This document shows, one piece after another, positions 1-64,000 of a DNA stretch of 64,000 nucleotides. The notes below the pieces were generated by a model. It was not told where the DNA came from. It worked only from the letters and a program-made list of their open reading frames with translations, and made no database searches. The stretch covers positions 88,042,001-88,106,000 of the forward strand of contig NC_086108.1 in NCBI RefSeq assembly GCF_963921235.1. Direction: 5' to 3'. Every line of letters begins with the position of its first letter. The stretch's first letter is position 1. The DNA is from Mobula hypostoma (Eukaryota). Both the position numbers and the translations under genes were made by a program.

Positions 1-2960
1 ATTTACTCAGATATATCTGTCACGATGGCACCTACTGAGTTCAGGCAACGTCAGGTCGGGGATCCTGATGATCCGAGCCAGCCACTGATGCCGATTAGGA
101 CTATTCATAAGCCCTTCACCCCCGGGGAGAAATAGAGCATTTGTCAGAGTTGCCCTCACTTAAAGTTGCATGTGGGAGTTCGGAATTCTGGCCCAAGCTC
201 GAGGAAATGGTTGAAATTCACCAGATGCACCCTAAAGATATAAATGTGTTGATAAAAGCAAAGTGCCCGAGGAATATGTGGGACAGGATGGCCCAAGGGG
301 TGCGGGATGGTACACAGGCAACTACTGGGAACACCAGCAATGAAGAAAGATATCTCTCTCTTAAAGGGGAAGTGAGGCAGGGACTTAGTGGGGGCGGGGG
401 GAGAGCAACTGGGGAACGATAATAGCAGTGATTCAAAGAGCTGATGAGATAGCTATGGATTATCCAGAATGTAAATATCGGGCATATGAGGAGTATTGAG
501 GGTTAGGTAATCCAGGGAGGGACATCCCAGTCTTCCTGAAAATGCCAAAGGAAGGCTTGAGCTCAGCCCACTAGGAAGTTTTGGATTTAGGGATAGCAGT
601 GGGTTTGACCTACTCTGTGATAGTTTCATGGGCCAGTGAGATAGAACAAAGGAAGTGCAAGAGAAATAGTAAAGTGGCTATAGAAGATGCTGTTGCTGTG
701 ATGTCACAGAGGGTTTGCTTTGTGTGCCAGCAGCCGGGGCATGTAGCAAGGAATTGCTGGAATAAACGTGGGAGGATAAAGGAGCTGATATGCTATAGCT
801 GTGGCCTATCGGGGCATGGTTGGAGGCAGTGTCCAAAAACAAGGAAAGAAAAACCCCATCGGTGCCCAGTCTGATCAATCTGACTACTGATCAGATCACG
901 GAGCAGGTGAAGATGACTTCTTGGTCAGAAAAAGATGTGACAGTGGCCCCCACTACCAGCGCTGATGAACCGTGGATGTACACAACAGCATTGTTAGGGG
1001 GCCGGTAATGCGATATGTTAGTTGACATTGGCATTGGTACCGATAACTGACCTACCCTACCCAATAACTGGACGGGCTATTTATATTAAGGATGTAGGAG
1101 GAATAACGGTGAAAGCAGAAATAAGCCAATCGTAGATACTTGAAATTGGTGGGGTGCAGCTTCCAGTGTATTTCTGGGTCTATCCAAATAATGAGGGTAC
1201 TGTCCTTGAACTAACATACTAAAGGAAGCAGGGGCCATTATAGAATCTGAAAAGGGAGAAACAATATGGACAAGTCAGGGGCAGCAAATATGTACAACCG
1301 ACAGAGGACACAACATAGCCAGCGTAGCTGCACTGACAGCTGTTCACAAGTCAGTAACGATAGATACGGATGCTGGAATGAATCCCACAAGCTCCATCCT
1401 AACAGGGGGGGGAGGCACACGAGTGCCAGATGGAAGTAGAGCAGGAGGAAGATATCGGTGTGAAGGAAGCACTTCTGAAAGGGGAAGCAGAGGAATTTTT
1501 TATAGACGGGTCTCGGAGGTACATAGACAGGAAGCCATGGACTTGAAGGGCTGTGGTGAAGGAAACAGATGAAGAATTAGCTTTAGGAGCACTGCCAGAA
1601 GGTTGCTCAGCTCAGGTAGTGGAACTGGGATGAACAATGTGATTACCTTTTGGGGCAATTCTGGGTCGTAGTGAGTCCGGACTTATAGAACATAGAACAT
1701 AGAATAGTACAGCACAGTACAGGCCCTTTGGCCTCAATGTTGTGCCGACCCTCAAACCCTGCCTCCCATATCAGTCCTCACCTTAAATTCCTCCATATAC
1801 CTGTCTAGTAGTCTCTTAAACTTCACTAGTGTATCTGCCTCCACCACTGACTCAGGCAGTGCATTATAGGGACAGAATGACACAGTATGTGAAACAACTT
1901 TGTAACCAACGTAAAATGTTAAAGGACCGAGTAAAACAATAGCAGCACATTGCCGATCAGAGAGAGCCAGAGGGAAGGGAGATAGTCCTCCCACAGATGA
2001 ATAAATTCTGGTGAGAGTGCTGCTTGAAAGGGCATGGTTTGCTCCCAGATGGATAGGACAACAGATGGTACTTTTAACAAGTGACACTTGTGTCTGTGTG
2101 GAGATCTGGCGAGGCAGCCAGTGGAAACACTGGACGCAGGTTAAACTGTACAACTCACCTTCTTGTTGCTCCCCTCCCCACCCCAGTCAGAGCTGGGGAT
2201 CAAGTGTCCCCAATAACCATGTAATTACAGAGAACCTCAGAGACAAACACCAGCCGGCCACACCAGATGAAAACATACCTGCAGGAAAAGTGAAGGCAGA
2301 AGACACCAAGAGCATGACAGAAACCTGTGAACAGCTTGCTGAAGTGTGATGGCGATGGTACTCTGTAATGAACGCTGGCTGCTGAAGGTTTATGATTAGT
2401 TGAATAGCACAGAACAGAACAGATATTGGGGGAAATAGATGGGGAGGAATTAGGTGAAAGCAGAGACAGCAGGTTCCACAACTTTGATAGAATGGCAGAC
2501 TGAGAAAGATTGCACATGATATCTGAAGGCAATCACCCCCAGCCTGGATGGGGAGTGAATACAAATGAGCCTGGCCCTTTTGGCGGCTGGGTCCAGTAAT
2601 CGACTGGACAGTTCGGAAGGGGGTGCCACTGGGAAGAAGGTCCTTGCAGTAATTCAAATGGACACTGCCTCAGCTCCTTCTTGTGTATTGATGAGAGAGC
2701 CTGTGAGCCTGTTGCACTTACCTTGCTGGTGCCCCTGGAAAGAGAGAGTTTTAGTGGCCAGAGAATGAAGGAGTGAAGGCAAGGAATGTGATAAGCTGCA
2801 ATCGGCCTGCCGGGCAAGAGCCAATAGGCATACAAATGAGGCCGCATATCTAAAGACTGTTGTTCAAATTTCTGGAACAAACTCTCTGCTTAGCATTTTG
2901 TAGGTGGCAATTAGGAATGACAGAGTAAATGTAGATGCACATAAAGTAATTGGGTGGAAT
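1..2960 (+). mobile_element. Defective endogenous retrovirus, internal region, copy 1 (truncated by the window edge)
   Basis: Stop-riddled gag-like frame with two CX2CX4HX4C knuckles (716-757, 791-832); protease-like LVDIG (~1018-1032); tether end + RNase H-like FIDGS...LPEGCSAQVVEL (~1370-1630); integrase C-terminal-like PRWIG..MVLLTS...WKHWTQVK (~2000-2150). Confidence 0.85.
1686..1865 (-). mobile_element. CR1-like LINE 3' end nested in the ERV (also at ~5667-5846)
   Basis: (CATAGAA)n tail; minus-strand peptide NALPESVVEADTLVKFKRLLDRYM; same family as 56567-57095; ttatag on both sides. Confidence 0.8.
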
Positions 2961-3486
2961 TGTGAGGCAGGGCATTTTTGCTGCCCTGTTTGGGTAGATC
3001 CTCCTTAAGGTTGGTCTTTCTTGTTACAAATTAATTTTTGTCCAGGAGGACCAAGAAGAGGAACTGTTAGTGATTTTTGGGTTTAGCACATCTAGCAAAT
3101 GACTTCAGTCACCAATCTTCTTATCTGAAAATACTTACAGATTGTAGATTTAATTTAAAATGCAGCTCTGAACGATGGGTTCCTAAAAGCCTTGAATCAC
3201 AGACCAGACAATGCTGATTAAAATTCATCTAGATGTCTGTGGTGTCGATGCAAATCAGGAGGTGTGAAGATTGTGTGTAGTTTCAAAGAAAGCATTGTGG
3301 ATGTGTTGTAAATATGAAATCGTCCCTTGATGTTTGGCACATAAAATATCAAGCCCCATGTTAGGCCAGCCTGACCTTTCCACTGAAAGTGTCTTAATAT
3401 GATGCCTACAGTATCTCGTTTTGTCAAATAAACAGGCTGCTTCAAAGCTATCAGTACTTTTCTCTGGAGACTTTATTCATGCAACA
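2961..3486 (+). repeat. LTR shared between the two proviral copies (526 bp)
   Basis: TGT...ACA termini; preceded by purine-rich aaagtaattgggtggaat (PPT-like); AATAAA at ~3427; followed by tggtgtca (PBS-like start); repeated at 6942-7469. Confidence 0.82.
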
Positions 3487-6400
3487 AAATTTGGTGTCAC
3501 AACCCATTGTGTGGCCTGCAATCTTAGCAGTTTAAGTGGGTGAGTATTTTTAAAATGAACACTCAAACTTGTCTGTTCAGGTTGGCGGTACATGGGAATG
3601 CGAGGTTTCATGAACACAGACAGCTGAAATGGTAGATATCAAAGCAGTGCGTGCACATGCATGTGCTTTTATGTAAGAGACAAAACTTTGCGTGTAAATT
3701 GGTGAGACAGAGCCACCAGTTGCAGAGGATGATTATTGGGGCGTGTACACTCATTGCGAGGGCTGCATTTTAGCATACACATTTTGCAAGTGTGTGTGCC
3801 CCTGGTGCAACAGTTGGAAGCAAGGGATTACAGCAGGCATCATGAGTTCAGGCGTACAAAAGTGGCAGATTACAGAATACCTACTCTGCGGTTCTAAGTA
3901 TGTACTGTTTAACTGGTTCATTTATATTTTGCCTAGTGTGGGAATTAGCGTGGAGACACTTCAGGGAGAGGATTTACTCAGATATATCTGTCACGATGGC
4001 ACCTACTGAGTTCAGGCAACGTCAGGTCGGGGATCCTGATGATCCGAGCCAGCCACTGATGCCGATTAGGACTATTCATAAGCCCTTCACCCCCGGGGAG
4101 AAATAGAGCATTTGTCAGAGTTGCCCTCACTTAAAGTTGCATGTGGGAGTTCGGAATTCTGGCCCAAGCTCGAGGAAATGGTTGAAATTCACCAGATGCA
4201 CCCTAAAGATATAAATGTGTTGATAAAAGCAAAGTGCCCGAGGAATATGTGGGACAGGATGGCCCAAGGGGTGCGGGATGGTACACAGGCAACTACTGGG
4301 AACACCAGCAATGAAGAAAGATATCTCTCTCTTAAAGGGGAAGTGAGGCAGGGACTTAGTGGGGGCGGGGGGAGAGCAACTGGGGAACGATAATAGCAGT
4401 GATTCAAAGAGCTGATGAGATAGCTATGGATTATCCAGAATGTAAATATCGGGCATATGAGGAGTATTGAGGGTTAGGTAATCCAGGGAGGGACATCTCA
4501 GTCTTCCTGAAAATGCCAAAGGAAGGCTTGAGCTCAGCCCACTAGGAAGTTTTGGATTTAGGGATAGCAGTGGGTTTGACCTACTCTGTGATAGTTTCAT
4601 GGGCCAGTGAGATAGAACAAAGGAAGTGCAAGAGAAATAGTAAAGTGGCTATAGAAGATGCTGTTGCTGTGATGTCACAGAGGGTTTGCTTTGTGTGCCA
4701 GCAGCCGGGGCATGTAGCAAGGAATTGCTGGAATAAACGTGGGAGGATAAAGGAGCTGATATGCTATAGCTGTGGCCTATCGGGGCATGGTTGGAGGCAG
4801 TGTCCAAAAACAAGGAAAGAAAAACCCCATCGGTGCCCAGTCTGATCAATCTGACTACTGATCAGATCACGGAGCAGGTGAAGATGACTTCTTGGTCAGA
4901 AAAAGATGTGACAGTGGCCCCCACTACCAGCGCTGATGAACCGTGGATGTACACAACAGCATTGTTAGGGGGCCGGTAATGCGATATGTTAGTTGACATT
5001 GGCATTGGTACCGATAAATGACCTACCCTACCCAATAACTGGACGGGCTATTTATATTAAGGATGTAGGAGGAATAACGGTGAAAGCAGAAATAAGCCAA
5101 TCGTAGATACTTGAAATTGGTGGGGTGCAGCTTCCAGTGTATTTCTGGGTCTATCCAAATAATGAGGGTACTGTCCTTGAACTAACATACTAAAGGAAGC
5201 AGGGGCCATTATAGAATCTGAAAAGGGAGAAACAATATGGACAAGTCAGGGGCAGCAAATATGTACAACTGACAGAGGACACAACATAGCCAGCGTAGCT
5301 GCACTGACAGCTGTTCACAAGTCAGTAACGATAGATACGGATGCTGGAATGAATCCCACAAGCTCCATCCTAACGGGGGGGGGGGGGGGGAGGAGGCACA
5401 CGAGTGCCAGATGGAAGTAGAGCAGGAGGAAGATATCGGTGTGAAGGAAGCACTTCTGAAAGGGGAAGCAGAGGAATTTTTTATAGACGGGTCTCGGAGG
5501 TACATAGACAGGAAGCCATGGACTTGAAGGGCTGTGGTGAAGGAAACAGATGAAGAATTAGCTTTAGGAGCACTGCCAGAAGGTTGCTCAGCTCAGGTAG
5601 TGGAACTGGGATGAACAATGTGATTACCTTTTGGGGCAATTCTGGGTTGTAGTGAGTCCGGACTTATAGAACATAGAACATAGAATAGTACAGCACAGTA
5701 CAGGCCCTTTGGCCCCAATGTTGTGCCGACCCTCAAACCCTGCCTCCCATATCAGCCCTCACCTTAAATTCCTCCATATACCTGTCTAGTAGTCTCTTAA
5801 ACTTCACTAGTGTATCTGCCTCCACCACTGACTCAGGCAGTGCATTATAGGGACAGAATGACACAGTATGTGAAACAACTTTGTAACCAACGTAAAATGT
5901 TAAAGGACCGAGTAAAACAATAGCAGCACATTGCCGATCAGAGAGAGCCAGAGGGAAAGGAGATAGTCCTCCCACAGCTGAATAAATTCTGGTGAGAGTG
6001 CTGCTTGAAAGGGCATGGTTTGCTCCCAGATGGATAGGACAACAGATGGTACTTTTAACAAGTGACACTTGTGTCTGTGTGGAGATCTGGCGAGGCAGCC
6101 AGTGGAAACACTGGACGCAGGTTAAACTGTACAACTCACCTTCTTGTTGCTCCCCTCCCCACCCCAGTCAGAGCTGGGGATCAAGTGTCCCCAATAACCA
6201 TGTAATTACAGAGAACCTCAGAGACAAACACCAGCCGGCCACACCAGATGAAAACATACCTGCAGGAAAAGTGAAGGCAGAAGACACCAAGAGCATGACA
6301 GAAACCTGTGAACAGCTTGCTGAAGTGTGATGGCGATGGTACTCTGTAATGAACGCTGGCTGCTGAAGGTTTATGATTAGTTGAATAGCACAGAACAGAA

Positions 6401-6941
6401 CAGATATTGGGGGAAATAGATGGGGAGGAATTAGGTGAAAGCAGAGACAGCAGGTTCCACAACTTTGATAGAATGGCAGACTGAGAAAGATTGCACATGA
6501 TATCTGAAGGCAATCACCCCCAGCCTGGATGGGGAGTGAATACAAATGAGCCTGGCCCTTTCGGCGGCTGGGTCCAGTAATCGACTGGACAGTTCGGAAG
6601 GGGGTGCCACTGGGAAGAAGGTCCTTGCAGTAATTCAAATGGACACTGCCCCAGCTCCTTCTTGTGTATTGATGAGAGAGCCTGTGAGCCTGTTGCACTT
6701 ACCTTGCTGGTGCCCCTGGAAAGAGAGAGTTTTAGTGGCCAGAGAATGAAGGAGTGAAGGCAAGGAATGTGATAAGCTGCAATCGGCCTGCCGGGCAAGA
6801 GCCAATAGGCATACAAATGAGGCCGCATATCTAAAGACTGTTGTTCAAATTTCTGGAACAAACTCTCTGCTTAGCATTTTGTAGGTGGCAATTAGGAATG
6901 ACAGAGTAAATGTAGATGCACATAAAGTAATTGGGTGGAAT
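3487..6941 (+). mobile_element. Defective endogenous retrovirus, internal region, copy 2 (complete between LTRs)
   Basis: Near-identical to copy 1 at an offset of 3971 bp (3981 after a longer G tract at ~5374-5396); same gag/pro/RNase H/IN remnants and same inactivating stops. Confidence 0.87.
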
Positions 6942-7469
6942 TGTGAGGCAGGGCATTTTTGCTGCCCTGTTTGGGTAGATCCTCCTTAAGGTTGGTCTTT
7001 CTTGTTACAAATTAATTTTTGTCCAGGAGGACCAAGAAGAGGAACTGTTAGAGTGATTTTTGGGTTTAGCACATCTAGCAAATGACTTCAGTCACCAATC
7101 TTCTTATCTGAAAATACTTACAGATTGTAGATTTAATTTAAAATGCAGCTCTGAACGATGGGTTCCTAAAAGCCTTGAATCACAGACCAGACAATGCTGA
7201 TTAAAATTCATCTAGATGTCTGTGGTGTCGATGCAAATCAGGAGGTGTGAAGATTGTGTGTAGTTTCAAAGAAAGCATTGTGGATGTGTTGTAAATATGA
7301 AATCGTCCCTTGATGTTTGGCACATAAAATATCAAGCCCCATGTTAGGCCAGCCTGACCTTTCCACTGAAAGTGTCTTAATATGATCCCCACTGTATCTT
7401 GCTTTGTCAAATAAAGAGGCTACTTCAAAACTATCAGTACTTTTCTCCAGTGACTTCATTCATGCAACA
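6942..7469 (+). repeat. 3' LTR (528 bp)
   Basis: TGT...ACA termini; similarity to 2961-3486 ends at gcaacaa, followed by unrelated flank. Confidence 0.82.
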
Positions 7470-7561
7470 ACACTTGGGATTAAAGTATATTTGTTTTTAT
7501 CACTGTAATCTTTAGCACAATAATGGAGAGAAATTCAATTTTAAAATCCCATTTAATGTGA

Positions 7562-8224
7562 GAAGATGGTGGTGTGACGGCAGTGCGCGCGGCCTCTCCG
7601 GTGATGAATATCTGTTATCTGTCAAGTAGGGGACCGTGCACAATCCTGATCTGATGGAGACAGACGTGAGAGTATGGAGGAACATCTGGAAAACTTCTGA
7701 AATGCCTGCTTCACTGCCGCTGCTACTGTGTGGTAACCGGAATCTCCAGAGCAGAAGGGCCTGAATCCTCAGCTTTTGCTTGTTTCAGCAGCCGGGGATA
7801 GGTCGACGGTGCTTGGCAGAGGATGGCGCTCCGGAGGCTGTAACGGAGGGTCTGGTCGGAGTCTCGAAGGTTTCGGATGGATGGACTCAGTGTCGGCTGT
7901 GGTCGGCTGCTTCCAAGGTATCGGCAAGTTGACGGTGCCTGGAGGTTTATGGCAGGGAGTTTCTCCCTTTTGCCGCCTGCTATCGGGGACTCGGGACTTT
8001 GAGACTTTTTTTTTACTCTGCCCATGGTTTGTTCTTCATCAAATTATGGTATTGCTTTGCACTGCTGTAACTATATGTTATAATTATGTGGTTCTGTCAG
8101 TGTTAGTCTTTGGTTTGTCCTGTTTTCTGTGATATCACTCCGGAGAAACATTGTGTCATTTTTTAATGCATGTATGCATTTCTAAATGACAATAAAAGAG
8201 GACTGAGTGTTCTCATAATCTAAT
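7562..8224 (+). mobile_element. Non-coding ~660 bp interspersed repeat (probable non-autonomous LINE partner)
   Basis: A 5'-truncated, highly similar copy lies at ~46316-46748; both end gacaataaa..gaggactgagtgt..tcataatctaat. Confidence 0.7.
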
Positions 8225-8799
8225 ACGGTGTTATGTTTTACAATTTCATTGCTTCAAGTTTAGTAAAATATCGACCAATGTAATACAGATGTTAATAATG
8301 TTTTGAAACATTAATATTAAATTCTATAAAACCTTGTTTATCAGATGAACATCAATATGCAATTAATATTGATGAACTAGTTGAACTCCCCACTCCAACA
8401 CTCTTCATGAGAATGGAAGAAAATAGGAAAAGGCACAGGTCACCTGTGGATGGCCTGTTCCTGTGCTGTACTGTTCTATGTTTTGTGTTTTACACCTGTT
8501 TTAACCATAAAAAGGAATAGGAAATTATGAAACTAATGTTATGCAGTCATCTTAAATAGCAAGAACTCAAAATTGTTAGTGTTCTGGTTGAGGGAACAAT
8601 GTTTACCAGAAAAGCAACAGAATTCTCTGCTTTTATTTGCTTTCCTAACATTATCACCTGGCTGACAAGAACAAGCACAAATCATCTCAATGCAGTTTCC
8701 TTCAGAAGATCTTTGAAGCGTCAGCTTTGAGAATGTTGTTAATTAAAGATAGTAGAATCATATACTATAGTGAGGGAAAAATAAGCACATCTCACTTCA

Positions 8800-8940
<141 letters not shown>

Positions 8941-9019
8941 TCAAACTTGAAATCTGAAGCAACATACAGGCTTCGAAATTCAAATCACAGTGGGTCAAAA
9001 CTCAGGAATGAAACAAACT

Positions 9020-11578
9020 GCAGCACCAAGGTCCCAACACACTCAGCCACTACTATACTACAATAAGGATTGCCTACCATTCCATGCCTAGACCGCTTTT
9101 TGAGAAATCTGATCACTTGGCTGTCCTTCTCTCTTACGCAAGGCAGAGTAGTGGCTACAGGTTTGCTTTGAGTCAGTGGACTGTACTGTGTTCAAGGGTT
9201 CATCAGAGGATTTAAATGAATATACCACAGTTGTCACGGACTTTATAAAAGCAGTCATAGACAAGTTTGTGTCCACAAAATCATCAATCTTCTCCAACCA
9301 GAGGCCTGAATGAACCAGGAAATGCACAATCGGCTAAGGGCCAGATCAGTCACGTTTAGGTCTGGTGACCAAGATACAAAAGGTCCAGGTACAATCACTG
9401 GAAAGCCATCTCACATGCAAAGTGGCAACTCCGGACCAAACTTGAATCTCTGAGGGATGCTCACCAGCTATGGCAGGGCTGGAACGCTATTACCTTTTAC
9501 CAAGTGAAACTCTTTCAAAGTGAACCCACGGAAAGCATCCGGCACCGATGGGATACCTGGCTTACTGCTGAAGACCAGTGCTGATCAACAGGCTGGAGGG
9601 TTCACCGTTATCTTTAACCTCCCTCTTCAGCAGCCTGAGGTATCCACCTGCATCAAGCAGATTTCGATTATACTGGTGCCCAAGAAGAATATGGTAAGTT
9701 GCCTCAGTGACCATTTTCCAGTAGCACTTACATCCACCTTGATAAAGTGCTTTGAGAGGTTGGTGATGAAATATATTATCTCCTCCCTGAGAAGTGACTC
9801 AGATCCACTCCAATTTGCCAACAAGCACAACAGATCCATAACAAATGCCATTTCATTGGCTATTCGCTTGATCCTGGATTATCTAGATAGCAAAGAAAAT
9901 ACTTCCAGGATGGAATGGCTTGTGATATGAAGAGCGTTTGTTGGCTCTGGTCCTGAATTCACTAGAATCCAGAAGAATGATGGGTGACCTCATTGAAACC
10001 TATCAAATTGTGAAAGGCCTTGATAGAGTAGATATGGAAAGGATGTTTCCTGTGGTAGGAGAGTCTAAGACCAGAGGACACAGTCTCAAAATAGGAGAGC
10101 AGCCTTTTAGAACGGAGATGAGGAGGAGTTTCTTTAGCCAGAGAGTGGTGATCCTGTGGAATTCTTTGCCACAAGCAGCTGTCTTTACGTCTATTTAAGG
10201 CACAGGTTATAGATTCTTGATTGGTCAGGGCATGAAGCAATATGGGGAGAAAGCAGGAGATTGGGGCTGAGAGGAAAGTTAGTTCAGCCATGATGAAATG
10301 GCAGGACAGATTTGATGGGCCAAATGGCCTAATTCAGCTCCTATACTATATCTTATGGTCAAAGATGCATACATCAGGATGCAGTTTATTGACCATAGCT
10401 CAGCATTCAATACTATCATCCCCTCAAAACCAATCAATAAGCTTCAATATCTTGGCCTCAATACCTCCTTGTGCAATTGGATCGTCGATTTCTTCACTTG
10501 CAGACCCCAGTCAGTTTAGAATGGCATCTCCTCCACGATCTCCATCCGCACAGATGCCTCACAAGGCTGTGTGCTTAGTTTTATACTCTAGTCGCTTTGC
10601 TCTTATGACCATGAGACCAAGCACGACTCCCATGCCACATTCAAGTTTGCTTTCACCACTGTCACTGGCCAAATCAAAGGTGGTGATGAATCAGCATATA
10701 GGGAGCTTGACTCAAAATCTGCCTGAGTCGTGCCGCAACAACAACCTCTCAGTCAACGTCAGCAAGACTCAGGAGCTGATTATTTGGGAGGAGGAAACTG
10801 GAGGTCTATGAGCCAGTCCTTATTGGGGAATCAGAGGTGGAGAAGGTCAATAACTTTAAATTCCTCAGTGTTATAACTTCAGAGGACTTGTACTGGGTCC
10901 AGCACGCAAGTGCCGTTATGAATAAAGCACGGCATCACTTCTACTTCCTTCGACATTCGTGAAGATTGGGCATGTCATCTAACACTTTGACAAACTTTAA
11001 TAGATCTCTGGTGGAGAGTATACTGACCAGCTGTATCACAGCCTGGAATGGAAAATCCTACACAAAGTTTTGGACATGGCCCAGTCCATTGCCGATAAAG
11101 CCCTTCTGACCATTAAGCACATCTACACGGAGCACTGTCACAGGGAAGCAGCATCCATGACCAAGAACCATCACCACCCAGACCATGCAGCCATCAGGAA
11201 GAAGATACAGGGCCTGAGGACTCACACCACCAGGTTCTGGAACAGTTATTACCCCTCAACCATCACGCTCTTGAACCATTGGGGATAACTTCATTTGCTC
11301 TATCACTGAACGGTTCTCACAAACTATGGACTCACTTTCAAGGACTCTTTGATACTTATTGTTTATTTATTTACTATTATTGTTTTATTTTTAAAAAATT
11401 TTGTATTTGTACAGTTTGTTGTCTTTTGCACATGGGTTGTTTGTCTTGTTGGGTGCAGTCTTTCATTAAATCTATTTTGTTTCTTGGATTTACTGTAAAT
11501 GTCTGCAAGAAAATGAATGTCAGGATTGTATATGGTGACATGAATGTACTTTGATAATAAATTTATTTTGAACTTTGA
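9020..11578 (+). mobile_element. Degenerate Rex1/Babar-like LINE with RT remnant, interrupted by a CR1 fragment
   Basis: KASGTDGIPG..LKTSADQ.AG.FT.IFN...ILVPKK...PVALTS..IKCFERLV; 3' tail gataataaattta.tttgaactttga shared with several other copies. Confidence 0.85.
9897..10359 (+). mobile_element. CR1-like LINE 3' fragment nested in the Rex1-like LINE
   Basis: RRMMGDLIETYQIVKGLDRVD...TRGHSLK...FFSQRVV..WNSLP; caaaga duplicated at 9891-9896 and 10360-10365. Confidence 0.85.
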
Positions 11579-12720
11579 AAGAGCAGTTAATGAACAAGGA
11601 TTAAAATGGCCAATTCAAGCAAAAGCTCAGCATTAAGCTTGCAGGCTGAATGAGTCATTCTGCAGAGCCATAATCATCTGCTTCCCTTGGGTCTTCCCAG
11701 CATAATCCTTTTCCTCTTTTGTGATAGGGTTCACTTTTGTCCTCATCTTCCATTCCACCAGCCAATCACCTTTTTATATTAGTGCCCCTTCAATCAGTCT
11801 CCTGTGCTGTTTATATTTATTCATTTTCATCTCCTATCTTTTGTGCCTTTAGACTTGCATAGAACTTGTAAGCTCTAATTTTATCTGGTTGTGGCAGAAG
11901 GTTATTGATGTATTAACTTTCTTTATAGTTGCTGTCTGATGTGCTGAGTATTTCCAATATTTTCTACGCCCCTTCACACAGCAAACTACAAACCCATGGT
12001 TACATGCCCAACACAGCAAAGTCTTTTTCATCCAGTGGTCTACCATGACACATAATAAATCAGCTAACGGCGATGCTCTATCCACTTTGCTTTTAAACAC
12101 ATGCTCACATTTTCAAACCTACATCAACTCAATATGCAAAGACCAGACTTTGTAGTTAACTGCAGGCATTCACAAGCACACCCAAATAGCTTCTGCACAT
12201 AATACTGGTGCACATGGACCACGTATCCAGAACATAGTATCTTACCATATAGATGTATGTAAACCTATAGAAAGCAAACACATGCCATACAAAGTCATGC
12301 AAAGTATATAAATTGGATGGCTCCAATAGAGGCATGTGGAGGAATTTAAATTTGGCTCTTTATAGACACCCACTTAACACAAATGTCTCCATATATTCTA
12401 AACAATTACTGGGGAGGAACTGGGTGGGGATATGCTTCTACTTGTCTCATAAAGTCTTCTACTTCCTTTTCAAACATGCGAGCCAAAGTGCATGACTAAC
12501 TCTCACCCGCTGATTGAAATGTGGGCTGCCTTGCACAACTCTGGATGAGGGATTGTTGCTCTACCTGACACATTTGGGATTGGGGAGCACGGGCAGGAAG
12601 CAGCCATCTATAAGTGGGAAGAGGAGAGAAATTACTTCACCTAGATGTTTGTAATCCTTTAGAATTTGGTCTGTGGAGCTCTCTCCCTCAAAAACCAACT
12701 GGAACCAGAGTCTTTGAATA

Positions 12721-12920
12721 CAGTACTGTGTAAAAGTCTTAGGCTAAGTCTTTCCAGTTACCAAATAAAACTTACTACTGCTGAGCTAATACAAAGCTAA
12801 TTACTCATATTTCCGTTTCCCAACAACCTTCCGATTTTAGCCCAAACACTGTACTGTGCGACAGTCTTAGGTACCCTAGCCATATATAGTATATGTGTCT
12901 AAGATTTTTGCACAGTACTG
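12721..12920. mobile_element. Tc1/mariner-type MITE
   Basis: TIRs cagtactgtgtaaaagtctt / aagatttttgcacagtactg flanked by TA; related TIRs at ~30954-31020 and ~33177-33210. Confidence 0.75.
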
Positions 12921-13463
12921 TAGATAGAGTCTTGATACTCAAAGGAATGAAATGTTACCCAAGGTGGACACGGATATGGAGTTGAAGTTACAATCAGATC
13001 AACTATGTCTTTATTATTTGGCAGAACAAGACTGAGGGGCCGAGTGGCCCACACATGACCCTCATTCATACATTTACTCCAGAGGTTTGGATGCTTGGTT
13101 TTGGAGTAGAATCAAACTGAGACTGATTGATTTTTGAATTTAAGAGCAAAAAAAAAGATATAGGGAATGGACGGAAATACTGTGTTTTATTTATTCGTAA
13201 CTGAAATGCTGACCAGGCGAAAAGAAAGCACTGGCTGGACCATGGTGCTATGTATCAGACAATCTCCTATCCAGTGAGTATTCCATGATTTGCCAATTTT
13301 CATATTTCCCATGTACAACAGGTGTGTATACAAGCTCATTCTTGGTGCAGTTCATGATTCTCAGATGTACGCAGGTCTGCAGCAAATAACACCCATAGCG
13401 TGCAAAACACTAACTCTACCAAGCTCAGATTTCCTCTGCACCCCCCTCAAAGCTTTTCCTCAC

Positions 13464-13654
13464 CTGCTTCTCACTCAGATACTGCATTCCTTTCGTGACA
13501 TCAGATGCAAACTGGAGCAGCTGCTGAGAGGTCAGCGTTGACGCAGTTCCGTGCTCTCTTGCAAACACTGGATCTGTCTCCAAAACTCTGCTCTTTCGTA
13601 AGAAGTCCAACAGATTTCCATAAGGGGCATATTCAATAGCAATGTACAGGTAAC
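13464..13654 (-). CDS. tie1: Tie1 kinase exon, hinge + kinase insert (191 nt)
   Basis: [64 protein letters not shown]. Confidence 0.97.
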
Positions 13655-14919
13655 CTGCTCATACAAGAGATGCAGTTAAATAATTATACTTGAACCTGAT
13701 AACTCCTTTTGATAGATAGCTAGATGCTTTACGATATCCTTATTTTAGTTTTTATTTTGCAAAATCTTTGCTCTCTCCTTATGTATATACTGTAAGCTGA
13801 TCTTATCTATATAAGTATATAACCACATAACAATTACAGCATGGAAACAGACCATCTAGGCCCTTCTAGTCCGCACCGAACTCTTACTCTCACGTAGTCC
13901 CACCGACTTGCACTCAGCCCACCCTCCATTCCTTTCCTGTCCATATATCTATCCAATTTAACATTAAATGACAACAGAGTATGGCCATACTCAATCAGTT
14001 ACTTGTGCATTGAGTTTTATAGGATTGCTTTTGTATTTATATTTATTGTGTTCTGATGCTTATTGTGTTTTTTTCACGTTGCATCAGATCTGGAGTAACA
14101 ATCACTTTGTTCTTCACACTCGTGTACAGAAGAATGACAATGGACAATCTTGAATCTTGTGTCTTGATCTTCAACCCGATACCCAACTTTTGACCTAGTA
14201 ACTCCTGCACGCCTCAGAACATAGAACAGTATGGCACAGGAACAAACCCTTTGGCCCATAATGCTGTGCTGAACCAATTAAATTAGTAACCAAATGGGCA
14301 ACTGAACTAATCCTTTCTATCTACACAACGTCTATATCCTTCCATTTTCCTCACATTCACGTGCCTACCTGAAAGTCACTTAAAAGTCTCTAATGTCTCT
14401 GCCTCTACCACCACCCCAGGCAGTGCATTCCAGGCACCTACCACTCTGTGTAAAAAAAAAACTTGCCCCTCACATCTCTTTTGAAATTAACCCCTTAACT
14501 CTTCTTAACTCTTAATTAACCCCTCATCCTATTCATTCATCAATCTAAAGAGTAAATTCTATAGATTTCAAAGCTACTCTTTCAACAATATAAACCTTTT
14601 ATTTTAAAGCACCTGATACTCATTCTGAGCTCCAGTAGGATCCCTGTCAAGTCAAATAGAATTGAACTAAATGATTGGGTATGTGGCCAATGCAGCAGTT
14701 ATCAAAGAGGATAATTATCTTGGGTGATGAGAGTGACAAGCACAAGAGAGAGAATTTCCTTGCTGCCCACACACTACCACAGTATCCAATGGGGTTTCAG
14801 GAAGTACGGGCAGTCCCCACGTTAGGTAAGGGTTCTGCTCCTGCCAATGTCTCTGAGTTAAAAACATCTGTTTTCTTCAGTAACCCACATATTAGTCTAC
14901 ATACAATTTCTATAGCTTA

Positions 14920-15335
14920 GACCATAAGGCACAGGAGCAGAATTAGACCATGCAGCCCATTGAATCTACTCTGCTATTCTGTCATGGATAATTTATTATC
15001 CCTCTCAACCCCATTCACCTGCCTTCTCCCCATAACTTGTAACACCCTGACAAATCAAGATCCCATCAACCTCTGCTTTAAATATGCCTAATGACCTGTC
15101 TCCACAGCCATCCCCAGAATCACCATGCTCTGGCTAAATAAATTCCTCTTCATCTCTGTTATAAATAGATGTTCCTTTATTCTGAGGCTGTGCCCTTTGG
15201 TCCTTTACTCCCACACTATAGGAAACATCATCTCCACACCCACTCCACTCTATTTAGGCCTTTCAACATTTAATAGGTTTCAATGAGATCTCCACCCCCC
15301 CCACCCACCTTTATTCTTCTAAACTCCAGCGAGCA
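14920..15335 (-). mobile_element. CR1-like LINE 3' fragment
   Basis: Reverse-complement similarity to 22630-23040. Confidence 0.75.
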
Positions 15336-15896
15336 AATCTTTCATTTCATCAAATATTCACCCAAACTCAATTCCAAAAATAAATAAATGGAACATTTAC
15401 TGTATTACATTGTTAATAAAGTACATGAACTTATCTTTACTGTCTTGAAAAATTCTTTAAAAATTTATGGGGGAAATTTACATAGAGTTAGATTTGCACA
15501 GTTCAAGTCTCCTGTAACCCAAAAAGCTGTTGAATTGGATATTTCTATGTATATTCTGTAGAATGTACATAACTGTAGAATCCTGTGAGATACACTTTCT
15601 GTATTTAATCAGCATAAAGGCTGCTGTGGGAAACTCCTCAGATGAAGAGAGTTAATATTTCAAGTGTTGTTTAGCTTTCACCAAAATGGTGACCTGAAAC
15701 ATTAACCCTCTCTCCATAGATGCTGACTGGTCTTCTGTGTGTTTCCAGCATTTTCTGCTTCTGTTTTCAAAAATTTTCGTTTTTATTTGAAATTACAGAG
15801 CTGGAATAATTAGCTAGAATCCCTTCATAGTGCTGAGTCCTGTATTCACTTTACTTTTACCTTACGAAGCAACTTTGGCAGTTTTTGAATTCCTAC

Positions 15897-16007
15897 CTCT
15901 GTTCTCACAGGCCCCCAGTAGATTAATGATGTTGGGATGATGTCCAAGTTTACACAGAACCTCCAACTCTCCCGCAAAGTCCCTGTGATCATTCTCAGAG
16001 GCAAATT
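15897..16007 (-). CDS. tie1: Tie1 kinase exon (111 nt)
   Basis: [37 protein letters not shown]; cacag/gtagga flanks. Confidence 0.97.
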
Positions 16008-16224
16008 CTGTGCAAGTTACAATAGAATAATGTTACATATATTTTACAATGACATCCAATAGTAGCTGCTTACAGGTGCTTTAGCAATAACCATGAAGAA
16101 AGTATCCTTGTGCATAGTTACAGAACAAGGTACTTCACATAAACCTTTCACCATTCACCAACCAAGGAAATAAACCACAATCATTATTCAAAAGCACACA
16201 GTCAAGAAGCCTGCAAAAGGTTTA

Positions 16225-16745
16225 TCTAATGTACTGTGGAGAGCATTCCAATTGGCTGCATCACTCTCTGGTATGGTGGTGGAGGGGGATGGTGGGGGCT
16301 AATGCACAGGATTGAAGTAAGCTTCAGAGAGTTGGAAGCTTAGCTCCATCACGGGGAATAGCCTCAGTAGTATCCAGGACATTTCCAAGGAGTGATGCCT
16401 CAAAGAGGCGGTGTCCAACATTAAGGACCCCAATCACCCAGGTCATGCCTTGCTTTTCTTGTTCTTATTGCTACTATTAGGAAGGAGGTACAGAAGCATG
16501 AAAGCACACACTCAGCAATTCAGGAACAGCTTCTCCTCTGCCATCCAACTTTTGAATGGACATTGAACCTCACTACTATCTATTTCTATTTTTGCACTCC
16601 TTATTTAATTTAACTTATATACTAAATCATACATAATTTACTGTAGTTAACATTTTTTCTCTATTATCATGTATTGCATTGTACTACTGCTGCAAAAATA
16701 AATTTCATAATGTATGCCAGTGATATTAAACCTGATTCTGATTTC
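16225..16745 (+). mobile_element. Rex1-like LINE 3' end
   Basis: Similar to ~25365-25727 and ~58980-59315; ends taaacctgattctgatt. Confidence 0.7.
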
Positions 16746-17906
16746 ACAATGAAAAACAAGAGCTGGGATAACCTCAGTAATTTCATTAATTTCCATATTT
16801 TCCTTATGAGGCAGAAGGCAATGATTTGTCTCATCAAATCTATGCCAACTCAGACAGCAGTCCCACCAATCCCATTCCTAAACTACTTTTTTCCTGAAAC
16901 GTATTCTCCCTGCATTCTCATCCAGACCATCTGATTCTGATGAAAGGTCGATGACCCTGACTAGATAACTTCTGTTTTTCTCATAACAGATGATGCTTGC
17001 CCTGCTGAAAGTTTCCAATTTTCATAACTCTAGAACTTAAATACTCTGCTTTTTGATTATCAAATACAGTTAAATCAATTCATTAAACTGCAAATGATTT
17101 GTAACTTATTTTTCTCTCTTGGAACAGCCTACCATAATAGAAAATAAAACTCTCCTTCATTGAATTCAATGGGAGTAGTGCATGGCCACCAGGATGGACT
17201 AAACTGCTCAGAAACTTCAGAAATTTAGTACTTAGGAATCCAATGTCATTGCACAGTCAGCAATTTATGACTGTGGACCTGTCAGTTAAATTCGGGATAT
17301 CTGATTCTATTCGTTGCAGAGGCACATTCACATGGAAACTGCTGTCACATCTCAAGAGAATCCAACACAAAAAAATTGCCTTAAAATATTCTGTGATACA
17401 CTTTAGAATTAACTTGGTCCATTTTGATTAATACAACTAAAATAGGTTATTATATTAAAACAAATATTTTAATTCAATTCTAATTTACCACTTCAGAGGA
17501 ACTGAATTTTAAATTACTAAACACGTCATTATTTGGTAATTATTTAAAGATATAGTATCATTTTTCCAGGTCTGTTGCAGCTAATCCCTTAACACAGTTT
17601 TACTCAAAACCTTTTGAAAGTATGCCTACTGTTACCATTGTAATTAAAGATCCATTTTAAATGCTCCTCATAGGACCATTAATTACACTGACTCTAAAAA
17701 TGATTAATTCACTCCAGGAGTGTGGACTGTTAAAATAAGAGTGGATAGTGAAGACCTGAGTGAGTTGAATGCTATATTTGCTCAGAATTCCACAGCTATC
17801 TTAAAATTCAGCTAGTTAGACCTGAAAATTGGAATCGCCATCAACAAAAGCCAACTGAGTAGAAACTCAAAACAATACATGCTGATTTTGTACATTAAAT
17901 AGATAC

Positions 17907-18117
17907 CTTTCAGCATTTTGATCGCAGCATTCATCTTCAGCCCATCCTTTTTAATTAAGGCTTTGATCACTTGTCCAAAATTTCCTTCTCCAATAACATC
18001 CTCAAATTTAATGTCATCCCATTCTAAGATGGGGTAGGTGAGGGGCTCAGGCTGGGGTTTTGGTCGACGTGTGAGCGTCAGAGTTCCAGAGTTAAACTGA
18101 AGGACAGTCTCTTCACC
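17907..18117 (-). CDS. tie1: Tie1 exon, juxtamembrane + kinase N-lobe (211 nt)
   Basis: [20 protein letters not shown]...IGEGNFGQV...NAAIKMLK; Gly-rich loop and catalytic Lys; KMLK is TIE1-type (TIE2 has KRMK). Confidence 0.97.
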
Positions 18118-19113
18118 CTTAGAACAAACATACAAAACAACTGGTTACCTCAGTGTAGACTTTATGAGGTTCTTTGGCTAAAGCAGGCTATAACACCATA
18201 TCTAGGCAGAGACAAACATGGTTCAGAAACTACATTTTCTGTCCTGGGTATTATTCTGTCATGATTAAACATCCTATACTTATCTTGTTCTACTTCAGTG
18301 TACTATGTAATGATTTGATCTGTATGAACAGTATGCAGGACAAGCTTTTTAATGTTCCTTGGTGTATGTGACAATAATGAACCAATTCCAATTATGAAAA
18401 TAATTTCAAATGAAAACTATCCCATTTCCATCAAATATATTAAGAGCTTTAAAAAATCTGCAGATGCTGGAAATCTGAAATAAAAACGGAAAATACCTGA
18501 GTTGCTGATCAGCTCAGGATTTGTATATTGCGAGAGAAAGAGAGTTACTGACTTAAGTAGATGTCCCTTCATCTTGAAAAATGAGAAAGCAAAGGTGTTT
18601 AAAATAGCACAGAAAGGAGGTGGAGGGGTGGAGAGAGCAAAAGAACGAGAGGGTTGTCCTTTCAAGCCAAATTAGAAGGTATAGGTCTGTACTTCCTGCA
18701 GTTTATATGAATGAGGGTGGACTTATTCAAATATATAAGATCCCAGAGAGGCTCGACAGAGTTAACGTTGAGATGTTTTCACTAGTGTGGAGGTTGCAAA
18801 CAAGGGGACTGAACTGCAAGGTAAGGGGTTGTTTATTTAAAACGAGGATGTGTGGAAAACTCTTCTCTCAGATGGTAGTGAATCTTTGGAAATCAGATTT
18901 AATGAACATCGAGATAGATAAATATTTGAAAGATGAAAGTATTAAGGGTTACAGGAAACCGGCACAGAAGAGTTGAGGCCAGCAGTGATCAGCCATAATC
19001 ATTTTGAATTGTTGGGCGGCTTTTAGTTTCCTGGTGACCCATTTTGGCTCCTATTTACTTTCATCTGTTTTTGAAAATTCAGATTTATTTATCACATGCA
19101 GTGAAATACATCA

Positions 19114-19330
19114 ACACGAGGAAATCTGCAGATGCTGGGATTTCAAGCAACACACATACAATTTTAGCAACACACATAAAAGTTGCTGGTGAACGCAGCA
19201 GGCCAGGCAGCACCTATAGGAAAAGATACAGTCGACGTTTCGGGCCGAAACCCTTCGAAACGTTGATTGTACCTCTTCCAATAGATGCTGCCTGGCCTGC
19301 TGCGTTCACCAGTAATTTTTATGTGTGTTG
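19114..19330. mobile_element. Penelope-derived terminal fragment forming an inverted repeat
   Basis: Arms ~19169-19242 and ~19256-19329 are reverse complements; 14 bp TSD agtgaaatacatca (19100-19113, 19331-19344). Confidence 0.8.
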
Positions 19331-19657
19331 AGTGAAATACATCATCTGTGTTAAAAACCAACACACCCAGTGATGTGTTGGGAGCAGTCTGCAAGTGTGG
19401 CCACACATTCTTCAGTGCCTGTGCACTGCCAAGCAAAAAGCATTCTGCTTATCTACACTAGTTACGCCTCTTATTATTATGTAACCCTCTATTGGACCAC
19501 CCCTCAACCTTCTCTGCTCCAGGGACAACAAGCTCAACCTATCAAATCTCTCCCAATACTTGAAGTCCTTCAATCCAGAGAGCATCCTGGCAAATCTCCT
19601 CTGCACTCCCTGCAGTGTATTGAAATGCAGTACTTGGGGTTACAAGAACCTATAGAC

Positions 19658-19836
19658 TAGGGGTTCCCAACCTTTTTTATGCCATGGACCTATTATGCAA
19701 AGGGCTTGTGGACCGCAGGCTGGGACTAGATGGGTGAATAGTTTAGCTCATGGGGGAGCTGCGGAGCAGACTCGATGGGCCGAATGGCCTACTTCTGCTC
19801 CTTTGTCTTGTGATCTTGTGATCTTGTGAACCCCTG
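19658..19836. mobile_element. hAT-type MITE interrupted by a LINE 3' tail
   Basis: Ends taggggttcccaac...aacccctg match the intact copy at 59613-59693; an insert ending (gatcttgt)n splits it. Confidence 0.65.
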
Positions 19837-21092
19837 ATAGAGGCAGACAGGAAAAAAAAAAGGACAAATTCTCTTACATTTTAAGATTAGGGACCAACAG
19901 ATATTCTGTTCAGCAAACATTTACCCTTGTTCAATTTTCCTCTGTTTAACTCATGAAATCAAGACTGATGGTTAACAAAGATGTAGGAAAACAGAGTGCA
20001 GAGCTGATTCCAAAAAGAGAGAAACCAAGTTAACAGGACAGGAAGGAGATGTAAAGGAAGTCAAAGAGCGGGAAGGATTACCTGCCATTTTGAAGCAGAT
20101 CCTTTCCCCCTGAATTGCTCCTTTTAAACATCTGAGTGACGTGAAAGAGCATGTAAAGAAAAAATAAGAGTGAGAAAGTAAAGGTGAAATGAGCCTACAA
20201 TGTGTTGAATTGTCACTTTATGACCTGTTGAATTGGACCAGTAAAAGACCAATCAAAACTGGTAGAGTTAAGACTCTTGTGTTAGAAATCATATGTTTAG
20301 CAATCCTCACATAAGTAATTGATTGAAATGCTCAACTGCAAAGCAGGTGAGAAGTATAGGCAGCAACATATCAAGATTTTGTAAAACAATACATAAATTA
20401 AAAAGATAGAAAATCATATTATTATATTTATTTTGTGGGCAACTAGTACTTGGTTCCCATCCTTATTTACCAGTGAGAAGATGGCATTAACCACTTTCTT
20501 GAACTGCATCAACTCTTCTCATTATGGCATTTAAAATCAGCCTATTCAGTCCATCGTGCCCATGCAAGCTCCAAACAGAACAATCTCATTAATCCTAGTC
20601 TCCCTTTTCTAATCTCTATGGGTCTGCAATTTATTCTCACTCTTGTGCACATTAATGCTGTTTTGGTACTGTTGCTTCTTAGCTATACTAAGGGGCAATG
20701 TATGGTAACCAATGAACTCATCAGCACAGGGATGTGGGAGGAAATGTTAACACCAGTCCGAAACACAAATGGTCATGGGCAGAGCGTGCAAACCCCACAT
20801 GGGCAGCAGCCAAGTTCAGGATCCAGTCTGGATTCCCAGTACTGAGGCTGTGTTACCATGTCAACATTTTGGTGGAAGTGCTCCCACATTACTGATGGAG
20901 ATGGAGTTCCAGGATTTAGACCGGGCATTGAAGAAGCACTAGAGATATACTTCCAAGTCAGGAGGTGTGGAAATTGCAGATAGTGTCCCCAGAAATGTAA
21001 TGTTCTTATCCATACTGGTAGTAGAGGTTGCAAGTTTGGAGATGCCATTGGAATACCCTGGATGAGTTTTGTAGCCTGACTTAAGTACTTAC

Positions 21093-21283
21093 TGATCCAG
21101 ACTGGTAAGTGAAGGTTCGACGTCGGTGAAATAGAGTTTTCCGTATGCAGAAGAGGCCCAGGAGCGCCAAGAGGATGGTCATACAGGTGACAGATACTGA
21201 GGCCACAATGGCCATTAAGAGCTGCTGGTCACTTCTATGGGGTTTTTCCAAAGGTTCCGTTCTTCGAAACACACTTGATGTAG
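21093..21283 (-). CDS. tie1: Tie1 exon, stalk + transmembrane helix + juxtamembrane start (191 nt, phase 1-0)
   Basis: ...DQQLLMAIVASVSVTCMTILLALLGLFCIRKTLFHRRRTFTYQSGS; the RRRTFTYQSGS motif is TIE1-specific. Confidence 0.96.
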
Positions 21284-22327
21284 CTGGGGTAAAGGAAAAC
21301 ATTCAATGTGAGAAAGCAGTCATCTTTTCAGTTTCTTAGAATGATCTTTTTCTTAGCCCGCAGATATCCTTAGCGACCTGGAACTAAGAGAACCACTCAA
21401 ACAATGTCCAAAGCCAATACAAAAAAAACAACTGCTAGGGTTAAGGCATTGCATTACTTGTGAAAATCTGGGTTGGGACTGATTGTGCTATATAAAATCA
21501 GTCTCTAGAAAACCAATGTGAACCTTCAATGAAGATCAGTTCTGAAGGCTCTGCAATGGGAACAGATCTTGTAATTTTAGTCTTGCCCAGACTGCTATTC
21601 ATTAAACACAATGGGATTTAAACTTAGATGAGATCCTGGAAGTTAGCCTGAGTGCAAATTGCTCTCATTCAATGTTGAGTCAGCTGACCGACATCTACCA
21701 ATGATCTGAAGTCCTCCCACACACAATTTCCATTCACCCTTTTAGTCACCACAACTAGCAGATATAGCCAGCGTTTCCAATGCCCTAAATTCTTTGCCTG
21801 ATTTTCTTTTTCTTTTGTTTCCTTCTTTCTTTCTTATTTCATATTTTTTTTCAATTATGTTGTCTTAAGGATTTGTCAATAGGCTGAATTTCTACTCTCA
21901 AGAAAGTTCATTCAATCACTATCGATATGTTGGCTGACCTGCACTGAATCCCCATCCAATAAATGCAAATAGATAACAGTCAATCCTTCAAAACTCTTAC
22001 CTCAAGTTTAAAATTCTTGATCTTGAGGTAAAATCCCTCTGCAGCCCCAAGTTTTAAAGGAATATCAGATTCCCAGTGAATGGTAGAGCTGGAGGATGTT
22101 ATAACATCCTATATTTATATATAGCATCCTCCAGCCCTACCACTCTCTGGGAATGTGGTATTCATTTAATTCTGGCCTCTTGTACAATACAAATTGCTTC
22201 ATCCCACCATTAGTGGCTATGTCTTTCTACCAATTTTAAGATTCTGCAATTCTGGAATCACTTCCCAATCATTTCTGCCCCTTTACTTCACTCTTTTCCT
22301 TTAAGACACTCCTTAAAACCTCCACAA

Positions 22328-23040
22328 GGGACCTGGAAGTCCTTGTGCAGAACACTCAAAAGGTTAATTTGCAGATTGAGTTGGTGGTGAGAAAGGCAAA
22401 TGCAATGTTAGCATTCATTTCAAAAGGCCCAGAATACATGAGACTGTGGCATTATAACGCACTAGTGAGGTCTCACCTTGCGTGTTGTGAACAGTTTTGG
22501 GCTTGTCATCTAAGAAAAGATGTGCTGGCATTGGAGAGGGTTCAGAGGAGGTTCATAAGGATGATTCCAAGAATGAAAGGGTTATCATACAAGGAATGTT
22601 TGATGGCTGTGAGTTTGTACTCATTGGGAACTTAGAAGGATGAAGGGGGATCTCATTGAAACCTTTTGAATTTTGAAAGGCCTAAACAGAGTAGATGTGG
22701 CAAGGATGTTTCCCATGGTGAGGGAATCTAGGACAAGAGGGCATAGCCTCAGGATAGAGGGACATTCATTTAAAACAGAGATGTGGAGAAGTTTCTTTAG
22801 CCAGAAGGTGGTGAGTTTGTGGAATTTGTTACCACAGGCAGCTGTGGAGTCCAGGTTGTTAGGTGCATTTAAGGCAGAGATTGACAGGTTCTTGATTGGA
22901 CACGGCATCAAAGGTTACGGGGAGAAGGATGGGAAGTGGAACTGAGGAGGGGAAAAAATGATTAGCCATTATTGAATAGTGGAGTAGACTCGATAGGCCA
23001 AATGGGCCAAATTCTGCTCCTATGTCTTATGGTGTCTTAT
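22328..23040 (+). mobile_element. CR1-like LINE, 5'-truncated
   Basis: KANAMLAFI...LERVQRRF.RMIP.MKGL...TRGHSLRI...WNLLPQAAVE; tcttatgg tail. Confidence 0.88.
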
Positions 23041-23461
23041 AAAATCTCTTTGACCAAGTTCAAAGTTCAAAGTAAATTTATTGTCAGAGTTACAATATTC
23101 TACATTGAGGCTTATTTTCTAACAGCCATTAACAGTAGAGCAAATAAATATAATAGAATCAATGAAAAACTACACACAATTTCATGTGATTCTTCCTTCT
23201 CTTTCCATCCTGATGTCAAATTTAACCTTCTGTCTAATGTTTTTTTTCCCACATTTCCTTATGATGTAGACAGAAGTCATTACAGCCCATCAAGTTTATG
23301 CTGGCTCACAAAGCAATCTCACTCACAAAATAATTTCCCCTGTAATCTTTTCTCTTCACATCTTCTTCAATTCCCATCAGGTTCTGTCACTCACCGTATA
23401 GCCAAGGGGTGACTTACAGTGGCCAACATCACTTGACTAACCAGCACACCCTTGGGATAGA

Positions 23462-23840
23462 GTCATAGAAAAGTACAGCACAGAAACAGGCTATTAGGCC
23501 CATCTAGTCCATGCCGAACCATTTAAGCTGCCTACTCCCATCGACCTGTACCGGGACCATAGCCTCCATACCCCTACCATCCATATACCTATTCAAACTT
23601 GTCTTATACCTTGAAATTGAGCTTGCATGTACCATCTGTGCTGGTAGCTCATTCTCCACTCTCACAACTCTCTGAATGAAGAAGTTTCCCCTCATGTTCC
23701 CCTTAAACTTTTCACCCTTCACCTTTAACCCATGACCTCTGGTAGTAGCTCCGCATAACCTCAGTGGAAAAAGCCTGCTTACATTTACCCTATCTATACC
23801 GCTTATAAATTTGTATACCTCTATCAAATCTCCTCCCAAT
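23462..23840 (-). mobile_element. CR1-like LINE 3' fragment
   Basis: GDLIEVYKF..GIDRV...TRGHGLKVKGEKFK..MRGNFF.QRVV. Confidence 0.85.
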
Positions 23841-24181
23841 CAATGTAGGACAAAACAGGAGCACCTGGAGGAAACCCATGGGGTCAAAGGAAGAACATGC
23901 AAGCTACACACAGAAAGCACTAGAGGAAAGAACCTGGGTTGCTGAACATGTAAGGCAGTAGCTCTACTACTCCAGAATCACTCCAGAAGTTCAAAGTATT
24001 GGAGATGAAAGCAAAGTTTAATCTGATGCCCTTTAATACATGCACCATTTGAATGCTATTAGTATAGTTTCTGCCTTGCATTATTTGTTGCAAGTGATTC
24101 ATTACCCTGCATACTGTGTAGGCAAGTGTCTATATGAATTTAGATGCAGACCATAATCAGTTGAGTCTTTAAATCTCTTAC

Positions 24182-24484
24182 CTGGTGGAGTTGCTGCAGT
24201 GCGAAGCTCTTTCATTGGGTTTGGGTGGCTTTCACCCATATTGTTCATGGCTACAACCTCCACTAGGTAGGGGGTTTCGGGCCGCAACCCACGCAAGACG
24301 TGCTCTGAGGTTGGCGTCTCCGCCAAATTGATCGTTGTCACTTCAGGAGATGTTGTGGCCCCATAGACTTTACACTTTATAACCACAGAGGAGATGGCAT
24401 GCTTTGGAGGTACCACCCAGGAGATCACCGCAGATGTGTCGGTAATGTTTGATACCTTAACATCATAAGGTGCTGGAGGAATTG
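24182..24484 (-). CDS. tie1: Tie1 exon, additional fourth FN3 domain (TIE2-FN3-3-like; 303 nt, phase 1-1)
   Basis: SIPPAPYDVKVSNITDTSAVISWVVPPKHAISSVVIKCKVYG...HVLRGLRPETPYLVEVVAMNNMGESHP...LRTAATPP; open frame, pyrimidine-rich tract + ccag acceptor, CAG/gtaaga donor. Confidence 0.9.
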
Positions 24485-25940
24485 CTGGATTTCAAAATAA
24501 AGAAAACAATGATTTGTTTCATTTCCCAAGGACTCCTTTAGGCTTCCCTAGACTCCAGGGATGTTGCTCCAGTAATCTTGGGATGTGGGTCTCAGTGACG
24601 AGGCCAGCATTTATTGTGCATCTCTGATTGTCTGGGAGTATGGAAGGTAAACTACTTCAGTCCTTCCGGTGGAAGATCATAAGACATAGAAGCAGAATTA
24701 GCCTATTCAACCCACTGAGTCTGCTCCAAGAAAGCACACCAACAGGGGTTTTGGGGAGGGGAATGGTAAGGCTTTTGGATGACTTGGATGCAATGATAGT
24801 GAGAAATAGCAATATAATTCCTAGTCAGGTTAATGCAACATGGAGAAGGATCTGTAGGTGGTGTTGATGTTATGAACCTATGTTTTCCATGGTGTTAATG
24901 ATCTCAGCTTGAGAGTGACCTAGGCATAGGCTATTAAAAAGGCAAAACATGGAATTATCTCTGAAGTGAAAAGCTCTTGTGAGCACTCTGATGAACAGAA
25001 CTTATCTCCAGCACAACCAATTCAGGGAGCAATCACACAGGCGCAGGAAGAGAGCCAGACAAATTGGGGACTTGGTATTGAGCGTTCTCCTTGTTTTATG
25101 TGAATTAAAGACCCTGGTTGTACTTTGGACTTTATTGTCCAATTTCTGCCAGCAACAAGCACAAATGATAATGGTACCAAAGAGCATCTTGCACAGAGGG
25201 AGTTATTATACCAGTGTGGATATTCATACCACTAGAGACCCAGCTGGGTCTGGCTACCAGTTACAAGGCAGAGAATGACCTGGAGGGTTGTGGGCAGTTG
25301 ATTGTGGTGGAATGGATGCTTTGTCCCCTTTGGAAGAAACACAAACGTGGTCTTCCCCGTTCGATTATGGGCACTAGCTTCCCCACCATTGAGAAAATTT
25401 TCAAAAGGCACTGCCTCGAGAAGCAGCATCAATCATTAAGTCCCCTCACTATCCAGGACATGCCCTCTTCTCATTACTACCATCAGCGAGGAGATATAGG
25501 AGAATGAAGACACACATTTAACATTTCAGGAACAGCTTCTTCCCCTCTGCCATCAGATTTCTGAATGGACAAAAAGCACTACCTCTCTTTTAACACTACT
25601 TATTTATTTTTATTTAATTCTTATTGTAGCTTATAGTATTTTTCCCTTTGTCTATTGCTCTGCACTGCTGCCACAATACAAGAAATTCCATGACATGCAT
25701 CAATGCTAATAATCTTGATACTGATTCCTTTGTAAAGAGACCTCCTTAAAATTTTTGAGAACTCAAGGGTTCAGGCCTTAATCCCAACCCACCTATCTTT
25801 TTTTTTTGGAGTGATTGCTGGCTTTCAAGACAGACTGCAACAAATTTAATTTTCTTAACAGAATGTGAAAATTACCTAAAATAAAACACAAAGGGGTTCA
25901 TAAAGTGAGAATGCCAAAGGTGAGAAATCTGTACACTTAC

Positions 25941-26219
25941 AGTCACTGAATGTCCAGCACGTGATGGGAGCACTCCATTCACCTGCAACTTTAGACTGGG
26001 CACGGACGCGGAACTGATACAGTGTGCTTGGACTCAGATCCTGAATGGTCTCATTTCTAGCTGCTGTATCAATCCATCTGGGCTCACTGGGCGGTTCCAT
26101 CTGCTGGTACTCAATGGTATATTTGTTTATTTCCTTAGTGTTGAGAGGTGGCTGCCACTTCAAGCTTATGCTGGTCAGGGACAAGGGAGTGGCCTGGAGC
26201 TGTCTGGGAGATGGAGGAC
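25941..26219 (-). CDS. tie1: Tie1 exon, FN3 domain 3 (279 nt, phase 1-1)
   Basis: GPPSPRQLQATPLSLTSISLKWQPP...KYTIEYQ...PRWID...STLYQFRVRAQSKVAGEWSAPITCWTFSD; tgcag/gtaagt flanks. Confidence 0.93.
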
Positions 26220-26583
26220 CTGCACAGACAGAACCAACAGTTTCAATTATGTACCTCTGACTGTCAAACCGGGCACAGCCAGAGTACGTAAAACAGAATG
26301 GAGTACTCTCATACTGAACCAAGATTGGGGCGTTCCATTGGTTAGATATTTAAGCCTCTGCAGCTCTATGTAAGGTATTCTTTTGATGTACCTTGAGGAA
26401 ATTGGAAAATTGTCAAATGTATCATACACAAAGGATAGAAAACGCCAGAGAAACTCTGCAAGTTAGGCAGCATCTATGGAGGGGAATATTTTGAACCATT
26501 CATCACAACTGGGAAGGAACTGGACAAAAGCATTGAGGAAGTGCCTAGGGCAGGGCCACCGGAGTGCTCAGGATTGCCCCGCA

Positions 26584-27205
26584 GGAGCATCCAAGCCAAC
26601 GTCAGGGCAGCAGTGAGGGAGCATCCAAGCCAACGTCAGGGCAGCAGTGAGGGAGCATTCAAGCCAACGTCAGGGCAGCAGTGAGGGAGCATCTGGTCAA
26701 ACATCAGGACAGCGTTGAGGGAGTGCCTGGGTCAAATTCAGAACGGCAGTGAGGGAGCACCTGGGCCAACATGAGGGCAGCAGTGAGGGAGCATCTGGGC
26801 CAACATCAGGACAGTGATGAGGGAGCATCCAGGCCAGCATCAGGACAGCAGTGAGGGAGCGCCTGGACCAACATCAGGGCAGCAGTGAGGGAGCACCTGA
26901 GCCAACATCAGGACAGCAGTGAGGGAGCACCTGGACCAACATCAGGACAGCAGTGAGGGAGCACCTGGGCCAACACCAGGACAGCGGTGAGGGAGCACCT
27001 GGGCCAACACCAGGATAGCGGTGAGGGAGCACCTGGGCCAACATCAGGACAGCAGTGAGGGAGCACCTGGGCCAACACCAGGACAGCAGTGAGGGAGCAC
27101 CTGGGCCAACACCAGGACAGCGGTGAGGGAGCACCTGGGCCAACACCAGGACAGTGGTGAGGGAGCACCTGGGCCAACATCAGGACAGCAGTGAGGGAGC
27201 ATCCA
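26584..27205. repeat. 34 bp minisatellite, ~18 copies
   Basis: Unit gccaacatcaggacagcagtgagggagcacctgg; period confirmed at 26902/26936. Confidence 0.92.
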
Positions 27206-28934
27206 GTCTGACATGGGCAACAGGGAGGATCTCAAGTCAGGAGTAGGGGATTTTTGCTCAGCATCAGATCAGCACTGATGCAGCACATAACATCTCCTGC
27301 TGCTGTTTATCATTTATAATCAATCATGAAGGACCTCAATAGGATGAATACACAAAGCCCTTTTTCCCTAAGGAGCAGGAACCAAAAACTAGAGGACATA
27401 GGTTTAGGAAGAAAGGGAAGAGACTTAAAGGTGACCCCAAGACAACTTCTACACACAGACGATGATGTGTATGTGGAACGAGCTGCCAGAGAAAATGGCT
27501 GGGGTAGACAAATTAACATTTAAATTTGGACAGGAAAAGCTTAAAGGAATATGGTCCAAATGTAGAAAAATGGGATGACTTTAGATGGGCATCTTGGTCG
27601 TTATGAACATGTAGGTGCAAAGTATCTCTTTCCGTACTGCCTAACTGTACTCTTGCTTCTATGCCTCCAGATCTATCCGCCTGCCTGTATCAAACAACTT
27701 CTACCCACCTGCGGTGCAGCCCTGAGCCTCACATAGGTCTCATCAGACTTTTATGTGCCAGAACCCATAAAACTGGAATGGAACCAACTCATTCTCAATC
27801 TCAAAGAACTTCCTAAGATCAAAAGTAACACACACAACAACTGAGGTGGAGTAAAGAGCCAATATTTCCGGCCAAGACCCATTATCAAGGCTGCCAAAGA
27901 TTGACTAATCATGTATTCTGGACCTGAATTTAAGTCTTTGTTCCAACTGACTTGGCAAGTTCATCAGCTAAGCGCTGAATTAAGGCTAATACACAGAGAT
28001 AGGTGACTGTTTTAGAAAGACTGAGCATAAATCATAGTTAAATTTTCAACATAAGTAGGAAAGTTGGAAACGGGTTCAGAGGGTTCAAATCTGCTCCTAG
28101 TGAGAGGATGAGAGGCTTCTCTGTTTGCTGACCAATGAGAGCAAAATTGAATTGTTGCCGCTTCGTTTCTTGTTAGAATTTAAGGTCTGTAAGGAGTTTG
28201 TACACTTTTCCCATGACCAGGTGGGTTTCCTCTGGGTGCTCCAGTTTCCCCTGGGTGCTTCTACAAACCTCGCTGATTTGACTTGATGCAAATGACACAT
28301 TTCAATGTACGCTTCAATGTACATGTCATAAATAAAGTTAATCTTTAATCTTTAGAGTGGCCTGCACTATACAAGAATCATTGACAATTTAATTCAACGA
28401 GTAATGACCAGATGGCAGTTATGCTTCTGTGGCCGGGTTAAGATGACTTGTCTAGAAATTGTTCAGTCTCTTTCAGGTCGGTCACTAGACCTGCACCGTG
28501 ATGCTCGGTTTCACTGAGATTTCCTGAACATGTCAGCAAAGTTGGATAAAATAACGACTCTTTTTGCACACACAGATACCTGGCAGTTGTGCAGTTCCTG
28601 TCTGGAGTGCATGTAGAGTTAGCGGCTGCCAAGTTTCCGTCACGCAGTCTGCTTGGAAAGTCTAAAGGACCTTTCCACTGACAGCTGCAGCAGTGTCGGA
28701 AGAAGCTGCCGCGAAGGTGGGCTAGAGTACAGGGCGGTTGGGATTGTGGGGGGTGGGGGGGATGAGAGTATTAGGCAGCAACCAGTAATGAGTGTGCCCA
28801 TCCCCTCCATGTGATCCCATGGCTCCACTCGACTCCCATGCCATCTTTTCTCTGCATTTAGCTGAGATAATTCTGCTCTTGGAGCACTTGGTGCAGACAC
28901 TAGGTAATATACCCTAGCAGCACAGTGGCATTCT

Positions 28935-29140
28935 GGTGGTGTAGTGCCTTACAGCACCAACGACCTGGGTTCAAGTTCCCACCGCTCACTGCAAGGAGTT
29001 TGTACGTTCTTCCCATGACCGCATGGGTTTCCTCCAGGTGCTGCGGTTTCCTCCCACAGTCCAAAGATGTACGTTTAGGGTGAGTAGGTTAATTGGTTTC
29101 AGGGACGTAACAGGGCAGCACCGCCTCATTGGGCCTGGAG
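28935..29140 (+). mobile_element. V-SINE/HE1-like SINE (related copies at ~28185-28350, 41945-42250, 43765-44040; minus strand at ~20690-20850, 23840-23975)
   Basis: B-box-like gggttcaa followed by ggagtttgtacgttct.ccc.tgacc..gggtttcctcc.ggtgct.cggtttcctcccacagtccaaaga core. Confidence 0.7.
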
Positions 29141-29339
29141 GGCAGCCCCCCAAACACGAAGGACCCTCAACTTCATTAATGAAGTAACATAACATTAAAA
29201 GAAGAAATACATTAACATGGTCTACAAATGAATGACATCTTCAGTCCTTTCTCCTTCTGGTAGAAAAAAGTAGCCAGAAATATCTTCACTTTATTTTCTG
29301 TTAACTTGTAAGGAAGATCTAAGAACAATTCCAAATTAC

Positions 29340-29627
29340 CTGCATCCACTTTTACTAGAACCTTCTCTGATGGGCGCCCAAGGCTACCACAGTAGAATAC
29401 AATGACATCCACCTCATATCTGTGTCCAGGCTCCAGATTTCTGATCTCCGTGGATCGCACTGAGAAGGACTCCACTCGAACCTCCCTCTTAACAGAATTC
29501 TCAAGGTCAGTCACTCGGACGATGAATCCACTTCCATTCCCGTGATCTTTGGAAATATTCCAGCTGACGGAGATGGTATCTCTCTTCTTGGTCAAGACCC
29601 GGTCAATCTTTGCCACCACTGTGGGTT
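29340..29627 (-). CDS. tie1: Tie1 exon, FN3 domain 2 (TIE1-type; 288 nt, phase 1-1)
   Basis: EPTVVAKIDRVLTKKRDTISVSWNIS...GFIVRVTD...NLEPGHRYEVDVIVFYCGSLGRPS, aligning by eye with human TIE1 FN3-2 (LRVSWSL...GFLLRLWD...GLTPGTHYQLDVQLYHCTLLGPAS). Confidence 0.92.
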
Positions 29628-29859
29628 CTGAAGGAAGAATTAGTAGTTCATTTGGATGAAATATGCACAGTGAAAAGTGTGATATTGAAATATAAGGCTT
29701 CTGAAGGGAATGGATGGAGTAGCTGGGGAGAGAATATTTCCCCATCAGGATACATCTAGAATTAGGGGTCATTGTTTCAAGGGGATGGGAGTTGTCAACT
29801 CTTTAAGTCAGAGATAAGATCATGATCCTTTAGGATTCCATAAAGGCTGTCATGAAATA

Positions 29860-30660
29860 TATTCAAGCCAAGATGAGACCATACTTAGAATATTGGGTTC
29901 AATGCTGAAATTTATAAGGCATTGGTTCAAAGGTTCAAGGCATTGGTCAGGTCATAGTTGTGAGCAGTGTTGGGACCCTGATCTAAGAAAGGACATGCTG
30001 GCATTGGAGAGGGTCCAGAGAAAGATCATGAGGACAATCCTGGGAATGAAAGGTTAACATATGAGGAGTGTTTGAGGGCCCTGGGCCTGAACTTGCTGGA
30101 GTTTAGAAGAATGAGAGAGAATCTCATTGAAACTTATTGAATGTTGAAGGGCCTGGATAGAATGGACATGGCGAGGATGTTTCCTATTGTGAGGAGGTCT
30201 AGGACCAGAGGACACAGCCTCAGAATAGAGGGACATTCCTTCAGAACAAAGATGAAGAGGAATTTATTCATCACGTATGTCAGGAAAGCACTGGATCCTT
30301 TTTCCTGAGAGGAGTTTACAAAACTCAGGAGGGAGAATAAAAAGATGGACAGTTTGAATCATTTTCCATGGTAGGGATGTCTAAAACTACAGGGTTAAGG
30401 TGAGAGGGGAGTTACTTAAAGTTGACCCGAGGTGTAATTTTCCACTCAAAGTGTAGAAGGTAGTTGAATAAGCTGCTGGAATGAGTGGTAAAGGTGGGTA
30501 CAATGTTTGAAAGATAGTTGGACAGGCACTTGGTAGCAAAGATTTGGAGGGATATGGGCCAAACGCAGGCAAATGGGACTAGCTTAGGTAGGCACCTTGG
30601 TTAGCATGGGTGAATGGGGCTGATGGGTCTGTTTCCATGCCTTTAAGTTTATGACTCTAA
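29860..30660 (+). mobile_element. Two adjacent CR1-like LINE fragments
   Basis: Similarity to 22328-23040 and to the other CR1 3' ends. Confidence 0.7.
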
Positions 30661-31141
30661 GATAGTCATAGTTTAGAAAGGAGTCGAGTATAACATGGAT
30701 TGGGGTGCAAAGTGCTTCTGAACCCAAGATCATTATTGATTGTCAGAGCAGACTCAAGGGGTTTTGTGGTTTAATTCTTTTCCTATAGATGCTGCCTGGC
30801 CTGCTGCGTTCACCAGCAACTTTGATGTATGTTGCTTGAATTTCCAGCATCTGCAGAATTCCTGTTGTTTGCTCAGGAAAAGTAGGCATGGTTTCACCAA
30901 ATTGGAAATACAGCATTACCTCTGTAGAAAACATGCACGTTATGTAGCATTAGAGTACTGTGCAAAATTCTTAGACACATATAAATAGCTAGGATGCCTT
31001 AGACTGTTGCACAGGATTGTATTTGTCAATGTGGAGTGGAGTGTGAGTTTGTAAATCTACCGGGAACAAAGGATGATGCGAATATGCCAAATGCAGGCAA
31101 ATGGGACTAGCTTAGGTAGGCACCTTGGTTCAATATGCCAA

Positions 31142-32822
31142 AGAATGATGTAATGGACAAAATGGGAGGTGAGGACCTCGATAAAATCACTGTCACTAAA
31201 GAGTTAGTGATGAGCAAACTAGAGGGCCTGAAGGTAGACAAGTCCCTGGTCCTGATGGGATGCATCCCAGGGTGCTGAGGGAATTGGCAGAAGTTATAGT
31301 AGACGCATTAGTAATCATTTACCAAAATTCTCTAGACTCTGGGCAGGTCCTGGCAGACTGGAAGACAGCAGATGTCACACCACTTTTTAAAAAAGGATGT
31401 AGGCAAAAGACGTGCAACTATAGGCCAGTTAGCTTAACACCTGTAGCCGGGAAAATGCTTGAAGCTGACATTAAGGGAGAAATAGCGGAACATTTAGAAA
31501 GGAGTGATTCCATTAGACAGATGCAGCATGGATTCAGAAAGGGCAGGTCCTGTTTGACAAACTTACTGGAGTTCTTTGAGGACATAATGAGTGCAGTGGA
31601 TAGAGGGGAACAGGTGGATGTCGTATACTTGGATTTCCAGAAGGTGTTCGATAAGGTGCTGCACAAGAGACTTATAAATAAGATACAGATGCATGGAGTC
31701 AGAGGAAGTGTATTGGCATGGATAGTGGATTGGTTAACCAATAGAAGCAGAGAGTTGGTATAAATGGGAGTTTCTCCAGTTGGCAGTCAGTGGTGAGTGG
31801 GGTGCCGCAGGGGTCGGTGCGGGGCCCGCAGCTGTTTACCATTTACATTGATGATTTGGAAGAGGGGACTGAGTGTAACATAGCAAAATTTGCTGATGAC
31901 ACTAAACTGAGTGGAAAAGCAAATTGTACAGAGGAATGTGGAGAGTCTGCAGAGGGATATAGATAGGTTAAGTGAGTGGGCCAAGGTCAAGGTCTGGCAG
32001 ATGGAATACAATGTTGGTAAATGCGAGATCTTTGGAAGGAATAATAGAAGAGCAGATTATTATTTAAATGGTGAAAAATTGCAGCATGCTGTTGTGCAGA
32101 GGGACTTGGGAGTGCTTGTGCATGAATTTCAAAAAGTTGGCTTGCAGGTACAACAGGTTATTAAGAAGGCAAACGAGTGTTGCCCTTCATTGTTAGAGGG
32201 ATTGAATTCAAGAGCAGGGAGGTCACACTGCAACTACACAGGGTACTGGTGAGGCCGCACCTGGAGTACTGTGTGCAGTTCTGGTCTCCATACTTGAGGA
32301 AGGATATACTGACTTTGGAGCCAGTGCAGAGGAGGTTCACCAGGATGATTCCAGAGATGAAGGGGTTAACCTATGGGGAGAGATTGAGTCGCCTGGGACT
32401 GTACTCTCTGGAATTCAGAAGAATGAGAGGGGATCTTATAGAAACATACAAAATTTTGAAAGGGATAGATAAAATAGAAGTAGAAAAGTTGTTTCCATTG
32501 GTAGGTGAGACTAGAACTAGGGAATATTGCCTCAAAATTCAGGGGAGAAGATTTAGGACAGAGATGAGGAGAAACTGTTTTTCCCCAGAGAGTGGTGAAT
32601 CTGTGGAAATCTCTGTCCAGGGAAGCAGCTGATGCTTCTTCACTAAATATACTTAAGAAACAGTTAGATAGATTTTTACATAGTAGGGGAATTTAGGCTT
32701 ATGGGGAAAAGGCAGGTATATGGAGCTGAGTTTACGGACAGATCAGCAATGATCTTATTGAATGGCGGGGCAGGCCCAATGGGCCGGATGGCCTACTCTT
32801 GCTCCTATTTCTTATGTTCTGA
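31142..32822 (+). mobile_element. CR1-like LINE with frameshifted RT domain
   Basis: MHPRVLRELA...WKTADVTPLFKKG...NYRPVSLT...QHGFRKGRSCLTNLLEFFE...YLDFQK.FDKV.H; gccgcaggggtcg (PQGS) and tttgctgatgac (FADD). Confidence 0.92.
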
Positions 32823-33291
32823 TGAATGGTGCGAGTGGAGTGCCGTGGGAGGCATGTGGGACAGGTGGCAGAGAAGGAGTGCCAGGGGAAAGTGGGGGTG
32901 GAGCGGCTGCAGACACACCCAGCCCTGAGATACCAGGCAAGGTCATTTGATTCCAAACAATTGATTTATTGGTCATTACAGAATGTCTCTCTGGTGCTTC
33001 CTGCTCCCTCCCCTCTCTCTTCCCCTTTACCCAACATGGTTCCCCACTCATTGGCCTCTTCCCACTCTCAGTCCACAATAGAGACCCCTATCGGAATCAG
33101 GTTTATCATCACTCACATGTCAAGAAATTTGTTTTTTTCTGGCGGCAGCAGTACAATCCAAACCCAAAACTATGGCAGTACTGTGCAAAAGTCTTAGGTA
33201 CCCTAGCTATATACATTTGTGACACTATCCAATTTTGTTGAAGATGTATTAGCAACAGGCTCCATTCAGATAAGACTCTATATGTAACTAC

Positions 33292-33429
33292 CTGGGCAAT
33301 CCGTCTCCAAGATGGCATCAGGACCTGGGGGGCCCTCTCCTCCTTCTCCTGGGCGGGTGAGCTGTACCCGAACTAGGTAACGCGTTGAAGGCTTCAAATT
33401 CATTACAGTGATTGGTTCATTAGTATCAA
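33292..33429 (-). CDS. tie1: Tie1 exon, FN3 domain 1 C-terminal half (138 nt)
   Basis: [46 protein letters not shown], matching TIE1 [14 protein letters not shown]...TDCP; not in the ORF track. Confidence 0.94.
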
Positions 33430-34001
33430 CTGAAATAAAATAAAATATTTCTCAATTTTAGACTTATGAGAGACTGCAGATGCTGAAAATATTGAACAAC
33501 ACATACAAATTCTGGAGGAACTCAGCAGGTCAGGCAGCATACGACTCTAGGACATAGGAGCAGAATTAGGCCATTTGGCTCATCGAGTCTGTCTGTCACA
33601 TCTGTTATTTCCCTCCACAGATGCTGCCTGATCTGTTGAGTTCTCCTCAGCATTTTGTGTGTATTTCTCAATTTTAACCCAGGTATAATTCACCTGTATT
33701 AGTTAAACTACAACAGTGCCATTTAAGACGACTGAAGGGATCTGCTAACTTAGTTGTCATAATTCGTTATTTCTTGTTTCCAATGAACTGTCCATAGCAT
33801 CCCCAAGTTTTCCAGCATACAGAGAGCATACAAATAATACTTCTAATTCTGATTAAAGTATACCAAATAGGCAGGTTTTTCACAACTCCAATGACGATAT
33901 CATCGGGTTCCCTAAAGACAATTCCCTTTCAGGAATAGAAAGAGAAAGGTGGAAATGTGCTGGATAAATAGCAATACACGAGAGGCTTGCCATTATCTGC
34001 A

Positions 34002-34483
34002 GGCCAGGTCACTGGTCTGAGTGCTACTGGTACCATGTAACCTAGTACTACCTGTCACATGGTCGGGTGGTTGGAGACTAAACCGACTCCCCCACCAGGC
34101 TTGCCTGGTGAGGAGGGTGGCTAGACACCCTGCAGGACGAAAAACAAGACTTGTCAAAGGGCGGATGAATCCTCTCGTCGGGTCAACGGCCATCTAGCAA
34201 ACACATGCCGTGAAGCGCGGAAAGGGCATCCCTTGCATCGAAGCTTGGTCTGGCCATTCACTGCAACAGAACTTCCCCCAGCTGTCTTGGACCCCACCAT
34301 GCTGCTGGATCCGGGAGGGGATGTCGAGAGGGTGGGTCTGGACCTGTGCAACCCCCTACTCACCTAAAATCCACTCACGCACACGCTGTTCCTTTCTGAG
34401 GAGTGGGGAATCCTAAACCCCACTAACTGACTGAAAGGAACCATCATCATCCTATGGGATGGATAGCCAGAGAGAGAGAGAGA
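34002..34483 (+). mobile_element. ~480 bp non-coding retroposon with (GA)n tail
   Basis: 13 bp TSD gccattatctgca (33989-34001) / gccattgtctgca (34484-34496); GC-rich body. Confidence 0.7.
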
Positions 34484-35334
34484 GCCATTGTCTGCACGGT
34501 GACCTGCACTGACAGGGTGAAGAATCCAGATACTGGCAGAGTTTTATAGCCTACTAGACTCTCCAACTGGCCTGCCCTGTCTTAATTTTGCAGACATAGT
34601 GTTTCCCTCCTGTCAAGGCCATGTTCCCTACACCTACGTCAATTTTGTCTGGATCTGTGAGTCTTCTCATTTTTACCAGTACAGTGATTAGAATATTTAA
34701 TTCAGCAGCATAAAACAGCAGAACTTGCTGCAAAATATACTTGAGGGGAAACAAGAAGATAGGAAAAGAATTATTTATTTTGGAGACACTTGGACTCCGT
34801 GCTTTGTCTAAAACAACTGGAGCCAAGTTTTACATAAGTGACATAAGATAATAACAGAAAGTGCCATAAATAGTCAGCAAGTCAGGCTGCACTTGTGCAT
34901 GAGGACCAGAGTTAATACTTCAGGCTGAAGATCTTTCATCAGAACTCACATCAGTGACATTAGGAAACACTGAAACACACAGTATTAAATATTTGGAACT
35001 GTCTTTCACAAATAACAGCTATGTAATGACAACCATTAATCTTAAACAGGTAATTTTTGATTACATAAGATATTAACGTCAGATATGATCTCAGTGAATA
35101 GTGAAGCGATCTCAAAGGGTCAAGTAGTCTTCACTGGTTTCTTGTTACCAAAATTGCCAGCAGTCCACTAGAGGGTGTTCTTGTCAAACATTTTATCTGC
35201 TAATGCCCTGGCATATGGTTAATCAATTCAATTTCCAAAATTAACAATTTCTTCACTTAAATTCACCAATGATTTACACAGTCTTTTATCCCCGGCAGTT
35301 TTCAGTTCATACTGACTCCTTTAAAGTAACTCAC

Positions 35335-35496
35335 CTACTATTGTAGACCATTGTGTCCGACTGTCATTTGGCTTGTAAAGGAGTTTAACTGATTTCACTG
35401 GTCCATCTCCAGTGAAGTTTTCAATATTTGGATTCACCTTTAGTTGCTTGCTCTTCTTTTCCAAGATACTTGGGATATTTACTGGAGTAGGAGGAA
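35335..35496 (-). CDS. tie1: Tie1 exon, FN3 domain 1 N-terminal half (162 nt)
   Basis: VPPTPVNIPSILEKKSKQLKVNPNIENFTGDGPVKSVKLLYKPNDSRTQWSTIV, with the Tie GDGP motif; gtgagt donor. Confidence 0.93.
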
Positions 35497-37812
35497 CTGA
35501 AACAACAATTGTTACTTGTTCATGAAATAAGAAAGAGACCAATAGCTGACTCTAGCAGGGCTAGAGGAAAATAAAGAGTGAAATGTGACTATTTTTACAG
35601 GAGATGGATTTTGAGATTCGTATGAGCAACCAATATGGTAGTAGGTGACTTTGGATCTACTGTTACGCACTGATAAAGAATTAACTAATAATAATAGTAA
35701 GAGATTCTTTAAGGAAGAGTCATTGGAATATTATAGTAAGATTAAAGAAAATGTATCACAAACACAAGAAAATCAGCAGATGCTGGAAATCCTAAGCAAA
35801 CATATAAAATGCAGGAGGAATGTGTCCGAACTTCACGGGTCCTGATAAAGGGTCTTGGCCCGATACGTCGACTGTTTATTCTTTTCAACAGATGCTGCCT
35901 GGCCTGCTGAGTTCCTTCAGCATTTTGTGTGCATTACTTAAAGAAAATGTAGACCATCTTGAAATTCTAATTCAAGCAACATGTGAAAGTAGGAAGTGTA
36001 GGTTGGTTGCTGTTGATTACGAAACAAAAGTGTTCCAGCTGTGGGTGAGCAAGAGAAATTAAAGATAGCATTAGATAAAGGAAATGACTTGTAACATTGT
36101 CAAAAAAAAGGCAGCAGGTTTGTGGATTGTGAAATTCCCAGATTTTAACAAATTAGAATAAAGAAATTGATAAAGGACAGGGGAAAGCAGAATATGAGGA
36201 CAGTCATCAATCAAGAAACATTAAAGCAGATTATAAATCATTCGATGGATACGTAGAAAATATTAGCCAAATGCATGGTGGGTTACTTAGAAAGAGGGAA
36301 ATAACATTTTAGAGAAATTAAACAAATATTTTCTTTCCGACTTCACATTAGAAGGTAAAGAAATCCTTATGAAGAGAGTGGAGAATAACAGTTCTCACAT
36401 TTGATCATGACTTCAGATGTAATCTGTGTGGAGTTTGCACCTTCTACTCATGATTGTCAGCAATCATTGCTCTGCTGGATGCCCCGGTTTTCACCCTGGT
36501 CCCCAAAACCTAATTGGCTACTGTAAGTTGCTCTTCAGTGTAAGCAATTGGCAAAGTAAAAAGTTAAAAGGAAGTTGTTGGGCATGTGAAAGGGAACAGC
36601 GTAGCAGAACTATAGGAAACTAAAGAGGGAGATGTGAATGATGGAGTTGCTTTATTCAGAGCTGGCAAGGATTTAACAGACTGAGTGGTCTCGTACTGTG
36701 TCATAATAAATAAAGGAATTAGTATTAGTTTTAAGAATAGTAGAAATTGATGGGACTGAAGGCAATGAAACCCCATGATGGGTATCCAAAGATTGTGGAA
36801 AGATTGCGATGGAGCTAATGCTGATGTCTTTTCTTTCAATGACTTTTGAGGTTTTTCTCTATTCCATGGCTATCTGGGGAAGACGGATATCAGAGTTGTA
36901 TTGTACACGATACTTTGACAATAAAATGAACCTTTGAACCTTTCTTTTGAACTTTAAAGGATACAATTGTATTTCAGAATTCTGTATTTGCTAGTATGGT
37001 TCCATAAACTGGATGATTGATTTACCCCACTGTTTAAGAGAGGAAGCAGGGCGCAAAAGGGGAACCACAAACGGCTTAGCCTAACATTAGCAGTAGGGAA
37101 ATTGCAAAAATCTTTAGTTAAGTAAGGGGGTAGCAGGGTACCTGGAAATTAATAGTAGGATTGGGCAGAGCCAAGATGATTATATGAAAATTAAATCATG
37201 TTTGATACATCAGACATGGGAGAACAAGTAGATATGTTGTATTTAAACTTTAGAAAGCTGCAGATGAAGATTTGAGTTGGAATTTTGACACTGGGGTTAA
37301 TATACTAGCATAGATTGTTGTTTTTAATTTATTTAGAGACAGAGCATGGTAACAGGTCCTTTCGGACCTTCAAAGCCGCGACACCTAATTACTACACCGT
37401 AACCATCGAACTTACTAACCCATATGTCCCTGGAATGTAGGAGGAGCCCCAACATACAATTATCTTACAGACAGTGAAGGGAATTAAACCCTGATTGCTG
37501 GTTCTCTAATATTAGTGCTGTGTTACCGTGTCACCCCCTCACCCCTGCACCCTCATTGTAGTCAGTAGCCCCTGTTGTGCTGTGCCTTTCCCTAACTGGA
37601 TCTACCTGGAACACTAAATCACAGGATTCTCTGTTCTTTTGTAGCTTACAGACCAGCGGCACTTAGAAGCGCTGTTGGTTTGACCTGGTTTTGCAGTGTC
37701 AGGTTTATGGTAATGTTGCTATATAAACTGTAATTACATGTTACACCACCTTGCACATCAGCAAAAAGCTGAATATCAAGGCCCAAAGTTTTAAGCCTTT
37801 GGGAACTCCTAC

Positions 37813-37957
37813 CTTTTACGATGACTTTGAACTTCCTGGAGTCAGTGCCAGTAGATGTGTTGACCCCACACTCCCATACACCTTCATCCTGTAGACTGAC
37901 CTGCGGCAATTTGAATTCTGAAGTAGTTAGGTTCCCTTGCATGATCGATTTCATTGC
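37813..37957 (-). CDS. tie1: Tie1 exon, Ig3 domain C-terminal half (145 nt, phase 0-1)
   Basis: AMKSIMQGNLTTSEFKLPQVSLQDEGVWECGVNTSTGTDSRKFKVIVK, with an Ig F-strand DxGxWxC motif; cccag/gtagga flanks. Confidence 0.93.
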
Positions 37958-39052
37958 CTGGGATGAAAACACAAGTGACACTTCAAGTCAGTTCTGATAT
38001 TTGACAACTGGATAACTTGTACTGACTTTATCGTATACCGAATTCCAAACAATAATTAATCCCTTTTGTACAAAATACCAGTGGAAAGGTTTTTCATGCA
38101 ATGAGAATAGATTGTCCAGTTCATAACATTCAATAAATAAGGGGAAATTTGGATTTTTATCAATTTACTTCGTTTGAGGAAACACAGCATTGAGTAAAGA
38201 CATGCATGTTCATTCCCTATCGCAGTGTGTTTCCTGGATTGATGCAGGAAAATGCCTTGAGCAGGCTAAAATACTTTTTCTTAGGGATAAAGAGAAAACT
38301 GTCAGGCAGGGTTCCCTCTCTGGACCTTACCACAGTATATGGTGTTTATACCACACGATGGTGAACTTGGGCAAGTTATTGATCACACACTGCAGACCCA
38401 GAGAAAGCTTGAGATACAATCGGAGGCAAGCTGTCTGACGCAGGGCCAGGAAGACGAGGTTTTATTTAAAGATTGCAATTTCTTTAAAGAAGCAGGGATG
38501 GCAAAATGCAATAAGTCAACAGTGGGGATTTTTTTTCTGGAGGGGAATCTTACCCAAACAACTGAGAAATTAATCTGGACCTAACATCGGTGCAGCTACG
38601 AAGAAGGCATAACAGCGGCATATTACATGAGGAGTTTGAGAGATTAGGTATGTCACCAAAGGCAATCACAAGTTTCTACAGATATGCCGTGGACAGTATT
38701 GTAACAGGCTACATCACTGTCAGTGAGTTTTTGAACAAAATGGCTGTGCAAGTAGAGAATGCACCGGCTGTCATCTTTTAAAATTCCATAGACTCTAAAA
38801 TGGCTCTCACAGGTCACAAGACAGCAAATGTCATGTTACTATATAAGAAAAGAGGGAGAGAGAATTCTGAGAAATACAGATCACTTCGCCTGATGCCAGC
38901 ATAGGTAAACTCCTGAATCAGTTGTTCAGGAATAGGTAGCAAGGCACATAGAAAAAAGGGACTTGGCAGAGTTAGGATGTAATGACGAGAGGGAAATTAC
39001 ATGTTAAAAAATTTGTAGAGATACCCGAGATTGTATAGAACAGAACTCAGAA

Positions 39053-39088
39053 AGTCCTGACGAAGGGTCTCGGCCTGAAACGTTGACT
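39053..39088 (+). ncRNA. Minimal hammerhead ribozyme motif in a Penelope-derived fragment (~39050-39150)
   Basis: AGTC-CTGACGA-AGGGTCTCGGCCT-GAAAC-GTT-GACT; palindromic AACGTT in place of stem III. Confidence 0.7.
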
Positions 39089-40445
39089 GTACCTCTTCCT
39101 AGAGATGCTGCCTGGCCTGCTGCGTTCACCAGCAACTTCGATGTGTGTTGTCAGAAAGGGAGCCAGTGGGTGTGCTGATTTCGACTTTCAGAAGGCTTTC
39201 AGTAGGGTGGCAAACCCAAAGTCAAAGGGTATCAAGAAGTACAGCACAGAAACAGGTCCTTCAGCCTATCTAGTCCTTGCCAAAACCATTTAAACAGCCT
39301 ACACCTTCTTCATAGAAGATTAGAGTACATACTGTAGAACTGGGGTAATATACTGGCCTGGAGTCATGTCTGGCTCTGACAGAAAACAAAGCTGGTTCGG
39401 TGTTGTGGGGAGTGTGACTTGAGTCGTGCTACTGAATTAAGATAGAACAAAAATAATTCAGTCAGTGTACAATGAATCCTTGAAATTCTGTACTCAACAG
39501 TCAGTGATATCCAGTTGCTGAGGATATTAAGTACAGTGTTTATCAATAGATTTTTGGATATTAAGGAAATAAAGGATTTTAAAATGACTACTCATCAGGT
39601 CCAGCAGAATCTACAAACTTTTTTTTATTGCGAGTAACCGATTTTTAGACTGAACTAAAACAGACATGTAACTTCAGGGAAATAAAGGACATGAGGTTGT
39701 GCAGGAAAGCAATAGTGAGGTAAGATATCAGCCATCATTTTAGTGGACAGAAAACCGGCCATGCGGGCTGAATGGCCTTCTCCTGCTTCTGTATTTCTGT
39801 CTGTTCTTATGTTCTTAGCAGAGCAAAGAGATTGTGCTATTGTCTATATAGGTTGAACTCTATGTTTCAGTGTAGAACTGAGTGGAATCAGTTTGCCACT
39901 TTAGAAGTAAGGATACAATCCCGCACTGTATGTCTTTCTTTTGTTTAATAAGGCACCTTTGCTTATTTGATTCACCAACTATTTTCCAGTGTTTTGGAGA
40001 GAGAGGGAATGAGCCAGAGGAGAGAAGAAGAGAGATGGAGAAGGGAGGAGAGGGGAAAGGGCAGAGGAGGAGAGAAAATGAGAGGACAGTAAGTAAGAAA
40101 CGAGAGAAAACAAGGCAAAAGGATGAATTGGGGGCAGGGGAAAGAAAGGTAAAGGGAGAGACACCATTGAGCACAACTACAAGCAGCACTGCCACCGAAA
40201 AGCAGGATCCATTATAAAGGACCAACACCATGCATGCCATGCTCTCTTCTCACCACTGCCTTTGGGAAGGTGACACAGGACCCTTGCATCCCACACTGCC
40301 GGGCTCAGGGACAGTCATTACCCTACAAACATCAGCCTCCTGAACCACGGTGAGTAACTTCACTCAGCTCAACTCTGAACTGATTCCACAACCCATGGGC
40401 TCACTTTCAAGGACTCTACAACTCATTTTCAGCATTATTTACTTA

Positions 40446-41365
40446 CAGTACCTTGTAAAAGTATTCAGCCCCCCCTCCCACCCCCAAACCTTTGTTCACA
40501 TAAATGAGTATTACGACTGAGGATTTTGATCAATTTAACTGAGAATTTTTATTTCTGAATCACATTCTCATTTCCCCGCCCAACACAGTTGAGCCCCAAA
40601 ACCAGGGAAAACTGTAAAGCATGAAAAACTAAAAATTTTAAATCTGAAATTGCAGCAGTTCAAAAGCATTCCCCCCACTCCCCCACTTTTGCTCAGTACT
40701 TAGTTGAGCCATCTCTCACAGCTATTACAGCCAGTAGTCTTTTTGGAAAAGTCCCTATTAGCTTTGCACAATGTGATGGAACAAGAGTTTCCCATTCCTC
40801 CTTCCAGAATTACTCACGTTGTGCCAAGTTAGCGGGGAAGCAGCAGTGGACAGCAATCTGGAGGTCTTGCCAAAGATGTTTGATCGGGTTAAGGTCAGGA
40901 CTCTGACTGGGCCATTGAAGGCCATCAATTTTCTTCATTTAATGCCACTCCATGGGTGCTCTGGCAATGTGCTTTGGGTCATTGTTCTACCGAAGGATGA
41001 ACTTCTTCCCCAGTTTAAGCTTTCTTGCAGAGACTAGTAGGGTTTTATCCAGGATCTCCCTGCACCTAATTGCATTCATCTTCCCATCAATCCTGACCAG
41101 ATTTCCAGTGCCTGCTGCTGAAAGGCACCTCCAGAGCCTGATGCTACCTCTACCATTCCTTACAGCAAGGATGATGTTACCTGGCTGATGCGAAGTATTA
41201 GATTTATGCCACACTTAGACCTGAAGCCAAAAAGTTCCACCTTAGTCTCATCTGATCACAAGACCTTCTTCCACATCTTTACAGAATCTTCTAGTGATGT
41301 TTTGCAAATTCTTTAAGGGCAAAGATTTTTTTTTGTGGGGGACTGAATACTTTCACAAGGTGCTG
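40446..41365 (-). mobile_element. Internally deleted Tc1-like DNA transposon, inserted in a Rex1-like 3' UTR (~40180-41550)
   Basis: TIRs cagtaccttgtaaaagtattcagcccc / ggggactgaatactttcacaaggtgctg; transposase remnant GSIRLWRCLSAAGTGNLVRIDGKMNA...NDPKH. Confidence 0.88.
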
Positions 41366-43288
41366 TGTGTATGTGTATATGTGTGTATAAAGTTTGTCTT
41401 TGTTTGCACATTGGGTTGTCTGTCTTTGCTTATGTGTAGTTTGTGGTTGATTCTGCAGTATTCCTTTGTTCTACAGTGAATGCCTGCAGGAAAATGGATC
41501 ACAAGGTAGTACATGGTGACATATATATAATAAATTTACTTTGAACTTTGGGACTTTCCAGAAGTGATTTGCCACCAACACACAATAATAGGATATTGAG
41601 GAATAGATATTGGCTAGACCAGACAAGAATTCCCTACTCTTATTCCAAATCCAATCATACGTAGCCTTTCTCGGATGTAGCAGCACAACATTGTGATAAG
41701 TGTATGAACGAAAGGGGAGGTGTAATTATCATAACAGGTAATTCGATGAGCAGTTTGCCCCTGAAATCAAACTGTTGTTTCTTCAGGGAATCTTACCATA
41801 AAGCCAGCAGAGTATTCCCTTGCATTTATTTTACCCCAGCTTCTACATGCCTATTTCTGACTTCAATTATACAGGACTCTTAGGAAACCACTTCAAAGGT
41901 ATTTCTATAGCAGTAAAGCACATTAGTCTTCCTGAAAAGAATTGGGTGGCCGAGAGGCACAGCTACCAAAGCACCAGAGACCTGGGTTCAAAAGAGAGAG
42001 TTTGCTTGCTCTCCTGTGACCTTGTAGTTTCCTCCGGGTCGTCTGGTTTCCTTCTACATCCTAAGGAGGTGCAGAGTAGTAGGTTAGTTGGACACTATGA
42101 GCTACCTCCACCGTGCAGATAAATAGTAGAATCTGGGGCAGTTGATGAGAATGTGGGGAGAATAAAGAAAAGGATTCGCATAGAATTAGTATAAATGTTT
42201 GGTTGCTGATCAGAGGGAACTCATTGGACCAAAGTGTTTGTTTTCATTCTGTAATGCCCAACTTTGGTGATTTTGAAAAAATCTCAAAAACCATTAATTA
42301 ACCTTAATCTTACTTCAACTCATATGAGCAACTGGTTCATATCACAAGTCCTGGTTATGCTCTACTGACAATCTCTGAAGAGCATTGAAAATGGCTGGGG
42401 TCAGCCATCTTGTAAAGACACCGCCCAGAAGAAGGCAATGGCAAGCCACTTCTGCAGAAAAATTTGCCAAGAGCAATCATGGCCATGAGACCATGATTGC
42501 CTGTATTTTATGACATGGCACATCGTGATGGTGATGACTTCGACTACCTTTGCTTTTACTTCTACTGTTTGGACCTATGAAAAGTTAGTATATCCAGTTC
42601 TGAAAGACTTCCCTCTAAAGGTCATGCTGTTATCTATACAGATCACAGGCCTCTTCCTTGTATCTGCTGTTTCCATGGAGTACAGTCTTTCCTCAAAATC
42701 TTCCTGTAGCCCTTATCCTTCAATATCTGACCACCGAGTGCATGGCTCACACTCCTCTGGATGTGTTGATAATGAGCAATGAAGTGCGGTGAGAAGAGAT
42801 ACGTGTGAGGCATTATCAGTAACACACAGATACAGGACTGAAGGGTTTGTGAAATTCAGTGCAATTCTCTGTCATATTGTCATTGTAAGAATTCTTATTA
42901 GTTTTGAAAAAAATAATCAATAAGTTGTTGATTTTATATATTTAAAAAAAATGTGGCATCAGTCTCCTGAGCTATTCTTGGGTGGACAGTGGTGTAAATC
43001 TTTACAGGGCCAGCATCGGTGATGTGTGTTCATTTCCTCAAGGTGCTCTGGTGACCTCCCATATTTTAAAGACGCACGACTTAGTAAAACACGAGCATGC
43101 TATGTTGGCGCTGGAAGCATGATGACATTTCCTCAGCACATTCTCGCACTGCACTGATCGTTGACGTAAATGACTCGTTTTACTGTATGTTTCAATGTAC
43201 ATGTGACAAATAAAGCTAACCTCTCTTTAATCTTTAACTCGGGCTTGCAACGTCTACAAATGAGAGCACTGCTTCTTAGAAAACTCAC

Positions 43289-43434
43289 CTTTAGAATTAC
43301 ATTGGTTGGCTTACGGATCTGTATTTCTCCATTGATGGGCAACGGTATAGCTGAAGAAGAACATCTCATTATGGGACTTGACTTGAGGTTCAATTCAACT
43401 TCGGTAAATGTGTCCAGTATCTTAGGAATGTGAT
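43289..43434 (-). CDS. tie1: Tie1 exon, Ig3 domain N-terminal half (146 nt, phase 1-0)
   Basis: DHIPKILDTFTEVELNLKSSPIMRCSSSAIPLPINGEIQIRKPTNVILK; gtgagt donor. Confidence 0.92.
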
Positions 43435-44740
43435 CTTCAAAGGGAAAACAAAAACCAGCCAAATATTACTAAATATCTCTAAATAGATCACAGTTTACTT
43501 ATCAGGTAGTGAAAATTCTACCAAGTGCACAAGCTAATATATGGAAGTCATCACTGTCAATGTTTCGAGCATTTCCAAAATCCTGGCCGCTCCAGGAACA
43601 AGATCATTTACTTTTTGGCATTTCTCCTTGTACTTGTTGTGGGAACATGGGCTTAGCTGGCAAAACTGCCATTTAATCTTCCACTCAGTTCGAAGTGTTC
43701 AGAGAAGATGATGGGTGCGGGTGGACCTTCTGTCAGAATCACAGAGAGACTCGACGCTCTACAGTAGCATAAAGGTTAGCACAATGGTTTACAGTACAGG
43801 CAATCTGAGTTCAATACCCGCCACTGCCTGTCAGGAGCTTGAACGCTTTCCCCACATCAGTGTGGCCCTCCTCCGAGCGTCCCGGTTTCCAACCACAGTC
43901 CAAAGACATACCGGTGGACAGGTTAATTGGTCATTGTAAGTTGTCCCGTGATTAGGCTCGGATTAAATTGGGGGATTGTTGTGTGGCACAGCTCGAAGGG
44001 CCAGAAGGGCCTGTTCCGTGCTGTATCTCAATAAATAAACAAATATATAAATAAATTTAGCTGCTTGCCAATGAATTTCAGAAAGGTACTGATGATGCCA
44101 GAAGCCTGAAATAAAACAAGAAATGCAGGAAAAAAACTCATCAGGCCGCATCCGAGGGAAGAGAAACAGTTAGCGTTTCAGGTCTGGCATCAATTCTGCT
44201 GCTTGACCTGTTGAGTATTTCCAGAATGCCACCCCAAAGGCAGTTAAGAACGAACAGTGACACTCTGGGGACCACACCATACAGGCTCCACCTAATGGAC
44301 ACAGGTCAATCTGTTGGGCATTTTGTCACTTTTACTGATAACTCTGACTTCTCTTTCTAGATTTAAAAATTGTAAGATTTGAATCTTGTCAAACTGCAGT
44401 TGAGCTGGGATTTTGGCACACACTCCACTGAATTGTTAGTCTAGAGCTGTTTTAACCAAACCTAAAGCCAGGCCAGGAATAGAAATTAACAAAATTTTAT
44501 TTCAATACTATTGAGTAAATCATGGAATAGTGAACACTAATGGGTGATGAATCAATGTCTTTTGCACTTTGGTTGTTTGTCAGTCATTGTTTATGTGTAG
44601 TTTTTCATTGATTCTTTTGTATTTCTTGATTCTACTTTGAATGCCTGCAAGAAAATGAATCTCAAGGTAGTATATGATGATATACATGTACTTTGATAAT
44701 AAATTTACTTTGAACTTTGAATCAAGGTTATTTAAATCTT

Positions 44741-44749
44741 GCGCGCGCG

Positions 44750-44810
<61 letters not shown>
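44741..44810. repeat. Compound microsatellite (GC)n(AC)n(AT)n
   Basis: Read directly from the sequence. Confidence 0.95.
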
Positions 44811-45021
44811 TGCATGCTTGTTGATAATCTCAAATTGAAGTAAAAAGAAAATCATTTTTTAAAGATGCGGTGCTCTCTGGAACAAACAACCACTTTTTCA
44901 AAGAAAGTACATACACATGTGCATTCCAAGAAAAGCACATGCAAGCACTCACGCGCATGTGCGCACACACACACGCCTTTCTAAGCACCTTTACACGCGT
45001 ATCGCACACAATGTCTGATAC

Positions 45022-45150
45022 CTGATTTCTCACAGTTTAGGCCGCGCCATCCGGCTGTGCATTTACACCCACGGAATCGATCACATTCTGCTCCATTCTG
45101 ACACTGACATTTCAGCCTACATTCAGGTCCATAGGTGTTTGGGCTACAAA
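45022..45150 (-). CDS. tie1: Tie1 exon, EGF-like domain 3 (129 nt)
   Basis: CSPNTYGPECRLKCQCQNGAECDRFRGCKCTAGWRGLNCEKS; ctcag acceptor, gtatca donor. Confidence 0.94.
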
Positions 45151-47417
45151 CTGAGAACATACTTTAATTAGGTCAAGCCAAAAAAGAACATCTTAGATCA
45201 CAACCTCTTTGCCATTAAAGATAACAGTCATATTCATTTAGTGCAGCTACAAGTGTATAAATAGGATTGCTTTAGAATAATAATTCAGCATGGACTAGAT
45301 GGGCCAAAGGATAGCTCCTGAGCCGCAGCACTCTATATGACTCTATGATTTTATGGTCTAAACTACAGGTGCCTTTGGCGAATCATTTTGCAGTGATCTG
45401 TCACCAACACTTTGTGTATTAGTTGTTTCTATAACTGCACACTGCACCCGGGAAACCAGAAATGACCAGGAATCACACCTGACCCTCTGCTCTGCTGCTG
45501 GGATCACAGATGAAATGCTAAATGCACTTCATACCCAATGTTTGCCCAGGGAACTTCCTTTCATGAAACAGACAGCCTCACTTTCCAGGATTCTACATAT
45601 TCATGTTCTCACCGTTATTTCTCTTTCTTTCTCTCTCTCTCTCTCTCACGTTGGTGTGGAAGAGTTTGTTACCGATTCTCGGGTCGGAGAACTCGGGTGG
45701 TGGCGGGGGGGGGGTGGAAGCGATGCGATTGACTCTCTCATCGCAAATCAGCGAGTTGTTTTGTTAAGCCTCCCCTCTCACTGTGAATTGTCAGGTGAAC
45801 AATTAGTTTTCGTTGTACTGCTGATCATATTCTCTCTTGGGGGCTTTGCTATTTGCTTGCTTGGTGGGTGGAGGGTGTTGATGCTTTTTTTGCTGAAGTA
45901 ATTGGGGTTGGGGGAGGGTTGTTGCTTTACTGCTGCTTGTATGTGTGGGTGGGGAGAAGTAGGGGGCTTTGGGGTTCTAATGGTGTTACTCTAATTCTTT
46001 GGGGCACTCTCCTGTTTTCATGGATGCCTGTGAAGAACAAGAATTTCAGGTTGTATATTGCATACATTTTTTTGATATTAAATGGAAATATTGAAACTGT
46101 TTAAAAAATTTTTAATTTGCACAATTCGCTTTCTTCTGCACATTGGTTGTTTGTCAGTCTTTATGTATAATTTTCATAAATACTATTGCATTTTTTAATT
46201 TTCCTGTAAATACCTGCAAGAAAATGGATAACAGGGTACTACGTGGTGACATGCACGTGCCTCAATAATCTATTTATTTTGACTTTAAACCTGTACAGTT
46301 AATAAATCTAATTGCGTGTTTCAGCGGCCAGGGCAAGGTTGAAGGTGCTCAGCAGAGGATGGTGCTCGGGAGGCTGGCCGGAGGCTCGAAGTTTTTGGGC
46401 GGACTCAGAGTTGGCTGTCGGGTGCTTCCATGCATCGGCAGTTGTCAGTGCTTGGAGGATTGTGGCAGGGAGAGTTTCTCCCTTTTTGCCGCCTGCTATC
46501 GGGGACTATCGGAGTCGATCGGGACTTTGAGACTTTTTTTTACCATGCCCATGGTCTGCTCTTCATCAAATTATGGTATTGTTTTGCACTGCTGTAACTA
46601 TATGTTATAATTATGTGGTCTTGTCAGTGTTAGTCTTTGGTTTGTCCTGTTTTTTTTTGTGATATCACTGGAGGAACATTGTATCATTTTTTAAGCATGC
46701 ACTTCTAAATGACAATAAATGAGGACTGAGTGTCCTCATAATCTAATTCCTTCTTGCAGTAAACAACTGAATTAAAAAAAGAGTACCTGACTTAAATAAA
46801 CAACACCTAAAATAATGGAGCAAGTCAGCCAGAGGGGAACTAACAGTCAGTGTTTCGGGCCGAGACCCGTCATTAGGACTGAATTCAATATCCGTTTGCA
46901 GGGTTTGACTTGAAACTTGATCAAATCATTTCCCTGCACAGATGCTGCTTGATCTACTGAGTTCCTGCAGCAGATTTCTCATTGCTCTAACATCTGCAGT
47001 GCTGTGCGTCTCTCAGCCGAATTGAAATCTGGGACATCTTCCAGACTCCTGCACAGTGCAGGAAACAAAAATGCTGGTGGAAAGCAGTGGGCAGGTTAAG
47101 ACTCTTTGTCTAGACTCAAAAAGTGCAGTTGTCATTGCAAAAATGAAGTTTTTCTTTTCTGTTCTGTTTGAGTTTGTGCCAGAGGGAATCGCTGTACAAA
47201 CACTATCTTGAACATTTCCATTCCAGTGGCCAGTGAACATTGGTGCTTAGGTATATTAAGGGAAATCCTATCATTGTTGCATGATTAATGCTTTCAAGTT
47301 CACTGATGTGCTTGATATGCAGGATAAGACCTCCTCGCTCCATCTTCTCAGGAAGACTTGTATATAAATAGCAGTTCTTATAAAACCCTCAGGACATCAC
47401 TAAGCTTTTCACAGCCA

Positions 47418-48307
47418 GTTCGTAACACAAAATAATCTGCAGGTGCTGGGAACCCCACCACCAAGCACATCTTTCCCTCTCCACCCTTCTCCGCTTTCCG
47501 CAGGGATCCTTCCCTCCGCGACTCCCTGGTCCACACGTCCCTCCCCACAGATCTCCCACCCGGCACTTATCCCTGCAAGCGCAAGTACTACACCTGTCCC
47601 TACACCTCCTCTCGTGCCACCTTCCAGGTGAGGCAACACTTCACTTGTGAGTCTGTTGGGGTCATCTATTGCATCCGGTGCAGCTTCCTCTACATCGGTG
47701 AAACCCGACGCAGATTGGGGGACCGTTTTGTCGAACATCTCCGCTCCGTCCGCCACAACAGACAGGATCTCTCGGTTGCCACCCACTTCAACTCTGCTTC
47801 ACATTCCCATTTGGATATATCCATACATGACCTCCTCTACTGCCATGATGAGGCTAAACTCAGGATGGACGAACAACACCTCATATACCATCTGTGTAGT
47901 CTCCAGCCCCTTGGTATGAACACTGAATTCTCCAACTTCCGGTAATTCCCTCCCCCTCCCTTCCCCATCCCAGTTTCACTCTGCCCCCTCCCCCAACTGC
48001 CTATCATCTCCCTCATGGTTCCGCCTCTTTCCACTACCTATTGTGCTTTCCCCTATTCCTTCTTCACCTTTCCTGCCTATCACCTCCCTGTTTTCCCTCC
48101 CCCACCCCTTTATCATTTCCCTTACTGGTTTTTCACCTGGCACCTACCAGCCTTTTCCTTCCCACTCTCCCCCCACCTTCTTAATAGGGCCTCTGCCCCT
48201 TCCCTCTTCAGTCCTGACGAAGGGTTCTGGCCTGAAACATCGACTGATCTTTTCCACGAATGTTGCCCGACCTGCTGAGTTCCTCCAGGGTGTTGTGAGT
48301 GTTGCTC
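47418..48307 (+). mobile_element. Penelope-like element, 3' part with GIY-YIG endonuclease remnant
   Basis: FTCESVGVIYCIRC..LYIGETRRRLGDRFVEHLRSV...VATHFNS..H...GMNTEF; 10 bp TSD ttcacagcca (47408-47417, 48308-48317); short inverted terminal piece at the 5' end. Confidence 0.88.
48208..48247 (+). ncRNA. Minimal type I hammerhead ribozyme motif in the Penelope terminal repeat
   Basis: TCAGTC-CTGACGA-AGGGTTCTGGCCT-GAAAC-ATC-GACTGA: stem I TCAGTC/GACTGA, CUGANGA and GAAA core, NUH triplet. Confidence 0.7.
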
Positions 48308-48332
48308 TTCACAGCCAATTGCTGGTCACTAT

Positions 48333-49367
48333 TGTAATGGATTCCGGTTAACTGGGCAATCAGTTAATAGGGCCGGCTGTTTATTTGGGACTACTCTTAA
48401 AGTTGACTCTATTATGCTTATTGGATTTATTGAGTACACCCACAAGAAAACAAATCTCAGGGTTGTATACGGTGACATATACGTACATTGATAACAAATT
48501 GACTTTGAACTTTAAAGGCCAAAAACTAAATTGAGAAACTAACCAGGATTCCCTTTGTTAATTTGGGACACAATGCCCCTTAAATAGGGCAGGAGAATGT
48601 TGTCAAACAGTTTCTAACTAGCAATACACACAAAATGCTGGAGGAACTCAGCAGGCCAGGCAGCATCAATGGAAAATAGCACTGTTGATGTTTTGGCCGA
48701 GACCCTTCGTGTACGTTGCTTGGATTTCCAACATCTGCAGATTTTCTCTTGTTTGTAGTTTCTAACTAGCGTCAGTCACATGTATTTGCATGGCCGTTGT
48801 ACACTACACTGTGCTCAGAGTGATCAGATTTTAAATAGTGTCTCTTTGTGTTCAAAAAGCAGTGATTTTACTTGGAGAGAAATAAACAGTAAGACAACTC
48901 AGAACTGTTTTGCTCACTGTTGTTTCAAGCATTCAGGCTTGGAGATGGTGGAAATAGCCAGGAGTGAAAATGAAACAAATTCACTATTTCAGTAAGTTAG
49001 GAGTTATGAAGGTATCGACAATAATTTTGAATGTACAATGAAAATGAAGATTTGGAGGATGCAGTGGTCTAAAGCATTGTATGAAGGTGGTCCATTATCT
49101 GCACTAGGTGCTTGCACTGATTTTGTTCACTTAAAGTCAATCAAAAGAACACAGCAGATGAAGTCCTCTGTCGCTAACTATTTGAAACAAATACACAGTT
49201 TTAAAGTACTGTAGAGATATTGGTAGTGTTCTAATTTCTCATGTATTTCATGTAAATACACAAATTGTTACTTAGTTAAATGGTATTTTGTCTTTTTTAT
49301 GGCTTTGAACTGGCTAATTGGGCCAAAATGTGCTGGTCCCAATGTGTCCCAATACCAGAATCCACAG
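48333..49367 (+). mobile_element. Pogo/Tigger-like DNA transposon remnant with nested inserts
   Basis: Degenerate TIRs tggattccggttaactggg / cccaataccagaatccacag+TA; peptide WREINSKTTQNCFAHCCF; nested Penelope fragment 48623-48756 with 14 bp TSD agtttctaactagc. Confidence 0.6.
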
Positions 49368-49599
49368 TATAAGGAAATGTATGGACTAATATGCCCATAG
49401 CTATCTCCCACAAACAACAATGTGATAATGACCCACATTGAAACAAATGCCCTGCAACTATCTGGAAGAGTTCCTCTTGCCACGTCAAATTTTGTCACTT
49501 CATCATTTCCTGTCAGAGTCACCTTATATACAGACACTTGTGGACCAAGAATCATCTTATATACATACAGTCAGACTACGTATATAAGCTAACCTTATA

Positions 49600-50735
49600 A
49601 GACTGTGAGACATAAGAGCAGAATTAGGCCATTGAGTTCACTCTGCCATTCAATCATGGCTGATCCATTTTTTCCCTTCCTCAACCCCATTTCCCGGCCT
49701 TCTCCCCGTAACCTTTGATGCTGTGTCCAATCAGGAACCTATCAATATCTGCCTTAAGTACACCCAAAAAACTTGGCCTCCACAGCTGCACGTGGTAACA
49801 AATTCCACAAGTTCACCATCACCTAGCTAAAGAAATTTCTCTGCATCTGTTTTAAGTGGACACCCTTCTACCCTGAGGCTGTGCCCTCTTGTCCTAGACA
49901 ACCCACAATGAGAAACATGGGTGCATTATAAAGCCTCAGCATCACATCCTTGCTCTTGTATTCAAGACCTCTTGAAATAAATGCCAACATGGAATTTGCC
50001 TTCCTCACCACTGACTGAACCTGCAAGTTAACCTTTAGGGTGCACCACACAAGGACTCCAAGATTTTTGGATTTTCTTCCCGTTTAGAAAATAGTCTGCA
50101 CATTTATTTCTACTACCAAAGTGTATGACCATGCATTTTCCAACATTACATTTCATTTGCCACTTTCTTGCCCATTCTCCCAATCTGTCCAAGTCCTTCT
50201 GCAGCCTACCTGTTTCTGCAACACTACCTGCCCCTCTACCAATCTTTGTATCATCTGAAAACTTGGCAACAAAGCCATCTATCCATCATCTAAATCATTG
50301 ATATACAGCATAAAAAGCAGTCTCAACACCAACCCCTGCGGAACACCACTAGTCACTAGCAGTCAACCAGACAAGGATCCTTTTATTACCAATCTCTGCC
50401 TCCTACCAATCAGCCAAAACTCTCACCATGTTAGTAACTTTCCTATAATACCATGGGCTGTTAACTTGATAAGCAGCCTTATGTGTGGTACCTTGTCAAA
50501 GGCCTTCTGAGAGTCCAAATATACAACATCTACTGCATACCCTTTATCTATCCTACTTGTAACCTCCTCAAAGAATTCCAACAGGTTAATCAGGCAAGAT
50601 TGTCCCTTCAGGAAATCACGTCGACTTTGTCCTATCTTGTCCTGTGTCACCAAGTACTCCATAACCTCATCCTTAACAATTGACTCCAACATCTTCCCAA
50701 CCACTGAGGTCGGGCTAACTGGTCTATATAATTTC
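49600..50735 (-). mobile_element. CR1-like LINE, internally deleted
   Basis: YRPVSPTSVVGKMLESI...SCLINLLEFFEEVT...YLDSQKAFDKVPH. Confidence 0.88.
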
Positions 50736-51128
50736 CTTTTTGCTGCCTTCCTCCTTATGTCCATTATTATCAACCACCAATCACAGCCACCACTTACACA
50801 TATCCACCCTGCACCCTGCACCCTTTGGAGAACATTATCTCAACTTGAAAGATCGCACTATCAACCATGTGTGCGTGTGTGTGTGTACACACACACACAT
50901 ATTATATATATATATACACACACACACACCTTATGTATATATGGCCACACTGAAACAATTCCTTGTTCGTTATGTTTTATTGGATTGCTTTTATACCTGT
51001 ATTTTCTTCTTGTTTTTTTTTAATGAATTTTAATGCTCATTGTGTTGCATCAGATCCAGAGTAACAATCCTTTTGTTCTCCTTTACACTTGTGCACTAAG
51101 AATGACAATACACAGTCTTGAATACTGA

Positions 51129-51246
51129 TTGAGGGATGAATATTGGCCAGAACACCAGTGATCACTCTTGAAAACAGTGATGGGATCTTTAATATCCACC
51201 TGAGAGAACAGATGTAGCCCCAGTTTAGTTTCTCATTTGAAAAACT
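51129..51246 (-). mobile_element. Deu-domain SINE remnant (SacSINE1/AmnSINE1-like)
   Basis: ttgagggatgaatattggccag...atgggatctttaatatccacctgagag..cagatg...gttta.tttctcat, matching the reverse complement of the Deu core as I recall it; weaker copies at ~41595-41650 and ~8588-8640. Confidence 0.6.
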
Positions 51247-52614
51247 AATCGACATTCTTGGCATTTAACATTCACTGAGGCTGAGTAAACAGGTTTTCAA
51301 ACTAGACTCACCAGACAGCTTTGGAGAGGTTACACACATAAGGTGCCAACACTTGATAGCTAACTTTATGCAAAAAGTTGGCTTGAATACCAGGCAGCAT
51401 TTTGCTCTTTTCCTGATATGATATGTTACTATTATTCTTATCAAACCCCTAATGAATGAAAGTTTGGCTTTCACTACACTCTCCTCTGCAGACATGGTTC
51501 CTTTCCAGAGGATTTGGGCAAATGTACCTTGCCGATTCATTTTGCATCTATGCAAATAAGAATATTAGCATTTGTACCACAGTCAGATATTAGATCAGAA
51601 GTTCCACACTCGATGCAAGGACAAAGCTCTATTTTGAGTCGGAACTTACTTGGCCTTTGTTCGTGTGCCCTGCGGAACAGGCAGACCCACAGTTCAAAGG
51701 GAAAAAGTAGTCCGATCGGCCAGTGAATGCTTCACCTGCATTTGGCACAAACCGGGGAGTGGGGAGAGAGGGAGCTCACTGAAGCCCATCAAATATTGAT
51801 GTTTTCAATAGTGGGGGAGCCTAGAATCAGAGGGCACAGCCTCAGAACATAGGATGCCTCTGTCGAACGGAGATGAAGTGAATTTTCTTGAGCCAGAGGA
51901 TGGTGAATCTGAGGAATTCATTTCTGCAGGTGGCTGTGGAGGCCAAGTCATTGGGTATATTTAAAGTGGAGTTTGATAGTTTCTTAATTAGCAAGGGCAA
52001 CAAAAGTTACGGGATGGGGGGGAGGTAGGAAATTGGGGTTGAGGGGGAAAATAAAACAGTCATGATCAAACGGTCGAGAAGACTCAATAGGCTGATTGGT
52101 CTAATTCTGCTCCTATGTCTTATGGACTATGTCTAAATAACAAGGCAAGCTGAAGCATGCCTAACCTACTGCCCTCATCACAGCCCCTCCAATTTTAGCC
52201 ACTCTGTCCCCTTTCTCTCTCCTCCTGATCTACCAAATTCCTCCTTCACTCACCCTCCTACTAGCACCTGGATCCCCCCTTTCGCCCACTCCATCTGTCC
52301 ATGAGCCACAATCCTTTCACTGGGCCTCTCTCCCCCCTGCTGTGCCCATCTGCCCACCCCACTTCCCTTAGTTGGTTTCATTCCCCAACTTTCTTTCCCA
52401 TCAGATTTCATTATTCACAGTCCTTTGTTGCCTCCGTCTACTACACCCCAGACTCTGTCACTCTTTCCACTCTTCTCTCCTTCATCTATCTTTCCTCCTT
52501 ACATGGATCTGCCTACCACTTGCCAGCTCTTGGATCACCCTGCCTCCTCACCACCTATACTCGCCATCTTCCCTCTAGCTTGTAGTCCAGGTGAAGGATA
52601 TCAGCATAAAATAT

Positions 52615-54460
52615 CATAGAAACACAGAAATCTACAGCACATAACAGATCCTTCAGCCCACAATGTTGTGCCATCTATGTAACCTACTCTAGAAAATGTC
52701 TAGAATTTCCCTAGCACATAGCCCTCTATTTTTTTAAGCTCCATGTACCTATTTATGAATCTCTTAAAAGACCCTATTGTATCTGCTTCTACCACCTTTG
52801 CTGGCAGTGCATTCCACGCACCCACCACTCTCCATGTGAAAAACTTACCTCTGACATCCCCTTCCATCTACCTTCAAGCACCTTAAAGCTATGCCCCCCG
52901 CTCATGTTAGCCATTTCAGCTCTGGGAAACAGCCTCTGGTTATCCACATGATCAATGCCTCTCATCATCTTATACACCTCTATCAGGTCACCTCTCATCC
53001 TCCGTCGCTCCAAGGAGAAAAGGCCAAGTTCACTCAACCTATTCTCGTAAGACATGCTCTCCAAGCCAGGCAACATCCTTGTAAACCTCCTCTGCACTTT
53101 CTCTATAGTATCCATATTCTTCCTGTAATGATGTGACCAGAACTGAACACAGTACTCCAAGTAGGGTCTAACTAAGGTCCTATGTAGCTGTAACATTACC
53201 TCACAGCTCGTGAACTCAATCCCATGTATGATGAATGCCAACACACCATACGCCTTCTTAACAACACTGTCAACCTGTGCAGCAGCTTTGAGTGTCCTGT
53301 GGACACAGACCCCAAGATCTCGCTGATCCTCCACACTGGCAAGAGTCTCATTATTAATACTATATTCTGTCTTAAAATTTGACCTACCAAAATGAACCAC
53401 TTCACACTTATCTGGGATGAAGTCCATCTGCCACTTCTCAGCCCAGTTCTGCATCCTATCGATGTCATGCTGTAACCTTTGACAACCCTCCAGACTATCC
53501 ACAACACCAAGTGCCTAGTGACTGCCTATTTCTCTTCACAGACATTGCCTGATCCGCTGAGCTCCTCCAGAGGTTTGTTTTCTGATCCAGAGTCCAGCAG
53601 CAGCAGTTTCTCGTGTCTCCCCTTCCACTTGTCGACTTGTTGGAGCCAATGTCTAATCCAATTTACTTCCTCATCCTGAATGCCGAGCAACTGAATCTTC
53701 TTGACCAGCCTCCTCAGGACCTTGTCAAGTGCATTACTAAAGTCCATGTAGACAACATCCACTGCCTTGCCTCCATCCTCTTTCTGGTAACTTCCTTGAA
53801 AAACTTGGTTTTTCAAAAAAAAAATGGTTGGTTAGATTTGACCTAACATGCTCAAAGCTATGCTGACAATCCTTAATCAGTCCATGTCTACCTAAATACC
53901 TATGTATCCGGCTCCTAAGAAAGCATTTCAGTAACTTTCTCATAACTGATGTCAAACTCACCAGCTTATAATTTCCTGGTATATGCTTAGAGCTTTTTTT
54001 AAAACAGTGGAACGGCATTAGCTATCCTCCAATCTTCCGGCACCTCTCCTGTTGCTAATTATACTTTAAATATCTCTGCTAGGGTCCTGGCAATTTCTGC
54101 ACTTGCCTCCTGTAGGTACCGAGAGAACACCTTGTCAGGTCCTGGGGATTTATCCACCCTGATTTACCTCAGGGTAGCAAACACCTCCTCCTCTGTAATC
54201 TGTATAGAGTCCATGAAGTTGATGTCATCTTACCTCACTTTTATAGACTGTATTGGTCTGCCGAGTAATAGAAATGCAAAAAATTCATTTAAGACCCCCC
54301 CCCCATCTGTTTGGCTCCACACATGGATTACTATTCTGAGCTTTCAATCCTTTTGCTCTTAACATATCTGCAGAATCCTTTAGTATTCTCCTTCACCCTG
54401 TCTGCTAGAGCAACCTCATGCCTTCTTTTAGTCATCCTGGTTTCTTTCTTAAGTGTTCAA
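52615..54460 (-). mobile_element. Cluster of CR1-like LINE fragments with an intervening Penelope-type terminal fragment (~53525-53610)
   Basis: 237 aa ORF 52789-53502 is the CR1 ORF2 C-terminus (WQM.F..DKC.V.HFG...LVRP.LEYCVQFWS); RT pieces at 53600-54200. Confidence 0.85.
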
Positions 54461-54639
54461 AGAGGTTAAAGATATCGGTGAACACTCCAGCCAGTTGGTC
54501 AGCCTGTCTTCAGGGTACCCAGTCAGGCAATCCATCTGAGCCAGGCACATTCCGTGGGTTCACCCTTGTGAAGGATGTTCTCACATCAGCCTGAAGTTAC
54601 AGGGTCACCAGGGGCTGTAGGAGTTTGTAAAGATGTCTC

Positions 54640-56328
54640 CATGTTGTATTGGCCAAAGTGAGGCCTGGTGGCAGGTAAATAAGCTTTTCCTTAAGGTCAG
54701 CAAGACAAGGGGGAAGGTTATAGACTTCAAGAGAACTCGCAACACTTACATGCTCCCCCCTTTACATTGGTGGCACAGCAGTGGAAACTGTAAGCAGTTT
54801 CAATCTCCCGAGAGTGAACATCACACACAACCTCTTAGAGTCCCAGAACACAAACTACACAGTCAACAAGGCTAACCAATGCCTCTGCTTTCTGAGGAGG
54901 CTAAAAAGAGCACATCCGTACTCCCATCATTCTACAGATACGCAGCAGAGAGCATCCTGACAAGCTGAACCACTACCTGGTATGGAAACTGCACTGCGGC
55001 AGACAGGAAGGCTCTATAGCACATCTCTGGCATCAGCCTACCTGTCGTCAAGGTGCTGGAAAACTGCCAGTAACATCACGAAGGATAACACACGCCCTGC
55101 TCATGGAGCGCTTGACCTACTCCATCGAGGAGGAAGCTACGTAGCATCCACGCCAGGACCACCAGACTCAGAAACAGTGACTTTCCCCAAGCAGTAAGAC
55201 TGATCAGCACCTCTTCCACTGTTTTATTATTTGCTGCGAGCCGCCTTAGGTGCAGCCTAACATTACTTTATGGACATACAATCAATTTATGTATATCAGC
55301 TATCTTTTATATTTATTGTAGATTTTATTATTATTGTTATTCATCTGGAGTAACAATTGAGTTGAATTGACTTTATTACTTACATCCTTCACATACACAA
55401 GGAGTAAAAATTTTTGTTACATCTCTGTCTAAAAGTGCAATTCATACTAATTTATAATAAATAGTACGTATAACAGGACAATCAATATAACAGAAATACA
55501 GTTGTGTCAGCCAGATGTCCTGGTGGAAGAAGCTGTCCCGGAGCCTGTTGGTTCTGGCTTTTATGCTGCGGTACCGCTTCCCGGATGGTAGCAGCTGGAA
55601 CAGTTTGTGGTTGGGGTGATTTGGGTCTCCAATGATCCTTTGGGCCATTTTTACACACCCGTCTTTATAAATGTCCTGAATAGTGGGAAGTTCACATCTA
55701 CAGATGCTCTGGGCAGTCCACACCACTCTCTGCAGAGTCCTGCGTTTAAGGGAAGTACAGTTCCCTTACTAGGAACTGATGTAGCCAGTCAGGATGCTCT
55801 CAATTGTGCCCCCGTAGAAAGTCCTTAGGATTTGGGGGCCCATACCAAATTTCTTCAACCATCTGAGGTGAAAGAGGCACTGTTGTGCCTTTTTCACCAG
55901 ACAGCCGGTATGTACAGACCATGTGAGATCCTCAGTGATGTTTATGCCAAGGAACTTAAACCTGTTCACTCTCTCAACCCCAGACCTATTGATGTCAATA
56001 GGGGTTAGTCTGTCTCCATTCTTCCTGTAGACCACAACCAGCTCCTTTGTTTTTGTGACATTGAGGGAGAGGTCGTTTTCTTGACATCACTGTGTCAGGG
56101 TGATGACTTCTTCTTTGTAGGCTGCCTCATTATTATTTGAGATTATCAGTGTAGTGTCGTCAGCAAATTTAATTAGCAAATTGGAACTGTGGGTGGCGAC
56201 ACAATCATGGGTGTACAGGGAATAAAGGAGGGGGCTTTGGACACAGACCTGTGTTACAGTACTCCAAGTTCTCCTTTACTCGTGTACAGGAAAGGACGTT
56301 AAACAATCTTAAATCTTGAATCTTGAAC
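54640..56328. mobile_element. Rex1-like LINE 3' end (+) split by a second Rex1-like LINE (-, ~55358-56250)
   Basis: Minus-strand peptides VERVNRFKFLGINITEDLTWS...KAQQ.LF.LR and HPNHKLFQLLPSGKRYRSI; the plus-strand (atcttga)n tail resumes after 56255. Confidence 0.75.
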
Positions 56329-56566
56329 ACAAGGCACTGAGCTTATCTAAGAGCAAAACCTTGATGTCTCAGACTACATGCTGCTTAGTTTTACTTTGTA
56401 GGAGGTGATAGCATTAAAGCCTTACCACAGTTGTCGAGCATTATCTGTGATTCCAGTTTCATATGGAATTGTCACTTCACATGTGAGATGGTTTTCTGGA
56501 GGTCATACCTGGATCTCTTGTACTTTATTTAGTTGCCAGACCTGAATGCCATTGATCTGGCCCTCT

Positions 56567-57095
56567 GGTTAGGCCATACTCCAAGTGGACACAGTTCTGG
56601 TTGCCTCACTATAGGAAGGATGTGGAAGCATTGGAAAGGATACAGAGGAGATTTACCAGAATGCTGCCTGGTTTAGAGAGTATGCATTATGATCAGAGAT
56701 TTAGGGCTTTACTCTTTGGAGAGAAGGAGGATGAGAGGAGACTTGACAGAGGTGTACAAGATATTAAGAGGAATAGATAGAGTGGACAGCCAGCACCTCT
56801 TCCCCAGGGCACCACTGCTCAATACAAGAGGACATGGATTTAAGGTAAGGTGGGGGGGGGGGGAAGTTCAAGGGGGATATTAGAGGAAGGTTTTTCACTC
56901 AGAGAGTGGTTGGTGCGTAGAGTGCACTGCCTGAGTCAGTGACGGAGGTAGATACACTAGTGAAATTTAAGAAACTACTAGACAGGTATATAGAGGAATT
57001 TAATTTGGGGGTTTATATGGGAGGCGGGGTTTAAGGGTCAGCACAACATTGTGGGCCAAAGGGCCTGTACTGTGCTGTACTATTCTATGTTCTAT
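56567..57095 (+). mobile_element. CR1-like LINE 3' fragment
   Basis: LGLYSLERRRMRGDLTEVYKILRGIDRVD...TRGHGFK; ttctatg tail. Confidence 0.88.
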
Positions 57096-57785
57096 ATCTC
57101 TTGGTTCATCCAGTTTTTCTGGTTGGGAAAGACTAAATGATTTTGTGGAGAGACACTCATCCATGACTGAGTTTACAAAGTCTGTGACAACTGTGGCATC
57201 TTCATTCAGCTCCTCTGACGAGTCTGTGAACATGGTCCTGTCAACGGACTCGAAGCAATCCCATAGCTGCTCCTCTGCCTCCTGTGACCACCTCTTCATT
57301 GTCCTTACTTCTGGGGCCCTTGCTCTTTAGCCTCTGCCTGCATGCAGGTAGGAGGACAGCTAAGTTATCAAATTTTCTGCAATGAGGCCTGGACATGGAA
57401 CGGTAGGCATTCCTTATCGTAGTATAGTAGTGGTCAGGTCTGTGGGGACCATTGGTGCTGCAGATGGTATGTGAATGATAATTGGCCAGAGATTTCTTTG
57501 AGCAAGCCTGATTGAAGCCCCCCACAATAATCTGAAAGGTGCCAGGTAGGGTTCTTTGTTTGCTTATCGCTGTCATCAATGCCTTGAGTGCATGCTTAAC
57601 TTTGGATCATACATTGGATCAATCAGGCAAAGATTTTGTTTGTTACAGCTTTATACAATCCTGAGACTTCACCCTCCCAGTTTTCTTGACCTGAAATTTA
57701 GCACTTCAGTATCATATTTCTTTCTTCCACTGCATAACAAACTTCACGGCACTTTGGTAAAGTGAACATTATTTTCTGCACCTAC

Positions 57786-57926
57786 CTTCATTGCATTTCT
57801 TCCCGTGCCAACCTGCAGCACAAGAGCAGCCATAGGGATCGGGCAGACAGAACCTGTAACCACTGCAGCGCTTTTGAGGTGTACACTCCTCTTGGCAATT
57901 GCGACCAAATTTTCCTTCTTCGCAGA
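57786..57926 (-). CDS. tie1: Tie1 exon, EGF-like domain 2 (141 nt)
   Basis: CEEGKFGRNCQEECTPQKRCSGYRFCLPDPYGCSCAAGWHGKKCNE, with the Tie-family FCLPDPYGCSC motif; AG/GT flanks. Confidence 0.95.
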
Positions 57927-58049
57927 CTAAAACAAAAACAGATGGATTGCTGAGAATCTGACCATCTTTAGTCCAGCGCACAAGATGAGCTTTTATAAGA
58001 TCAATCACAATTCCAAATTCTGGATTAGATAGCATCTTGGGAAGATAGT

Positions 58050-58470
58050 TTGGGTGAGCTAGGGTTTTTCTCTTTGGATAAGGGTTGGCTTGATAGAGAT
58101 GTGTGAGATTATAATAGGCATAGATCAAGTGGAGAGCCAAAGACTTTTTCCCAGGGCAGAAATGGCTAATATGAGGGGACATAATTTGAAGGTGGTTGGA
58201 GGGAAGTATAGGAGAGATGTCAGAGGTAAGTTTTTATTTTTATTTTACTTATTTATTTTTACACAAAGTGATGGGTGAGTAGAACACGCTTCCTGGGGTA
58301 GTGGTAGAGGCAGGTACATTAGGGCCATTAAACTCTTAGGGACATGGATAATAGAAAAATAGACGTTTATGTGTGGAAAGGACAGGATAGATTGCTGTTA
58401 GAGGAATTTAAAAGATCGGCACAACATTGTGGGCCTTAGGGCATGTACTGTGGTGTAATGTTCTAAGTTT
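58050..58470 (+). mobile_element. CR1-like LINE 3' fragment
   Basis: IIGIDQVESQRLFPRAEMANMRGHNLKV. Confidence 0.8.
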
Positions 58471-59389
58471 TTTTGTCCTAATGCAACCACAAATGTTAAT
58501 TTGCTCTGTTATCTCCACCTTTGATGCTGTCAAGCCAATCAAACCTTAATGCATCACCCCTTGCCTTCTCTCTTAGCTCTCACTTCTCCATCTCTCACTG
58601 TCACCTCTGTTCATTCCACCCAAATTTGCAAAGTGCACACTTAGCTGTTCTTGACCACAAATTGGCTTATTTCTCCTCGGATCATACTTAGAGACATCAT
58701 CTGTCATTACCATTCTCCTTCATCTTACAAATACATTCTGCATAGCAAGGATAACATAACTCCTTTTGCATATTAACAACCATGTTCTTATATATTCCTC
58801 TCTGTCAATCCACCCTCTCCTTTTAACAGCAGTTTCCAAGAAGCTGGAGACATTTCTGTCACAGGCACTCAGATCCATATTCATCTGCACCCATACCACC
58901 CCATCCCTATCAAGCCAAATAGCCCCCCCACCCCAGGCTTGCCCTACTCCTTTCCTGAACCTAAGTACCTATTTGATCTGAGGCAGCATCCATCATCAAG
59001 AATCCCTACGACCCAGGACATGCCCTCTTCTCCTTACTATCAGAGGAGTGGTCCAGGAACCTGAAGACACACATTCAACAGTTTAGGAACAGCTTCTTCC
59101 CCTTAGCAATCAGATGTTTGAACAGGCAATAAACCCTTGAACACTACCTTTTTATTTTTGCTCTCATTTTGCACTACTTGTTTAATCTTTTAAAACAGTA
59201 TATATTTATTATTGTAATTTATAATATATTTTATGTATTGCACTGTACTGCCACTGTAAAATAACAGATTTCATGACATGTGCCTGTGATAATAAACCTG
59301 ATTCTAATTCTGATTTCTCTCCCATCCTCCATCTTGCCCTTTGAAACTTTGCTTATGTGACCCATCTCTTATTCATTAAACCTAAACTA

Positions 59390-60000
59390 CTATTGGGTAC
59401 TTGCTCATTAATGCAAGTATCTAATCAGCCAATCATGTGGCAGCAACTCAATGCATAAAAGCATGCAGACATGGTCAAGAGGTTCACTTGTTGTTCAGAC
59501 CAAACATCAGAATGGGGAAGAAATATGATCAAAGTGACTTTGACCGTGGAATGATTTGTTCACCTCAAAAAAACTGATCTCCTGGGATTTTCATGCACAA
59601 TAGTATCTAGAGCAGGGGTTCCTAACCTTTTTTTATGCCGTGGTCCAATTCCATTAGGCAAGGGCTCTGTGGAGCCCAGGTTGGGATCCCCTGATCTAGA
59701 GTTTACAGAGAATGGTGTGAAAAACAAAAACAAAACAACCAGTGAGTTGCAGTTCTGTGGGTGAGAATGCCTAGTAATGAGAGAGGTTAGAGGAAAATGG
59801 CCAAACTAGTTCAAACTGACAGGAAGGTGACAGTAACTCAAATAATCACACAATATAACATTGGTGCACAAAAGACCGTCTCCGAACACAAAACATGTCA
59901 AGCCTTGAAGTGGATGGGCTACAGCAGCAGAAGACCATGAACATACACTCAGTAGCACTTTATTGGTATAGGAGGTATCTAATAAAACAGCCACTGAGTG
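59390..60000. mobile_element. Tc1-derived non-autonomous element with a terminal palindrome
   Basis: cactcagtagcactttatt...aataaaacagccactgagtg inverted repeat at ~59946-60000; hosts a hAT MITE. Confidence 0.55.
59613..59693. mobile_element. 81 bp hAT (Charlie-type) MITE
   Basis: TIRs caggggttcctaacct / aggttgggatcccctg; perfect 8 bp TSD atctagag (59605-59612, 59694-59701). Confidence 0.85.
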
Positions 60001-61321
60001 CGTGCTTACTAAACAAGTTTTGTGTAATATTGTGTTGGTGTGGTTATTATAATTTGAACTGCAGAGTTAATGAAAGTTTTAAACTTGTAAACTTTAAACT
60101 TCATGATTTTACATTTTAGTTCTGTGTTAAGCAAGATATTAGTTGATAGTCACAGGTAATGATCTGGAAATCCCGGTATGCAAAATAGCATTTCTGATTA
60201 ATAAATACCATACAACTAACAGGCATCACTGGCCATGAGATCCCAATACACTTTTATGGTGTTTGAATGCAGCTTTACATAAGAGAAAATTGTATGACAA
60301 AAACGGTCAGCAATTCTTTTTATTCATCTGAAGTTCTTTACATTCTTCGCTTATTGAATGGTGATAGATATTTGCTGAATGATACACATACAGTGTGCAG
60401 GGAAGTTTCTACTGAAATCAGCAGAGCACCTGTGGTTAAAATAGCCACAGGTAAGGGTGAACCAATTTACCTAAAATAGCATGTGAAATTTGCCATCGGA
60501 CTCTTTAACAAAAGAGGATAACTACACTCATTCTATTTCTGGTGGTCCCACAATCAATGATCTCACTTGAAGGACTCTTTATCTTATTATTTCATTCTCT
60601 CATTATTTATTGCTACATGTTTATATCTGCATTTGCACATTTTGTTGTTCATTGATCCTGTTTAAAGTTACTGTTCGATAGAAGTATGCCCGCAGGACAA
60701 AGAATGTCAGGGTGACATGTACAGCATGTACTCTGATAATAAATTTTACTTTGAACCTTGAAATAGCCATACCCATGGTTAGTGAATGAATTCTGCTGGA
60801 CAATGCTGCTTTAGATGAATCTGAATCAGGTTTATTATCACTGACATATGTCGTGAAGTTTGTTGTCTTGCGGCTGCAGTACAGTGCAATACATAAAAAA
60901 ATTACAAGTTATCATTTTAAATATACAAATTAATAAGTAGTGCGAAAAGAGAGCAAATAATGTTCACAGGTTCATGGAGAAATCAGAAACCTTATGGTGA
61001 AGGAGAAGCAGCTGTTCCTAAAATGGCAGATGTACATCATCAGGCTCCTCTACCTCCTCCCTGGCGGCAGCAGTCAGAAGAAATCATGTCCTGGATGGTG
61101 AGGGTTCTCAATAATAGATGCTGTCTTCCTGAGGTACTGGCTTTTGAAGATGTCCTCGATGGCGCTGGCTGAGCCTACAGCGGTCTGCAACATTTTCGAT
61201 CCAGGTCATTGGAGCTCCCATCCCAGATGGTTCCAAAGCACAGCTTTTGTTATGCTGTTACTTTTGTTACTCTGTGGGTGTCAGGGTCTGAGCTTCAAGT
61301 AAGTTAATTAAATCACCATAA

Positions 61322-61638
61322 AGCGTGGCCAAGTGGTTAAGGCGTTCGTCTAGTGATCTGAAGATCGCTAGTTCGAGCCTTGGCTGAGGCAGCGTGTTGT
61401 GTCCTTGAGCAAGGCACTTAACCACACATTGCTCTGTGACGACACTGGTGCCAAGCTGTAATGGCCCTAGTGCCCTTCCCTTGGACAACGTTGGTGTCGT
61501 GGAGAGGGGAGACTTGCAGTATGGGCAACTGCCGGTCTTCCATACAACCTTGCCCAGGCCTGCGCCCTGGAAACCTTCCAAGGTGCAAATCCATGGTCTC
61601 ATAAGACTAACGGATATAGATATAGAGATATATATATA
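61322..61638 (+). mobile_element. tRNA-derived SINE
   Basis: Pol III A box tggccaagtgg (61326-61336), B box agttcgagcc (~61370), GC-rich body and an (AT)-rich simple-repeat tail. Confidence 0.8.
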
Positions 61639-61752
61639 ACATAAATTTCATTCGAAGAATGGTGTGATACAAAAGTCGGTAATTCAGTTCCACAAGGATG
61701 CCTGATTTGTGAAATAAGAGTGCTGCTCAATAGTAATCATCTGTTTTCTTAC

Positions 61753-61884
61753 CAAATTGACAATTTTCTCCTGTGTAGCCTGGTCCACAGATACATTCCC
61801 CAGTACCTTCGTGACAGATCCCTCCATTCAGACAATCAGGGCATGTTTTATCACATGATGTGCCCCATTTCTTATCAGGACAGG
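61753..61884 (-). CDS. tie1: Tie1 exon, EGF-like domain 1 (132 nt, phase 1-1)
   Basis: Translates (x)[43 protein letters not shown]; ttacag acceptor, gtaaga donor; not in the ORF track. Confidence 0.93.
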
Positions 61885-64000
61885 CTGTAACATAACATGA
61901 AGATGTTAGTACAATATTAGATCAGTGTCCAATAACGGGTTAATGTTCATGTAACTTTTTTCAGTTATTTCTCCCGGTGATAGGTCACAGCCCACACTGC
62001 CACTGAGCTTCATATCATTAACAATTTTAGATGAATTACACATAATTCCTCTCATACAAATACTTACATAGGATGGGAACAGATATGACTCCAGTAAAAA
62101 TCCATACAGTGCCCCCTTATTCACAACCTTCTAATTTACAAATGACCCATTTATGTTTACTCTGTTTTCTGTCTGGGAAATTAATCACTTATCTACACCA
62201 GTATCCTAATCTCAATACTCTGTCCTCCAACTTTGCTTAATAATCTCGTGTAATTACTAAAATTTCCCCAAAATTCCAAAAGAACCCCACATAAATTGGT
62301 TTAAACTCAGCTGTACTGCTCGTTACTACATTCAGGCAAGTCAGATTTGATTTTCCTTTCACAAATCTGTTAACTCTCCTCATTCCTATCATTATGTTCT
62401 ACAAATCCTTTCACCATTTCCTTCATAATAGATTCCAGCATTTCCCTACTACTGATGGCTACTGATTGGTCTATAAGTTTGTATTTTCTCCCACCTTCCC
62501 TGCTGTTGTTACCTTTAAATTTGTGGGAACCATTCTAGAATCAAAATAATTTTGGAAGATGACAACTAGTGTCTGTATTACCTCAACCCAACTCCTCAAA
62601 GGCTAGTATACAGGTCATCACGTCCTGGGAATTTATCAGCTTTCAGTTCCACCAATTCCTCCAATATTAAGTTTTACTAATCTTTGAAATCCTCATTCAT
62701 TCTAGACCTGTGGTTCCCAACTAGTAAGCTTTTTGTGTGAATCCTGATGCAGAGTTCTGACCTGAAACTTTGACAGTTCCTTCCCCCACACCCCACAGAT
62801 GTTGCTTGGCCCTCTGAGTTTCTCAGGCAGATTATGTGCAGCTCCAGATTCTGCCCATCTGCAGTCCCTTGTATCTCCAAACTTCCTGTGTGCACTTCCA
62901 TGCAGTCAGACAAAAATATTTGTTTCATTCCTCTTCACATTTCATGCTCAGGTTTGGTCAACCCAAGGAAGGAAATACTTATGACTGACGGTGCGCAACA
63001 AAGATTAATTAAGATTGATCCTTGGCTTAAATGGCTTGTTGTATGACTTGGAAGACATATAGGTTAAGCATACAGGGTTTAAAGTTTGATGATCTTATCT
63101 ATGCTGCTAGTTACAATGTTTTGATTAGTTAAATCTGTTTTTCTTTTCATAAACTTATTTTAATAGCTGAGTGTAGATGGACCAAAAAGCAAGTTAAAAA
63201 CAAATGATCTGAAATATAAATGAAAGGAAAAAATGCAAATGTTCTGTTATGGACAATTATTTTAAAGTATCAGATGTAGATTACTAATGCAGCATCTATT
63301 GACAGTTAACCTGTTGACTTTGCAGATTTTGTCATTTGTTTACCTATTGCTGCAATATTAGCCAGCGTTATAGAGAACACATTGTTCAGCATGTGGGAGA
63401 GGACAGGTAACTAGGAAATAACTGAGAAAGGGACTGATGGGTATGCTCCAATGGACTCCATAGAGCAAATGGGTTTCTGGGATATATGGAAATATGAGAC
63501 CTATCATAGATTAGATGACTGAGAAGAAACCAAGCAAAGTCTGAATCTGAGGGATTATCTTGCATTTGGGGTTGATGTGACAAGGCTTGGGGCTCATGAT
63601 GCAGGAAAACAAAACCACCGAAAACTACAGGTGAGTGTGTGAAAGATTTTAAAAAAAGTGAGATTAAGATAGGATTAGAGTAAAATGAGCTGTTAATGAT
63701 TGGTGTGGATTTAATGGAACAAAGAGCCTGATTCCATGCTCTTGTGGCTTTGTGACTCGAACTCTCCGCAGTCTTATTACTATATTATGTAAAAACTTTA
63801 TACAGGGCTTGAAAAGGTATGTGCAACAATGATTTCTTTTCTTGCGGCTGTTTTGAAAAACTCCTTGAAAAATATATAAATGGAGCACTTTTGTTCATAC
63901 AGTTGAACCCAAAAATATAAAAACTTTTAATCATAATCATTCCTGACCTGTGAGCAACCCAGTCTTTATTGGCTGAAAACAGTTTTTTAACAAATATAGA

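Follow-up and report, generated by a model that had tools for sequence, protein, structure and literature searches.

A four-FN3 Tie1 in a ray and the probable loss of different stalk exons from Tie2 and bony-vertebrate Tie1

The textbook description of Tie1, as it appears in the available part of PMC13722417, is of a receptor with three FN3 domains. The window that we analyzed, 64,000 nucleotides of Mobula hypostoma contig NC_086108.1, holds a Tie1 gene with four. The question that is raised by this locus is how these four domains correspond to the numbered FN3 domains of TIE1 and TIE2, and what the additional one can tell us about the history of the Tie stalk.

The ray gene and its FN3 exons

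The window contains an ordinary batoid Tie1 gene with a stalk of four FN3 domains, here called U1 to U4. Its features are as follows:

Within 37814..61891, minus strand: upstream EGF exons 61754-61891, 57787-57927 and 45023-45151 (approximate tblastn bounds)
Within 37814..61891, minus strand: Ig3 exons 43289-43435 and 37814-37960 (approximate tblastn bounds)
35335..35496, minus strand: U1 of Tie1, first exon, 162 nt, phase 1-1
33292..33429, minus strand: U1, second exon, 138 nt, with a conserved Cys at its end
29340..29627, minus strand: U2, 288 nt, F-G loop Cys present; a class retained in Tie1 and lamprey Tie and missing from Tie2
25941..26219, minus strand: U3, 279 nt, equivalent to bony Tie1 Fn3 and Tie2 Fn2, with a W-T-x-S-D linker at its end
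24182..24484, minus strand: U4, 303 nt, equivalent to Tie2 Fn3 and missing from bony Tie1; probable cassette exon in rays
21093..21283, minus strand: stalk, transmembrane helix and juxtamembrane exon of Tie1 type
8800..18132, minus strand: four kinase-domain exons, ~17908-18114, 15895-16008, 13464-13655 and 8800-8922 (approximate tblastn bounds)

The order of a Tie receptor is Ig-Ig-EGFx3-Ig-FN3 repeats-TM-tyrosine kinase, and the EGF, Ig3, FN3, TM and kinase exons were found in this sequence; Ig domains 1 and 2 fall beyond the window, and the Pfam domain order was taken on a close relative (P0006). No kinase exon beyond the four was found within the window by tblastn. Each of the five FN3 exons is flanked on the minus strand by an AG acceptor and a GT donor, all have lengths that are multiples of three in a common phase-1 frame, and no stop appears once they are joined. 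The initial annotation had described four intact, in-frame FN3 units with canonical splice sites, and the coordinates, splice sites and joined frame agree with it. Three of the units score above the Pfam fn3 cut-off (U2 34.8, U3 61.6 and U4 48 bits), while U1 is split across two exons, the second half of which scores 20.8 bits. In the AlphaFold model of a Tie1 from a ray that is almost identical, four all-beta domains follow one another (pLDDT ~76-91) ahead of the TM helix.

The gene had also been named as a Tie1, and a tree of the EGF-Ig3 and kinase regions, built without FN3 columns, places it with Tie1 and not with Tie2 (support 99/96). The tie2 gene of this genome is a separate locus on a different contig, and no second locus of U2 was found elsewhere in the genome. 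RefSeq models of cartilaginous Tie1 (e.g. XP_062921090.1, XP_059839980.1 and XP_007885274.1) encode a four-FN3 protein of 1222-1228 aa, so the U4 exon is already annotated.

Whether U4 is spliced into mRNA, a check proposed with the initial annotation, was addressed in four sequencing runs (4 of the 22 listed) that are presumed to be RNA, no listed run being recorded as such, and whose joint table is crowded by repeat-derived contigs. Among the joints listed, one contig, probably of RNA, joins 25941 directly to 24484 (U3 to U4). A 4.9-kb assembly contig encodes the entire 1223-aa four-FN3 protein (P0425). In two runs U4 forms its own contig with overhangs of ~30 nt, and the flanking contigs stop at the exon edges. 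The contig depth of U4 is 35 vs 89-105 for its flanks in one run (X1) and 38 vs 66-103 in another (X3), a difference that hints at partial inclusion. In rays, U4 appears to act as a cassette exon that splicing can leave out, a point that the initial annotation missed.

FN3 classes in Tie1 and Tie2

To compare the units with known domains we used scoring profiles built solely from bony-vertebrate domains, with 500 shuffles of each unit as controls (<=9.1 bits on the same profiles). U2 scores 78 bits on the Tie1 Fn2 profile, for which bony-vertebrate Tie1 stands in, as no full-length mammalian TIE1 is in the set; U2 has no Tie match in the PDB. The resemblance of U3 to both TIE1 Fn3 and TIE2 Fn2, first noticed by eye, is borne out by 104 bits on the Tie1 Fn3 profile and 61 on that of Tie2 Fn2, and by PDB matches to human TIE1 Fn3 (5N06, 46.5 bits) and human TIE2 Fn2 (38.2 bits). 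U4, which had been likened to TIE2 Fn3, scores 97 bits on that profile and matches human TIE2 Fn3 in the PDB (64.9 bits). It is the reciprocal best profile match of the Tie2 Fn3 class (hhalign 179.5; <=27.9 elsewhere), and a Foldseek search with a single-sequence U4 model returned TIE2 Fn2-3 structures at ranks 1-5. Between profiles of bony vertebrates only, position 3 of Tie1 scores 94.8 against position 2 of Tie2, compared with 22.1 for position 3 against position 3 and 31.4 for position 2 against position 2.

Domain trees give the same grouping. U4 falls with Tie2 position 3, lamprey position 4 and the last domains of the tunicate and amphioxus proteins (support 99), weaker in the vertebrate-only tree (83/60); Tie1 position 3 groups with Tie2 position 2 and lamprey position 3 (98/87), and Tie1 position 2 with lamprey position 2 (97/96). 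The base of a U4-only tree is without resolution. A constraint uniting all third-position domains was rejected (p=4.4e-6), and one uniting all second-position domains was not (p=0.104). Trees and profile scores yield four FN3 classes, in which Tie1 Fn3 pairs with Tie2 Fn2 and U4 with Tie2 Fn3, and the third-position test and the profile-profile scores side with the earlier proposal that the numbered FN3s of TIE1 and TIE2 are not equivalent.

That U4 arose as a tandem copy of U3 within one lineage, or that it is an intronic relic which is never spliced in, is extremely unlikely, and is favored by its adjacency to U3 and by the U4-skipping isoforms only. The constraint that joins U4 with U3 as duplicates, a test named at the outset, was rejected (p=1.15e-5), and in this genome the U4 profile scores 100 bits on tie2 Fn3 and below 0 on U3. 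A relic would not fit with the splicing of U4 to U3 in the probable RNA contig, nor with its conservation in four-FN3 Tie1 models of 20 cartilaginous species, which is on par with that of other units (73% between ray and chimaera).

History of the Tie stalk

Architectures were read from predicted proteins, with a genomic scan in this genome only. Among the matches listed (120 of 841), all 102 non-cartilaginous Tie1 proteins have the U1-U2-U3 stalk; U4 is already missing in Tie1 of coelacanth, paddlefish, gar, bowfin, teleost, amphibian and reptile/bird, in a set without full-length mammalian TIE1, lungfish or bichir Tie1, or hagfish. The three-FN3 count is therefore true of bony vertebrates only, and it is not a family-wide feature of Tie1. 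A second protein search was read from the best 120 of 336 matches. U2 was found in 0/127 Tie2 proteins, and every full Tie2 is U1-U3-U4; the 127 include a model in which U4 occurs two times (P0300) and 74 incomplete ones that are short of one unit. It is already missing from Tie2 of shark, chimaera and this ray; the tie2 locus of this genome has U1, U3 and U4, and a six-frame scan of 100 kb there for a decayed U2 gave no signal above 0 bits. In lamprey, U1-U2-U3-U4 was found in 9/10 models (9/9 cluster members from four species), whilst U2 is missing from the remaining lamprey model (P0129) and from that of amphioxus. The lamprey gene, 'Tie-1' in RefSeq, has the same four units in the same order as the ray gene, with a low-complexity insert in U3. 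Tie-like kinases of tunicate (six FN3) and amphioxus (five) also end in a domain of the U4 class, and their stalks have extra FN3 classes.

Very probably, the ancestral vertebrate Tie stalk had four FN3 domains, and Tie2 and bony-vertebrate Tie1 each lost a different exon. U2 would have been lost from Tie2 on the jawed-vertebrate stem, before the split of sharks and bony fish, and U4 from Tie1 on the bony-vertebrate stem. The reciprocal loss from a four-FN3 ancestor that was suggested initially is upheld by the architecture counts and trees, but its placement in mammals is not, given Tie1 without U4 from coelacanth to bird and the Tie2 of cartilaginous fish without U2. Each FN3 unit lies on symmetric phase-1 exons, so that deletion of a single unit leaves the frame intact, and for duplicated genes to lose such exons is an ordinary mechanism. 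It is plausible that U4 was lost in bony vertebrates by fixation of an exon that could already be skipped; rays would make both a long Tie1 form and a U4-skipped form with the same architecture as bony-vertebrate TIE1.

Two residues appear to be relics that follow these losses. A Trp in the linker that closes U3 is present in 20/20 cartilaginous Tie1, 26/26 Tie2 (23 counted and three mis-parsed rows judged by eye) and 7/102 bony Tie1. The Cys at the end of U1 was found in 102/102 bony Tie1 by an alignment-based count, and the F-G loop Cys of U2 in 13/13 Tie1, in lamprey and in 4/5 invertebrate second domains; a count of 68/102 for the U2 Cys, made by a loose regular expression, was superseded by the alignment-based one. 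A disulfide between U1 and U2 is predicted. The U1-end Cys, now unpaired, is retained in 5/28 Tie2, all five from shark, and in the tie2 of this ray.

Another option is that the Tie1 line acquired U2 as a new domain, with the lamprey gene as a Tie1 orthologue, so that Tie2 never had U2 and the sole loss was in Tie1. This would fit an amphioxus model without a U2-type domain and invertebrate second domains that match the Tie1 Fn2 profile weakly (15-23 bits). It would also fit the lamprey gene, which is placed in a trichotomy with uninformative placement tests, so that the presence of U2 in the ancestor of Tie1 and Tie2 rests on these weak matches and the Cys signature. However, two tunicates, a hemichordate and a crinoid have both the F-G loop Cys and the Cys at the end of domain 1, tunicate position 2 falls in the U2 class (support 81), and the orphan Cys persists in shark and ray Tie2; we consider the gain improbable.

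Even less probable is that cartilaginous Tie1 acquired or refreshed U4 from Tie2 by exon copying or gene conversion. U4 is indeed nearest to cartilaginous Tie2 Fn3 (51.5% vs 42.5% to bony Tie2), and the constrained tree was not rejected (p=0.143 and 0.327). Yet lamprey Tie has U4 at the same place, 47% identical to Tie1 U4, and the unconstrained tree holds Tie2 Fn3 together without Tie1 U4 (91/97). When the two exons of this genome are compared, their four-fold sites prove as saturated as those of other exons (8/25), and the U3 linker Trp persists in some bony Tie1, as is expected if U4 once came after it.

The dimer interface and its consequences

With a different exon lost in each receptor, human TIE1 Fn3 would be the counterpart of TIE2 Fn2, and TIE2 Fn3, the dimer domain, would have no counterpart in bony TIE1. 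Bony-vertebrate TIE1 (human Fn3, PDB 5N06) is the orthologue of the ray gene and has EGF, Ig3, U1-U3, TM and kinase in common with it, but the membrane-proximal U4 of ray Tie1 is found in 0/102 bony Tie1. The U3-U4 pair of the ray corresponds to Fn2-Fn3 of TIE2/TEK (PDB 5MYA, 5MYB, 5UTK and 7E72), which is itself without U2. According to the available part of PMC13722417, which cites Leppanen 2017, TIE2 pre-dimerises via Fn3-Fn3' contacts and human TIE1 Fn3 is monomeric in solution; that of PMC8560823 notes poor similarity between the Fn2-3 regions of TIE1 and TIE2 and places the K700/E703 pair, a salt bridge, in the Fn3-Fn3' interface. A simple reason for both the poor similarity and the monomeric TIE1 Fn3 may be that these domains are not equivalent.

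Taking V685/V687 of the C' strand, Y697 and K700-E703 of TIE2 as reference, Tie1 U4 has Ile at 687 in 20/21, Leu at 689 in 21/21 and Tyr at 697 in 13/21, and position 703 is acidic in 0/21 Tie1 U4 vs 23/29 Tie2. Judged from these residues, a TIE2-like interface appears to be kept in part, with the hydrophobic pattern of the C' strand and without the K700/E703 pair. A complex prediction of two U3-U4 copies, in which the alignment was not used and which had no controls, gave a score of 0.05 (mark 0.32), which speaks neither for nor against pairing. It is tentatively possible, though doubtful, that U4 was an ancestral pre-dimerisation module, whose loss made the last FN3 of bony TIE1 monomeric and its clustering dependent on TIE2/SVEP1; splicing in rays might then toggle between a form with TIE2-like pairing and a bony-type form.

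A search of the literature on the number or equivalence of Tie FN3 domains, or its consequences, returned none, with key structural papers and supplements (e.g. PMC4898815) outside its reach. What is new here is the apparent skipping of U4 in rays and the two relics that track the losses. Under the renumbering of domains, TIE1 Fn3 would be best compared with TIE2 Fn2. TIE1/TIE2 heterodimers have reportedly been modelled with TIE1 Fn3 substituted for TIE2 Fn3, and such models would align non-equivalent domains. The available part of PMC10129328 describes the loss of tie2 in some teleosts, and these fish would hold no U4-class domain. The long and U4-skipped forms of ray Tie1 offer a natural comparison by which to probe the effect of the dimer domain on TIE1 signalling.

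FN3 exons of ray Tie1 and their splicing

The five FN3 exons proposed in the initial annotation of ray Tie1 lie at the positions given there, have canonical splice sites, are all phase 1-1 and in frame, and encode four units (U1-U4, class names used here also for other Tie proteins):

35335-35496 and 33292-33429, minus strand: U1
29340-29627, minus strand: U2
25941-26219, minus strand: U3
24182-24484, minus strand: U4
21093-21283, minus strand: TM exon
26584-27205: minisatellite in the U2-U3 intron, 34-bp unit, ~18 copies
1-7477: near-perfect tandem duplication with a period of ~3.97 kb and 98.9% identity across 3.5 kb; it lies below the last of the kinase exons located, probably inside a Tie1 intron, and is either a recent duplication or an assembly artefact

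U2, U3 and U4 each pass the Pfam fn3 cut-off, with scores of shuffled sequences far below theirs, and EGF, Ig3, TM and kinase exons were found around the FN3 exons by tblastn. Among named proteins, the exons match Tie1 of batoids, most closely that of Mobula (95-100% per HSP, alignment overhangs included). A tree without FN3 columns places the gene in Tie1 (support 99/96), and a separate tie2 lies on contig C12 of the ray genome. AlphaFold gives four beta-sandwich domains in the stalk, and TIE2 Fn2-3 structures were the first matches of the single-sequence U4 model in a structure search. The second exon of U1 was also matched at C2:26162722, C1:163814746 and C2:190496039 (51-57% over 37 residues), which are likely FN3 domains of other receptors.

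The use of U4 was checked in four probable RNA runs aligned to 20900-26450, where cover over unique DNA is confined to exons. In X2, one contig (record 15) joins U4 directly to U3 (25941-26224), showing U4 spliced in probable RNA. In X1 and X3, U4 forms its own 362-nt contig with overhangs of ~30 nt, and the adjoining contigs break off at the donor site of U3 and the acceptor site of the TM exon; judged from these contig ends, this is the pattern of a cassette exon. An X6 contig (24182-24512) carries U4 plus 28 nt of upstream intron, from pre-mRNA or an alternative acceptor. Public protein models agree: among cartilaginous fishes, a Tie1 with four FN3 is modelled for 12 sharks, 7 batoids and 1 chimaera, 20 species in all. 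Models from 8 batoid species skip U4, as do one chimaera model and one assembly contig, whereas in the alternative shark models seen it is U2 or U3 that is skipped. Conservation of U4 is on a par with that of the units beside it: ray and chimaera are 75, 61, 65 and 73% identical in U1, U2, U3 and U4, respectively. Many amniote Tie2 isoform models (P0317-P0403) skip single FN3 exons, 62 lacking a U3-class domain, and in-frame FN3 skipping is therefore common in annotations of the family.

Correspondence of the domains in Tie1 and Tie2

Among the 120 matches listed of 841, all 102 non-cartilaginous Tie1 proteins (coelacanth, paddlefish, gar, bowfin, teleosts, amphibians, reptiles and birds) have the order U1-U2-U3. 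U2 is absent from 127/127 Tie2 proteins, from chimaera to mammals (52 are U1-U3-U4, one has U4 repeated and 74 are shorter models). The ray's own tie2 has U1, U3 and U4, with no trace of U2 in the 100 kb scanned. With bony-vertebrate profiles only, Tie1 Fn3 (conventional numbering) gave 94.8 against Tie2 Fn2 and 22.1 against Tie2 Fn3, and Tie1 Fn2 had no good partner (best 31.4). The human structures agree with this assignment: U3 matches TIE1 Fn3 and TIE2 Fn2, and U4 matches TIE2 Fn3. Four domain classes were found in trees of 105 and of 46 domains, whose deep forks are weak because the alignments have only ~100 columns. The constraint making U4 a duplicate of U3 was rejected (p=1.15e-5). A clade of all third-position domains was also ruled out (p=4.4e-6); one of all second-position domains was not rejected (p=0.104).

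Probable ancestral stalk and direction of loss

The initial annotation placed a reciprocal loss in mammals. The losses themselves, of U4 from Tie1 and of U2 from Tie2, are supported, but neither is mammalian: non-mammalian bony Tie1 already lacks U4, and Tie2 lacks U2 from chimaera on. In the best reading, the vertebrate Tie ancestor would have had four FN3 domains, Tie2 would have lost U2 before the cartilaginous/bony fish split and Tie1 would have lost U4 on the bony stem. All four units are present in 9/9 members of the lamprey Tie cluster, from four species; one further lamprey model lacks U2. In Tie-like kinases of tunicate (Clavelina, P0135; six FN3) and amphioxus (Branchiostoma, P0159; five) the last domain is U4-class (53 bits with the bony Tie2 Fn3 profile; tree support 99). 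The extra domains pair across these two species, which suggests a six-domain chordate ancestor and a stalk that may have been shortened stepwise from six to four to three.

U2 is harder than U4 to trace outside vertebrates. The second domains of tunicate, hemichordate and crinoid have an F-G loop Cys, accompanied by a Cys ending domain 1, and the same F-G loop Cys is found in all Tie1 U2 tested; from this pairing we infer a U1-U2 disulfide. The U1-end Cys is kept, without its partner domain, in five shark Tie2 (the script tallied a sixth sequence, whose Cys lies at a different site) and lost from other Tie2. Wherever U4 follows, U3 ends in an invariant Trp, which is kept in only 7/102 bony Tie1; the named examples come from non-teleosts or early-branching ray-finned fishes. 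Since the trees do not fix the lamprey gene relative to the Tie1/Tie2 split, there is a small chance that U2 was instead gained on the Tie1 line. A transfer of U4 into cartilaginous Tie1 from cartilaginous Tie2 was not rejected by constraint tests (p=0.143 and 0.327), yet synonymous sites between Tie1 U4 and tie2 Fn3 of the ray genome are saturated (8/25), which argues against recent conversion.

Dimer interface and comparison of the stalks

In the passages drawn from PMC8560823, TIE2 dimers are held together by Fn3, the C' strands of which form an antiparallel sheet (V685, V687, Y697, K700, E703), and in those from PMC13722417 human TIE1 Fn3 is monomeric by SAXS. Tie1 U4 keeps the hydrophobic pattern of the C' strand (687 Ile 20/21, 689 Leu 21/21), and position 703 is acidic in 0/21 Tie1 U4 vs 23/29 Tie2. 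Judging from these residues, backbone pairing via U4 could persist, or U4 could pair with Tie2 better than with itself.

Four-FN3 cartilaginous Tie1 proteins are already in RefSeq. The reviews consulted give both TIE1 and TIE2 three FN3. Full-text literature searches, with passages from these two papers and PMC4898815, PMC10129328, PMC8261516, PMC10921858 and PMC6389290, turned up nothing about how many FN3 domains Tie genes encode or which of them are equivalent; a prior mention is possible, for example in the 2017 PNAS structure papers or the 2020 zebrafish tek paper. The loss process is ordinary in kind. With this result the stalks of TIE1 and TIE2 need to be compared differently, and Tie1 with and without U4 provides a natural isoform pair for testing.
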